Below, piece after piece: positions 1-64,000 of a stretch of 64,000 nt of DNA. The number at the start of each line of letters is the position of its first letter. Positions within the stretch are counted from its first letter, which is position 1. A program made the position numbers and the translations under genes. Source of the stretch: Takakia lepidozioides (taxonomy: Eukaryota > Plantae > Bryophyta); assembly GCA_030704615.1 (NCBI GenBank), contig CM060731.1, positions 79,050,001-79,114,000 on the forward strand. The letters are read 5' to 3'. The notes under the pieces are model-generated. The model searched no databases. It had not been told where the DNA came from and was given only the letters and a program-made list of their open reading frames with translations.

Positions 1-1929
1 GAAACACCGCAGCAAGTGAGAACCTCACCGAGCCGATAAACTTGGAGTTGTTACGAAGGCGAGCGTGTTTGCGACGCTTCGCGGCTCAGCGCGACTCTCC
101 ACACCTCGGGAAGAACGGTCGTCTTTTGTTACGGTGATGGAAACGCAAAGAGGAAAACAAAACAGTGCAAAACTGTGCGAAGAAACAGGCGCGAAGAGAA
201 TGGAGAAAATAGAAGTAGAAGGGGGAAAGCGGGCATGGCACTGCCAACGTGGCGCGATTTCACAGGCGCCAACTATCCGCCGTCATCGCATTGAATACGT
301 CCACCGAACGAACGCATCGTACTAAATTCATCCACGCTCATCGCAAGTGCAGCAAACTCATTTCCCATCGGGCCGAGAGTCCACCGGACCGCCAGTCCAG
401 CGGACTATTCGCTTTGCTGAGGCGAAGCGGCTTCATATTGGAGGCACTTCCCTGCCAGCGGAATGAAGACAAAAGAGAGTAAGGGGAGAACAGGAAAGTC
501 GAACACACCCATTGCGAACAGACTCGCGGCACAACAGACTGATGCATGCACAGTCCAACAGACTTATATCCATAGAGGAGAACTGTCCAGCAGACGGACG
601 TTTCGCCAGACTGGCGGGAGAACAAGCCAAAAGACTGACCGGAGGGAAAATAAGAAGTCAAATTGACTTAGTGCAACAGACTTCCGACACAACAGACTGA
701 CAAATTCACAAGTGCAACAGACTGATATCCCAACAGACGGACTTCCAGCAGACCGCCTCCAAACTGATTGTTATGCACGCGATAAGGGGAATATCCGGAG
801 CACTGACGGGCCAGCGGACCCACTGTGAACAAACTCGCGACACAACGGACCTCAAACATCCACGCGCATTTGCAGATGCAATTGTCTCAGACATCTCCCG
901 TCGTGGCTCAGACATCTACATTCAGCAGGTGCGTGTGGATGTTTGAGGACCTTACGACTGGATGGTGTTCCGTGACGACTCGAATTGCTTTTTTGTGCTG
1001 CCATCTCTTATATAATACCATGTGGATCCATCACAAAGCTGGGTTTCTTAAAATTCTCCACCCTTTTCCACAACTTATGCACGACGGATGCAAGCCGCTA
1101 TACTTGGTCACATAAACAGTCCCATCGTCCGATACGAAATCTGCAATACACGCCCCCATGTGCATACGCTTCCACCATTTTCGCGCCCATGTTATCCATG
1201 GGTTCCTTTAACGAACTAAACTTGTGAAGGCTCTCATGAGGGATGCAGTACGAAGGGGCTAAACGTATCATGACGGATCACAAGCAGAGGACGTTATCGA
1301 CGACAGATGTCCGCATTTTCCATATTTATGACATAGAACCAAACCATAAAACGAATGTTCCCGAAAGCACAACAAGAAGGCAAAAATAGTGGAAGCATAT
1401 GCATGATGGTGGTTGTAGTGCCGAGACAATCCTCTCATGTTCAAGCACACGCTTCATCATCATCATGAACATCGCGCGCAAAAGAGGAACAGTCGCGTGC
1501 ATGGAAACGCCTACCGCAACATCGGACAACAAACAGCCGTCAAAAGAGAGCGGTCGGGATTTGGTGGGAAGATCATTGCCATTTTCGCAGCCCTAAAAAT
1601 GGAGGGCTCGGATGGGTTATGGGAATGGACGGTGGCGATCCTGCACCGTCAGCGGACTGGCGGGCAGACTGGCGGACTGGCAGACTGCTGGGCAGCCGAC
1701 TGACCAGCAGCGGATTGGCAGACTGGAGGGCAGTGGACTCGTGGGCGGGGGACTGGCCGCGCGGCAGACGGGGGCACGCGGCGCGGTTGCTGCAGCCGCG
1801 CCCGCGGCTGGGCGACCGCGCGCAGCGGCGGGCGGGGTGGGCGGGGTGCTGGGGAGCCGGGCGTCCGTGCGCGGGGCCCACCGGCCACATCGCACGTGCC
1901 CATTGAAGACCCTATTATCTTAAAATGAG

Positions 1930-2455
1930 AGGCATTGCGATGCACCGACATCTTGAATAAACCTTCATGAGTTAGTATCTATGTAAAAAAGAGTCCTAAG
2001 GGATATAAAAAAAATCAACTACTACAATAAATGTATCAACTTTGGTCATTACATTTATGAATCACATACACTATTTATTGTTATGTATTGACAAAATTTG
2101 TAGGTTGTCACTATTTATTACAATTAAAACAAAATTTTGTTCTCAATAAACGTTCATAGAGCTATTGCAATGCACCGATATCTATTTTTGAATAAACCTT
2201 CATGAGTTAGTATCTATGTAAAAAAGAGTCCTAAGGGATATAAAAAAAATCAACTACTACAATAAATGTATCAACTTTGGTCATTACATTTATGAATCAC
2301 ATGCACTATTTATTATTATGTACCGACAAAATTTGTAAGTTGTCACCATTTATTACAATTAAAAAAAAATTGTTCTCGATAAACGTTCATACAGCTATGC
2401 ACCGACATCTATTTTTGAATAAACCTTCATGAGTTAGTACCTATGTAAAAAGTTT
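1930..2455. repeat. AT-rich tandem repeat, ~230-bp unit, about 2.3 copies
   Basis: The block 'tgcaccga...ttgaataaaccttcatgagttagta(t/c)ctatgtaaaaa' recurs at ~1941, ~2171 and ~2398. Confidence 0.9.
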
Positions 2456-2979
2456 ATGGGATAAAGTTAATAAATAGCAACTTTTCATACTATTTTCATC
2501 CAATTAGGGAATTTTTCATTCATTCTTTGCTTACTATACCTCATTTGTTTTCCCTATAAGTATGGAGAAGGAAGATCATTTTCTTCTCTTTCTTTCGCGA
2601 GTTCCTTACATACAAGAGGACCGTCTCTCAGTCCTGCTCCTTTACCTTCGTTTGTGTTTCTTCTTTGTTTCTGGTGTACGTTTATGTTTCCTTGTTCTTT
2701 CGGTTCTTTGGCAAAATAGAGCTGTTGCTTAGTTCTTCTCATTAGCTTTCTTTTGTTCTTATTCTTTACTTTGGTTCTCTATTTGAGTTTCTTTCTGATC
2801 TTTATTGTTCTAAGTAAGTTTTCCAGCAAAATAGATTTTTTTAATTTTTTTTTAATTTTTTTTTTCTCGTTCTGTTGTTCGTTCCTTCAATTTCTGTCTA
2901 TCGGTTTTTTCGTTCTTTTTCATTTCAATTTTTTTTTTCATCTGTTTCTTTCTTTGTTTTTTTTCTCTACGATACAGAT

Positions 2980-3698
2980 ATGGCCAGTTCTTCAAAACGG
3001 GTATGAATATTGCTATTTGTTTTGTATTCAGTGGTTGTATATTTTATAAGTACTTGTATGTTTTATTTATTTAATCCACTATATATTTACTTACACGTCT
3101 TTCTTTCTGTGTTTTTCGCAGACCAACGTTGTAAACTATTCCGACATCTTTGAGGATTTGTTGGAAGAAGCAAAAGCAGAAGCCAACGGAGTTGTTGAAG
3201 GACCTGTCCGAAATCCTGTACTTGGAAAAACAGATCATCATTTGTCACAGTCTTAGACATGGCTTGCAGATAATTGTGGTTTGCATCCTCTCAATTTTTT
3301 TGCAGGATTTGAATCTGGCCGCGCTATTAAGGAGTTTGTTGATGGTGGATTCACTTTTCGAGAAGAATTCCGAAAGAAGTTTGGAGATGAACCTGTTACA
3401 GGTATAACATATTCATAAAACTTGTTTACTTATATATTTGTTGATTCATTTATTTATTAAATACGTGATCTTGAACTAAAAACATGCGACTGTTTTATTT
3501 TGTAGGTTCAACAAAGTACTTTCTTCACAGCGTGAGACTTTCGACGAAAAAACACTCACAAAAAAGGACGGCATGAATTTATTGAATAGTCACATCAAAG
3601 GAATCATAGTGTACCAAATGAGGGGGCTTCACTTTGATTTTGGCATCGATATTTTTCACATGAAAAATCTGACATACAACGATGTTGATAGTTTATGA
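2980..3698 (+). pseudogene. Small three-exon pseudogene of unknown function in an AT-rich island
   Basis: ATG at 2980 (MASSSKR), GT 3001 to AG 3121, then in-frame exon 3122-3401 (TNVVNYSDIFEDLLEEAKAE...FREEFRKKFGDEPVT) with one TAG at 3254. GT 3402 to AG 3505 precedes a last exon whose longest frame (FNKVLSSQRETFDEK...DVDSL*) is one base out of phase. Confidence 0.45.
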
Positions 3699-3940
3699 CA
3701 CTATTATCATGCCACTTGAATGTAACATCATTTCAACAAAATATATCACAAGAATGATATCAATATAGTATATATAGCTTAAATATTTTTCCAAAATGAT
3801 CAGGCACACTATCTCATATTTTTAATATATCATCAAAGTTTATGACACTATTATCATGTCACTTGAATGTAACATCATTTCAACAAATATATCAAAATAT
3901 TCAAGCATGATATCAATATAATATGTGTATCTTAAATATT
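3692..3940. repeat. Local ~147-bp tandem duplication
   Basis: 'tttatgacactattatcatg(c/t)cacttgaatgtaacatcatttcaacaaa' at ~3692 and ~3839. Confidence 0.85.
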
Positions 3941-5384
3941 ATAAATATTTAATTATAATGAAAAATATAGATAAAAATTAAATTATTAATAAATTTAATA
4001 TAATATTATTAATAACTTATAATAATAATAATAACTAAATATAAATTAAGAACTACCTATAATCTATGAATGTCACCACATAAATCAAGTATCATTCTAT
4101 CCATCATCGATCAATCATTTGTTTCTATCTATTATCATAAATCCCATTCCTAGTTACACTCATATTTCATTTTTACTGTTATTTTTACATATCATATTAT
4201 CATATCCTTTCAACCTCAGATTCATCATTCTAATTTACATTTAATCAATCAAATTATTTATCATATTACATCTTCAAATTTTCAAATATATCAAATATAA
4301 TATTTATAATAACAAAATTAGTTTAACAATTAATAATAATAATAATAATATGTTTTTATATTTTAAATAGAAATCAATATATAATATGTAATATATAATA
4401 CTATATTATATCATGTTTTCAACCTGCGACTTCATCATTTCAATAAGTTCAAAATTCATTCAATCAAATTGTTTATCATACTACATTTCAAAAACTCCAA
4501 TTTATTTAACTTTTATGGTTAATTTTAAAGGCCTTTCGGCCATAATTTTGTATGCTATAATGGATAGCTATAAGGGTTCGAATCCTTGTACAAAAATAAA
4601 GTTATTGTGAATGTTGCGACAAGGAAGATTGCAAAGATGTCTTGGCACGGGGTCAATGACCACAAGGCTACGGCAAACCACATCTTATGAATACATTCTT
4701 TACACAACATACCTGCCAGATTGAAGATCTATAAGTTCATGGCCTCCCTTCACCAAAGACATAGATGGAAATGCAAATGCATACAGAAGACTAAGGGTGG
4801 CAATCTGAACACATCTTCCAAGGTGTGCCAGTGGCCCTTCCACTGTTAGTTCCTGGTTCATATGTTTTCCCAAAGTAAATGACACTTAGCACTCTTAAGA
4901 CTCTTGCGAACTCAAGTTTTTGGAAGAAAAGAAACTTTGAACCCTCTCCATTACCCTACTTCACAAGCAGAGTGAACAACAAGTTGGGGAAGGCTAATAG
5001 TTGGTAGCCAATGTGTTTTACAATGACAACGGTACAAAAATACAAGCAAGAAATGAACCAGCATTTGAACTTGATACTTCCAAGCCAACGTGACGACCTC
5101 ACCTGCTGTGGCAACACCCTCCGCTACTTGACTCATGGAGGACAAAATGTCTTCAAGTTTTTTACTTGACCCCAGTTTGACTCCCCAGAGATCTATTCCT
5201 TGACAGTGTCACAAAATAACTAAGCATAATGTCCCCAGTCGAGAAAGGCTTGCCAGATTTTGCACCCATCTTTTCTGCCAGCCATATGATATGTGAGTAG
5301 CCCTGAGCAACAAGAGCCGCCATGCAATTGTTCCCAAGCTTCATTTTTCATCTTGGTCATGGTGGCTGAGGCGTATGGCACCAT

Positions 5385-5625
5385 TTCAGATTTAACTCTT
5401 TTTTTCCCATTCAATAATTCAACTATTAACAATATGGTTATTGACTAAAAATATGACCTTTTGGCTAAAATACATTAGGGTTTAGCCAGACCTTGTCGAC
5501 AATACCCTTTCAGATTTAACTTTTTTTTTTTTCCTTCAATAATTCAACTATTAACAATATGGTTATTGGCTAAAAGTATGACATTTTGGCTAAAATACAT
5601 TAGGGTTTAGCCAGACCTTGTCGAC
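5385..5625. repeat. ~125-bp tandem duplication; the following ~58 bp recurs at ~6510-6568
   Basis: 'ttcagatttaact...tagggtttagccagaccttgtcgac' occurs twice; 'gtcgac(t/g)tggccttctgtcttgct..gaaacaaaaacttggcactagct' occurs at 5620 and 6510. Confidence 0.85.
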
Positions 5626-5795
5626 TTGGCCTTCTGTCTTGCTGAGAAACAAAAACTTGGCACTAGCTAGCATCCTAATTAGGATGATTTCCCAGCTGTT
5701 GCTGACCCCCTCCTAAATACTTTAAAATCCCTATAGGCTGCAGCTGAGTTCTATCAAGCTAAATACTTTTCATCCTACCACTGGTATTTCTTTTT

Positions 5796-5973
5796 GGGCT
5801 TGCACCGTTCTCGGGTTTACTACTCCCTATATATACTTTTGGGCCTGTCCGCGGGGGTTCCACAAACAACCATGCCATTTTATGGCAAACGACCACGAAG
5901 ATCCTCGATTCCCGGTGATGAGTCGTCGTGTGTCTTGGCCCACCCACCACGGCCCCATTGGACAGTGATGAGT
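5796..5973. mobile_element. Internal fragment of the family-A chromovirus LTR
   Basis: Aligns by eye with the LTR segment 'gggcttgcaccgttctcggg...tgatgagt' at ~20910-21087 and ~53164-53341. Confidence 0.85.
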
Positions 5974-6599
5974 GAGGTTTTTCCATTTCACCATTGATAC
6001 ACCCTAAAGCATGTTGTTGCCATCTGCTCATTAGACAATGTCAACCACTGTTAGCATGACATGCAATATGGGTCTGTGGTATTCTCTTCACCTTTGTAAG
6101 TGCACTGCACGAATAACATATACCAAATAACTTCTAGGCAAACTGCCAACAACCTCTCACATTCTTAATACCAATTTGGAAGGAATTCTCACCGGAATCT
6201 GAAGTTCAACTGCACTTCCTCCTGCAAAGGCATTCTTAGGTGAGTTTATGGGCCGGCTGCCAGGTCAGTTGGGCGTCGTTGGGGACCTCCCAGGCACAAC
6301 ATTTGGGGCCAGCTTGAGGCAAGCCTCTCTTTGAGAGCAGCCTGGTTTCTCCACTTGATGTGTTGTCAACCTCAACCAACTCAAGAGGGTTCAAAATACA
6401 AGCTTGTTCAAATGAGATTCAAATTTAGGGCTAGCTTGCTAACTGGTCGCAGTTCATCCTCTCATATGATATTATTGGAGCAGCTCTAACAGGGGTTTAT
6501 CCAAAACCTGTCGACGTGGCCTTCTGTCTTGCTCAGAAACAAAAACTTGGCACTAGCTGGCATCCTAAGAACCAGAGACGAGAGAGTACCAATGTCTAA

Positions 6600-9171
6600 A
6601 CATGCAGAAACTAACAAGAGCATCTACACCTAACAGACCAAGCATTGAAAAACCAGCCAAGCTCTACTTCTTCCTACGCAAAGGCTCAAAATTAAAATGA
6701 GCCTTGATCTTAGAATTTCTGTTCTTGCGATGTTTCTAGTTGATGTCTTCATCTCCATCGAGAGGGGAGGGCCACGCAGAGGGCAAGTCAGCAACAGTGG
6801 GAGAAGGGAGGCTTGAAGATGCAAGTATCCCCTGTCCTCCGCCAGATGATGTCCCTTGAAGCCCACGTGGTGTCGAAAATGTGAAAAAATTGTCTTGGTT
6901 TCTTCTCAGAACATCTGCATAAAGCTTTCTCCAACACATCCCAAGCCTTCCTACCCTCTATCAACAGGTCAAAGAAGATCTTCTGCAGGACAGATGCAAT
7001 AGAGGGAAATGAAGCATTGTACCAGTTAGCACACCTACATTTCCAGATGTGCTAAGGGTGAGAGCTCTAAGGGCTGACCACCTGACAGGTCTTCCAAATT
7101 TTCCCAAGTTCAACAAGTGCAACACAGTGCTGGTCGGATTGACCACAAACCAGGAAGAGTAGAAAGATCTAATGAAAGACCAAACCTGAGAGGCAAAGAT
7201 ACAATCACAAAGGCAGTGCTCAATAGTCTCCTCACAGCCAAGACTGCACATCTTGCAAATCGAGGGAGAGTCAGAGAGGAAAGCCCCGACAGGAAGAATC
7301 CTATGCACGAGCTTCCAGAGAAAGCCTGATAATTTGGCCGACCTTGTTTTGGCCAACCGTCTTTCCAAATTGCTTTCCAATCAGTGTGAGCCGGAAGGGA
7401 GGAACCCCATTTCAAGAGCCACTTCCGAGTGAAAGGAGCTGAAGGGCAGAGCAGGGAATATCCCAGCTTGGTGAGTAGGCAAAGAAGGGCTCCTTCTTTT
7501 TAGAAATCCAACACCACTCTTCGGGGTCGAAAGGGAGGTCTCGCAAAGGGGAAACTGCGAACCACAATCGATCAACCGAACGGATCCAGTGATGAAGATC
7601 CACCAGCGAGGGAGAGGGGTCTGTCGCCCCTGAGATCAAATCAATGACGCGGACTTGGAAAAGAAGGTCACGAGAGATTTCCAAGAGATGGCCTTGGGTG
7701 TAAAGCTTACCATTAAGGGCAGTAAGAGATATGCCAAAGAAGCCAGACTGAGTAGCATGAAGGCTAAAAAAAGCATGACAAAGGTCAGGCTGCGAGCAGC
7801 CTCTCCAACCTGAAGCCTTCAACGAAGGACCAGCAGCAAGCCCAGGGAGAGGAGATGGCTTCCAGCACCAGGGGGGAACTCCTTCTCGCCCTCTGGCTCC
7901 CCACCCTGTTAGCAATATCCCTGACAGAGATAAGGTTGTAAGCAGGAAAGAAATCTGAAATTTTGGCCAAACCTGCCATTTCCCCATAGGCCCATCGTTT
8001 GGAACATTCAACGAGGGTTCCAATGTCCATGTTGAAGTTGCCGAATTTTTTTGCCTGAGGATCTCGTCTGTAGAGCTAGGAGAGAATTGAGCGAGGTTGG
8101 GGCGAATGGAATGCCACGCCTTCCAAATGGGCAGACCAGGCTTATGAGCCGTGGGGTGAGAAAGAGTTACATTTGCCACCCTACATGAGCCAGCGAAGGG
8201 AAGGGGACCAAGGAGGGGAAGTGGATGGGCAGGAAAGAGAGAGAGAGTGTGTCTGAGAAGGCGGGACCAGGGGGCAGAAGAGACCAGAGACCTAGGCACC
8301 CACTTAGAAAGAAGAGCCTTGACCTGAGACTCAAAATCAAGGACTCCCAAACCTCCGTGCTCTTTCTTCATGCAGAGCTGCTTCCAAGAGACGAGAGAAC
8401 GGCGAGAGGTGCCAGGGGATGGCGCACCCCAAATGAAGTTTCTAATGATCTCGAGCCTTAATCTTCTTGGCGAGTTGAAGCCCACGGAGCCAATAAACCA
8501 GATAGAGGCCAAAAGGACTTGATTGGCGATAAGCACGCCAGCGATGGTGAGACAGGCGGAGCTCCCTCTGATCTTTGATAAAGTGGGATCATACCGATGC
8601 TGTTGAGAAAGGCCGTGGCCAATTTTATGCCCGAGCAAGAGGTGAGAGTCATCATCCTGCAGCCAAGTAAATCCTTATCCAGTCCCCAATCTGGAATATG
8701 AGGCAGAGCAGGGACTCTGTTCCTGGAAAGCAAACCCAGAGTCTTCCGCCAATTCACCAAGAACCCAGAAGCAAGGCAGAAGACCCCCAAGGCATTGAAG
8801 GTGTCCTGGATATTTTCTGGTTCCGAGTTCTTCATGTAAAGGACGGTGTCGTCAGCATACATTGAGGACTTAAGATGAAGGTCATTATCAGGCCCGAGAT
8901 GAATCCCCAAAACCCTAGGGTCCGCATCCAATAGATGGCCCAATCCATCTGCAGCAAGGACAAAAAGGAAGGGTGACAGAGGGCAACCATGCCTCACTGA
9001 ACGCTGAAGAGGAAACGACTTAGATAGCAAGCCGCTAACCACCACCCTACTTGAACCAAAGTGGAGAAGAACTTTGATCCAAGAAAGGAAAGAGGGCCCA
9101 AACCCCAACTTTGATAAGACTGCAAAAAGGTAATCCCAACCAATTTTGTAGAACGCCTTTTAAAAGTCTAG
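6600..9171 (-). mobile_element. Degraded L1-type LINE ORF2 (RT plus zf-RVT), cut at its 5' side by the PHD-Gypsy end at 9172
   Basis: LDF*KAF, SVRHGCPLSPFLF and MYADD RT motifs (8458-9170); NFIWG...VSWKQLCMKKEHGGLGV (7412-8638); CKMC..EETIEHCLCDC..ASQVW zf-RVT (6961-7380). The 3' boundary is approximate. Confidence 0.9.
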
Positions 9172-11528
9172 TGTCGTGTATCTAAGCATCGTGCCACAAC
9201 ATACATCGCTATCCACGTCCACACATTCTAAGCACACAATCCTAGAAACCTATGCCACAATTAGTAATAAGAGATGAGAAATGAGAGAAGTGGAAGACAG
9301 TGAAAGTCTCAAAGCATGAAACAATCACACTAAGAACAACCCATAGTCCTTCCAAGTGAAATCCACTCTATCACATAAACTAAGTCAAGCCAATGGCACC
9401 TTTGCTAAGGAAATCCACCCTACAAAGCCCTCAACACACACTCTCTCAATACCTAGAGCTATGGAGATGAGGGAGGATCAACTACAAGAAGATGAACCCT
9501 CCTCAACACTCACAAGGAGAAAATCGCTCCCCATGTTCCAAGTAAGGCTTGACACCTCACTTGACATATGAGACCAAATGAAGTCCCAACACACCAAATT
9601 ACAATATAAATATCCAAAATGTCATAATTAACTAGAAGTAGGTAATTCTAGTTAACCATGACTAAACCCATGACAGCTGTCGTGCACCTAAGCATCGTGC
9701 CACAACATACATCACTGTCCACCACACATTCTAAGCACATAATTCTAGAAAGCTATGCCACAATCGCCCCCCCTAACTGGTGATTAGGTCCATCTAACAC
9801 CGGATAGCTGACAAGTATCCATCTCAATAAGATCATCGTTTGGTCTTCAATCGCCCAAGTCCCAGTATCTGAAGTCAAATATCAAGAGGCCGGGTGCAAA
9901 AGTAGCCCCATCGTTAGTTGCCTTCCTACAATCCATTGTCTTCAATTGAGTATCAATGGCATTGAACTCTCGCTAGCTAGACCTTAGATCACTAGTCGAC
10001 CGCATCGTTGTCATGCCCATTACCTCTGTCCGAGGCATCATGGACACAACCATTTTCCATTAGGAACCTCCTCAAGTGGCGGTGTTAAACATCTCATGTG
10101 CCACCCCCTTGAGCATTTGTCACACACCAACATGGTTGCGGCACCACCAGCATGTCCACATAACATGCAAAACAACCTTGCAGGTACCACTGCAAGGTTG
10201 AGACATATCCTTTCATCCACATGTGGAAGGTGACATGGCACACAATTGCGCACATGGTCCTTCCATACCATGTCATCTCGACCCTCCAGAATCAACACTC
10301 ATGAAGGCAACACCTCTCGTACTTGTAGAATCACACGTTCTGCTGTAACATCCAAGGTCGTTGGTGTTGTCTGTTGCAGATACACATAGTCCCCAGGATG
10401 GAAACGCCGAACCCCTGGACGATATCTCCTTCCACGAATAGTGACATACCTCAATATGTCTCGGTGTTGGGCAATAACAAGGTTCTCAAAAGCCATAGGC
10501 GTGACTCTCTTGAATAACTCTGTCCGCTAGTCACATGTCTGTGTCCATACATCCGGATCATCAAGGGTGAGGACTACTGCAACCTCCCTGCGAATAGATG
10601 CAGGCAAATCTGGCTCTAGGCCGAAGAGAAGAAAGTAAGGTGACAAGGAGGCAAGTGACGTTTGTTTGCTAAACCTATAGCAACCAAGGCAGCTGAAGGT
10701 CCCAATCTCCCACGTGTTCCTTCTGCAAACCGTACTTGCGCAAGCCCCTCTTGAATGTCTGAACAAATCTCTCCGCCAAGCCATCAGCCTCGGGATGGTC
10801 CCGAGAAGTAGTGCGGTGATCTATCAAGGCTTGCTCACACAAAGCCTGAAACTCCCCCAAGAACTTTCTCCCCTAGTCCGTGAGTACCTCGGCTGGAGCA
10901 CCAAATTGGCTAAGAACTCGATCTAAGAATGCATACGCAACCCCCTCACTAGCCTTGTCAGGCAATGCCACCAGTTCAATCCACTTGGAGAAGTGTTCCA
11001 CCATCACCAGCACATACTTGTTATGACAAATCGTTAGTGGCAATGGGCCTGCGAAATCAAGACTCCAACGATAGCCCAAACCCATAATGGGTAAAGTATG
11101 CAATTTTTTAGTAGGGGCGTTGAAAGAAGCCCGCACTCTATCACATACCATGCACCTTGTCACTAACTGTTGCACATCCATGTGCATGCCCCGCCACCAA
11201 TACTGCCCTTGTAGCAAACTATGAGTGCATCGCACCCCAAAATGTCCCAACTCCTCATGGGCATGGCATACCAATCGTGCTCGTTGTGTTAGATGAGGCA
11301 CAATCCTCACTCGTCCATCCTCCCATACTCGGAGTAGGTGAGTCCCCTACCGCTTGAACCTCTTGGCTCGTTGTAGGATCCGATCTCTCTCCTTAGCAGT
11401 CACACTGGCTACTGTCTCTCCGGTACGAAGGTAGGCCAACATTGCTGCATCTTTATGCACATCCTTAGCACCACCAAGCTCATCACTAATCTCCGGATTG
11501 TCATGCACACCATCTACATGACCAATCC
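9172..11528 (-). mobile_element. Truncated Ty3/Gypsy element with integrase and PHD finger and an A-B-A split-repeat 3' end (family B, copy 1)
   Basis: Integrase motifs HEELGHFG..CMVC, WSLDFAGP, VLTD, ADGLAER (10299-11310); PHD CMLC..CDKC..WHMRC..WLCP (10038-10298); polypurine tract at 9767-9774; A 9172-9259, B 9265-9675, A 9678-9762. Confidence 0.9.
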
Positions 11529-13410
11529 TAGCCCAGAAGAACTTATCATGAATAAATATCAGAAGTTACCATGTTATCGAAAGTTATCATGATTTATCAT
11601 GATCTATCTTGAACCATTAATTATCAAGTTATCGGGAGTTTATCAAATTACTGAGAGTAACTTGGGAAACTGCTAAGGAAGCTTTCTTTAGAGGAAACTT
11701 CTCCATCAAGAAACCTCCATTGGGGAAACTTCTTAGGGAACTTCTTAGTAGCTAGTATATATAGGAGGCGAGACTGGACACTCCTCAGTCTCGCCAACAC
11801 AAGTTCAAGCTACTCTTGTTCCCAGTCCCAGTACCCAGTTCATCTTCCAGTACTCTAGCCCAATTTCCAGTATCTGGCACTCTAGTCCAGTTTCCAGCAT
11901 TATATTATTCAAGTCGAGTTCCAGTATCTTGTACTCTTGTCCCTTGTTATAAAGATCATCTTGATTCATGTTTACCCATCATGCATTCGGCCACGACGAC
12001 CTTGACTTCTTGACTAGTCTTGTACCTCTAGTCTGATCTCATGTTTGTGTTCAGTTATGTTCTTGTCCTTGACAGTTTGACGAGACTAAAGTTTATTCCT
12101 TAGTTAAGATGGAAGGTACATTTGCGGAAATGGTCATCACCTTGCAAAGTCTTCAGCTCTAGATGCAAGAACTTCGTACCTTTACCGCCCAATTACGAAG
12201 CTGATCAGTCTCAAGATCTTGGCAACGCTCTCCACAATTTGCAACAGCAAATTTCAGAGTTAAAGGAGTCGAACAATGGATCTTCAACCATACGAGTCCC
12301 TACTGCAACAGCTCCTACTGTAATGGTTCCAAGTTCAACAGATTACGAGAGAACCAAAGATCAGCATGCCCGAGAAATTTGATGGGACGAGATTAAGATT
12401 TCGCAGTTTTATTCAACAAGTACGATTGTTCCTACGACTACATCCACAATGCTACCCCGATGAAGGTATTCAAGTGGGATTCGTGGGCACCCTTCTATCA
12501 GGCACTGCCCTATCTTGGTTTGCCTATTAGAAAAAAATTCGCATTTACTATACAATTTTGAAGCGTTCATGTCCGAGTTCACTGCAACGTTTGGAGAGAA
12601 TGATAGAGAGAAAGTTGCAGAGACGAAGATGCAAAATCTTCGACAATGAGCACGTCCTGCTTCCGTTTATGCTGCCGAATTTCGACAACTTGCGTGCGAC
12701 CTCGACTAGAATGAGAAGAGCATCATTAGTCAGTTTCGATCTGGGCTAAAAGATGATGTAAAAGATTTGTTGCTGACAATGTCAAACGTGAGTACACTGA
12801 GCAAATTCATCACCCAAGTCATTGCATGCGATAATCGTTTGTTCAAAAGACGTCAAGAGAAGCGATCTGGATGGTCAACGACGCATCATGCCGCTGCTAC
12901 TACGGCACCAAACACAACGATCCATCAAACATCCGGTAGTGATCATATGCAGATTGATGTTGTCCGATTCAAGCCATTGACGCCTCAAGAAAAATAAATA
13001 TGGCATTCGAATGGATTATACTTCTATTGCGGAGACGAAGATCACATAGCATCAAACTGTCCCAACAAGAGACGATTCAAAGCTCTGGGCACAACTCAAG
13101 TGTTCGATACGAGGAGGTCGGAAAACGAAGATGTCCAATCACAGGAGGGACCATGCGGCTGGACACCACAAATTCCTCACAGAAAAAAAGTCTCTTTCTA
13201 CCTCCAGACCCTGCACCTTGCTTCACAGTTCCGGTAAAAATCAGATTGTTAAATCGAGATATCTCCGTAGAAGCACTTTTGGACTAAGGGGCTTCAGCAT
13301 GTTTATTGACAAAAACTTTGCAAAGCAACACAATTTAACGCTCATAAAGAAGAAACCCTCGGCCCCCATTGAATTCATCGATGGACGACCTTTAGCATCA
13401 GGAAATGATG
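11529..13410 (+). mobile_element. 5' part of a Tf1/Tcn1-like chromovirus (family C): 5' LTR 11529-12074 lacking its first ~11 bp, degraded gag and protease
   Basis: LTR matches 46713-47364 and 60230-60859. Gag motifs (PEKFDG-like, MQID, C.YCG..DH...NCP) and protease ALLD*GASACFID; sequence stops before RT. Confidence 0.85.
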
Positions 13411-13916
13411 TGACAAATTTGTATGCACACATTGTAGATTGTATGCAGTGGAGTTATATAACATAGAATACGACGTATTTATTGCATATGCAAATGTTAC
13501 ATTATATGTATATAGAAAAAATAAAAATTCTTAGCTAACAAAATCAGTAGTCAATGGTCAAAGATGCATGTGACCCTTAACTCCAACTAATGCACCACCT
13601 TAAACTGAAGAGAATACAAGATCTCTGGCCAAAGTAATAGTTTGCAAACTTGTATTCAAGGAAAACAGTTTTATATTAACCAAAATATGGACTTTTGTAC
13701 TAACAAATGCATATGTGTCATGTTTGATAAAAAATTAATTTGAAAACTTGTATGACAGGTACACAAGTTCCATTTTAACCAAAATATGAACTTCTATACT
13801 AACAAATGCATATGTGTCATGTTTGTAATAAAGTAGTAACAAGATAATTACATGTCATATGCATGAAAATGAACGGCGCTAGTCAGAGGTTCATTTTTTG
13901 TGTATTTCATGAGTCA

Positions 13917-14600
13917 CTAAGAAGTTGAACTAGGGTTCTTCTTTAGCATAGCCCTAACCTCTAACTGACTAAGGGAAGGTTGGTGGATCTCATAAACCCC
14001 GGCGCATCCTAGATGCGCGTTGTACATGAAGTACATGTGCTTACAAGGTAGATATGTTTGTTTTTTCTTCTTGACAGATAGCTCATCAGAGTCGGGACAA
14101 TCACAAGATGGAAACTGACCAATGTATACATTGTAAACCAATCTTGCCATGGTAGATCCCTTTGTTTGTAGCTGGTAAATTCTCCCATAACCTGGCTGAG
14201 GCACGTTTCTGAATCCACGAACTTCAGCAATAAGAATCTCCGCTGACTCTTGGCGACTCAAGTGTCGAGGAGTCGGATCCCGACGCCGAATGCGCACCCC
14301 ATAGTGTGTAGTGGGATACTTACCCACAGGAAGGACCACACATTGATGAATATATTGTTCCACTGGAAGTGGTCCCACAGGAAAGTTCGGATGAGGAACG
14401 TTGGGAGGATGGACTAGTCGAAAACCTGCAAGGGTCAAGTTGTCCACCTCTTCTTGTGTAAGGTTGGTTCCAACCTTCACAAGCCACACGTTGTGTATAC
14501 CCCGGTTTCCCAAGCAATAGGATGGCACGGTCACTAGAAGCATTTGTGTCTTTTCCAAATCGATTGCATGTCCAAAACCACTAAGGGAACAACTTTGAGA
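13917..14600 (-). pseudogene. C-terminal SWIM zinc-finger fragment of a Mutator-like transposase
   Basis: YNVYIGQFPSCDCPD...PCKHMYF is a CxC...CxH SWIM motif. The upstream FWTC resembles the FWFC near the end of the transposase at 47990. Confidence 0.7.
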
Positions 14601-15189
14601 TGTTTGTTACTACTGCACAGTCGTAACGGATAAATTCGCATTTCTAATGGCGGACAGAAGTTGCATCAATGACTCCGCAGTCGGCGCAATATTCGGGGCG
14701 ATTTAATTCAATTAAGTAATTTTATTTATTTTTAAACATCAATTACAAGTGGTTTTAAGCACTAGAGAACGACTCTTAACAACTAGGCATTCATTGCACA
14801 CCCTATTCAAAAATGGAATTTTTATAAGTGCTCCACATGGCTCATGATGTGGAATATTTTAATGTATTTTAGGGCTTGTGTGGCTTGTAGAGATTGTTCT
14901 AATCGTCGGATGTAAAATAATCTAGGGGTGGAAGAGTAACTTTGTCATTTGCCTGAATTTGTCTAAGTGTTGGGAGAGGGATGGAGGCTTGGGAGAGAGA
15001 CGAGCAAGTGATGTGACGAAGACCAAATTGAGGCCCATGTCTTGTTGTTGCAAGCGTTTATGGCATCAGGGGCGCATTATGTGCAAATGTGGGCTCTTGG
15101 CTCTCCTTTGTACCATGATCTGGTATTCTTCCTGATGATCACAAGGTTCTTGGGGGAATCAGCTTGGTCTTAGCAGCCCATATTTTAAT

Positions 15190-16900
15190 CTTTGCCCACT
15201 CAGAACCACCCATATTACCTAACTACAGATACAAGCAGCACACACAAGAGATCTTCTTGGGTTGATGGTCAGTCTAATCCGCAATGGGTCATGACACAAG
15301 GTAGAGGACAATGTGGTGAGGGCGCCTTCTTCTTTGACCTATTTCAACCTGTTTTGCCGAGATATAGTGTCGTGGAGTGCGATGCTTGTAGGGTATGCAC
15401 AGCAGGGATGTGGGATGGAGGCTTTGGAGACCTATGAAGTTGCAAAGGGAGAGTTTGATAACGTGGCTGAACGAGATGTTGTCTCATGGAACACACTGAA
15501 TCTCGCAAGATATGGCCAACATGTGTGCGGGGTGAGGGCATTGGAGACATATGAGCAAATGTTGCGAGAAGGGGTGCAGCCCTGGAGACTTGGAGGCTTG
15601 GTAAAGGGCAAAGAGGTCCATCGTGACGTCGTCAAAGCTGGAACTGTACCAGATGTAACAATACCTCGTCGACATGTATGCCAAACGTGGGAGCATTCCC
15701 TTGTGGACAATGAGTGTTCAACAATATGGCTGAGCGAAATGTGGCGTGGTGGAACGTGATGATCGCAGGACATGCACAACATGGGCGGGGATTGCGGGTT
15801 TTGGAGACCTATGAGCAAATGATGTGGGTCTAGGGGGTGAAGCCCGAGCACATTACGTTTGTTTGTGTTTGTAGTGCATGTGCGAGCCTGCTGGAGAAGG
15901 GCAAAAAGGTCCATGGTTGCATCGTCAAAGCTGGAATTGTGGTAGATGTCATTCTGAACAATACCCTTCTGGATAGGGAGTGTTCAACAATATGGCTGAG
16001 TGAAATGTGGTGTCGTGGAAAGTGATAATCGCAAGACATGCACAACAGGGGCAGGGATTGCAGGTTTTGGAGACCTATGAGCAGTTGATGTGGGAGGGGG
16101 TGAAGTCAGACCACATTACGTTCAGAGAGTTCAAATGCCTCTCCACCATGACCTTGCTTAGCTAACCATGCCTTGCTGATGTTGTTGTCTTGCACTTAAG
16201 CTGTTTTTGGACACTGGCTGGAACATCCACAATGCGGCTCTGCTCGAGAGAGAAATCAGCTTGAATGCAGGGGCAGATTTTGAGATCACAATCACCACTG
16301 AGATGAGTCACCACTCAATCACCACTGAGATGAGTTGATGCAAGATAGGGGGAGGGCTTGCTGGTGTATGTTGTCTGATAGGCCCCACGCACAGAGTCAG
16401 AGCTGGAAGTCAGCCTTGCAAGGACCCAAGTGAGTGAAGTCTGGTGGGGGTAGCATCTTGGGGGATGGCAGTTAGGGCAATGTGTGTCTAGGGCAATATA
16501 TGTCATAGCAACGGGTGATGTGCTGCCAATTTTGAGGATAGAGACAGCTTGTAAGCTGTAGATTTGTATCAGTGGTTTCTTCTGACACATATTGCTCCCA
16601 GTTTGCCACAACCAATTTTGTTTGCGTTTGTAGTGCATGTGCGAGCCTGCTGGGGAAGGGCAAAGAGGTCCATGGTTGCATCGTCAAAGCTGGAATGTGG
16701 CAGATGTCATTATGAACAATACCCTTGTGAACATGGAGTGTTCAACAATATGGCTGAGCATGACAGGGCAAATGGTGTGGGAGGGGGAGACGTTTGTTTG
16801 TGTTTGTAGTGCATGTGCAAGCCTGTTGGAGAAGGGCAAAGAGATCCATGGCTGCATTGTCAAAGCTAGAATTGTGACAGATTTCATTCTGAATTATTGC
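15190..16900 (+). pseudogene. Degraded PLS-class PPR gene with tandemly reiterated motifs, preceded by a PDF-repeat-like tail
   Basis: RDIVSWSAMLVGYAQQG, RDVVSWNTL, KPEHITFVCVCSACASLLEKGKKVHGCIVKAG repeated about 4 times with frameshifts; WVDGQSNPQWV at ~15257. Confidence 0.85.
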
Positions 16901-18620
16901 CAATGTTGTAGCAGGAATTATCCAAAAACAGATAACATAGATGTGGAGAAGCTCGTTGGTGAATCTATGGTGGTTTTGTATTGATTTTGACATGTTACTG
17001 TAGGTAGGGTTTGGGGTGTTTCCCGCAAGAACTTCACGCCGTCAGTGTCAGCTGCTTCAGCTGCTAGCAGCAAGGCTGAAGATGTATTCATGGTTTGTAC
17101 ACAGGCATGGATAGCTGAAGGACCAGGGATAGAGTGTGGGTCCAGATTCATAAGAGGGCCGGATTTCAAGTGAAGAAGGTGTATGATCGACATCCAGACA
17201 AAGAAGATTAACACTTTGATAAGGTATGATCTGGACTGAATATGTTGTTTTCATGGCTGACGTGAGGCTTTTCACAGATTCTCACCTCTTTGTCATGGTA
17301 GGCATGATGGTACATCCACAAGCTGTAGTGCCTTTGGATGAGAAGCAGTCCCCTCACAAAGTATACTGCTCGTTTTCTCAAGAGCATACCAATTCTTTGC
17401 CTGCCAGAATGCTACGCTATCCTTTTCACTCTGAAATAGAATCCACTTGTCATGTAGGGTTGGAGTAGCCTTGCCCATCACACCCTCTCTTATTGTGTGG
17501 GCGACAACCTGAGATTACCATGTTTTGATTATTTTCAAGATCTTCAGGAACACTCAATCAGCTGACATGATTGCTGTTAGCTGTGTCAAGTCGCAATCGC
17601 AAGCTTAGAATGGAACCTCAAGGCTGGTTTGGTAGAGCCGGGACTATTCCTCTTTGGATGCTTATTACATGTATTCTTACCTTTGGGCTTGCAATTTTGT
17701 GCAACAGGCCTGATGAACTTGTCGTGCGCATACATATCGCTACACAACTACATCGTTGTCCAAAACCACACAACACATGTGCATACCACACACTAGTATA
17801 CCACTAGTCCACCACTAGTCCAACCACTAGTCCAACCACTAGGCTACAACTAGTCAGTCACTAGGCTGCCACTATGCTGCCCACTATGGCAGTCACTAGT
17901 CCACACAATCGCGATAAAGAAGAAGAATACAAGCACGAGTTCACAAATCTGAAGCATAAACTCATGCATATATAACCTCATCACTCAAATACAAGTCAAG
18001 CCAAGTGCACCCCACGCCATGGGGAATCCACACTACGGCGCCATAGCTAGGCGCGGTGAGGCTCAACTCGAGAAAGATGAGCTTTCCGCGCTTGCCGTGA
18101 AGATAACCACTCCAGGGCCTAAATCTGCCTTGACCCCTGGATTGACACTTGGCCAATCCCAAATGTCAATATGTAAAAGCTAGCTATTTCCTAGCTAGTT
18201 TCACACTAGTGGTAAAATAACTTGACAACTGTCGTGCGCATACATATCGCTACACAACTACATCGCTGTCCAAAACCACACAACACATGTGCACACCACA
18301 CACTAGTATACCACTAGTCCACCACTAGTCCAGCCACTAGTCCAACCACTAGGCTACAACTAGTCAGTCACTAGACTGCCACTATGCTGCCCACTATGGC
18401 AGTCACTAGTCCACACAATTGCCCCCTAGCTGGTGCTTAGGTCCCTCTAAGTCCAGGTAGCCACAAGATGTGATAGTGACCATAGCCTCACTAAGTCCTC
18501 CACCACTATCCCTACTACACTCAAACTCGATAGATCAAGAGGCCGGGTGCAAGAGTTGCCCCATCGTTAGTCGCCGTCTTGCAACCTGTGAACTTGAGCT
18601 GGGATCTCATGTATTGACTC

Positions 18621-20245
18621 CTATGAGCTTGGCCTCCCTTGTCTTGTTAGCTGCCTCCAGTCATGTCCACTGCCACTATCCCAACACAACCAATCTCCGT
18701 CAGGAACCTTCTCAAGAGGTGGTGTCAAGCATCCCATATGCCAACCCCTTGAGCATCGATCACACACCAGCATGGTGGCTGCCCCTTTGGCAGACTCACA
18801 GAGCATGCACCTCAAACCTGCAGGTACCACTGCCAAGTTTGGGTCAACTCTGCCATCGACATTGGGAAGGTGACATGGCGCACAATTACGCACATGGTCC
18901 TTCCAAGTCATGTCATCCCGACCCTCTAAGATCAGGACCCCTGAGGGCAACACCTCTCGAACCCTCAGAATAACACGCCCTGCAGTAACATCCAGAGTTG
19001 TAGGAGCAGTCTGCTGCAAATAAACATAGTCACTAGGGCTAAACCTCCGAACCCCAGGACGATATCCTCCACCACGTATAGTGGCATACCTCAACGTATC
19101 ACGGTGCTGTGCAATGGCAAGGTTCTCAAAAGCCATGGGCATGACTTTCTTGAACAACTCTGCACGCTGATCACATGCACGTACCCACACGTCCGGATCA
19201 TCAAGGTTAAGGACTTGAGCAATGTCCCTACGAATGGCTGCAGGCAAATCCGGCTCTCGGCCAAAGAGAAGGAAATATGGTGAGAAGGAGGCAAGTGATG
19301 CTTGTTTGCTGAACCTGTAGCCCATGGCTAACCAAGGAACCTGAAGATCCAATCTCCTAGGTGTCCCTTCTGCAAGCCATACTTGCGCAAACCCCTCTTC
19401 ACCGTCTGAACAACTCTCTCTGCTAAGCCATCGGCCTCAGGATGATCTCGAGAAGTGGTGCGGTGGTCTATCAAGGCTTTATCACACAAAGCCTGAAACT
19501 CCCCCAAGAACTCTCTCCCTTGGTCCGTGAGTACCTCAGCTGGAGCACCAAATCGGCTAAGCACACGATCCAAGAATGCATACGCAGCCCCCTCACTAGC
19601 CTTGTCAGGCAATGGAACCAACTCAATCCACTTGGAGAAGTGCTCCACCATCACCAACACATATCTGTGATGGCGCATAGTCAGTGGCAACGGTCCTGCA
19701 AAGTCAAGACTCCACCTGTAGCCCAATCCCATGATTGGTAAAGGATGCAACTGTGGTGTAGGGGCGTTGAATGAAGCACGCACCCTGTCACACACCATGC
19801 ACCTAGCCACGAACTGTTGCACCTTTGTATGCATACCACGCCACCAATACTGCCCATGCAGTAAATTGTGAGTGCGTCGCACTCCAAAATGCCCCAACTC
19901 CTCATGGGCATGCCGCACTAACCGTGCACGCTGTGTGGGGTGAGGCAAAATCCTCACCCGACCATCCTCCCACACTCGAAGTAGGTGTATCCCCTCCCAC
20001 TTGAACCTCTTGGCTCGTTGTAGGATCCGATCTCTCTCCATGGCAGTCACAGTGGCTGCCGTGTCTCCCGTGCGGAGGTAGTCCAACACAGCCGAATCCT
20101 CATGTATATCTCTGGCACCACCTGGCTCATCACTAGCCTCAGGGTCCTCAGACACTCCGTCTACAATCATCCCTGTTGTAGGTCCAACCTGACCTCCCGA
20201 TGCCAAGATACACATAAATGCAGATGCGTGCCATCCCGGCACCAT
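18621..20245 (-). CDS. Integrase (HHCC + DDE) with C-terminal PHD finger, frameshifted
   Basis: HAHEELGHFG..CMVC, WSLDFAGP, VLTDQG, ADGLAERVVQ; CMLCESAKGAATMLVCDRCSRGWHMGCLTPPLEKVPDGDWLC. Confidence 0.92.
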
Positions 20246-20287
20246 CTCCTCGTCCGTCTCACCATGCCACCGAGCTCCTGTGTCATC

Positions 20288-20640
20288 CTACTGGCTCATG
20301 CATGGATTGCGACTCAATCCATCCGCATCCCGATTGACCAAACCTGGTCGATGCACAACCTGAAAGTCATACTCTTGGAGTATGAGTGCCCACCGTGCAA
20401 GCTTCCCCGTAAGCTTGTCTGACTCCATCAACCACTTGAGTGGCTGGTGATCCGTGACAAGGGTGAAAAGATTGCCATATAGATAGCACCTGAAGTGTGC
20501 CACGGCCCACACTGCAGCTAAGCACTCTCCCTCATTTGAGCTGTACTTAGCATCTGCAGCGTTGTTTGAGCGGCTAGCATAAGCCACTACAAACTCTCTT
20601 CCCTCATCATCCACTTATATGAACACCGCTCCAAGCCCCA
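20288..20640 (-). CDS. RNase H of family-B copy 2; its N-terminal DWS motif lies across the nested insertion at ~27608-27630
   Basis: VVAYASRS..YSS.EGECLAAVWAVAHFRCYLYG..FTLVTDHQPL..LARW..ADGLSR; the two flanks rejoin as DWSMVGLGAV. Confidence 0.92.
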
Positions 20641-20641
20641 G

Positions 20642-23600
20642 TGTCGCGCACCTCACTTCGGTAAGCTCCCCTTCAAGTCATAGTTACTCGCTTTGATGCG
20701 CGCGCCTAACTCCCAACCTGGCCGCCCAGGCCAACTTGGAGCTTCGGCTGCTCACCGGGACATAACAGTCCCCCCTTTGCTTCCCTCTAAACCCTCCACC
20801 TAATTGGGACTAGGAGAATTCCCTTTGGTAGATGGCAGTCCAGAACAGCTCCCCACTCTTTGGTCGCTTTCCGGCTCGCTCGCTTACTCACTAGTTTTTG
20901 GTCACCAACGGGCTTGCACCGTTCTCGGGGTTACTACTCCCTATATATACTTCTGTAGCTGTCCGCAGGGGTTCCACAACTAGCCATGCCATTTTATGGC
21001 GAACCACCACGAAAACCCTCGACTCCCGGTGATGAGTCGCGGTGAGTCTTGGCCCGCTCACCACGGCCCCTATGGACCGTGATGAGTCCCAAGACTCCCC
21101 ACGACTCCCACCACGAGGTCTCCGCCTCAGGGTGAGTCCTATGCTACCCCCACTAAGTCCCGCTAAGCTACCACCACCCCTTGTGGAGCCACCCCCACCG
21201 CACCCCGGTGTGCGGGGCTCCACCTAGTGAGCGCCTCCCCCTCCTTGAGTGCCTTGGGCACTCAAGGGTGCTTCAGCTCCCCATACCTATCGCTGCCACT
21301 GCCCCCACCACAGGGGCAGCCCCACTTGTGTCCCGGCCCCCTGCCCTCAAGGCAAAGGGCCGCGACACACACCCCTACCAACAGGGAGTCGATGTCCCCA
21401 TCGACTTGTCCATTTTGTAGAAACGAACATCCAAGTTGTGGCGTCCCATATCAAGGAGTTTGTTTCCGCACCATGGCGTCCCATGGTAAAGAACCAAACC
21501 CCACACTTGACTCTACTCTCCACTAGCTAGTTCGGCCGACTTCCTCCAAGTCCCGGCCAAGGGTGGAGCCTCTCCAGCTCCTCTCAGTGCACTCTTCTTG
21601 GCCTACGTCAAGGCCAAGGAACGATCCTCCCCGAGGATCGAATCGCCTTACTGCAACAACATTGCTTGCGATCGCTCATGATGCCGCTTTTGGCATTACC
21701 TTGAGCAAGGGTTCACCTGGAACCGTCTTTGACTAGGACGATAACCTTGAACCAACCGTTCGCCCCAATCACTACAATTGGGTCCGCCTTGGAATGCTGG
21801 CCTGAGGTACGGGAACACGCCGAAGCCGCATTTCGACTTCGTCCCGAGGCTACACGATTATAGTACGTGAACGGAAGCACGTAGCTTCCGCGTTAGCCCG
21901 CACTACAAGGCAACCCCCTCGGTAGCGCAGTTATAGTACGCGCACGCGCCAGGTGCGCACTAGCACGTGAACTCCTAAAGAAGGCACAAGTTTCCTTGCC
22001 CCTTGGATGGGAGTCACCCGATTTCGGCACTGCGCAAACACACGATTAACCCAATTTACCTCTCCCACTTTTGTAAGCTAGCATGCATTCTACACACTAG
22101 CCAACCACACCATGCATCACCATTCCAAACACAATAGGACGCACAAATTTGGAACCCATTTCCTTTATAACAAATTTTTGTACAATACAAGTTTTTGCAA
22201 TCGGATTCCTGAGCTAGCTAAACCGGGCTAAGCATGCATTTCCTCCCCCACGCTCCAAGGTTGATGTCCCCATCAATGCTTCTTCCGCTTTTGAGGTCGC
22301 CCTTCGAAAGCTGTAACCGCCTCGGATGCGTTTCCCATTTCTGAGGCACGCACCCAAGATGCCTCCACATGATGATAGCCCTTCCATTTGACGAGATACT
22401 ACTCCGTTTCTCGGTTCCTGAACCTCCTCGACTTAAGTATTGCCTCCACCTCGTACTCAGGTTCATTTTCATGATCCAACAGCATAGGTGGCGGACGCAA
22501 CACTTGATGCCGATTCGGACGCGCTTCATCTTTGAAGTAAGGTTTCAAAAGGGAGACATGGAATACTGGGTGCACCTTGCTGTTTGCCGGCAGCTCCAAT
22601 TCATACACATCCTCATTCATAACCTTCCGAATGCGAAAGGGTCCCGCATACGGAGGTACAAACTTTGGACTCACTTCCGGAGGTAGTCGGAAATTCTTGA
22701 TGTTCAACCAGACCTCTGTGCCTGCCTCAAACTTCACTTCCCTCCGCTTCCGATTCGCCTGCCTTTCATACCGTTTCCTAGCTTTGGCAATATTGTAATT
22801 TGCGAGCTTCAACAAACGCTCGCGTTCTTCCAGTACCGCCGCTACTGTCGGTTCCTCAACGTCCTGGGCGGCCCACTTGTCGGCACCAGAGGTGCTTTTC
22901 CATAGACCAATACGAAAGGGGAAACTCCCGTTGCGGAGTGTTCTGTGTTATTATAACAGAACTCTGCCGCGTCTAAGTGTTCCATCCAGTCTGATTGGTC
23001 TGCCGACACGTAATTCCGCAAGAATTGCTTCACTACGGAATTCACTCTTTCCGTTTGGCCGTCCGTCGTAGGTCGGAAGGCGGTGCTCATCTTCAGCCTC
23101 GTCCCCATCTTCTTCCAAAGTGCTCTCCAGAATTTACTCGTAAACTTTGGATCGCGGTCCGAGACAATATCCTTCGGGACTCCATGATGCTTTAAGACGT
23201 GGGCGAAGTAAAGTCACCATATCTCCTGCGCCGTTGCCATCTCCTTGGTGGGGATGAAATGGCCCATTTTACTGAACCTATCTACCACCACCATGATTGC
23301 ATCGAATCCTTTTGACAGCGGCATAGCAGTCATGAAATCCATCGAGACGCTTTCCCAAGTCCTCTCTGGAATCGGCAAGGGTTGTAACAGCCCCGCTTGC
23401 TTTTTGTACTCGCTCCAGTTTTGTTGGCATGTGGTGCATGTCTTGACATACTCCTCTGCCTCATCCCTCAGTTTGGGCCAGAAATACTCTTTCTTCAAGA
23501 GTGCCGCAGTGCGCTTGGCTCCGCCGTGGCCCGCAAGCGGGCTATCATGGCATTCTCTCAAGAGGCTATCTCTGATCCCTCCCTTCGGCACGTAGAGACG

Positions 23601-26600
23601 TTTTTGCTTATACCGGAGCAGTCCATTTTGCAAGTGGAACTGCGATTTAACCCCCATCCTCAAGTCCTGCATCACGGACTTCGCCAGCTCATCCTTCCGG
23701 CAAGCCTTCCGGATCTTCCTTTGGAGCACCGTCTCGCCCTTGTACACTAACAAGAGCTGTGCTTTCTACTTAAAGCATCGGCCACCACATTGTCCCGTCC
23801 CGGTTTGTACTGGATATCCACGTCGAACATTGCCAAAGTATCTTGCCACTAAGTTGTTTTGGGGACAACTTGGCTGCGTGGCAAAATACTTCACCGTGAC
23901 ATTGTCCGTGAACACCTTCACTGGGTTGGAACCAACATAGTGGCGCCAGAGCTCAAGGCAATGCACCACCGCCTTCATCTCTTTTTCGTGCGTCGGCCAC
24001 CGTCGCTCCACTTCATTCAGTTTTCTTACTTTCGTAAGCCACTGGACGTCCATCTTGCATAAGAACACCCCCAATCGCGAAGTCCGATGCATCTGTATGA
24101 ATCTCAAACGGACGATCGAACTCCGGGATTTTCAAGACTGGAGCTTCCGTCATCCGCTGCTTCAATTCAGCAAAAGCTTGGCCACAAAATGTGTTCCATA
24201 CCTAGACTTTGGATTTACACAGAAGGTCCGACAGCGGCCCCGCGATCTTGGCGAAATTTCTCACATACTTCCGGTAATAGGAGGCGAGTCCTAGGAAGGA
24301 TCGCACTCCCGGGACCGAAGTCGGAGGCTCCCAGTCCAAGATCGCCCTCACCTTTCTGTCATCCATTTTGATCCCATCCTGTGTAATCACATGCCCCAGG
24401 AACTCCACTTTTGTGACCCCGAATTCGCACTTTGAAGCTTTGGCATACAGCTTCCCTTCCCGCAATTTTTGGAACACCCTTTTGAGGTGCTCCAGGTGCT
24501 CCTCTTTTGTTTTCGAGTACACCAAGATGTCGTCGATGTACACGATCACAAAGTCATCCAACCACTCCTGGAAAAGGCTGTTCATCAGCATGCTAAATGT
24601 CGCTGGTGCATTGGTGAGCCCAAAAGGCATTACCAAGAACTCATATGAACCATACCTTGTCCTGCACGCGGTCTTCTCCTCATCTCCTTCCGCCACCCGA
24701 ATTTGGTGATAGCCGGAGCGCAAGTCGATCCGGCTGAAATACTTCGCTCCTGCCAACCGATCGAAGAGGTCGTCGATCCTTGGCAAGGGTACCGGTTTTT
24801 GATAGTCACCTTATTCAGAGCCCTGTAATCGACACACATCCGCAGCGTCCCATCCTTCTTGTCTGCAAATAGCACCGGGGCTCCGTAAGGTGACTTACTC
24901 GGCCGGATGTACCCCTTTGACATTAGATCCTTGAGCTGAGTTTTCAGCTCGACCAATTCTCTGTGGCTCAACCGGTAGGGCGCCTTGGTAGGCGGTTCCG
25001 ATCCCGGTATCACCTCAATCTTGTGGTCAACTCCTCTTCGCGGTGGCAAGCCGCTTGGTAAATCCTCTGGCATCACATCCTGGTATTTCTCCAAAATCCC
25101 CTGATCCAATCTGGGCTCGGCTCCCCATCGCCTTCTCCTTTCACTTCTCTAACGTAAAGAAAAAACTGGGGCTCGTGTGCCTCATCCACGGCCCACTCCT
25201 TTGCTGACAGAAGGTTTATTCGCCCTCCCACGGATTTGGGCGTTTCAACACTCGTAAAACCTCGCCACCATTCCCACATGGCAGCGTGACTACTCTCTTG
25301 CGGCCATCTATGACCGCTCCGGATTTGCTCAAAAGGTCATCCCCAAAATGAGATCCACTCCATCGATCTCGCAGATGGTGAAGTTCTCACGTCCCTCCAA
25401 CTCCCCAGTTGAAGAGGAACATCAATCGCCAACCTTGTCGCCAACTGTGGTTCTCCTTTGGCAGAACACACCTCAATAGAGGCCCCCACGTCACTTGTCG
25501 GGAGTCCCAGCTTTTGTGCCGTTGCCGGTGTCATGAAGGAGTGCGACGCTCATGTGTCCACCAACAACGACACATTAGTTCCGGATATTATCCCATCCAC
25601 GAACAATAACTGACTCCCTTTTCGTAAGGCGCCAGTTTCCTTATACAACTCACAAAAAATTTGCCTACCTTGCAAGTCCTGGCGACCACCGCTTCCACCA
25701 AGCGACTGATGGTATCTTCCGACAGCTCCGTGGTCGCCCGAGTCATGTTCAATTGCCGGGGCTTCGTGCACTTCTTGGCCATGTGCCCGGGCTCCCCGCA
25801 ATTGAAACACACTCCATCAAAGGTCGCCTTCTGTCCGCCATAAGCCGCTCCACCGCTTTTCCTTTCGAAGCACCGGGTGCCGCCTTGACGTGTGAAGGCC
25901 CTCCCTTCGATTTCCACGTGCCATTTTCGCCGCGTGGCCTATCCCACTTCTTTTCGGTCGGAAGGAGTCACCTTCCCGCCGAATCTTCTTGTGGTTCAGC
26001 TCCGTACGGCCTTGTCTTTCACCCCTAGGGACATCTGAGAAACATTCAGCCCTCTCAATTGCCTCGTTCAAAGTCTTGGGTGGCTTCTCCTCCAACTTCC
26101 GCCTGGCCCATGGGGCCAGTCCCGCCACAAAGTTGAAGACCATTTCTGGTTCTGCCATGTCCGCGACTTCGAGCAACAGCACATTGAAAGCCTGGACATA
26201 CCCCGAATGTCATCTGTTTGCTTCAAATTCCTCATCTTGTCCCGGGCAAGCCAGGACGCGTTGAGGGGCACAACTGTCTCTTCATCATCAATTCCTTGAA
26301 CCCACTCCAGTTCAAGGTTTCCGGGCTTGGACCTCGGTCGTGAAGGCGTTTCTGCCACCATTGTTGAGCATAGCCCCTCAAATAGGTGGGAGCCACTTCC
26401 ACCCGATCCTCGTCACTCAACTTGGCCGCCCGAAAGTACTGCTCTAGCTCCAAGAGCCAGGTGTTGAGTGCCTTCCGATTTCGGACGCCCTCGAAGGTGC
26501 CGGGTTCCTTAGGCTTCACCTTAAACTTTGCCTTAGTGGAAGTGGCATTAGCCGCCTTCAACACGTCTTTCAACGTCCCGCCAAACTGCGCCAACAACCC

Positions 26601-27607
26601 TTCCCAAAAGGCTGCCGGCATGGGAGGCATCTCTTGGTTTGTCGGAGCTCTCAAGGATTCCTCGGGCTCCGACTCCTCGGATTCCTCCCGCTCTTGGGCG
26701 GCCTCGTTTTCGGAAACATGCATCGCTTCCTCAAACGGCTGCCTTGGTGACACGCCGCCCCCATCGGGCTCACCGGGATCATCATCTTTTGGGCCGTTCC
26801 GCTTTCGCTTCAGCTTGCCCGACCCCATGATGAGGCCCATCCCAAGGACGATCGCGTACTGAACTCTAAGCTCTGATACCAAATGTCGCGCACCTCACTT
26901 CGGTAAGCTCCCCTTCAAGTCATAGTTACTCGCTTTGATGCGCGCGCCTAACTCCCAACCTGGCCGCCCGGGCCAACTTGGAGCTTCGGCTGCTCACCGG
27001 ACATAACGGTCCCCCTTCGCTTCCCTCTAAACCCTCCCTCCACCTATTTGGGACTAGGAGAATCCCTTTGGTAGATGGCAGTCCGGAACAGCTCCCCACT
27101 CTTTGGTCGCTTTCCGGCTCGCTCGCTTACTCACTAGTTTTTGGTCACCAACGGGTTTGCACCGTTCTCGGGGTTACTACTCCTATATATACTTCTGTAG
27201 CTGTCCGCGGGGGTTCCACAACCAGCCATGCCATTTTATGGCGAACCACCACGAAAACCCTCGACTCCCAGTGATGAGTCGCGGTGAGTCTTGGCCCACT
27301 CACCACGGCCCTTATGGACCGTGATGAGTCCCAAGACTCCCCACGACTCCCACCACGAGGTCTCCGCCCCCTGGTGAGTCCTATGCCACCCCCACTAAGT
27401 CCCGCTAAGCTACCACCACCCCTTGTGGAGCCACCCCCACCGCAACCCGGTGTGCGGGGCTCCACCTAGTGAGCGCCTCCGCCTCCTTGAGTGCCTTGGG
27501 CACTCAAGGGTGCTTCAGCCCCCCATACCTATCGCTGCGCTGCCCCCACCACAGGGGCAGCCCCTCATGTGTCCCGACCCCCTGCCTCAAGGCAAAGGGC
27601 CGCGACA
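20642..27607 (-). mobile_element. Full-length chromovirus (family A, copy 1; Galadriel-like by inference) nested in RNase H
   Basis: LTRs 20642-21367 and 26884-27607 (TG...CA); tRNA-Met PBS TGGTATCAGAGC at ~26870-26881; gag, DTG protease, YIDD RT, RNase H, integrase, chromodomain [21 protein letters not shown] imperfect (cccca-g / cccca). Confidence 0.95.
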
Positions 27608-28560
27608 CCCCACCATGCTCCAATCCTATGCAGCTGAAGTGACTCCCCCTGATAGTTCGACTCGGATAGGCGCCGAGGTCAACCTCGCCTTGAGCTCTTG
27701 GAAAGCTCGTTCCTGCTCATCTTCCGCACTACCCTCTCCTGGTCCACCTGGTCAGCTTGGTTAGAGCCTTTGCAATGGGACTAATCCCTTGACAAACCGT
27801 CTATAATAGTTGCCAACCCATGAAGCTCGAACTCGGCTCAGATCCGTGGGGCGTGGAATTGTGCATGGCCTCTACCTTAGTCTACTGTACCCCCATCCTC
27901 CAGGATATATCATTGACCCAGATACTCAATCTGGGTTGTGAAAACTTGCACTCCCCGGATGCACTTCATATGTGCTCTCTCAAGCGCTTCATACCACCTG
28001 AAGGTGTCCTCTCATGCTCCTCCATCGTAACACTGAGATGATGATGTCATCTATGTAGCACCGAGCAAAGTCCACCCCTGCTAGAATCCTATCCATGACT
28101 CTCTGAAACTCTGCAGAAGCATTCTTAAGCCCAAATGGTAAGACCGCCACTGATATAGGCAATCCTTGCCGTGCTCTTGATCCCCAGAATGCCGTCTTCT
28201 GCTTGTCCGCCTCCTTGATTGGCAACTGGTGATATCCGGATCGTAATCCAAAGTGCTAAACGGCTTAGCATGCCCGATGGCAGCAAAGAATCATCCTCTA
28301 GTGTTGGCAGGCATACTTATCGGACTTGGTCTGACGATTTAACAGGCGGTAATCACCGCACATACGTCTCTCCGTCATTGCCATAGACATCCTTCTTGGC
28401 TGGCATCACTGTGGCTGAAGCATACTCTCTCACCAGAGAGCTCCACCAAACTGCCTCCCAGGATCTTGAGTCCTCATCTGAATCAAAGACCTCTCCATGT
28501 CACTGTATCTATAGGGTCTCTGAAAGATTGGCGTCTCAGTGGCCAACTCATACGGATCTC
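27608..28560 (-). pseudogene. Reverse transcriptase of family-B copy 2 (frameshifted)
   Basis: RMCGDYRLLN, SGYHQLPIKEADKQKTAFWG, LPFGLKNASAEFQRVMD, CYIDDIII. Confidence 0.92.
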
Positions 28561-29129
28561 TTGACCACTTCAGTGTCAAGTCTCTTTCAACGAAGGCAAA
28601 CAATTCCTGTAAGCCCTCAGGAACCGCCGTCTACGTCGTCTCTCTCCTCCGGTGACAATGGGTCCAATGTCAGGCTCCCAATGTCCTCCGTAACTGCAAC
28701 TTAAGTCCAGTGGGCTTGAGGTGAGACGCGTCCAGTGGTTGCTATGTTGCAACCTCTTGAGCAGTACTCCCTCCTGCTCATTCAATGACAAGGCGTCATC
28801 CTGCCCCATCATCTCATCCTTGAGAACCTCCTCAACCCGAGAAGAATCCCAACCTCATCCATCACAGCCGCTTGGTCTGCCAACTCCCTCCTGAACCTGA
28901 GCACCTCCTGTGCCATGGATGCATGCCACCCCATGGATGCATGCCCCCCGTGTCCTCACATTCTCGCCCTGCCAACTCCCTCTGTTGAACCTAGAGCACC
29001 TCCACGTGTTGCCATGGATGCATGCACCCCGTGGTACTCACATGCTCGCCCCCACTCATGACCTGTACTGTCTCGGTAGGCAGAGAGGACCATTGGGAAG
29101 TGTACTACGCACTCTGCATTGCTCAGCAG

Positions 29130-29900
29130 AGCCAAGCTGATTTAATCCAGGTCAAAGCAATTGAGATCCATTGCTTGCCCCAACCTTGACGACGTGATGC
29201 CTCAGAAAGAGACGACACCGCGTGGTACAGTGGTAAAACCATTGCCCGCTCAACGCTCGTCAGCATTAGGCTCCACTAACTGCCAATTGAGCATCCCACA
29301 GGAGGCGGTCCACTATCCGGAAAGCATGCGATCCTGGGAATCGAATGAGCAGTGTAGGTAATGCTGCTCGGGGGGGACCCACCTTGTGACACTGCAAAGG
29401 CGAACGGTCATCGTGTCTCACACGCTGAGACTGCATCCCTGTGTCCAGAATGTTATCCACTGTGAGATGTGCATGGCACTGCACCCCATCAAATGCACGC
29501 TTGAGCAGTGCGGGTGGCATCAAGTTAGTCCACCATAGCCGTGGACGATGAGCCGGACCCCACTGTAGCTGCATCTAGCAACAATGTGACCCAAGCCGCT
29601 GATGAATGCCCTTGGCAGGGCCAACCTGCCCCTACCAGATCAATGGAGCCACCCCTCCAATCCTGTGCCCCCAGCAACGAAATGTCTGCTGGCAAGGCCT
29701 GCTGATATCCACGAATTGCAGACAACCGACAACAAACTCAGGGACCTCTGCATCACCAACTGAGCAACATGGCGAATTGAAACGCGTCGTGCAGTCTCAT
29801 CCCTCTCCACATACAGGTAACGCCGAACTCCGTACACCTGCCTGTAATACAAACAGCCAATCCGGTGTTGATCCTGCCAAACAAGTCCAGAAGACAAATG
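29130..29900 (-). pseudogene. C5-cytosine DNA methyltransferase domain between protease and RT (frameshifted; motif VI apparently deleted)
   Basis: Read across frames: motif I LLDLFG(R)INTGL (~29895-29860), YLYVERD, motif IV IDLVGAGWPCQGHS (~29645-29605), motif VIII LLDAATVG..AHRPRLWWTNL, motif IX EPNADER-ERAM(G)F, motif X SEASRRQ-LGQAMDLNC (~29205-29158). Confidence 0.88.
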
Positions 29901-30339
29901 CTTCATCCGGATACTGCCACACAATAGGTGTGGTGTCCAATGGAGACAATTGAGGTGGTCCTGGTGCAATCCCCGCACTCTCCTCCTCTCCTGACGGTAC
30001 AAAAGCCTCCACCCAGGCTTGTTGCACCCGTCGATCAGCATCCCGCTGCAAAATCCTTTCTCGTGCCCCACAATGGGGGGTCGAGCAACCATGGTAGGCA
30101 CCTCGCGCCATACCATACATGTCCATCCTGCTCTCCCGGAGGTGGTACATCACTCTGAATGAGCATGCCCTCAAGCAACTCTCTAGGCCAACTCACTTGC
30201 CCCTGCCCCCGCTGTGAATGCTGCTAGTGTCGGCATCTTGCCTCGCTGGGCAACCGCAACTCTCCTCCTATGAACGTCACAGGGAGCTGCACAACGCCGG
30301 CCCTCCCCTGACTGCCATGCAGGCCTATAGGAAGCTGAC

Positions 30340-30830
30340 TCCTCCCAAAAATCCAGGGTGAAGCCCATGGGTACAACACTGCCCCACCAACCAGGACATC
30401 CTATGAGACCGCGTTGTCCAATGGCCTTGGCTCGCATCACTGAGCCATCTGTAGGGCTCCTCCCAAAAATCCCTCCTCCCAAAAATCCAGGTGAAGCCCA
30501 TGGTGTAACAACACTGCCCCACCAACCAGGACATCCTATGAGACCGCTCTGTCACAATGGCCTGGCTACGCATCCCTGAGCCATCTGTAGGGTGATCCGG
30601 CCGTAGTCTGATAGCCAACTCACGCCGTGTCATGCCCCGAGCGTGCTCGATCCTCCCAGAGACGTCTGAATCTGGAAAGGACAAGGCTCCATATCCGCCT
30701 CCTGTGAGGCCCAACCTGGCAATAGCAGCTTCTGGCCCAGCATCAATGGCTGAGCTCCCGATCCAACAAGACCGCCAGTGGCCGGTACCCTCTTGCCTGC
30801 CGGTCCACTCAAACAGAAATGCCATCCTGG
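30340..30830 (-). pseudogene. Aspartic protease of family-B copy 2, with a ~130-bp tandem duplication
   Basis: LLD/SGAQPLMLG across a frameshift; block 'aaaaatccagg..gagccatctgtaggg' at ~30347 and ~30481. Confidence 0.7.
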
Positions 30831-31199
30831 TTGTCTAACATGACAACTCCAGGTGTCACCATGGCGCGCTCAATGGCTGGCCTAGCTGGCAGCTCCATCA
30901 ACCTGGCAGGTGCAGTTGCCATTGGGCTCCGCTGTGGCAGTCTTGACCCTCAAATCCGAGGATCCCTCGGCACTACACCTCCCCGTATCTCCGCAGAAGA
31001 TGAAGTAACCTAACCTCCCACTCTCACAGAGTGTAGCTGCCAGCCTGAACACCTCAGCTGCTCTTACACCCCCTGGCGTCACAATCATGGTAGCCGAGAA
31101 CAATGGAGCCTGGCACACAGATGTGGCCGCTCCTAGCAGCACACTACCTGCCGTAGCCTTGGCAACACTAGGTAGTGTGCTACCCGTGTAGCTCTCCCC

Positions 31200-32330
31200 A
31201 ATGGCATAGTAACCTTTGCATTGGTAACAGTCGGGCGAGAACTAGGTGCCATGGATGGCGTCGACACTGTCCCGCCAATGTGAATAACTGAGGAAGCCTA
31301 GCCTGACGGCTTGCCTCCCCACGCTGTGGATCCACTCCACCTCTGCACCTCGTGGCTCAGGAACTCGTGCTGCTCCTCGAGTCACGGCTGCAGCAGACTC
31401 CACCTGCACTAGTGGTAGTGCTGCTCCACACATGAATCCCATGCCTCCCATATCTCCTCCCTCAGTAGTAGGATGTGGACCATCCGGCCTTAGAGCCAGT
31501 ACCACCTGAGCTGTCGCCATGGCAGCGGCCTCTGCTCTAGCTGCTGAAGCCGGTTGGCCATGCCTTGGTCACACCCTGATCTCCGCGTCCTTGGCCATGT
31601 TGAGCTTGCCCTTGGCCTGCACCTCGTGCTGGCCACCTCGTCCTCTCTGGGATGCTCCACCTCGCCCCCGGCCACCATTTTTCCCTTGAACTGGCCTGGC
31701 GCAACTCAGGATGCAAACCATAAACACTGGCCTCTCCATGCCCGTGTTTGCCACAATGCCCACACTGCAACTATCCCATTGCTACTTGCTGAAGCTGCCG
31801 GTGCAGCGGTAGTTGTAGCCACTGCCCTCGTGGCTCTAGTGCCCCTAGTGATGGAGACATATCGGGTGACCAGTACATCCTCCACTCCTCGATCTCAACC
31901 TCATGTGCCCCCGCCTGAACTCATGGTAATCATCCATAGGCAGCCCCTCCTCAAGTGCCGAAACAACCCCTTCCATGCCATGAAAGGCGTAAATAGTTGT
32001 GGATTGCGCATTTGCTGCAAATCACACACCACTATCAAACTCTTGGATAAATCATCCAACTCGATGGTGCCACTGCCCCAGAGTACCTTCGTGGCCCCTT
32101 GGTAGCTCCATACATCTCCTCCATTGTGTCCCACAACAATGGCAAAGAAACACTTGCACCGCCGGTAGGAGTCCTCCTGATTCACAATCCGAATCAGAAC
32201 CTTCCGTAGAAGACACGGAGGTGAAGGTGGCCTAAACCGCACACCTCGTCTCGTGTACCCACTAGTATCGCTAGTGCTCAAACCGTCACTGTCCCAGCAA
32301 CTAGTGGCACCCTCCGTGTTGACACTCAAC
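31200..32330 (-). pseudogene. Gag remnant of family-B copy 2 with zinc knuckle
   Basis: QCGHCGKHGHGEAS knuckle at ~31730-31770; position upstream of the protease. Confidence 0.65.
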
Positions 32331-34559
32331 CGGTCATGAACATGTCCCTAACCCTAACCCCCTCTCCACAAGGTAACCGGGTAGAGAACCTGTTGCGGCT
32401 TATGGTTTGGAATACTAAGTTCCTAACATAGCCTACACCTGTACCTGCATCCACCGCAAGCACTCCTATGGTTGGCTGGTCATCACCTCCAACCTCACCA
32501 CAGGAGAAACAATGATGGTCTGGCTGGTCATCACCCCAGCCTCACCATCGACAACATGCTCTAGGACTGGCCGGTGATCAATCCAGACCAATCACCTATA
32601 AAAACAAGCGCCCACCACAAAAATACATGGCGCACAGTCAAGCATGCAGGTATGGAGGGGATCCAAACAAAGAAATCAGAACGACAACTCCCCCCACAAA
32701 ACAACTCCACGGTGTTGCTCCTGCAAGGACACCCCAGCCCACACCGGACTGACTCTTGCCTCACCTACGGAAAAGTCTTGGGCTAATGAGAGGGGGGAAA
32801 CTACGAGGAAGAGAAGCTAAAGCAATGCCTAATCCCAGCATGCCCTCATCCCAACACTCTTCCTCTCCTCTCTTCCCTCACTTGCATGACCATGGATATC
32901 ATGAAGATCTCCTCAACCACCAAAACAGCCCTCCACGATCTTCAAAATTCGGCCTCAAGACCACAAACATCTAGTCCCTTAGTGTCGCGCACCTCACTTC
33001 GGTAAACTCCCCTTCAAGTCATAGTTACCGCTTTGATGCGCGCGCCTGACTCCCAACCTGGCCGCCGGCCAACTTGGATTTCGGCTGCTCACCGGGACAT
33101 AACGGTCCCCTTCGCTTCCTCTAAAACCCTCCACCTATTTGGGACTAGGAGAATTCCCTTTGGTAGATGGCAGTCCGGAACAGCTCCCCACTCTTTGGTC
33201 GCTTTCCGGCTCGCACGATTACTCACTAGTTTTTGGTCACCAACGGGCTTGCACCGTTCTCGGGTTACTACTCCCTATATATACTTCTGTAGCTGTCCGC
33301 GGGGGTTTCATAACCAGCCATGCCATTTTATGGCGAACCACCACGAAAACCCTCGACTCCCGGTGGTGAGTCGCGGTGAGTCTTGGCCCACTCACCGCGG
33401 CCCCAATGGACCGTGATGAGTCCCAAGACTCCCCACGACTCCCACCTCGAGGTCTTCACCCCATGGTGAGTCCTATGCCACCCCCACTAAGTCCCACTAA
33501 GCTACCACCACCCCTTGTGGGACCCCTCCACCGCAACCCGTGTGCGGGGCTCCACCTAGTGAGCGCCTCCGCCTCCTTGAGTGCCTTGGGCACTCAAGGG
33601 TGCTTCAGCCCCCATACCTATCGCCGCCATCGCTGCCGCTGCCCCACCACAGGGGCAGCCCTAATGTGTCCCGATGTGTCCCGACCCCCTGCCCTCAAGG
33701 CAAAGGGCCGCGACACACACCCCTACCAACAGGGAGTCGATGTCCTCATCGACTTGTCCATTTTGTAGAAACGAACATCCAAGTTGTGGCGTCCCACATC
33801 AAGGAGTTTGTTTCCGTACCATGGCGTCCCATGGCAAAGAACCAAACCCCACACTTGACTCCACTCTCCACTAGCTAGTTCGGCCGACTTCCTCCAAGTC
33901 CGGCCAAGGGTGGAGCCTCTCCAGCTCCTCCCAGTGCACTCTTCTTGGCCTACTTCAAGGCCAAGGAACGATCCTCCCCGAGGATCGAATCGCCTTACTG
34001 CAACAACATTGCTTGCGATCGCTCATGATGCCGCTTTTGGCATCACCTTGAGCAAGGGTTCACCTGGAACCCTCTTTGACTAGGAAGATAACCTTGAACC
34101 AACCGTGCGCCCCAATCACTACAATTGGGTCCGCCTTGGAATGCTGGCCTGAGGTACAGGAACACGCCGAAGCCGCACTACGACTTCGTCCCGAGGCTAC
34201 ACGATTATAGTACGTGAACGGAAGCACGTAGCTTCCGCGTTAGCCCGCACTACAAGGCAACCCCCTCGGTAGCGCAGTTATAGTACGCGCACGCGCCAGG
34301 TGCGCACTAGCACTTGAACTCCCAATAAGGCGCAAGTTTCCTTGCCCCTTGGATGGGAGTCACCCGATTTCGGCACTGCGCAAACACACGATTAACCAAT
34401 TTACCTCTCCCACTTTTGTAAGCTAGCATGCATTCTACACACTAGCCAACCACACCATGCATCACCATTTCAAACACAATAGGACGCACAATATTTGGAA
34501 CCCATTTCCTTTATAACAAATTTTTGTACAATACAAGTTTTTGCAATCGGATTCCTGAG

Positions 34560-37500
34560 CTAGCTAAACCGGGCTAAGCATGCATTTCCTCCCCCACGCT
34601 CCAAGGTTGATGTCCCCATCAACGTTTCTTCTTCGCTTTTGAGGTCGCCCTTCGAACGCTGCAACTGCCTCGGATGCGTTTCCCATTTCTGAGGCACGCA
34701 CCCAAGATGCCTCCACAAGATGATAGCCCTTCCATTTGACGAGATACTCCGTTTCTCGGTTCTTGAACCTCCTCGACTTAAGTATTGCCTCCACCTCGTA
34801 CTCGGTTCATTTTCATGATCCAACAGCATAGGTGGCGGACGCAACACTTGCTGCCGATTCGGACGTGCTTCATCTTTGAAGTAAGGCTTCAAAAGGGAGA
34901 CATGGAATACTGGGTGCACCTTGCTGTTTGCCGGCAGCTCCAATTCATACACATCCTCATTCATAACCCTCCGAATGCGAAAGGGACCCGCATACGGAGG
35001 TACGAACTTCGGACTCACTTCCGGAGGTAGTCGAAAATTCTTGATGTTCAACCAGACCTCTGTGCCTGCCTCAAACTTCACTTCCCTCCGCTTCCGATTC
35101 GCCTGCCTTTCATACCGTTTCCTAGCTTTGGCAATGTTGTACTTTGCGAGCTTCAACAAACGCTCGCGTTCTTCCAGCACCGCCGCTACTGCCGGTTCCT
35201 CAACGTCCTGGGCGGCCCAACTTGTCGGCACCAGAGGTGCTTTTCCATAGACCAACACAAAAGGGGAAACTCCCGTCGCGGAGTGTTCTGTGTTATTATA
35301 ACAGAACTCTGCCGCGTCTAAGTGTTCCATCCAGTCTGATTGGTCTGCCGACACGTAATTCCGCAAGAATTGCTTCACTACGGAATTCACTCTTTCCGTT
35401 TGGCCGTCCGTCGTAGGTCGGAAGGCGGTGCTCATCTTCAGCCTCGTCCCCATCTTCTTCCAAAGTGCTCTCCAAAATTTACTCGTAAACTTTGGTCGCG
35501 GTCCGAGACAATATCCTTCGGGACTCCATGATGCTTTAAGACGTGGGCGAAGTAAAGTCGCCCTGTCTCCTGCGCCGTTGCCGTCTCCTTGGTGGGGATG
35601 AAATGGGCCATTTTACTGAACCTATCTACCACCACCATGATTGCATCGAATCCTTTTGACAGCGGCATAGCAGTCATGAAATCCATCGAGACGCTTTCCC
35701 AAGTCCCCTCTGGAATCGGCAAGGGTTGTAACAGCCCCGCTTGCTTTTTGTACTCGCTCCGGTTTTGTTGGCATGTGGTGCATGTCTTGACATACTCCTC
35801 TGCCTCCTCCCTCAGTTTGGGCCAGAAATACTCTTTCTTCAAGAGTGCCGCAGTGCGCTTGGCTCCGCCGTGGCCCGCAAGCAGGCTATCATGGCATTCT
35901 CTCAAGAGGCTATCTCTGATCCCTCCCTTTGGCACATAGAGACGTTTTTGCTTATACCGGAGCAGTCCTTTTGCAAGTGGAACTGCGATTTAACCCCCAT
36001 TCTCAAGTCCTGCATCACGCGCTTTGCCAGCTCATCCTTCCGGCAAGCCTTCCGGATCTTCCTTTGGAGCGCCGTCTCGCCCTTGTACACCAACAAGAGC
36101 TGCTGCTTTCTACTTAAAGCATCGGCCACCACATTGTCCCGTCCCGGTTTGTACTGGATATCCACGTCGAACACTGCCAAAGTATCTTGCCACCTAAGTT
36201 GTTTTGGGGACAACTTGGGCTGCGTGGCAAAATACTTCACCGTGACATTGTCCGTGAACACCTTCACTGGGTTGGAACCAACATAGTGGCGCCAGAGTTC
36301 AAGGCAATGCACCACCGCCTTCATCTCTTTTTCGTGCGTCGGCCACCGTCGCTCCACTTCATTCAGTTTCTTACTTTCGTAAGCCACTGGACGTCCATCT
36401 TGCATAAGTACACCCCCAATCGCGAAGTCCGATGCATCTGTATGAATCTCAAACGGACGATCGAACTCCGGGATTTTCAAGACTGGAGCTTCCGTCATCC
36501 GCTGCTTCAATTCAGCAAAAGCTTGGCCACAAAATGTGTTCCATACCCAGACTTTGGATTTACACAGAAGGTCCGACAGCGGCCCCGCGATCTTGGCGAA
36601 ATTTCTCACATACTTCCGGTAATAGGAGGCGAGTCCTAGGAAGGATCGCACTCCCGGGACCGAAGTCGGAGGCTCCCAGTCCAAGATCGCCCTCACCTTT
36701 CTGTCATCCATTTTGATCCCATCCTGTGTAATCACATGCCCCAGGAACTCCACTTTTGTGACCCCGAATTCGCACTTTGAAGCTTTGGCATACAGCTTCC
36801 CTTCCCGCAATTTTTGGAACACCCTTTTGAGGTGCTCCAGGTGCTCCTCCTTTGTTTTCGAGTACACCAAGATGTCGTCGATGTACACGATCACAAAGTC
36901 ATCCAACCACTCCTGGAAAAGGCTGTTCATCAGCGTGCTAAATGTCGCTGGTGCATTGGTGAGCCCAAAAGGCATCACCAAGAACTCATATGAACCATAC
37001 CTTGTCCTGCACGCGGTCTTCTCCTCATCTCCTTCCGCCACCCGAATTTGGTGATAGCCGGAGCGCAAGTCGATCCGGCTGAAATACTTCGCTCCTGCCA
37101 ACCGATCGAAGAGGTCGTCGATCCTTGGCAAAGGGTACCGGTTTTTGATAGTCACCTTATTCAAAGCCCTGTAATCGACACACATCCGCAGCGTCCCATC
37201 CTTCTTGTCTGCGAATAGCACCGGGGCTCCGTAAGGTGACTTACTCGGCCGGATGTACCCCTTTGACATTAGATCCTTGAGCTGAGTCTTCAGCTCGACC
37301 AACTCTCTGTGGCTCAACCGGTAGGGCGCCTTGGCAGGCGGTTCCGATCCCGGTATCACCTCAATCTTGTGGTCAACTCCTCTTCGCGGTGGCAAGCCGC
37401 TTGGTAAATCCTCCGGCATCACATCCTGGTATTTCTCCAAAATCCCTTTGATCCAATCTGGGCTCGGCTCCCCATCGCCTTCTCCTTTCACTTCTCTAAT

Positions 37501-37680
37501 GTAAAGCAAAAACTGGGACTCGTGTGCCTCCTCCACGGCCCACTCCTTTGCTGACAGAAGGTTTATTCGCCCTCCCACGGATTTGGGCGTTTCCGACACT
37601 CGTAAAACTTCGCCACCATTCCCACATGGCAGCGTGACTACTCTCTTGCGGCCATCTATGACCGCTCCGGATTTGCTCAA
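34560..37680 (-). CDS. Pol (RT, RNase H, integrase, chromodomain) of family-A copy 2, split by a few frameshifts
   Basis: ORFs 35902-37680 (YIDD, TDASD), 35438-35935, 34560-35453 ([12 protein letters not shown]) and 34564-34794 (chromodomain). Confidence 0.93.
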
Positions 37681-39180
37681 AAGGTCATCCCCAAAATGAG
37701 ATCCACTCCATCGATCTCGCAGATAGTGAAGTTCTCACGTCCCTCCCAACTCCCCAGTTGAAGAGGAACATCAAACGCCAACCTTGTCGCCAACTGAGGT
37801 TCTCCTTTGGCAGAGCGCACCTCAATAGAGGCCCCCACGTCACTTGTCGGGAGTCCCAACTTTCGCGCCGCCGCCAGGCGTCATGAAGGAGTGCGACGCT
37901 CCTGTGTCCACCAACAACGACACGTTAGTTCCGGATATTATCCCATCCACGAACAATAACTGACTCCCTTTACGCAGGGCGCCAGTTTCCTGATACAACT
38001 CACAAGAATAGTTGCCTACCTTGCAAGTCCTGGCGACCACCGCTTCCACCAAGCGACTGATGGTATCTTCCGACAGCTCCGTGGTCGCCCGAGTCATGTT
38101 CAATTGCCGGGGCTTCGTGCACTTCTTGGCCATGTGCCCGGGCTCCCCGCAATTGAAACACACTCCATCAAAGGTCGCCTTCTGTCCGCCATAAGCCGCT
38201 CCACCCGCTTTTCCTTTCGAAGCACCGGGTGCCGCCTTGACGTGTGAAGGCCCTCCCTTCGATTTCCACGTGCCATTTTCGCCGCGTGGCCTATCCCACT
38301 TCTTTTCCGGTCGGAGGAGTCACCTTCCCGCCGGGTCTTCTTGTGGTTCAGCTCCGTACGGCCTTGTCTCTCACCCCTAGGGACATCCGAGAAACATTCA
38401 GCTCTCTCAATTGCCTCGTTCAAAGTCTTGGGTGGCTTCTCCTCCAACTTCCGCCTAGCCCATGGGGCCAGTCCCGCCACAAAGTTGAAGACCATTTCTG
38501 GTTCTGCCATGTCCGCGACTTCGAGCAACAGCACATTGAAAGCCTGGACATACCCCCGAATGTCATCTGTTTGCTTCAAATTCCTCATCTTGTCCCGGGC
38601 AAGCCAGGATGCGTTGAGGGGCACAAACTGTCTCTTCATCAATTCCTTGAACTCACTCCAGTTCAAGGTTTCCGGGCTTGGGCCTCGGTCGTGAAGGCGT
38701 TTCTGCCACCATTGTTGAGCATAGCCCCTCAAATAGGTGGGAGCCACTTCCACCCGATCCTCGTCACTCAACTTGGCCGCCCGGAAGTACTGCTCTAGCT
38801 CCAGGAGCCAGGTGTTGAGTGCCTTCCGGTTTCGAACGCCCTCAAAGGTGCCGGGTTCCTTAGGCTTCACCTTAAACTTTGCCTTAGTGGAAGTGGCATT
38901 AGCCGTCTTCAACACGTCTTTCAACGCCCCGCCAAACTGCGCCAACAACCCTTCCCAAAAGGCTGCTGGCATGGGAGGCATCTCTTGGTTTGTCGGAGCT
39001 CTCGAGGATTCCTCGGGCTCCGACTCCTCGGATTCCTCCCGCTCTTGAGCGGCCTCGTTTTCGGAAACATTCATCGCTTCCTCAAATGGCCGCCTCGGTG
39101 ACACGTCGCCCCCATCGGGCTCACCGGGATCATCATCTTTTGGGCCGTTCCGCTTTCGCTTCGGCTTGCCCGACCCCATG
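37677..39180 (-). CDS. Gag and protease of family-A copy 2
   Basis: Retrotransposon Gag ([20 protein letters not shown]), [14 protein letters not shown] knuckle, [11 protein letters not shown]. Confidence 0.9.
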
Positions 39181-39961
39181 ATGAGGCCGATCCCAAGGAC
39201 GATCGCGTACTGAACTCTAAGCTCTGATACCAATGTCGCGCACCTCACTTCGGTAAACTCCCCTTCAAGTCATAGTTAACCGCTTTGATGCGCGCGCCTG
39301 ACTCCCAACCTGGCCGCCGGGCCAACTTGGAGTTTCGGCTACTCACCGGGACATAACGGTCCCCTTCGCTTCCTCTAAAACCCTCCACCTATTTGGGACT
39401 AGGAGAATTCCCTTTGGTAGATGGCAGTCCGGAACAGCTCCCCACTCTTTGGTCGCTTTCCGGCTCGCACGATTACTCACTAGTTTTTGGTCACCAACGG
39501 GCTTGCACCGTTCTCGGGGTTACTACTCCCTATATATACTTCTGTAGCTGTCCGCGGGGGTTTCATAACCAGCCATGCCATTTTATGGCGAACCACCACG
39601 AAAACCCTCGACTCCCGGTGGTGAGTCGCGGTGAGTCTTGGCCCACTCACCGCGGCCCCAATGGACCGTGATGAGTCCCAAGACTCCCCACGACTCCCAC
39701 CTCGAGGTCTTCACCCCATGGTGAGTCCTATGCCACCCCCACTAAGTCCCACTAAGCTACCACCACCCCTTGTGGAGCCACCTCCACCGCAACCCGGTGT
39801 GCGGGGCTCCACCTAGTGAGCGCCTCCGCCTCCTTGAGTGCCTTGGGCACTCAAGGGTGCTTCAGCCCCCCATACCTATCGCCGCCGCTGCCCCCCACCA
39901 CAGGGCAGCCCCTCATGTGTCCCGACCCCCTGCCCTCAAGGCAAAGGGCCGCGACACTTAG

Positions 39962-42140
39962 GCAGTCCACCAGTGCCTCCACGAGTCAGCACAGGCCGTC
40001 CATAGGTCAACACGGGCCACCACAGACCAGCACAGGCCCACACAACTCACTGGTCACAGCCGTCACAGTCCCACAGGCCACTGGGCACAGCCTGTCACAG
40101 CCCCTCATAGCCATCACAGCCTGTCACAGTCCATCACAGCCCCACAGGCCACAGGTCACAGCCCGCCACAGCCTGTCACAGCCCCTCACAGCCCGTCACG
40201 CTCGCCACAGCCCCTCACAGCCCCAAAGGCCTCAGGCACGGCCTGACACAGCCCCTCACAGCCCGTCACAGCCCCAAAGGCCTCAGGCACGGCTTGTCAC
40301 AGCCCCTCACAGCCCCAAAGGCCACGGGCACAGCCTGTCACAGCCCCTCACAGCCCGTCACAGCCCCACAGGCCACTAGGCACAGCCTGTCACAACCCCG
40401 CACAGCCCGTCACAGGCCCACAGGCCACTGGGCACAGCCTGTCACAGCCCCGCACAGCCCGTCACAGGCCCGCAGGCCACTAAGCACAGCCTGTCACAGC
40501 CCCTCACAGCCCCTCACAGCTCGCCACAACCCCTCACAGCCCCAAAGGCCATGGGCACAGCCTGTCACAGCCCCTCACAGCCCGTCACAGCCCCACAAGC
40601 CTCAGGCACGGCCTGACACAGCCCCTCACAGCCCGTCACAGCCCCAAAGGCCTCAGGCACGGCCTGTCACAGCCCCTCACAGCCCGTCACAGCCCCAAAG
40701 GCCTCAGGCACGGCCTGTCACAGCCCCTCATAGCCCATCACAGCCCTAAAGGCCACCGGCACAGCCCCTCACAGCCCATCACAGCCCCCAAGGCCACCGG
40801 CGTAGCCCGTCACAAGCCCTCACAGCCCGTCACGACCCCGAAGGCCACCGGCACAGGCCCTCACAGCCCTCACAGCCCGTCACAGCCCCGAAGGCCACCG
40901 GCACAGCCCCTCGCAGCCCGGCACAGCCCTTAAGGCCACCGGCGCAGCCCGGCACACAGCCCCTCACAGCCCCAAAGGCCTCAGGCACGGCCTGACACAG
41001 CCCCTCACAGCCCGTCACAGCCCCAAAGGCCTCAGGCACGGCCTGTCACAGCCCTCACAGCCCCAAAGGCCACGGGCACAGCCTGTCACCCCCACAGGCC
41101 AATGGGCACAGCCTGTCACAGCCCCGCACAGCCCGTCACAGGCCCACAGGCCACTGGGCACAGCCTGTCACAGCCCCGCACAGCCCGTCACAGCCCACAG
41201 GCCACTGGGCACAGCCTGTCACAGCCCCTCATAGCCCATCACAGCTCGCCACAGCCCCTCACAGCCCCAAGGCCACGGCACAGCCTGTCACAGCCCGTCA
41301 CAGCCCGTCACAGCCCCACAGGCCTCAGGCACGGCCTGACACAGCCCTCACAGCCCGTCACAGCCCCAAAGGCCTCAGGCACGGCCTGTCACAGCCCCTC
41401 ACAGCCCGTCACAGCCCCAAGGCCTCAGGCACGGCCTGTCACAGCCTCTCACAGCCCATCACAGCCCTAAGGCCACGGGCACAGCCCCCAAAAGGCCACC
41501 GGCACAGCCCCTCACAGCCCATCACAGCCCCCAAGGCCACCGGCGTAGCCCGTCACAGGCCCTCACAGCCCGTCACGACCCCGAAGGCCACCGGCACAGG
41601 CCTTCACAGGCCCTCACAGCCCGTCACAGCCCCGAAGGCCACCGGCGCAGCCCGGCACAGCCCGTCACAGCCCTTAAGGCCACCGGCGCAGCCCGGCACA
41701 GCCCCTCACAGCCCCAAAGGCCTCAGGCACGGCGTGACACAGCCCCTCACAGCCCATCACAGCCCCAAAGGCCTCAAGCACGGCAGGTCACAGCCCGTCA
41801 CAGCCCGTCACAGCCCCAAAGGCCTCAGGCACGGCCTGTCACAGCCCCTCACAGCCCGTCACAGCCCCAAAGGCCTAAGGCACGGCCTATCACATCCCCT
41901 CACAGCCCATCACAGCTCCAAAGGCCATGGGCACAGCCTGTCATAGCCCCTCACAGCCCCTCACAGCCCCACAAGCCACTGGGCACAGCCCACAGCCCCA
42001 CAGGCCACTGGGCACAGCCTGGCACAGCCCGTCACAGCCCCACAGGCCACTGGGCACAGCCTGTCACAGTCCATCACAGCCCCAAAGGCCTCAGGCACGG
42101 CCTGTCACAGGCCCTCACAGGCCGTCACAGCCCCATCCAT
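39962..42140. repeat. GC-rich satellite built on a 10-bp 'tcacagcccc/tcacagcccg' unit with a ~750-bp higher-order duplication
   Basis: Continuous cacagccc variants; the blocks starting at ~40217 and ~40966 are collinear. Confidence 0.95.
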
Positions 42141-42609
42141 GGCCGCTCTGGCAATTTAGCCATTTCTCCAAAGGGTTTAGCCACGCCAAGCTAGGGTTTG
42201 TGTCTCTTGGACTCTAGGCTTCTTTCCACCGAGCTATGGCGGCTGTGAGGAAATCAGCAAGGTATTCTTGCTCTTTCGACTCCCACACACCACCATAGTA
42301 GCCCTAAGCCATGAGGTGGTTGCCACAAACCAAGCCTTCTTTCTCACTTAGCCTCCCCAAACACGCCACTAAACTCAATGGCAAACAACCAAGCCCTGCT
42401 GGTTCCCAGCCCTTGTGAGCACTCATTCAAGCACTCTCCTTGGCCATAGCATCTATCTTAGAGCCTATTACAGCCCCCTACACCTGCTGCTTCAAGAGTT
42501 GCGCTCCCTTCAAGCTTGAAGTTGAAACCCCAACTCACATAGGCCCTACAAGTGCTTTTCTTTCACTCCAAGTGGAAACCAGCCCTAGACCTTCCATTCT
42601 AGCTCTCTA

Positions 42610-42970
42610 AAGCTTGAAAACAAGAGCCTCAATGGGCTGAAGGCATGCTCCACACATGCCCCACTCTCACCATAAGAGAATCAGCTCATTTGCTTCATTT
42701 CTTGCACCCACAAACCTGAAAATACAAGCTTCAGCAGGCTGAAAGCATGCTCCACATGCCCTACAGGGAAACCAGCCCCTTCCTTCATTTCTTGCACTCC
42801 CACACCTGAAAGTGCAAGCCTTCACCAGGCTGATAGCATGCTCCACACATGCATTGCCCTCACATAAGGGAAGTCAGCCCTTCCCTCTTCCTTGCTTGCC
42901 CTCCAAGCTTGAAGATGGAAGCTTCAATGAGCTGAATACATGCTCCACACATGCAACCTCTTCACACAAG
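42610..42970. repeat. About four degenerate ~100-bp repeats in the family-B leader
   Basis: 'gctga....catgctccacac' at ~42636, 42738, 42829 and 42930. Confidence 0.7.
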
Positions 42971-44389
42971 AGATATCAGCCCCCTATCTTGGCTCCTTGG
43001 CTCCTTGATGCTCTCTAAGACAAGACTAAGCACTCCACAGCCTTTGCCAAGCTCCTGAAACCCTAAGGCTTACATTTCCAGCCACAAGACACTTCTCTTG
43101 TGGTGCAAGAGCTCTTCTTCCAAGCTCTGAAACCCTAGGTGCACATTCCATGGCCTTGCCGCACCTCTTAGCTCCTATTCCAGCCCTGCTCTTGCCATGA
43201 CAAGAGCCCTCTCAATGCTGAAGCTCGAGATTGAAACCCAATCTCACCATACTCCACAAAGTGCACTGATTTGCCCCAAGCCAAATCAGCCCTTTCGCTT
43301 GGTCTTGCAATCCTTCACACAATGAAAGCTCGCATTCCCAAGTCCAGTTCTCAGCTTTGCCACCAAAGCCACTATAACCTGCTCTTGACTGGTCCTCTTC
43401 CCAATCGTGCTTGCTCATGCATGTACACAATTTGAAACCATCAAGGTGCTCTGGAATTACCTGCAGCATGGTACTTTCATCTCTGAAGCTGAAGATCAAA
43501 TGCCAAGGTCTACCACCTCGTAACCCACATCGCCTCCACTTCTAACAACCAAGAGCTCCACGGTGCTCCTTGCATAACAACTTGGTTTCTCTCATTCTCA
43601 AGCAAAAACCACAAGTGCTACAACTAACTCGTATCTGGCACTCACAGATACGAGCTCATCTTTCTCGAGTGATAAAGAAGAAGAATACAAGCACAAGTTC
43701 ACAAATCTGAAGCATAAACTCATGCATATATAACCTCATCACTCAAATACAAGTCAAGCCAAGTGCACCCCACGCCATGAGGAATCCACACTACGGCGCC
43801 ATAGCTAGGCGCGGTGAGGCTCAACTCGAGAAAGATGAGCTTTCCGCGTTTGCCGTGAAGATAACCACTCCAGGGCCTAAATCTGTCTTGACCCCTGGAT
43901 TGACACTTGGGCCAATCCCAAATGTCAATATGTAAAAGCTAGCTATTTCCTAGCTAGTTTCACACTAGTGGTAAAATAACTTGACAAACTGGAGAAGGCT
44001 TCTGTAAGGCTGACAACTAATTATGATGCGTTGGATATGGCAAACAAAGTGTGTATCATCTAGAATGGTTCTTGTTGTTTGGAACTGGGTTGGTTGGAGA
44101 GGTGTTTTGTAAGTTTTGTAGTTTTGCAAAGTGCTTTTCATGAGTTTCATCCATAAACGTGTGTTAAAATGTCTGGCTTTAGAACAGTTATGTTTTGATA
44201 GCTTTCATAGTTATGTGCTAATGACTGCTAATGAAGGCACCTTCTTCAATTTCACCTTGTTTTCCCCTCTTATCAGAATCGCCCCTAATTATTCATGTCT
44301 GAATTCTGCAAGTTAGCTGGTTGAGTGAAGCTTTGATAGTTTGGAGTGACTTTGACATGATTCTGCCAATGTGACAACAGGAAAATATC

Positions 44390-46470
44390 AGAAACAGGTA
44401 ACACAGACGAGGAGAAGTTGTGGAATGAATACTTTTCTGACCCCAGTCAATGGTGGGACAATCGAGGCAAGAAGGTGAATGTTTGTTGGATTATAGAGAG
44501 TAGCAGATGCAATTGAGCGTAGGAACTAGTGTGATAAGTTGAGTTGGGTGCTTCCTAGAACAAGTCTAGGCTGTCATCGACTGTTAGCAAAAAGGCAAGG
44601 TTGTGTACATGATTCGTGCCAGGCATGGATAACTGATGGAGCGGGGATAGAGTGTGGGTGCAGATTCACCCAAGAGGGCCGGACTTCAAGCTCCAGATTA
44701 ACTATGGAGCTACAAGAAACCTGCATGGGTAGATGGTCAACTGGCAGCAACAACACAATTGATAAAATCAGACAAAGGCATCTTCCTCAGCACATTTCAC
44801 CCTGTTTTTCCCTCTTATCAGAATTGGCCCAAAATTTCCATGTTGAATTTTGCAAGTTAGCTAGTTGAGTGAATCTAGTTTGGAGTGACTTTGACATGAT
44901 ACTGCTATGTGACAACATGAAAGTATCAAAAAACAAGTAACAGACATGAGGAGAAGCTGTGGAATGAATACTTTTCTGCCCCCAGTCAATGATGGGACAA
45001 CTGAGGCAAAAAGATGAATGCCTACTACATTTCAGAAGGTACACTACTACGTTTGGGAAGGGGGGGGGGGGGGGGGGGGGGGGGGTGGGTGGGTTTAGCG
45101 ATGCCCCAGCGACCTCTAACCGCCGCGATTAACGACGGAAATACTCTACGGGGCCCGGGGCGCGCCGGGGGCATTTTGCGACGTCGGGAAGTCGCAGAGA
45201 CATCGCAGCGACGTCGCTCCCGAAACGTCGCTAATTAACGTCGTCGGGGAATCGCAAACCCCCGGGACGCCCCGGCCGCGGCTCCGGCGCGACTTGTGAC
45301 GTCCGGGCATCACCAAAAAAAAAACAAAAAAAAAAAAACATTTTTTTTTGCGATGTTTTTTTTGCGACGTCGCAATAGGAACGTCCAGGGGTTGTAAATG
45401 CGACCCCTAGACGTCACAGTAGGAGGGAAAATTTGAATTTAGGTGGGAAAATTTGAATTTGAATTAAAATTTGAATTTTGAATTTCAAAAACTAGTTGAC
45501 CATTGACTAGGCGTTGACCATTGACTCCGGTTTTGTCCAATTGCAGTTCATGCATTGTTCTACATATATTAGGCAATGCATATTTGAACCTAGGACCTCC
45601 ACATTATAACATTTCTAAGACACTGCTTACTAACCAACAAATCTACAATACATCTACGTATCACAAAAGCAGTCCAAGTATATATATACATATCAAGAGT
45701 TAGCTCCTAGTGACTACCACTATCTCAATCCTATCATTGTGTTGCAGATTATGCGTACTCTACAGGAGCTCGCACAGCTGGAGCTTGCACCGAGACTTGT
45801 CCCCAAAGTTCTTCAAGAACAAATATCTATCAATGGCCTAAGTTTTGCAAAGCTGCATTGCAACTTATTGTTGGACAATGGCTATAGTCTGAGGATGCCA
45901 AGCCCATTATGCTCTACAATTTTTTTTTTTTTCCCGGGCATTGCGATTCCCCGGCGTCGCAGCAAATTGTTGCGACGCCAGGGCATCGCAACCCCCCCAG
46001 TGCGTTGGCGGGGGAATGGGGTCAGGCCCCTTTTCGGCGACGACATGGCATCGCAAGATGCCACAACGTCGTCATTGCGCCGGCGTTACGACGCCCCGAC
46101 GTCGTAAGTCCCGAGCCGGTCGCCTGTGCGACGCTGCAGTCGCAGGGGGTCGGCGCGTCCGGCGCGTCCGGGGTCCTGGCGTCACTAACCCCCCCTAAAC
46201 GTAGTAGTGGTAGCAGACGCAATTGAGCATAGGAACTAATGTGATAAGCTGAGTTGGGTGTTTCCTAGCTGAACAAATCTAGGCTATCATTGTTAGCTCC
46301 TAGCAGCAAGATAAGGATGAACGCATGATTTGTGCAGGGGCATGGATAGCTGAAGGAGCAGGGATAGAGTGTGGGTCATCCTAGAGGGCCAAATTTCAAG
46401 CACGAGATTACCTATGATTCCCTGTGGATCAATAACTACAAGAAACCTCCATGGGTAGATGGTCTATTCC
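44390..46470 (+). pseudogene. Degraded tandem PDF-motif (OSB-type) exons, interrupted by the CACTA element; a homologous block lies at 16925-17175
   Basis: EEKLWNEYFSDPSQWWDNRGKK, then GT 44475 to AG 44663, then IHPRGPDFK. A second unit runs 44945-45015 plus 46378-46465 (PRGPNFKHEITYDSLWINNYKKPPWVDG). Confidence 0.8.
45042..46209. mobile_element. Non-autonomous CACTA element
   Basis: 13-bp perfect TIR CACTACTACGTTT / AAACGTAGTAGTG; 3-bp TSD GTA; GC-rich 'gcgacgtcgc' subterminal repeats at both ends; no transposase. Confidence 0.93.
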
Positions 46471-46712
46471 GTGGAACTCATTGAAGTCTTGCATTATGAG
46501 GATCAGAACTGCTTGGCAGCTTACTTGCACGAGGTCTTGACCCTTAGGCAATCCCCAGAGCAGCAGTAGCTTTTGGGCTGCTTTTTCATTTTGTTTTTTT
46601 CATTTTGGCCCATAAGCTCTTTGAGCTTTCCGCAGATATAATAAAGTACCATTTTGTTTCATTTCATTCATTTTCATTTCATTTTGTTTCATGATATGTC
46701 TTTCATCGTTTG

Positions 46713-47364
46713 TGTCACGGACATAGCCCAGAAGAACTTACCAGGAGTAAATACCAGAAGTTATCAAGTTACCATGTTACCAAAAGTTACCATGATTTAC
46801 CATGATTTGTCATGATCTACCATGATTTACCATTACTTACCAAGTTACCGAGAGTTTACCAAATTACCAAGAGTAACTTGGGAAACTACTCAGGAAGCTT
46901 CATTTGGAGGAAACTTCTCCATCAAGATACCTCATTTGCTTAAGAAAGCTTCTCCATCAAGAAACCTTTGTTTAATCTTGGAAACTTCTCCAGCAAGAAA
47001 CCTCCATAGGGGAAGCTTCTTGGGGAAGCTTCTTAGTAGCCAGTATATATAGGAGGCGAGACTGGACACTCTTCAGTCTCGCCAACACCAGTTCAAGCTA
47101 CTCTTGTTTCCAGTTCCCAGTACTCCAGTCCAATTCCCAGTACCCTAGCCCAGTTTCCAGTATCTGGTACTCCAGTCCAGTTTCCAGCCTTCCAGTATTC
47201 AAGTCGTGTTCCAATATCTTGTACTCTTGTTCATTGTTATAAAGATCGGTTTGATTCATATTTACTCATCGTGCATTCGGCCACGCCGACCTTGACTTCT
47301 TGTCTAGCTTTGTACCTCTAGTCTTATCTCTTGTTTGTGTTCAGTCATGTTCTCGTTCTTGACA
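46713..47364 (+). mobile_element. Solo LTR of family C
   Basis: TGTCACGG...TTGACA, flanked by GTTTG on both sides. Confidence 0.92.
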
Positions 47365-47989
47365 GTTTGTGCATTTCTAATGCATGATTAGTTCTCTTGT
47401 ATGACATTATATTCGTATGTACTAGTCGACTTACTACAAACACCAAAACTTCAAAGCATGAATCACTAAGAATGATTGTTCAAGTAATTTCGAGCACTTC
47501 ATTTAAAGTAGTAAAGCAGTGGTTGCGCCAACTTCCGCAGTCGCAATTGCTACTGGGCATGTAGCACTACAAGTTATGTGGTCTACTACCACGTGGCGCC
47601 CCGGGCCTGTGGCCACGTGGCAGTAGTGCTGCTCGTCGTGGCGCCGCCACGTCGACGTCCACATCGTCATCCACGTCCGCGTCCATGTGTCATCGTGCTC
47701 CGGTGAGTTGGTCCACTCATCCGGAGGGAAAAGTCAAAGTCAACCCAAAAGGTCAGACACACGGGCGGCCCGCCTGGTTACGCCACGTGGTTCTTCAGCA
47801 TTAATCGCATTAATTGCTGAGCAATTGTTCGCGCGTCTGCGTCCTTTACCACTCCAATCATTGGATGTCCAACCCAACTACCACGTCTGTTGTAACTAGT
47901 CGTTTGTAACTTCCAGTCGCTCCCAGTTTTTTTTGACTTTTACGACTCAAAATGAGTCGTTACACCAGTGGTAAATGACACAAATGCTT

Positions 47990-50846
47990 CTAGTGGGTCC
48001 CTGCAACACACGCCAAAACATCTATGGGGCAAAACCAAAAAACTTGCAGTTTTGGTTCTTTCATGTTTGGTGCTAGTAACTTGCCAGTGAAGCAAGGTGC
48101 AGGACTTCCTTTACCTTTCCTGATGAGTGCTTTGCATTTATCCTTGGAGACTCCAACCAAGGCAGAACAACGAACCATGGAAGCAGGACCTGTCCGCTGA
48201 ATCCTGAACAATGCATCGGAAAAGTCTTGTGTGTCTCGCACTGGATTTCCCCATTGCATTGACTGAGGAGGGATAACAACATGTGGATTTGTCTCACAGA
48301 AAGTCGAAGAACCAGGAATGTCATGATTTGATTTGGAGCTAACAAACCTAGATGGCTGGCGTGGACTGGGCATCCCAGTGGCGTACACTGGAACGGTCTT
48401 TACATTCATATCACACCGCCAAGATTCGTTTGGCCCACCATGCTCATCGCCTAACTTGCGTTTGACTGGAACAGTGCGATTGTCTCCCTCCAATTGAACC
48501 CCCCTTGTGTGCATGGGTGTTCCAGCTACTATGTCACGTACAACCTTACCCATTTTTGCTGGGCTATTAGATCTAGTTGTTTGACGCAACATGAGCTCCT
48601 CTTTGTCGGGCCCCATCCCCCATGTCTTTCCTGTGGTGTGCCTGTAAAATGTTGCCTGTTGCAGAAGAGCTTGTGACATGTCATGCATGGTGGCCTCATA
48701 TAGATCCACCTTCATTTTTTTCCCATTGCCTGCTGTCTTCCACCAAGCAAAATGGACTGCCTCGGACAAATTAGTGGTAGGCATATCTGCATCTGCCTCC
48801 ACATCCATGTCCTCTCTCATCCATTGGCCCCACATTCGATATCTGTAGTGCCACCATGCAAGCCATGAATCCAGTTTTGGCAGACTCTTTTCTGTGCATG
48901 CTCCTGAAGAGAGCCACCAAGCCCGAATTGCAATGTATGTGGTTGTAACATCCTCCAAGGTAGCACTATCTTTCCATTCATAACAGAGCTGAGTGTGCCT
49001 TTCACGGAAGTCCTCCAAGATGTAGTCGTTGATGTGTCTTCGGAGGCTTTCAGCCCAATGATATAAACATGTTCTTTCTTTACCTTCCATTGGGACATTG
49101 GGATCAGATCCATAAACTCTTCGAACAGCAGTCCAATTCGCTCCTGTTACATCTGCCTTGAAGCCAGCAAAATTTGGTTTGTTCAAGCCAGCAAGTTTTT
49201 CTTGTTCATTGATCATCTCCCAGAATAACACCTGAGCATCTGCATCCTCTGTTTTCTTATCGCAAATGGCAATGGTCATCATTCGCTTGACATATGGTTC
49301 ATAGACATGACATGCAAGAGTTGTCCAATCCTTGATGCGTTTGACATGGTCAAATACTACCCAACTTGTGCGTAGATCCCCCTCACTCATGCGACGCACA
49401 AGATCAACACCACTCCCGGGACCAGCAACAGACATCTTGAAAACATGGGGGAGATGAGAAGTATGTTGGCCTGGAAGGAGATTGCTGTGAATGAAATGGT
49501 ATGTACTCAGACGCTTTAACTCCAATATGGACATGATGGAATTGACACGTGCAGATGCGACCTTGTTTTTCACATTGGGGCTACAAACATGGGCAAACTC
49601 TTCAAGAATGTCTTCCAAAGCCTCTTCCTCAAGACGTACTGTCTCTGTGCCATCAGCCACAAGAACTCGGTCAATCAAGGGCTTCTAGGCCATTGACAAG
49701 GAAATAGCTCCCGGGGTCGACCATGGCTTCATCTTAACATGCTCTTGAATCATGCTTGATGCATTTTCCGCAGCCTCTCCATTCTCGCCCTTGGCACATG
49801 GATGGTTATGAAACCCAACGTGAACTGCAACATGTGTATATGTTGGAAGGGAACTTGTTACTTGCCCCACAATGCGCCTCACAGAAAGGTCTTTCTTTGC
49901 AGAAACTACACTTGAACTGGTTGAATGGAACTTGGGCTCCTGCAATGAACACCTTGTCTGCATTGCCTTCCCAATAGCGGTCATTCTGTTCTCCTTCTTT
50001 CTTGAAGAAGGGGCAAGTGCTGCTTTGACATATGAGCTTTCCAACACAAAGAACCTTACTACATTTCACATGATCTGGAACACTAAACATATTGTAGGTA
50101 TTGGTCTTGCACCAAAGATGACCATCAAACTTGCGGTCCATGCCTTGGAGGGACTGTGAACGGTCTATACAAAGTTTGACCACGGGGGGGAGTTCGTGGA
50201 TCACTTTTCCATCAAAAGCTCGAGGAAGACACCGAACACGATGCACTGGAATGTGACTATAGTCCAAGGTAGAAAGCTCTCCTTTTGATCCATTTCTCCG
50301 AGCAGTGCCCAAGATACTCAAAATGGATAGCACACCAGAAGGAAATGCAGATGTAGCCTCCCCTGCTAGTTGTGGAGACGAAGATAAATCCCTCGCAGAT
50401 TCGCAAACAATCATATGTGGTGTTGTCCAATGGAGTTTTCTGAGGCTTCATGTCGTGAAGCAAGACCGTATGAGCAGATGAGGAAGGTTGGGATCCACAA
50501 AATACACTCTTAGAAACCTCAACACAATCCGAATTATGAGACCCCAAGCTCGCCGAATGTGCAACCTCCTCCTTCAATTTACAACTCCCATTTGTTGCAA
50601 CTTGTTCCTTCTTCCTTGCAATAAAAGTGTGACTTTCATCATGTGACTGTGTATAGCTCGTACCTGTGACACGGTACTTGGAGAAAGTGTCTGGAAACAA
50701 ATCCCATTACTTTTGGCCGTCATTGAATACTGGAAGCAACACTGTAGAGGCAGCATCATCTCCATCATCCTCCAAAAAAACTGAATCAGGAACAAGTTTG
50801 AATCTATTGCATAACCAAGGTTCTGGGATAATGCACTTGTTTCCAT
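47990..50846 (-). pseudogene. Mutator-like (MULE) DDE transposase with a Cys/His-rich, GCM-like N-terminal domain; frameshifted and 3'-truncated
   Basis: VVFDHVKR, FKAD...ANWTAVRRVY, CLYHW (CxxH), PTTNLSE in the 562-aa ORF; upstream DGHLWCKTNT..C.GKLIC..C..C..C..H..FHNHPC. TIRs not found. Confidence 0.78.
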
Positions 50847-50959
50847 TGCGTGGTTTCAAAAAGCACTAACGCTAGAGGATATAAAAAAAGGTTTATATTT
50901 CAGATTTGGCCAATTTGGCCTTAGCCTTCGCTCTCACCCCCCTTTCCCCCCGCTCTCCT

Positions 50960-51026
50960 TGGCGGGCACTGGTTTGAACCCGCAACCTAGTGGAAAATAC
51001 ACCACAACCTTACCACCAAGCCATGC
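50960..51026 (-). promoter_or_regulatory. tRNA-derived Pol III-type A box / B box pair (SINE-head-like)
   Basis: Minus strand TGGCTTGGTGG (51023-51013) and GGTTCAAACC (50980-50971), 32 nt apart. Confidence 0.5.
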
Positions 51027-51439
51027 TCTATTCAATGAAACAACCTCTATTTTTTTGTTAATAAACTGTTTTTATTCAGCTAAACTTATTGCCATTACTA
51101 CATGACTAACTCGGTCTCATTACACTAACATAGTCTAGTACACTTGCACATTATCCCTTGCCTTTCACTCCCCCAAACAAACACACACAAACTACACAAG
51201 CACTTAACACGTCTCTAGTCTCTATACCCTGGAGACTCCCGTTGCGAAGAGGAGACGGAGACGCCGCATCTCGTCCTTATACTATACCACCCCGAGGCAA
51301 CGAGCTGCTGCGGCAATGGGGAGGAAGAAGGACACTCAAGGGGGAGGCGTTGCCGCTGGTGGTGGTGGTAGAGGCAAGTTGCGGACGGAGAAGGTAAGCT
51401 GCAGTTTTGTTTTGATTTCATGACCTTGGCCTAAACTTA

Positions 51440-52610
51440 GGCATATGCGCCGTCGCATAAGCCCCACCAAGTTGCTCCTAATCTAGCACCTCCGCCGGCG
51501 CAGATGCCTAAATCACTTTCAGCTCTCACAGGTTTGCGAATCTCCACACATATACACAACCGTCTCCGCCGGCGGAGACAGCTCATTCCCCTTGGTTTTT
51601 TCTGATGCTTGGAAGGGTGGGCTGCCGCCTCCGCCGGCGCATACCGTTGGAGCTGGGATGCTCACATGTTTCAGGAAGTGCTCCTCCACTCCCATCCCGT
51701 TTATTTTTCCGCATGCTCATACGTTGCTGATGCTCCGAGCGGGCTGGGCTGGCGTATCCGCCGGCGCATACCTGTGCAGCAGGGCTGCTCAAATGTTTCT
51801 GGAAGTTCTCCCCCTTTCCATCTCCTTTGTTTTCCGCATGCTTAAAAGTTGTTGATGCTCCGAGCGGGCTGGGCTGGCATATCCGCCGGCGCATACCCAT
51901 TGAGTACATTCTTTTTTTGCTCAGCTCATAGGTTTCAGGAACCTCCTGCAAGCGTCTCCGCCGGCGGAGATGCTTGGAGCTTGGTTTTTTTTGCATATTC
52001 CTTGTGTTACGGAAGCTCAAAAGCGCCAAGGCTGGCACCTCTGTCAATGCAGATCCGTGGAGCAGGGCTACTCACATGTTTCAGGAAGTTCTTCCCCCCC
52101 CCCCTTCCATCTCCTTTGTTTCTCCGCATTCTCATAAGTTGTTGATGCTCCGAGCGGGCTGGGCTGTCATATCCGCCGGCGCATACCCATTGAGCACAAT
52201 CTTTTTTTGCTCAGCTCATAGGTTTCATGAACCTCTTGCAAGCGTCTCCGCTGGCGGAGATGCTTGGAGCTTGGTTTTTTGTTGCATATTCCCTGTGTTA
52301 CGTAAGCTCCAAAGCGCCGAGGCTGCCACCTCCGTCGGCGTAGACGCTTGGGGAACCTTTCCTATTTTGGTTGATCATAGTATTCAAGTATCTCAAAGCT
52401 TCTACGTTGCCACCTCCGCAACTCCACATGCTTCCATAGGCCTAGTTTGATCCTTCAAGGTGCTCCTGTATGTTTGGCTACAACCTCCCTTCCATGGTAT
52501 GCGCCGGTGCATATGTTCGGAGCTCCTTGAGCAAAAATTTCTTCAAGGGCCTCAAAGCTTGTTCAATTCTGAGTTGGTTGCACATATGTGTCATATGCGC
52601 CGGCGTAGGT
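51440..52610. repeat. Degenerate tandem repeats (units ~130-290 bp) rich in the CCGCCGGCG(CA) motif
   Basis: 'gttg(c/t)tgatgctccgagcgggctgggctg' at ~51723, 51848 and 52138; ccgccggcg recurs about ten times. Confidence 0.8.
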
Positions 52611-52901
52611 GGTCGGAGGTCCTCTGTTGGGATGCTCAGGCCTGTATTCTGCTCCAAGTTGTAGGCTATGAAAGACAGGATATTCATGGAATTAGTTGTC
52701 CAAATTCATTTGTTTTCTTCATGCAACCATGACACTGAACTGCTCTTTTTACATATTATACATTCACACATTTGCTCTTCTCATACACTGACATCCTGAA
52801 CTGTTTTGGTCTTTGGAATTAGGAAACTACTACTACAACTGAAGCTGTGGAGGCCGGGACGTTTGTAACCATTATTGACGACATTGATGCAGGGAATTGG
52901 G

Positions 52902-55900
52902 TGTTGCGCACCTCACTTCGGTAAGCTCCCCCCTCAAGTCATAGTTACTTGCTTGATGCGCGCACCTAACTCCCAACCTGGCCGCCGGGCCAACTTGGAT
53001 CTTCGGCTGCTCACCGGGGCATAACGGTCACCCCTACGATCTCCCAAAGAACCCTTCACCCCTTCAGAACCAGCGGAATTCCCTTTGGTAGTTGGCAGTC
53101 AGCTCCACACTCTTTGGATGCTTTCCGGCTCGCTCGCTTACTCACTAGTTTTTGGTCACCAACGGGCTTGCACCGTTCTCGGGGTTACTACTCCCTATAT
53201 ATACTTCTGTAGCTGTCCACGGGGGTTTCACAAACAACCATGCCATTTTATGGCGAACCACCACGAACACCCTCGACTCCCGGTGATGAGTCGCGGTGAG
53301 TCTTGGCCCACCCACCACGGCCCCTATGGACCGTGATGAGTCCAAGACTCCCACGACTCCCACCACGAGGTCTCCGCCTCAGGGTGAGTCCTATGCTACC
53401 CCCACTAAGTCCCGCTAAGCTACCACCACCCCTTGTGGAGCCACCCCCACCGCACCCCGGTGTGCGGGGCTCCTCCTAGTGAGCGCCTCCGCCTCCTTGA
53501 GTGCCTTGGGCACTCAAGGGTGCTTCAGCTCCCCATACCTATCGCTGCCACTGCCCCCACCACAGGGGCAGCCCCACTCGTGTCCCGGCCCCCTGCCCTC
53601 AAGGCAAAGGGCCGCGACACACACCCCTACCAACAGGGAGTCGATGTCCCCATCGACTTGTCCATTTTGTAGAAACGAACATCCAAGTTGTGGCGTCCCA
53701 TATCAAGGAGTTTGTTTCCGCACCATGGCGTCCCATGGTAAAGAACCAAACCCCACACTTGACTCTACTCTCCACTAGCTAGTTCGGCCGACTTCCTCCA
53801 AGTCCCGGCCAAGGGTGGAGCCTCTCCAGCTCCTCTCAGTGCACTCTTCTTGGCCTACGTCAAGGCCAAGGAACGATCCTCCCCGAGGATCGAATCGCCT
53901 TACTGCAACAACATTGCTTGCGATCGCTCATGATGCCGCTTTTGGCATTACCTTGAGCAAGGGTTCACCTGGAACCGTCTTTGACTAGGACGATAACCTT
54001 GAACCAACCGTTCGCCCCAATCACTACAATTGGGTCCGCCTTGGAATGCTGGCCTAAGGTACGGGAACACGCCGAAGCCGCACTACGACTTCGTCCCGAG
54101 GCTACACGATTATAGTACGTGAACGGAAGCATGTAGCTTCCGCGTTAGCCCGCACTACAAAGCAACCCCCTCGGTAGCGCAGTTATAGTATGCACACGCG
54201 CCAGGTGCGCACTAGCACGTGAACTCCTAAAGAAGGCACAAGTTTCCTTGCCCCTTGGATGGGAGTCACCCGATTTCGGCACTGCGCAAACACACGATTA
54301 ACCCAATTTACCTCTCCCACTTTTGTAAGCTAGCATGCATTCTACACACTAGCCAACCACACCATGCATCACCATTCCAAACAAAATAGGACGTACAACA
54401 TTTGGAACCCATTTCCTTTATAACAAATTTTTGTACAATACAAGTTTTTGCAATCGGATTCCTAAGCTAGCTAAGCCGGGCTAAGCATGCATTTCCTCCC
54501 CCACGCTCCAAGGTTGATGTCCCTATCAACGCTTCTTCCGCTTTTGAGGTCGCCCTTCGAAAACTGCAACCGCCTCGGATGCGTTTCTCATTTCTGAGGC
54601 ACGCACCCACGATGCCTCCACATGATGATAGCCCTTCCATTTGACGAGATACTCCGTTTCTCGGTTCTTGAACCTCCTCGACTTAAGTACTGCCTCCACC
54701 TCGTACTCAGGTTCAGTTTCATGATCCAACAACACAGGTGGCGGACGCAACACTTGATGCCGATTCGGACGCGCTTCATCTTTGAAGTAAGGCTTCAAAA
54801 GTGAGACGTGGAATACTGGATGCACCTTGCTGTTTGCCGGCAGCTCCAATTCATAAACATCCTCATTCATAACCTTCCGGATGCGAAAGGGTCCCGCATA
54901 CGGAGGTACGAACTTTGGAGTCACTTCCGGAGGTAGTCGGAAATTCTTTGATGTTCAACCAGACCTCCGTGCCTGCCTCAAACTTCACTTCCCTCCGCTT
55001 CCGATTCGCCTGCCTTTCATACCGTTTCCTAGCTTTGGCAATGTTGTACTTTGCGAGCTTCAACAAACGCTCGCGTTCTTCCAGTACCGCCGCTACTGCC
55101 GGTTCCTCAACGTCATGGGCGGCCCAACTTGTCGGCACCAGAGGTGCTTTTCCATAGACCAATACGAAAGGGGAAACTCCCGTTGCGGAGTGTTCTGTGT
55201 TATTATAACAGAACTCTGCCGCGTCTAAGTGTTCCACCCAGTCTGTTTGGTCTGCCGACACGTAATTAAGCAAGATCTGCTTCATTACGGAATTCACTCT
55301 TTCCGTTTGGCCGTCGGTCGTAGGTCGGAAGGCGGTGCTCATCTTCAGCCTCGTCCCCATCTTCTTCCAGAGTGCCCTCCAAAATTTACTCGTAAACTTT
55401 GGATCGCGGTCCGAGACAATATCCTTCGGGACTCCATGATGCTTTAAGACGTGGGCGAAGTAAAGTCACCCTGTTTCCTGCGCCGTTGTCGTCTCCTTGG
55501 TGGGGATGAAATGGCCCATTTTACTGAACCTATCCACCACCACCATGATTGCATCGAATCATTTTGACAGCGGCATAGTAGTCATGAAATCCATCGAGAC
55601 GCTTTCCCAAGTCCTCTCTGGAATCGGCAAGGGTTGTAACAGGCCCGTTTGCTTTTTGTACTCGCTCCGGTTTTGTTGGCATGTGGTGCATGTCTTGACA
55701 TACTCCTCTGCCCTCCTCCCTCAGTTTGGGCCAGAAATACTCTTTCTGCAAGAGTGCCGCAGTGCGCTTGGCTCCGCCGTGGCCCGCAAGCAGGCTATCA
55801 TGGCATTCTCTCAAGAGGCTATCTCTGATCCCTTTCTTCAGCACGTAGAGACGCTTTTGCTTATACCGGAGCAGTCCATTTTGCAAGTGGAACTGCGATT

Positions 55901-58176
55901 TAACCCCTATCCTCAAGTCCTGCATCACGGACTTCGCCAGCTCATCCTTCCGGCAAGCCTTCCGGATCTTCCTTTGGAGCGCCGTCTCGCCCCTGTACAC
56001 CAACAAGAGCTGCTGCTTTCTACTTAAAGCATCGGCCACCACGTTGTCCCGTCCCGGTTTGTACTGGATATCCACGTCGAACACCACCAAAGTATCTTGC
56101 TACCTAAGTTGTTTTGGGGACAACTTGGGCTGCGTGGCAAAATACTTCACCGTGACATTGTCCGTGAATACCTTTACTGGGTTGGAACCAACATAGTGGC
56201 GCCAAAGCTCAAGACAGTGCACCACCGCCTTCATCTCCTTCTCGTGCATCGGCCAACGTCGCTCCACTTCATTCAGTTTCTTACTTTCGTAAGCCACTGG
56301 ACGTCCATCTTGCATCAGTACACCCCCAATCGCAAAGTCCGACACATCTGTATGAATCTCGAACGGACGATCGAACTCCAGGATTTTCAAGACTGGAGCT
56401 TTCACCATCCGCTGCTTCAATTCCGCAAAAGCTTGGCCACAAAAGGTGTTCCATGCCCAGACTTTGGATTTACACAGAAGGTCTGACAGCGGCCCCGCGA
56501 TCTTGGCGAAATTTCTCACATACTTCCGGTAATAGGAGGCGAGTCCTAGGAAGGATCGCACTCCCGGGACCGAAGTCGGAGGCTCCCAGTCCAAGATTGC
56601 CCTCACCTTCCTGTCATCCATTCTGATCCCATCCTGTGTAATCACATGCCCCAGGAACTCCACTTTTGTGACCCCGAATTTGCACTTTGAAGCTTTGGCA
56701 TACAGCTTCCCTTCCCGCAATTTCTGGAACACCCTTTTGAGGTGCTCCAGGTGCTCCTCCTTTGTTTTCGAATACACCAAGATGTCGTCGATGTACACGA
56801 TCACAAAGTCATCCAACCACTCCTGGAAAAGGCTGTTCATCAGCGTGCTAAAGGTCGCGGGAGCGTTGGTGAGTCCAAAAGGCATCACCAAGAACTCATA
56901 TGAACCATACCTTGTCCTGCACGCGGTCTTCTCCTCATCTCCTTCCGCCACTCGAATTTGATGATAGCCGGAGCGCAGATCGATCCGGCTGAAATACTTC
57001 GCTCCTGCCAACCGATCGAAAAGGTCGTCGATCCTTGGCAAAGGGTACCGGTTTTTGATAGTCACCTTATTCAAAGCCCTGTAATCGACACACATCCACA
57101 GCGTCCCATCCTTCTTGTCTGCGAATAGCACCGGGGCTCCGTAAGGTGACTTACTCGGCCGGATGTACCCCTTTGACATTAGATCTTTGAGCTGAGTCTT
57201 CAGCTCGACCAACTCTCTGTGGCTCAACCAGTAGGGCGCCTTGGCAGGCGGTTCCGATCCCGGTATCACCTCAATCTTGTGGTCAACTCTTCTTCGCGGT
57301 GGCAAGCCGCTTGGTAAATCCTCCGGCATCACATCCTGGTATTTCTCCAAAATCCCCTTGATTCAATCTGGGCTCGGCTCCCCATCGCCTTCTCCCTTCA
57401 CTTCTCTAATGTAAAGCAAAAAACTGGGGCTCGTGTGCCTCCTCCACGGCCCACTCCTTTGCTGACAGAAGGTTTATTCGCCCTCCCACGGGTTTGGGCG
57501 TTTCCGACACTCGTAAGTCCTCGCCACCATTCCCACATGGTAGCGTGACTACTCTCTTGCGGCCATCTATGACCGCTCCGGATTTGCTCAAAAAGGTCAT
57601 CCCCAAAATGAGATCCACTTCATCGATCTTGCAGATGGTGAAGTTCTCACGTCCCTCCCAACTCCCCAGTTGAAGAGAAACATCAAACGCCAACCTTGTC
57701 GCCAATTGTGGTTCTCCTTTGGTAGAACGCACCTCAATAGAGGCCCCCACGTCACTTGTCGGGAGTCCCAGCTTTTGTGCCGTTGCCGGTGTCATGAAGG
57801 AGTGCGACGCTCCTGTGTCCACCAACAACGATACGTTAGTTCCGGATATTATCCCATCCACGAACAATAACTGACTCCCTTTATGTAAGGCGTCAGTTTC
57901 CTGATACAACTCACAAGAAAATTTGCCTACCTTGCAAGTCCTGGCGACCACCGCTTCCACCAAGCGACTGATGGTATCTTTTGACAGCTCTGTGGTCGCC
58001 CGAGTCATGTTCAATTGCCGGGGCTTCGTGCACTTCTTGGCCATGTGCCCGGGCTCCCCGCAATTGAAACACACTCCATCAAAGGTCGCCTTCTGTCTAC
58101 CATAGGCCGCTCCACCCGCTTTTCCTTTCGAAGCACCGGGTGCCGCCTTGACTTGTGAAGGCCCTCCCTTCGATTT
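52902..58176 (-). mobile_element. Chromovirus family A, copy 3; 5'-truncated within gag
   Basis: 3' LTR 52902-53619; chromodomain, integrase, RT-RNase H (56100-57350), protease and knuckle (57406-58074); homology to copies 1 and 2 ends at 58176. Confidence 0.95.
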
Positions 58177-60859
58177 ATGCTATCCATGTCCACCTATGAC
58201 GATGTAGAGATCCTAAAGGAGATTCATGAAGCACTGAAGAGCGACCAATTTGCCACGACACTACGAAGTTAACTAAATCGACCTCGAGACAACCCACATA
58301 TTATAAACGATTTCGAATTCAAAGATGGCTTACTTTATTTCAAGGGACTTCTCTATGTACCTCCAGGACCTACACGACTTCGAATTCTTCAAACATGTCA
58401 TGATCTTCCGGCTGCAGGACATTTCGGCTTCAACAAAACAATGGAATTGATATCCAGGGACTATTGGTGGCCGCAGGTGTGGAAACTTGTGAAAGAATTT
58501 GTAAAATTTTGTGACACCTGTGCTAGGGCGAAGGGACCACGACATCGACCTTACGGCCTTCTTCAACCATTACCCATTCCTAAGAATCCATGGTCGTCCT
58601 TGTCTATGGACTTTATTACGGACCTTCCAATTTCCTAGACCACCGACTCAATCTTTGTTATTGTGGATCGTTTTACGAAGATGACACATTTCATTCCATG
58701 TAATAAGACGGTTACTGACGAGGAAACTGCAAGACTCTTCCTCAATAATATCTACCGCATTCATGGACTCCCGAAAGACATCGTATCTGATCGAGGGGAT
58801 TATTTCACATATTGGATACTAAGATCAACCTCTCTACAGCTAATCATCCTAGACTGATGGTCAAACCAAACACGTAAACCAAATTTTGGAGCAATATCTT
58901 CGTTGTACGATAAATTATCACCAAGACAATTGGACGGACCTTCTGCCATTAGCCGAGTTTGCCTACAACAACACTATACATTCTTCGACCAAGTAAACTC
59001 TATTTTTCTCCAATTATGGTCATCATCCTCGAGCAAACCCTTTCCACATGAAAACTGTTGGAAGCCCTGCTGCAGAAAACCTTGCTACTCATCTTGCTAT
59101 GATTCACAAGGAGCTTACATTCCGCCTCGCGGAAGCTCAAAAACAATACAAGGAGTATGCAGATCAACATCGTCAACTTCAATCCCAGTTCAAGGTCGGA
59201 GATCGAGTGTGGCTTCTTCAACGGGACATACAAATCTCGCGACTATCAAGGAAGTTGGATTATCACCCCTGGGACCATTCAAAATTATTCGACAAATAAA
59301 TCAGGTCAGTTTTTGGCTTGAACTCCTACGAAGTATGCATATCCATCTAGTATTTCATGTTTCATTATTGAAGTTGTATCATCCATCGAATATCCCAGGG
59401 AGAGTCTCCGTACCACCTCCACCAATCGACGTCAATCAGGAAATCAAGTATGAAGTCGATGAAGTCCTAGACTCTCGCATCAAATATAAACGTCTTGAGT
59501 ATTTTGTACATTGGAAAGACTACGACATTAGCGAACGAACGTGGGAACCTTCATCCAACCTCGCCAATGCATCTGACAAAGTCCAAGAGTTTCATCAACG
59601 ATATCCAGCTAAGCCCCGAGCTACACGTCAATAAGACGTCACAACAATGATGTCAGCCAAGTTAGGTGAAGACTCCACAGTCAGTGTACCTGATATACGC
59701 TAAGGAGGAAGGAGCATCACACATCAATATATATAGCTACACTTCCAGCACTTTTGCATCTTGTATTGGCAGCATGGAGTCACATGAACCAGATACATTG
59801 GAGCAATCGCTTACCCAACTACCAGATCAGCCGTTTCGACTCTCACGACCTTCAACATCACGCCGACGCTCTCGAGACGATGGGCCACCAATGCGACGCG
59901 TACTTCTTTGTCTGGACCCCGTACGACGGCAAGTGGAGCCTACTCGAAGTCTGATAATTCTGTTGGAGGTTGAGGCTTCGGACCCAGAGAGCAACAAAAT
60001 CATGTTGGAGGCAGTTTAAAAAATCAGAATGCTCAAATCACTGCGTGGTCCCAAGTTCAAGGTGTTGGACACTATCGATGGTTGCAGGGACCTGTAAATC
60101 ATTTGAGTCAAGAACGAAAAGCCGAATATTTGGCAAGTACCATTCGTCGGATTTTGGATTTTCTCCAGCTCTAAGCAAGTCCAAGATTTTACCGCTCCTC
60201 GAGGAACTCGGCGATAGAAGAGGGGGTGATATCACGGACATAGTCCAGAGGAACTTACTAGGAGTAAATACCAGAAGTTACTAAGTTACCATGAAAATTA
60301 CCGTGATTTATCATGATCTACCATAAATTACCATAAGTTACCAAATTACCGAGAGTAACTTGAGAAACTGCTCAGGAAGTTTCCTTTGGAAGAAACTTCT
60401 TCATCAAGATACCTCTTTTGTCTAAGGAAACTTCTGTAAAGAAACTTCTCCATCAAGAAACCTTTGTTTAACCTTGGAAATTTCTCCATCAAGAAACCTC
60501 TTTTGGGGAAGCATCTTAGGGAACCTCCTAGTAGCCAGTATATATAGGAGGCGAGACTGGACACTCTTCAGTTTCGCCAACACCAGTTCAAGCTACTCTT
60601 GTTTCCAATTTCCAGTACTCCAATCCAGTCCCCAGTACTCTAGTCCAGTTTCCAGTATCTGGTACCCCAGTCGAGTTTCTAGCATTCCAGTATTCAAGTC
60701 GTGTTCCAATATCTTGTACTCTTGTTCATTGTTATAAAGATCGTCTTGATTCGTATTTACTCATCATGCATTCGGCCACGCCGACCTTGACTTCTTGTCT
60801 AGTCTTGTACCTCTAGTCTGATCTCTCGTTTGTGTTCAGTCATGTTTTCGTCCTTGACA
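58177..60859 (+). mobile_element. 3' part of a family-C chromovirus: integrase, chromodomain, extra ORF remnant, PPT and 3' LTR (60230-60859)
   Basis: HDLPAAGHFG, SMDFITDLP, IVSDRG, GPFKI, YEVDEVLDSR..YFVHWKDY..TWEP; PPT agaagagggggtga at 60216-60229. Confidence 0.92.
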
Positions 60860-61130
60860 ATCAACCCAAAATGATCTCTTGTGTGTGCTGCTTGTGTCCG
60901 TAGTCAGGTAATGTCGGATTGGTCTGTGACACGGTGCAGCTAAGCAGGCAGAGATTGAAACACGACCTCGTAAGACCAAGCTGACTCTCCCAAGAACCTT
61001 GTAAACATCAGGAAGAATACCAAATCATGGTACTAACAGGAGCCCAGAGCCCACATTTGCAGGATGGACAAACTTCTTCACATCGTGCAGTCTCCAATGC
61101 CTTCATTCCACATCTATGCTGGGCAAACCG

Positions 61131-61330
61131 TCAGCCATTCTGTTGAACACTGCCATCTTTCATGCTCACACACTTCGCATACATATCCACCAGAGTAGTG
61201 TCCAGAATGATAGTTGGCACAATTCCAGCTTTCAATGGCAGCATGGACCTCTCTAGAGCTTGAAATCCGGCCCTTTTGCATGAATCTGAATGTAACTTAT
61301 TCATTCCAGAGCTTCTCTTCGTCTCTGTTA
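61131..61330 (-). pseudogene. PPR gene fragment
   Basis: KAGIVPTIILDTTLVDMYAKC.SMKD is a PLS-type motif. Confidence 0.65.
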
Positions 61331-63082
61331 TCTGTGAAAAAGGTTCTACATGTAGGATCTCCGTCTGTGAGATCGCTGTGTGAAACCCTTTCGCGCTTAA
61401 GGACGCGAGGGTATAGTCAACCAATCCCCACGCACATCTCTCCCGATTATTTTCCGGTTCCTTTCGGGCAGCCTGGGCAGATTCCAAAGATATTGACGAC
61501 AATGATGTGGCTATGATGACGTGTCGACGATGACATGGCTACGATGACATGGCAATGATGACGAGGCACTATCGCACCCTATTCCTGCTCTACGCTAAAC
61601 TAGCTTCCAACCTTCGGTAGTCGCTAGAATTACAAAAACGAGTTGAATTTGAATTGAAGTTGCAAGATTTGAGACCTTCACTCTCCCTTTCCTCTCTACT
61701 TCTATTTGCTGTTCAAAGGTAGGCTTCCTGCCCAGAGTTTAAATTTCAGTCTAGTGCGTTACCTTTCATAGGAAATGGATGAAATTATGCCATAGGTGGA
61801 TGAAGTTACGTCTTCTGCCTTGGCAAATTGTGGAATCTATTAATTTCGTGTGGTATTTTACAAAGGTAAAATTTCATCGGTGCTTGACGTTCAAGTTATG
61901 GGCCTTTCTTTGACATCACAGCTCAAATCTATGTTGTCTTCACATCCAGTAGCCAACTTGCAACATGATGTGCAGATGAGTTTTTTTGCTTCCATCCCCA
62001 TGCAGAGAAAGACATCCAACAGCTACAACATTTTCCTGGGATTATCCCAGACACAATCTTGCGTAGCACTATGGCAAATTGGGAATCTCCCTTTTTAAAT
62101 AGATTGCCTTCGCGATCTCATTCTAATGGTACAACAATTCTACATTGCACATAAAAAATGAATGCAGAAGGAGGATAGTTCAGTTTAACAGCCCCATCCC
62201 ATTCTTGACCAACCTACAAAATACTTCAAAGATTAACTTAGGTTGCACATTATTTCCTCTTGCAAACTTGAAACTCACCACCGCACCAAAACACCTGCCA
62301 CCAATCTTCATCGGCATGTTGCCTTCTGTCAAATTGCTAAATCCAACCTAGCAAACCATCGCAGTTCATCTCTACCAGACCTCAATTACCTCTCCTCATA
62401 CAATGCAAGGAACTAATCTTCAGAGGAACAGAATCTAACTCCTACCAACTCGTCTAGCTCTACCAAGTTCTGCGCTTTTGCCTCGCCCAATCTGCATCAG
62501 CCCCCAGGTTGCAAAACCTAAGATTTTGGTAACACAGGGCACACACTTCTCGCAGACTTATTCAAAATGTTGTGCCTCGTAACAATGCACTGATGCATTC
62601 AAGATGATGTGAAATGAATGGATCTGCTGGCAGAAAACTGATTGTACAGCTGTGCGGCAAAAGTGAAGTAGAACAATGGCTGGGATGTGCCAAGTGTTAA
62701 TGATAAAGAGACAGGAAAGGAAAAATTCACCTCAGATCATGTCATATGACCGAAACACCTCCCAAAGATTGCTGTGTTGCATTCCCTGAAACACCTGCAG
62801 ACAACACAGTTGAATTAAACCCATGCCTAACCATCCCTTGCCAGTTTTGCTCAAAAATGTCACAGGCCTGAAGCCACAGACATGGAAAAAATTCGAAGAG
62901 ACTCTACATAGGAAGAGTCTGGATGACATTTGTTGTGACAGCAAGCGATTAGAAAAAACATCAAATATGTGCATTAGTCCGGACAACTAGCAATGCTCAA
63001 GTCCAAATCATACCATGACACCCTTCTCTACATTAGTATTGGCACACTTTCTTATTCCGATCGCAAAATGTTGGAGGAATTA

Positions 63083-63935
63083 CCAGGCACACTAGTGCCC
63101 AGCGCAGGAGAGCCTTGGGAAAGTCGGCCTTTCCCTGCAACTGACTGCCCGTTCTCCAAAGAGATTCCTCCGGTCCCAAATTTGCTGTCTAAATGCTGGA
63201 GACCTGGAGCACCGCCCTGGCCAGTTGTTGTCCCTGGCCGAGCATGGTCTAGAGGTTGCAGAGGTCCTGGTTCTGACTTCACGTGTGTTAGCTGCGAGGC
63301 TTGCACAGGCAGGAGCTTCTTGTCTCTTTGCTTTCCAAGCTGTAGGAGGTTCCATACAGGGAGTGCCCCAGTTAAAAAAAGTCAGTCACAATAATCACTG
63401 CTTTAGAGTTGCCAAAGGTGCGAGTTCAAATTTTAGTAGAATGTCGACACATCTGACCATAGCCCTTTCTAGGTATAGATTCAATGTACCATGCAGTCAG
63501 CAGTTGAATCCACCCTAATTCCATGCCCATAACCACTAGGCTTGCAATTTGACTTAAGTTACTTTATTAACCAAGTTAGGCACTACTTTCCTTTGACAAC
63601 TTTCAATTCCAAAAGGTTGATGCTTGATGAGAAACTGAAAGCATACTGAAAGAGACACCAGAATGAGGGCTAGAGGAACAGAGAAATGACCTTCTTCTGA
63701 CTGGAACCTAAGGGCTGAACCTTGGTCTGCAGGTCCGAAGATTGGTCTGAAGAGAGAGCAAGTGCAGATGGCAGCTGCCCACCAGGTTCTGACAGAGTAT
63801 CATCAGGGCTTGTCCCTGCATTAGGGATGGCTCGAGTGCTTGCATCACGGAAAAGAGAGCCTAAAACTGCACGCATACGTTGATGGTGTCTCAAACAGTA
63901 CACCTTGGTGGCCATTGGTAAGGGATTAACCTCAG
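63083..63935 (-). CDS. Possible host-gene exons of unknown product (~63691-63935 and ~63083-63340)
   Basis: Stop-free S/G/P/Q-rich frames bounded by plausible AG acceptors and GT donors; no recognisable domain. Confidence 0.3.
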
Positions 63936-64000
63936 CTGCATAATCAACACACAGAAAACATGAAGTTACATACTAAACACACTTCCTTTACCAGCATCCT

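Follow-up and report, generated by a model that had tools for sequence, protein, structure and literature searches.

A broken Ty3/gypsy copy in Takakia lepidozioides carries a DNMT3-type methyltransferase domain that intact relatives probably package with Gag

Introduction

What is a C5 DNA methyltransferase (DNMT) doing inside the polyprotein of a moss retrotransposon? The question is raised by a 64,000-nucleotide stretch of the Takakia lepidozioides genome (GCA_030704615.1, contig CM060731.1, positions 79,050,001 to 79,114,000; hereafter the window), in which an original prediction, made from the letters alone, placed such a domain between the protease and the reverse transcriptase (RT) of an element. 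In plants, DNMT cargo has so far been reported only from an alga. The case is KnitGypsy-Dnmt3 of Klebsormidium nitens, whose Pol ORF contains the DNMT; the main text of de Mendoza et al. (2018, PMC5890265) describes this element as acquired within the K. nitens lineage, and the 96-genome survey presented there includes Physcomitrella and Selaginella and no liverwort, Sphagnum or fern. Later texts, in their accessible parts, speak of 'streptophytes (Gypsy-DNMT3)' with land plants unnamed (bioRxiv 10.64898/2026.05.21.726589) or likewise refer to 'streptophytes' only (PMC12344493), and PMC6338049 bases a hypothesis on the statement that land plants such as tracheophytes have no methylase-encoding transposons. 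For Phygy and Selgy, the non-chromoviruses of REXdb, the accessible text of PMC6317226 mentions neither a PHD finger nor a methylase. The name 'KnitGypsy' occurs in one paper only, and the literature searched contains no report of the present family in land plants; subscription papers, Repbase, figures and supplements could already list bryophyte copies. The role of retrotransposon DNMTs has been open since 2018, partly because their hosts are hard to manipulate.

Results

A frameshifted methyltransferase domain with an internal gap

The DNMT3-type domain lies at 29130-29900 on the minus strand, frameshifted and with about 60 codons, including motif VI, missing at about 29597. Six-frame reading located motif I (DLFG, 29887-29876), motif IV (GWPCQG, 29626-29609, Cys codon 29617-29615), motif VIII (AHRPRLWWTN, 29553-29524), motif IX (ERAM, 29251-29240) and motif X (RRQ, 29194-29186; LGQAMD, 29183-29166), in the canonical order I-IV-VIII-IX-X on the pol strand, as originally predicted, and scattered over three frames. 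This order is not a product of chance, since the single-frame piece 29266-29574 retrieved four longer proteins (E 9e-35 to 3e-15), two of the four match PF00145 (P0003, E 4e-9; P0004, E 1e-4), and tblastn of the retrieved relatives onto the window mapped them back in the correct order (E 1e-11 to 1e-38). The proposed PF00145 search thus succeeded with relatives and failed with the window's own fragments, the three ORFs over the DNMT region matching no Pfam family, PF00145 included.

Residues 980-1055 of one relative (P0011) map onto just 44 window bases (29597-29553), indicating that about 60 codons between motifs IV and VIII are missing, ENV (motif VI) among them, which bears out the predicted loss of the ENV region. 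In run X4, 37 contigs depart from the window sequence at 29598 and continue into other sequence, indicating that other family copies hold the part missing here; an alignment of the window DNMT with the naturally open copy L032 contained 71 gaps and was too gappy to place the deletion ends. The gap is seen in the window copy only and may be a natural deletion or an assembly artefact. Comparison with contigs of short-read runs revealed 244 indel places in 27600-33000 against 36 in 17300-20700, at the 3' end; because the element's terminal repeats mark a young insertion (see below), we infer that most frameshifts in the window middle are assembly noise. As assembled, the window copy cannot yield an active enzyme.

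The domain belongs to a Ty3/gypsy element with split ends

The element carrying the domain runs from 43987 to 17720 on the minus strand and measures about 12.3 kb once two nested chromovirus-type copies are left out; all features given here lie on that strand. It opens with repeat A1 (43671-43987, 316 bp), which starts with TGTC, is 98.4% identical to 18228-17913 and is preceded by an AGTT target duplication. A predicted primer-binding site directly follows A1 (43653-43669), without the tRNA-type TGG start, and is perfectly complementary to a predicted 17-nt self-primer inside A1 (43825-43841), a match reached by 0 of 2000 shuffles. The long leader (39958-43652) is continuous across the insertion of an unrelated chromovirus-type Ty3 copy (32981-39957), as judged from the 5-bp duplication around that copy. 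About 2.2 kb of the leader (40000-42200) is an array of 51-bp units made of 10-bp subunits, and the leaders of relatives measure only about 1.15 kb.

The frameshifted capsid region of gag (31270-32124) was placed by tblastn to residues 1-87 and 436-480 of P0011, whose residues 1-260 resemble Retrotrans_gag clusters (score 0.95). It is followed by an aspartic protease region (30280-30930) that reads VLLD and SGAQPLMLG on the two sides of a frameshift near 30763 and whose relatives match Asp_protease_2 or gag-asp_proteas; a local duplication within it (30320-30650) is either natural or made by the assembly. Downstream of the DNMT lies the RT (27608-28710; PF00078, E 1.6e-9; residues 686-1009 of the Marchantia protein P0014), where ORF2 starts in relatives. 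A second nested chromovirus-type Ty3 copy (20640-27608) separates the RT from the RNase H (20288-20640; PF17917, E 3e-27), which precedes a DDE integrase with HHCC, core and C-terminal parts (18950-20110; PF17921, E 8e-16; PF00665, E 5e-14) and a C-terminal PHD finger (18684-18821 in ORF 18621-19436; PF00628, E 1.7e-9). P0014 aligns with 28549-27608 and resumes at 20647, bridging the nested copy and thereby uniting RT, RNase H, integrase and PHD in one element.

Behind a polypurine tract the element closes with repeat B1 (18230-18422, ending GACA), which is joined through GACA-GT-TGTC to repeat A2 (17913-18227), and with repeat B2 (17720-17912; 97.4% to B1), which ends in GACA and is followed by the second AGTT. 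The element thus has A at its start and B-GT-A-B at its close, between TGTC/GACA termini with AGTT on both flanks. A1 and A2 differ by 1.3% and B1 and B2 by 2.6%, which marks the insertion as young. The LTR pairs of the nested copies differ by 7 and 11 gaps, against 1 and 0 for the A and B pairs, and by substitution distances of 3.1% and 0.7%, against 1.3% and 2.6%; the relative age drawn from the nested pairs is therefore half supported. The gag-PR-RT-RH-IN order, the DDE integrase, the polypurine tract and the target duplication are those of Ty3/gypsy elements, but the twin LTRs of that group are replaced by the layout A-coding-B-A-B. An assignment to DIRS, Ngaro or PAT elements was rejected, as the integrase is of the rve type rather than a tyrosine recombinase and a 4-bp target duplication is present.

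The rest of the window is likewise packed with mobile elements. Another, diverged family copy survives as a 3' remnant at 9759-11518 (minus strand; 79% DNA identity over IN-PHD); it has the same B/A junction (GACA-GC-TGTC), and its 5' side is cut by another repeat at about 11529-12079. The chromovirus-type Ty3 copies at 20640-27608, 32981-39957 and 52901-58176 (minus strand), two of which lie inside the DNMT element, are 95-96% identical; the 5-bp duplication is clear for one of these two, and all three have kept their CpG (observed/expected 0.85) and are CWG-poor. A decayed LINE (RVT_1, zf-RVT) occupies 6961-9159 (minus strand), and the regions 47990-50700 and 13917-14606 (both minus strand), with ORFs of 564 and 213 amino acids that lack a Pfam hit and an ORF with a weak SWIM finger, are probably DNA-transposon remnants. 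Decayed PPR gene remnants lie at 15082-17400 (plus strand) and 60855-61540 (minus strand) (PF01535; PF13041 at 15295-15759) and are partly repeated in inverted orientation; we take their repeats to be of the PLS type, of which ferns, lycophytes and hornworts have enlarged sets. As the window's sole clue to host lineage they make a seed-free land plant likely and look fern-like.

The domain is a family-wide feature in land plants

A profile search yielded 57 longer proteins, the named sources being Marchantia polymorpha, Calypogeia fissa, Sphagnum fallax and S. troendelagicum, and a search with the IN-PHD ORF yielded 360 proteins with 77-80% identity to liverwort entries; the representative protein library contained 1065 proteins at E<=0.001. 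No Klebsormidium-named sequence was found among the protein hits. In relatives named Marchantia, Calypogeia and Sphagnum the DNMT follows the protease, confirming the predicted position between protease and RT and extending DNMT retrotransposons to land plants as the original prediction had proposed. Among the metagenome loci, the best 80 of 211 confirmed stretches, all 80 matched the DNMT probe and 62 spanned it, counts biased by the inclusion of the DNMT in the query, and the 32 mapped loci of at least 9 kb show the order gag-PR-DNMT-RT-RH-IN-PHD as far as each reaches. Contigs of four runs, from at most two samples, covered all 30 bins from RT to gag, DNMT bins included; in run X1, 27,010 of 2,790,647 contig records aligned to 5.4 kb with every bin covered, a figure for abundance and not for copy number. 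The segment is hence present in relatives, loci and run contigs alike, instead of being confined to one copy, and a DNMT3-type domain is almost certainly a family-wide feature of this retrotransposon. Full-length ORF1 proteins of M. polymorpha are on record as BBN08134.1, BBN20516.1, BBN10775.1 and BBN10840.1, annotated only as "hypothetical protein".

In a quick tree, from which near-duplicates above 85% had been removed beforehand and in which the window row fills 27% of the columns, the window piece groups with Calypogeia, Marchantia and Sphagnum (SH-aLRT 98), as the sister of these liverwort and Sphagnum sequences. A second layout, RT-RH-DNMT-IN-PHD, also with a PHD finger, characterises a large sister group (P0047, P0049, P0079, P0088, P0099, P0120 and others). 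In the DNMT tree, built without host DNMT3, DRM or DNMT1 sequences, this group forms its own side (47 rows, support 99), suggesting that the domain moved once within the polyprotein.

The domain is DNMT3-like

The original prediction had likened motifs VIII-X to the DNMT3/DRM type. Against PDB sequences, the open copy L032 found DNMT3A/B first (E 6e-10), ahead of DRM (1e-3) and bacterial enzymes (at least 7e-3), and a PDB profile search likewise put DNMT3A/B first. A model of L032 from a 44-row alignment (pLDDT 94.5; a single-sequence fold with pLDDT 34 was set aside) gave DNMT3A as the top Foldseek match (E 7.5e-19, TM 0.72/0.82 over 326 columns), and this model of an intact relative can be overlaid on DNMT3A/B from end to end. 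DRM identity was rejected on these E values and on the canonical motif order, which lacks the circular permutation, leaving the DNMT3 half of the earlier proposal: by closest sequence and modelled fold the domain is DNMT3-like.

Relatives score 20-49 bits against PF00145 (cut-off 22 bits), and 18 of 24 match at E<=0.001, one of them below the cut-off. The C5 methyltransferase motifs I, IV (PC), VI (ENV), VIII (RxR), IX and X occur in order in the family, VI being absent from the window copy, and the catalytic motifs are well represented in the 122 domain-spanning proteins (PC in 105, EN in 117, RxR in 110). The metagenome copies are mostly decayed, with the DNMT frame open in 3 of 62 loci and a strict motif-IV pattern in 33 of 62. 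Pairwise dN/dS, from pairs that are not independent and with ratios biased by dS binning, was 0.62 for the DNMT, 0.83 for the Gag-PR linker, 0.39 for RT and 0.59 for integrase, pointing to selection on the DNMT that is weaker than on RT and close to that on integrase.

The methyltransferase closes ORF1 in land-plant relatives

A stop codon precedes the RT in 46 of 47 loci, about 99 codons past motif X and in frame with the RT, and is mostly followed by CAA CCC ATG. The Marchantia proteins terminate 97 amino acids after motif X, as does P0001, the closest relative of the window copy, and a separate RT-IN-PHD protein of 1035 amino acids (P0365) is on record. The stop, the protein ends and this separate protein together indicate that the DNMT rides on Gag-PR, making ORF1 Gag-PR-DNMT; in the distant relatives P0038, P0039, P0111 and P0155 the DNMT is fused to RT, and the window copy contains too much noise for the ORF1 stop itself to be visible. 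Of the family properties suggested for checking, ENV is kept in relatives, and an open PR-DNMT-RT frame is absent from the land-plant clade. The idea that the element pairs a methylation writer with a PHD reader stands insofar as both are encoded by the same element; in relatives they are encoded by separate ORFs and would be cleaved from one another.

Repeat ends and a proposed self-primed, circular-cDNA route

Complete B-A-B 3' ends were found in seven loci representing six insertions, and among the six insertions with both ends the 4-bp duplication is exact in four and has one mismatch in two. B begins with TG after the polypurine tract, and the last letters of A, ahead of the primer site, are CA, so that B+A resembles one ordinary LTR and the A2/B2 arrangement an LTR-LTR joint; the real termini derive from the near-palindrome GACA-NN-TGTC at the B/A border, minus two bases. 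The 17 nt after A1 pair perfectly inside A, and relatives have other letters in the same place, about 30 nt past a TATA-like word; a shuffle test of the self-complementarity was passed in 8 of 20 loci, in one of them at a second site. The simplest reading would be self-priming, a circular cDNA and cutting at the internal palindrome. The mirror product A-B-A-coding-B predicted by a circle model occurred in 0 of the 20 loci with a 5' end (17 insertions), and we hold circle-based integration to be a tentative proposal, with somewhat less than an even chance.

Fourteen loci end in a short form, A-coding-B, and seven in the complete long form; the short form could stem from a circle with a single LTR or from recombination between B repeats at a later time. 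Complete short-form insertions with 4-bp duplications were observed in L014 (3596-13482), L017 (8523-17162), L020 (2265-12055) and L030 (2507-11240). The two forms differ little in decay (1.12 stops per 100 aa in seven long-form loci and 1.33 in 12 short-form loci).

PHD finger and methylation footprint

The nearest structures to the PHD finger are those of CHD4, PHF12, KMT2D, BAZ2A, KDM5B (PHD1), PHF21A, ATXR5, AIRE and UHRF1; the fingers of CHD4, BAZ2A, KDM5B PHD1, PHF21A, ATXR5, AIRE and UHRF1 are readers of unmodified H3 tails. In 112 of 124 family PHD fingers GWH or GYH precedes the His, with Gly at the position of the cage Trp of ING-type readers. The DNMT element has a CpG observed/expected ratio of 0.49 and CWG ratios of 1.08-1.33, and three nested elements of equal GC have 0.85-0.86 and 0.75-0.85. 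As a methylation footprint of the element this depletion is weak, because it is unspecific: the LINE (0.42) and the DNA transposon (0.43; CWG 1.04) of the window are equally CpG-poor. No RNA data set was found to contain the DNMT stretch. Two presumed-RNA runs contributed 20 and 24 contigs over the IN-PHD end; the majority of these continue into unlike sequence, and they were not counted as expression. PHD fingers as such are already known in retroelements, according to the accessible parts of PMC6673714 and PMC9940879.

Discussion

The window holds a broken Ty3/gypsy copy with a DNMT3 domain, and we consider it likely that intact members of the family package the enzyme with Gag, and predict that it methylates the element's own cDNA. 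By closing ORF1, the DNMT would be produced at the level of Gag and be present in the particle in which the cDNA arises; there it could methylate CG sites of the new copy de novo, so that the copy would arrive pre-silenced or shielded. Animal DNMT3 reads unmethylated H3K4 through its ADD domain; here an integrase PHD finger without the Trp of H3K4me3 readers might direct the element to chromatin in which H3K4 is unmethylated. As in Tf1, replication would be self-primed, giving an LTR of B+A, and the integrase would cut circular cDNA at the intra-LTR palindrome to leave A-coding-B-A-B. The mechanism in full, with an active enzyme acting on its own cDNA, seems to us moderately probable. A still wider proposal, that an ancient retrotransposon lineage found in seed-free land plants and extending to vascular ones loads active DNMT3 at the Gag level and integrates from palindrome-cut circular cDNA, is doubtful at present; if true, this replication route would be undescribed for DDE-integrase retroelements, and the transposon enzyme of an abundant family could shape the host methylome.

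An active DNMT might instead enter the nucleus and work on the host chromosome, be it the insertion site, its surroundings or rival elements. Conserved catalytic motifs and a chromatin reader on the same element would suit such a role, and the abundance of the family (the 27,010 records of run X1 on 5.4 kb) makes spill-over onto host DNA plausible; yet DNMT and PHD, being on different ORFs, would be separated and could not act as one writer-reader protein, and placement in ORF1 favours the particle. We therefore regard action on the host chromosome as unlikely. Only a slim probability attaches to the domain being kept as a DNA/RNA-binding or structural particle module, or as a decoy for silencing factors, with catalysis minor: its dN/dS of 0.62 exceeds that of RT or gag and, as the main text of PMC5890265 reports, the algal relative showed no activity in yeast, but PC, EN and RxR are retained by 105, 117 and 110 of the 122 diverse proteins, across two domain layouts.

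The noise of the region (the 244 against 36 indel places) and the failure of the window pieces to match PF00145 could also raise the suspicion of a one-off captured fragment of a host DNMT3 or DRM gene, or of an assembly chimera. This was rejected, and we give it next to no probability, since the domain has the same position in three named genera and in long mapped loci, is covered by contigs of independent short-read runs, and has neither introns nor the DUF3444 that host plant DNMT3 carries (accessible text of PMC6453930). The relatives found here contradict the printed absence of such elements from land plants, and their presence in the genetic model Marchantia polymorpha makes activity, sequence context and target testable. 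The ORF1 proteins can moreover inflate DNMT gene counts in bryophyte annotations, and programs that search for twin LTRs would probably miss the split ends, a possible reason for the lack of earlier reports on the family.

Several known systems share parts of this design. Human DNMT3A and DNMT3B (PDB 6f57, 6u8p) have the fold in common over the whole domain, the motif order and the catalytic residues; identity is about 20%, the retrotransposon domain is extended by longer inserts behind motif II and within the target-recognition region, and it lacks PWWP and ADD. In Tf1 and Tcn1 the primer site is likewise complementary to the element's own LTR (accessible text of PMC6317226), and the foamy-virus integrase, which cuts a palindrome at the 2-LTR circle junction, offers a precedent for the proposed cut (accessible text of PMC1180852); in these systems, however, the palindrome is found where two LTRs meet and the inserted element retains its twin LTRs, whereas the present palindrome is internal to the LTR and the inserted element has a permuted structure. 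The EpiLTRs of Cymbomonas and Euglena are also LTR elements with a DNMT and a chromatin reader, but combine a DNMT4-related enzyme with DAM and a chromodomain where the land-plant element has a DNMT3-type enzyme and a PHD finger (bioRxiv 10.64898/2026.05.21.726589, accessible text). SymbioDIRS-Dnmt3 resembles the present element in having a Dnmt3-type domain in a retroelement and A-coding-B-A-B repeats, and its enzyme methylates CG de novo in yeast (PMC5890265, main text); it uses a tyrosine recombinase, in contrast to the DDE integrase and target duplication of the land-plant element.

Closest is KnitGypsy-Dnmt3 itself, to which the A-coding-B-A-B layout ties the element: both have Gypsy domains, an intronless, non-permuted Dnmt3-type domain and these DIRS-like repeats (PMC5890265, legends of Figs. 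4c and 1e). For the KnitGypsy domain no methylation was obtained in yeast, a result its authors call inconclusive; the word 'PHD' occurs 0 times in the main text of that paper, and its accessible parts describe no self-priming, internal palindrome or 4-bp duplication for the algal element. The present element differs from it in that its hosts are land plants, that the DNMT ends ORF1 in its land-plant relatives (some distant relatives having it fused to RT) and that its integrase ends in a PHD finger. The family is most likely the land-plant branch of an already known kind of element.

Follow-up and report, generated by a model that had tools for sequence, protein, structure and literature searches.

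Priming of reverse transcription by the 5' end of an element's own RNA, as in Tf1, is a known mechanism. The Tf1 primer is 11 nt long (PMC7175516). Among plant LTR elements 12% are predicted to prime themselves, and most of these belong to Tcn1 and TAR (PMC6317226). Additional file 5 of that paper gives the prediction for 83% of 1500 Tcn1 elements, all of which (100%) are listed with a chromodomain and with a 5-bp duplication. The same file gives it for 89% of 203 members of the TAR lineage of Ty1/copia (Houba, Osr-1). Other described systems resemble our locus in their repeats or their integration. The 2018 description of KnitGypsy-Dnmt3 states, in the legend to its Fig. 4c, that the repeats are arranged as in DIRS while the domains are those of gypsy (PMC5890265). 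The text consulted and three supplements of that paper give no primer binding site (PBS), priming or integration mechanism. A 2026 preprint (10.64898/2026.05.21.726589) merely names the Gypsy-DNMT3 lineage in its accessible part. Gypsy-7a_cRei of Chlamydomonas is described as a PHD-bearing gypsy with 'LTR subparts' (PMC9940879), and the integrase of foamy virus reportedly cleaves the palindromic junctions of 2-LTR circles (PMC1180852). Our literature search, with most subscription journals, Repbase reports and theses outside its range, found nothing on priming or integration in the Gypsy-DNMT3 lineage.

The window, meaning the whole 64-kb stretch of DNA that was analysed, contains an element that can be compared with these systems. 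Features are on the minus strand unless noted. Comparison of the window with itself shows that the element lies on the minus strand and reads B, internal region, polypurine tract (PPT)-A-B-A. Judged by its domains it is a Gypsy-DNMT3-type retrotransposon, with a DNMT remnant, RT, RNase H, integrase and PHD. The 5' B repeat (43670..43986) runs from TG to CA and is 98.4% identical to the 3' B repeat (17913..18227), which lacks the terminal A. It would consist of distal U3, R and U5. The inner A repeat (18230..18417) would be the proximal U3 and is abutted by the PPT (18418..18429). The terminal A repeat (17720..17907) ends in CA. A 4-bp target site duplication, AACT on the plus strand, is found on the 5' side (43987..43990) and on the 3' side (17716..17719).

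The coding region can be followed from one end to the other. A search by tblastn with ORF1 of the relative L030 and the Klebsormidium protein P0045 recovers a broken gag zinc knuckle, protease and C5 DNA methyltransferase (29290..31770), of which the broken methyltransferase remnant takes up 29722-29290. The broken RT (27608..28615) resumes at 20647 beyond a nested insertion. Residues 87-430 and then 427-859 of P0010 match RT pieces on the two sides of that insertion. RNase H, integrase and PHD finger follow in frameshifted form (18621..20647). Since pol runs on across the nested insertion at 20640-27608, the 5' B is tied to the 3' end. The order gag-PR-RT-RH-IN with a DDE integrase (rve) is that of gypsy, and the closest solved structure is Ty3 Gag-Pol. 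The TG...CA ends, the PPT and the 4-bp duplication are those of an LTR element. The ends are B...A-B-A rather than two identical full LTRs. A C5 DNA methyltransferase belongs to the polyprotein, as the remnant in the window and as Pfam PF00145 in L030. About 2.1 kb of degenerate tandem repeats occupy the 5' leader (40021-42135). A second subfamily is present as its 3' part (9172..11518), with a PPT, A' (9762-9678), B' (9675-9265), A' (9259-9172) and a homologous site at 9498-9481; its PBS is missing.

The window holds other repeats as well. A chromodomain gypsy is present in three copies that are 94-96% alike (20640-27608, 32981-39957 and 52901-58176), with LTRs of ~730 bp. Two of the three are nested in the element described here, and the two that were checked have a TGG-type PBS. 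A fragment of another chromovirus, not close to the nested family, lies at 58273-59634 on the plus strand and has an integrase and a chromodomain. A ~600-bp repeat occurs three times (11529-12079, 46715-47369 and 60232-60859), and one copy starts where the match of the element at 9172 stops (11518). These are possibly solo LTRs. Going by motif, we take 6961-9159 (minus strand), 13917-14606 and 47990-50447 (minus strand) and 15295-16984 to be LINE-like RT fragments, SWIM/MULE-like transposase pieces and PPR-like repeats.

Relatives were collected in a metagenome scan, and the best 80 of 443 confirmed loci were used. PPT-A-B-A is found in 22 of these 80, and PPT-A followed by other DNA in 17. 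The remaining loci mostly end too early or are too diverged, and some loci are one insertion seen twice. Family 1 consists of 13 loci, or 11 distinct insertions, that have a 5' B and a PBS. L030 stands for a third family. It reads PPT-A-B-PBS (internal-A-B-internal), which may merge copies. Two long ORFs (protease and DNMT; RT-RH-IN-PHD) lie at 976-8226 of L030, so that of all the copies L030 is the likeliest to be intact. Family 2 (L052, L058, L061, L067, L070, L072, L078) gave no 5' end, and the element at 9172 lacks one too. Family 2 has a hairpin after TATAAT within B. It is placed like the primer hairpin of the other families and, if the folding model is right, predicts the family 2 PBS. 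The 17 copies with PPT-A and no 3' B (L004, L008, L014, L033, L044, L045 and 11 more) are predicted to be unable to replicate. Possible sources of the B...A forms are one-LTR circles, recombination between A repeats and collapse during assembly. There are also B-A units with no adjoining internal region in L008 (about 332-740) and L057 (581-902, minus strand), as B-B recombination would be expected to leave.

Close named relatives are liverwort proteins (Riccia, Calypogeia) at 81-84%, with Klebsormidium and chlorophytes more distant. P0045, which has DNMT, RT, RH and IN, matches the pieces in the window at 28-56%. A tree of rows chosen by likeness to the query separates a 42-row clade that includes P0045 from 3 chromovirus rows at 100/100. 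The integrase of the window falls outside those three rows, in a tree that holds no other gypsy lineages and no labelled Tf1 or Tcn1 references. Viral contigs were scanned too and gave no relatives.

The initial annotation proposed that an 18-nt site beside the 5' B replaces a tRNA PBS and pairs with the element's own LTR. The pairing is real. Positions 43653-43670 (plus strand) are the exact reverse complement of 43824-43841, and the match ends at 18 nt on either side. The complement in the 5' B (43824..43841, with a core at 43836-43824) is the predicted self-primer. The annotation was right that the 3' B carries a further exact copy, but this lies at 18066..18083 and not two bases away at 18064-18081. 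It was also right that the PBS adjoins B. However, 43670 still belongs to B, being the terminal A of its CA end on the minus strand, and the PBS in the strict sense comprises 43669-43653, directly after that CA. With up to 3 mismatches allowed there are 3 matches in the window against 0.04 expected from 100 shuffles, and we reject a chance origin. The absence of a TGG-starting PBS is borne out: no TGG directly follows B in the window element or in 12 relatives. Both nested chromoviruses checked do show a TGG-type PBS, so such sites are visible in this window when present. ARAGORN finds no tRNAs in the 64-kb window, and there are no Rfam matches over 43300-44100 at E<=5. It must be noted that 18 nt is the match length of the window copy. 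Public contigs of the same family vary at pairs 14 and 18. In the rows listed for the unphased contigs of run X1, which is possibly the window's own source, pair 14 (43657) is altered in 107,352 of 481,455 depth (~22%) and pair 18 (43841) in 439,649 of 440,379, the depths being taken from contigs.

Each of the three families has its own PBS sequence, and each PBS is matched by a site in its own B. The site lies 146-173 nt upstream within B (154 in the window element). Compensatory change between the arms was the check that the initial annotation had suggested, and it is found across families. When pairs are anchored by script at the CA end of B, the window element differs from family 1 at 5 of the first 12 pairs and from L030 at 4, while family 1 and L030 differ at 7. 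All of these pairs are still Watson-Crick, so every one of the 4-7 differences is compensated. This compensation in three families supports self-priming of the window element by its own RNA, with no tRNA, as had been suggested. Within family 1 covariation was not above shuffles (77 and 82 of 500). Its 11 distinct copies keep 123 of 132 cells paired at pairs 1-12. Pairs 13 and 15 are paired in only 4 of the 11, and 47 of 55 cells are paired at pairs 16-20. The full pairing is 18 long in the window, 16 in L030 and 17-20 in L013 and L044. Since pairs 1-12 are kept and those beyond are variable in family 1 and in X1, the conserved core appears to be ~12-13 bp.

We argue that the site is the PBS of a Gypsy-DNMT3-type retrotransposon that probably primes in the manner of Tf1, its RNA supplying the primer from its own 5' end. 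Transcription would start inside the site in B (~43836 here), and the first ~12 bases of the RNA would pair with the PBS. The primer would then be cut free, by the element's RNase H if Tf1 is a guide. As is usual for LTR elements, the minus-strand DNA would then transfer to the 3' B, and the product would be A-B-internal-A-B.

The predicted position of the start is what would tie the primer to the 5' end of the RNA. In 10 of 12 relatives the end of the site is preceded by a TATA-like box at a distance of 40-42 nt, and the other 2 have an indel. The box reads TATAAA or TATAAT in 7 of the 12, TATAG in 4 and TATGAA in 1. A TATA-to-start spacing of the usual length was used to place the start. With the box spacing of the relatives, the start is predicted inside the site, 12-14 nt before its end, and usually falls at a CA or TA step. 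By analogy the start of the window element would be at ~43836, also at a CA step. A TC-rich box (43858..43864), a pattern picked after viewing the sequence, takes the place of the TATAAA/TATAAT of the relatives, 40 nt before the end of the site. Neither the window element nor the element at 9172 has a canonical TATA at the expected place.

One can imagine a scenario where the 3' copy does the priming. The RNA would be ended or cut at 18066, and its 3' B copy would fold back, or a second RNA would take its place. We consider this unlikely. The initial annotation raised it on the grounds that the only clear TATATA in B lies downstream of the 5' copy of the complement. The TATATA is where it was said to be (43727..43732, no strand assigned). 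However, it is found at that place in none of 13 other B copies (the element at 9172, L030 and 11 of family 1), and more likely it is part of R/U5. The box that is conserved in relatives is the TATA-like one upstream, and a start after TATATA is not supported. The lack of a canonical upstream TATA in the window element itself counts on the other side, as does a pairing that reaches upstream of the predicted start.

Predicted folds bear on the same question. When the RNA of L008 or L014 starts at the site, the predicted probability of pairing between site and PBS is 0.93-0.94. The value is 0.0 when the bases upstream of the predicted start are included, and these fold across the site. Opening the site is dearer with upstream bases in the B copies of 9 of 10 relatives, and by at least 3 kcal/mol in 8. 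Since the upstream bases close the site, the 3' copies of the relatives would be shut in a hairpin, if the model holds. The window element differs. It has the same sequence at the 3' copy as at the 5' site, and opening costs 2.8 kcal/mol with upstream bases against ~10 without, so the 3' copy is not occluded. Folding its 3' B together with the PBS as two strands gains 15-17 kcal/mol, and by this prediction the 3' site is available for pairing. Occlusion is not seen in the element at 9172 (2.4 vs 2.5) or in the 5' copy of L013 either. A GCTTGACT-type motif (43752..43760), present in 14 B copies, is predicted to pair with 43823-43818, which are the bases just 3' of the primer. The predicted probability of this pairing is 1.0 in the window, 0.82 in L030 and 0.92 in L044. 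It is below 0.3 in the other 10 family-1 rows, 3 of which were scored on the wrong partner.

Priming by the 3' copy would also make the rest of the cycle awkward. An RNA that starts below TATATA and ends at the 3' site would omit ~120 nt of B. The first strand transfer would have no repeat R to use. A cut at the site would detach the template of the first jump, or an extra jump would be needed. A copied primer should give extra repeats that are inverted, not direct. The initial annotation saw in 3' priming a reason for the extra B, but a 3' B is required anyway as part of an ordinary LTR. Since A adjoins the PPT and B adjoins the PBS, we read A+B as a single ordinary LTR. Reverse transcription would then give A-B-internal-A-B, and the 3' B needs no special cause.

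A slightly less probable alternative keeps the 5' copy and lets it prime from a longer RNA or from scattered starts. The primer would be 16-22 nt long or would be freed by two cuts. We doubt this. It would account for matches of 16-20 nt, for the two changes, at pairs 14 and 15, that distinguish L013 from L044 and for the pairing at pairs 16-20 in family 1. It does not sit well with a mismatch at pair 13 that is common to 7 of the 11 family-1 copies, with the mismatch at pair 14 in ~22% of the depth of the window's family, or with the upstream bases that make the site fold on itself in L008 and L014. Least plausible of all is priming by a tRNA fragment or another host RNA, with the internal complement as a structural or regulatory helix. 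Half-tRNA priming is known from plant copia lineages (PMC6317226). Here, however, each of three unrelated PBS sequences is matched by the site in its own LTR, and there is neither a TGG nor an Rfam match over 43300-44100.

The oddity of the layout is the left A, which is placed at the right end. The junctions suggest how it got there. The A|B joint (18226..18231, no strand assigned) has the form CA-NN-TG, and in many other copies it is the palindrome CA-GC-TG. The ends of the element are exactly the two halves of this joint, which makes it the putative integrase site. The B|A junction (17908..17912) has bases that resemble the end of the PPT and vary among copies. Most commonly it is the end of B plus 1-2 bases from the end of the PPT. 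It has 5 PPT-like bases in the window element, 3 PBS-like and 2 PPT-like bases in the element at 9172 and an insertion in L017. Run X1 has three variant forms, the commonest at 88,271 of 285,782 depth. Such a variable junction would be expected if ragged cDNA ends were joined there. An exact 4-bp duplication flanks 4 of 7 full-length relatives, and in the others it is off by one base (2) or by two (1). In the window element and in 10 distinct intact relatives (the truncated L011 and L012 were omitted) the 5' B has no A before it. The opening would thus be directional, and we disfavour a 2-LTR circle opened at random at one or the other of its A|B sites.

The split ends likely arise at integration and not at priming. 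Two more speculative steps would complete the cycle. Ragged cDNA ends would be joined at B|A, and integrase would open the CA-NN-TG palindrome in the interior, where A meets B, to give B...A-B-A. The A|B site on the PBS side may be double-stranded first, which is a candidate reason for the direction of opening.

Self-priming is already known, so taken by itself the 18-nt match is of modest interest. More surprising is the layout, an LTR that is permuted and has a putative attachment site in its interior. All the end signals of an LTR element are present, yet the attachment sites would be inside U3 and the joined cDNA ends inside the element. The productivity of LTR-circle DNA is a debated point in retrovirology. 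If our scenario is true, it is a natural high-copy case where DNA like an LTR circle is productive and not a dead end, and it offers a testable model for making split-direct-repeat elements. Each step could be tested by mutation on its own, since the primer, the PBS, the palindrome and the junction are all short, well-delimited sequences.

The terminal repeats of PAT, Ngaro and TOC1 are in the order A...B-A-B, and these elements use a tyrosine recombinase. The window element has the same repeat order, but with a DDE integrase, TG...CA ends, a PPT, a PBS and target duplications. No tyrosine recombinase was found in the L030 ORFs scanned, which have an rve integrase instead. A recombinase element of the Ngaro/PAT kind is rejected on the DDE integrase, the PPT and the target duplications. 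Taken together, the Gypsy-DNMT3 elements would be a self-priming lineage outside the chromoviruses with integrase sites away from the cDNA ends. Ragged ends would be joined, and integrase would always open CA-GC-TG by the PBS-side B. End-joined LTR DNA would then be the normal substrate, and the PAT/Ngaro layout would have been rebuilt with a DDE integrase. For this joint reading we see the chances as evenly balanced. The foamy virus palindrome, as far as PMC1180852 describes it, consists of joined LTR ends, whereas the palindrome here would be a heritable site inside U3. Unlike in foamy virus, the joined cDNA ends would stay buried inside the element.

As in KnitGypsy-Dnmt3, the DNMT is inside the polyprotein together with a gypsy RT-RH-IN (PMC5890265). 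The repeats are split in the window element, and the DIRS-like layout of KnitGypsy-Dnmt3 is compared by the figure legend alone. The window element differs from KnitGypsy-Dnmt3 in sitting with land-plant relatives. The lack of a TGG after B sets it apart from the tRNA-primed plant gypsy clades Phygy, Selgy, Chlamyvir and OTA. TAR differs in having the copia domain order, ordinary LTRs and 5-bp duplications. The closest match in priming is to Tf1, Tf2, Tj1 and Tcn1, which in the accounts consulted also have a PBS after the 5' LTR that is complementary to a site in the LTR and use no tRNA (PMC7175516, PMC4600332). The core reported there for Tf1/sushi elements, ~11-13 nt, is like the ~12-13 bp found here. 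Unlike Tcn1 and Tf1/sushi, the window element has a PHD and a DNMT, no chromodomain, a 4-bp duplication and split ends. It likely adds a further self-priming lineage beside Tf1/Tcn1 and TAR.
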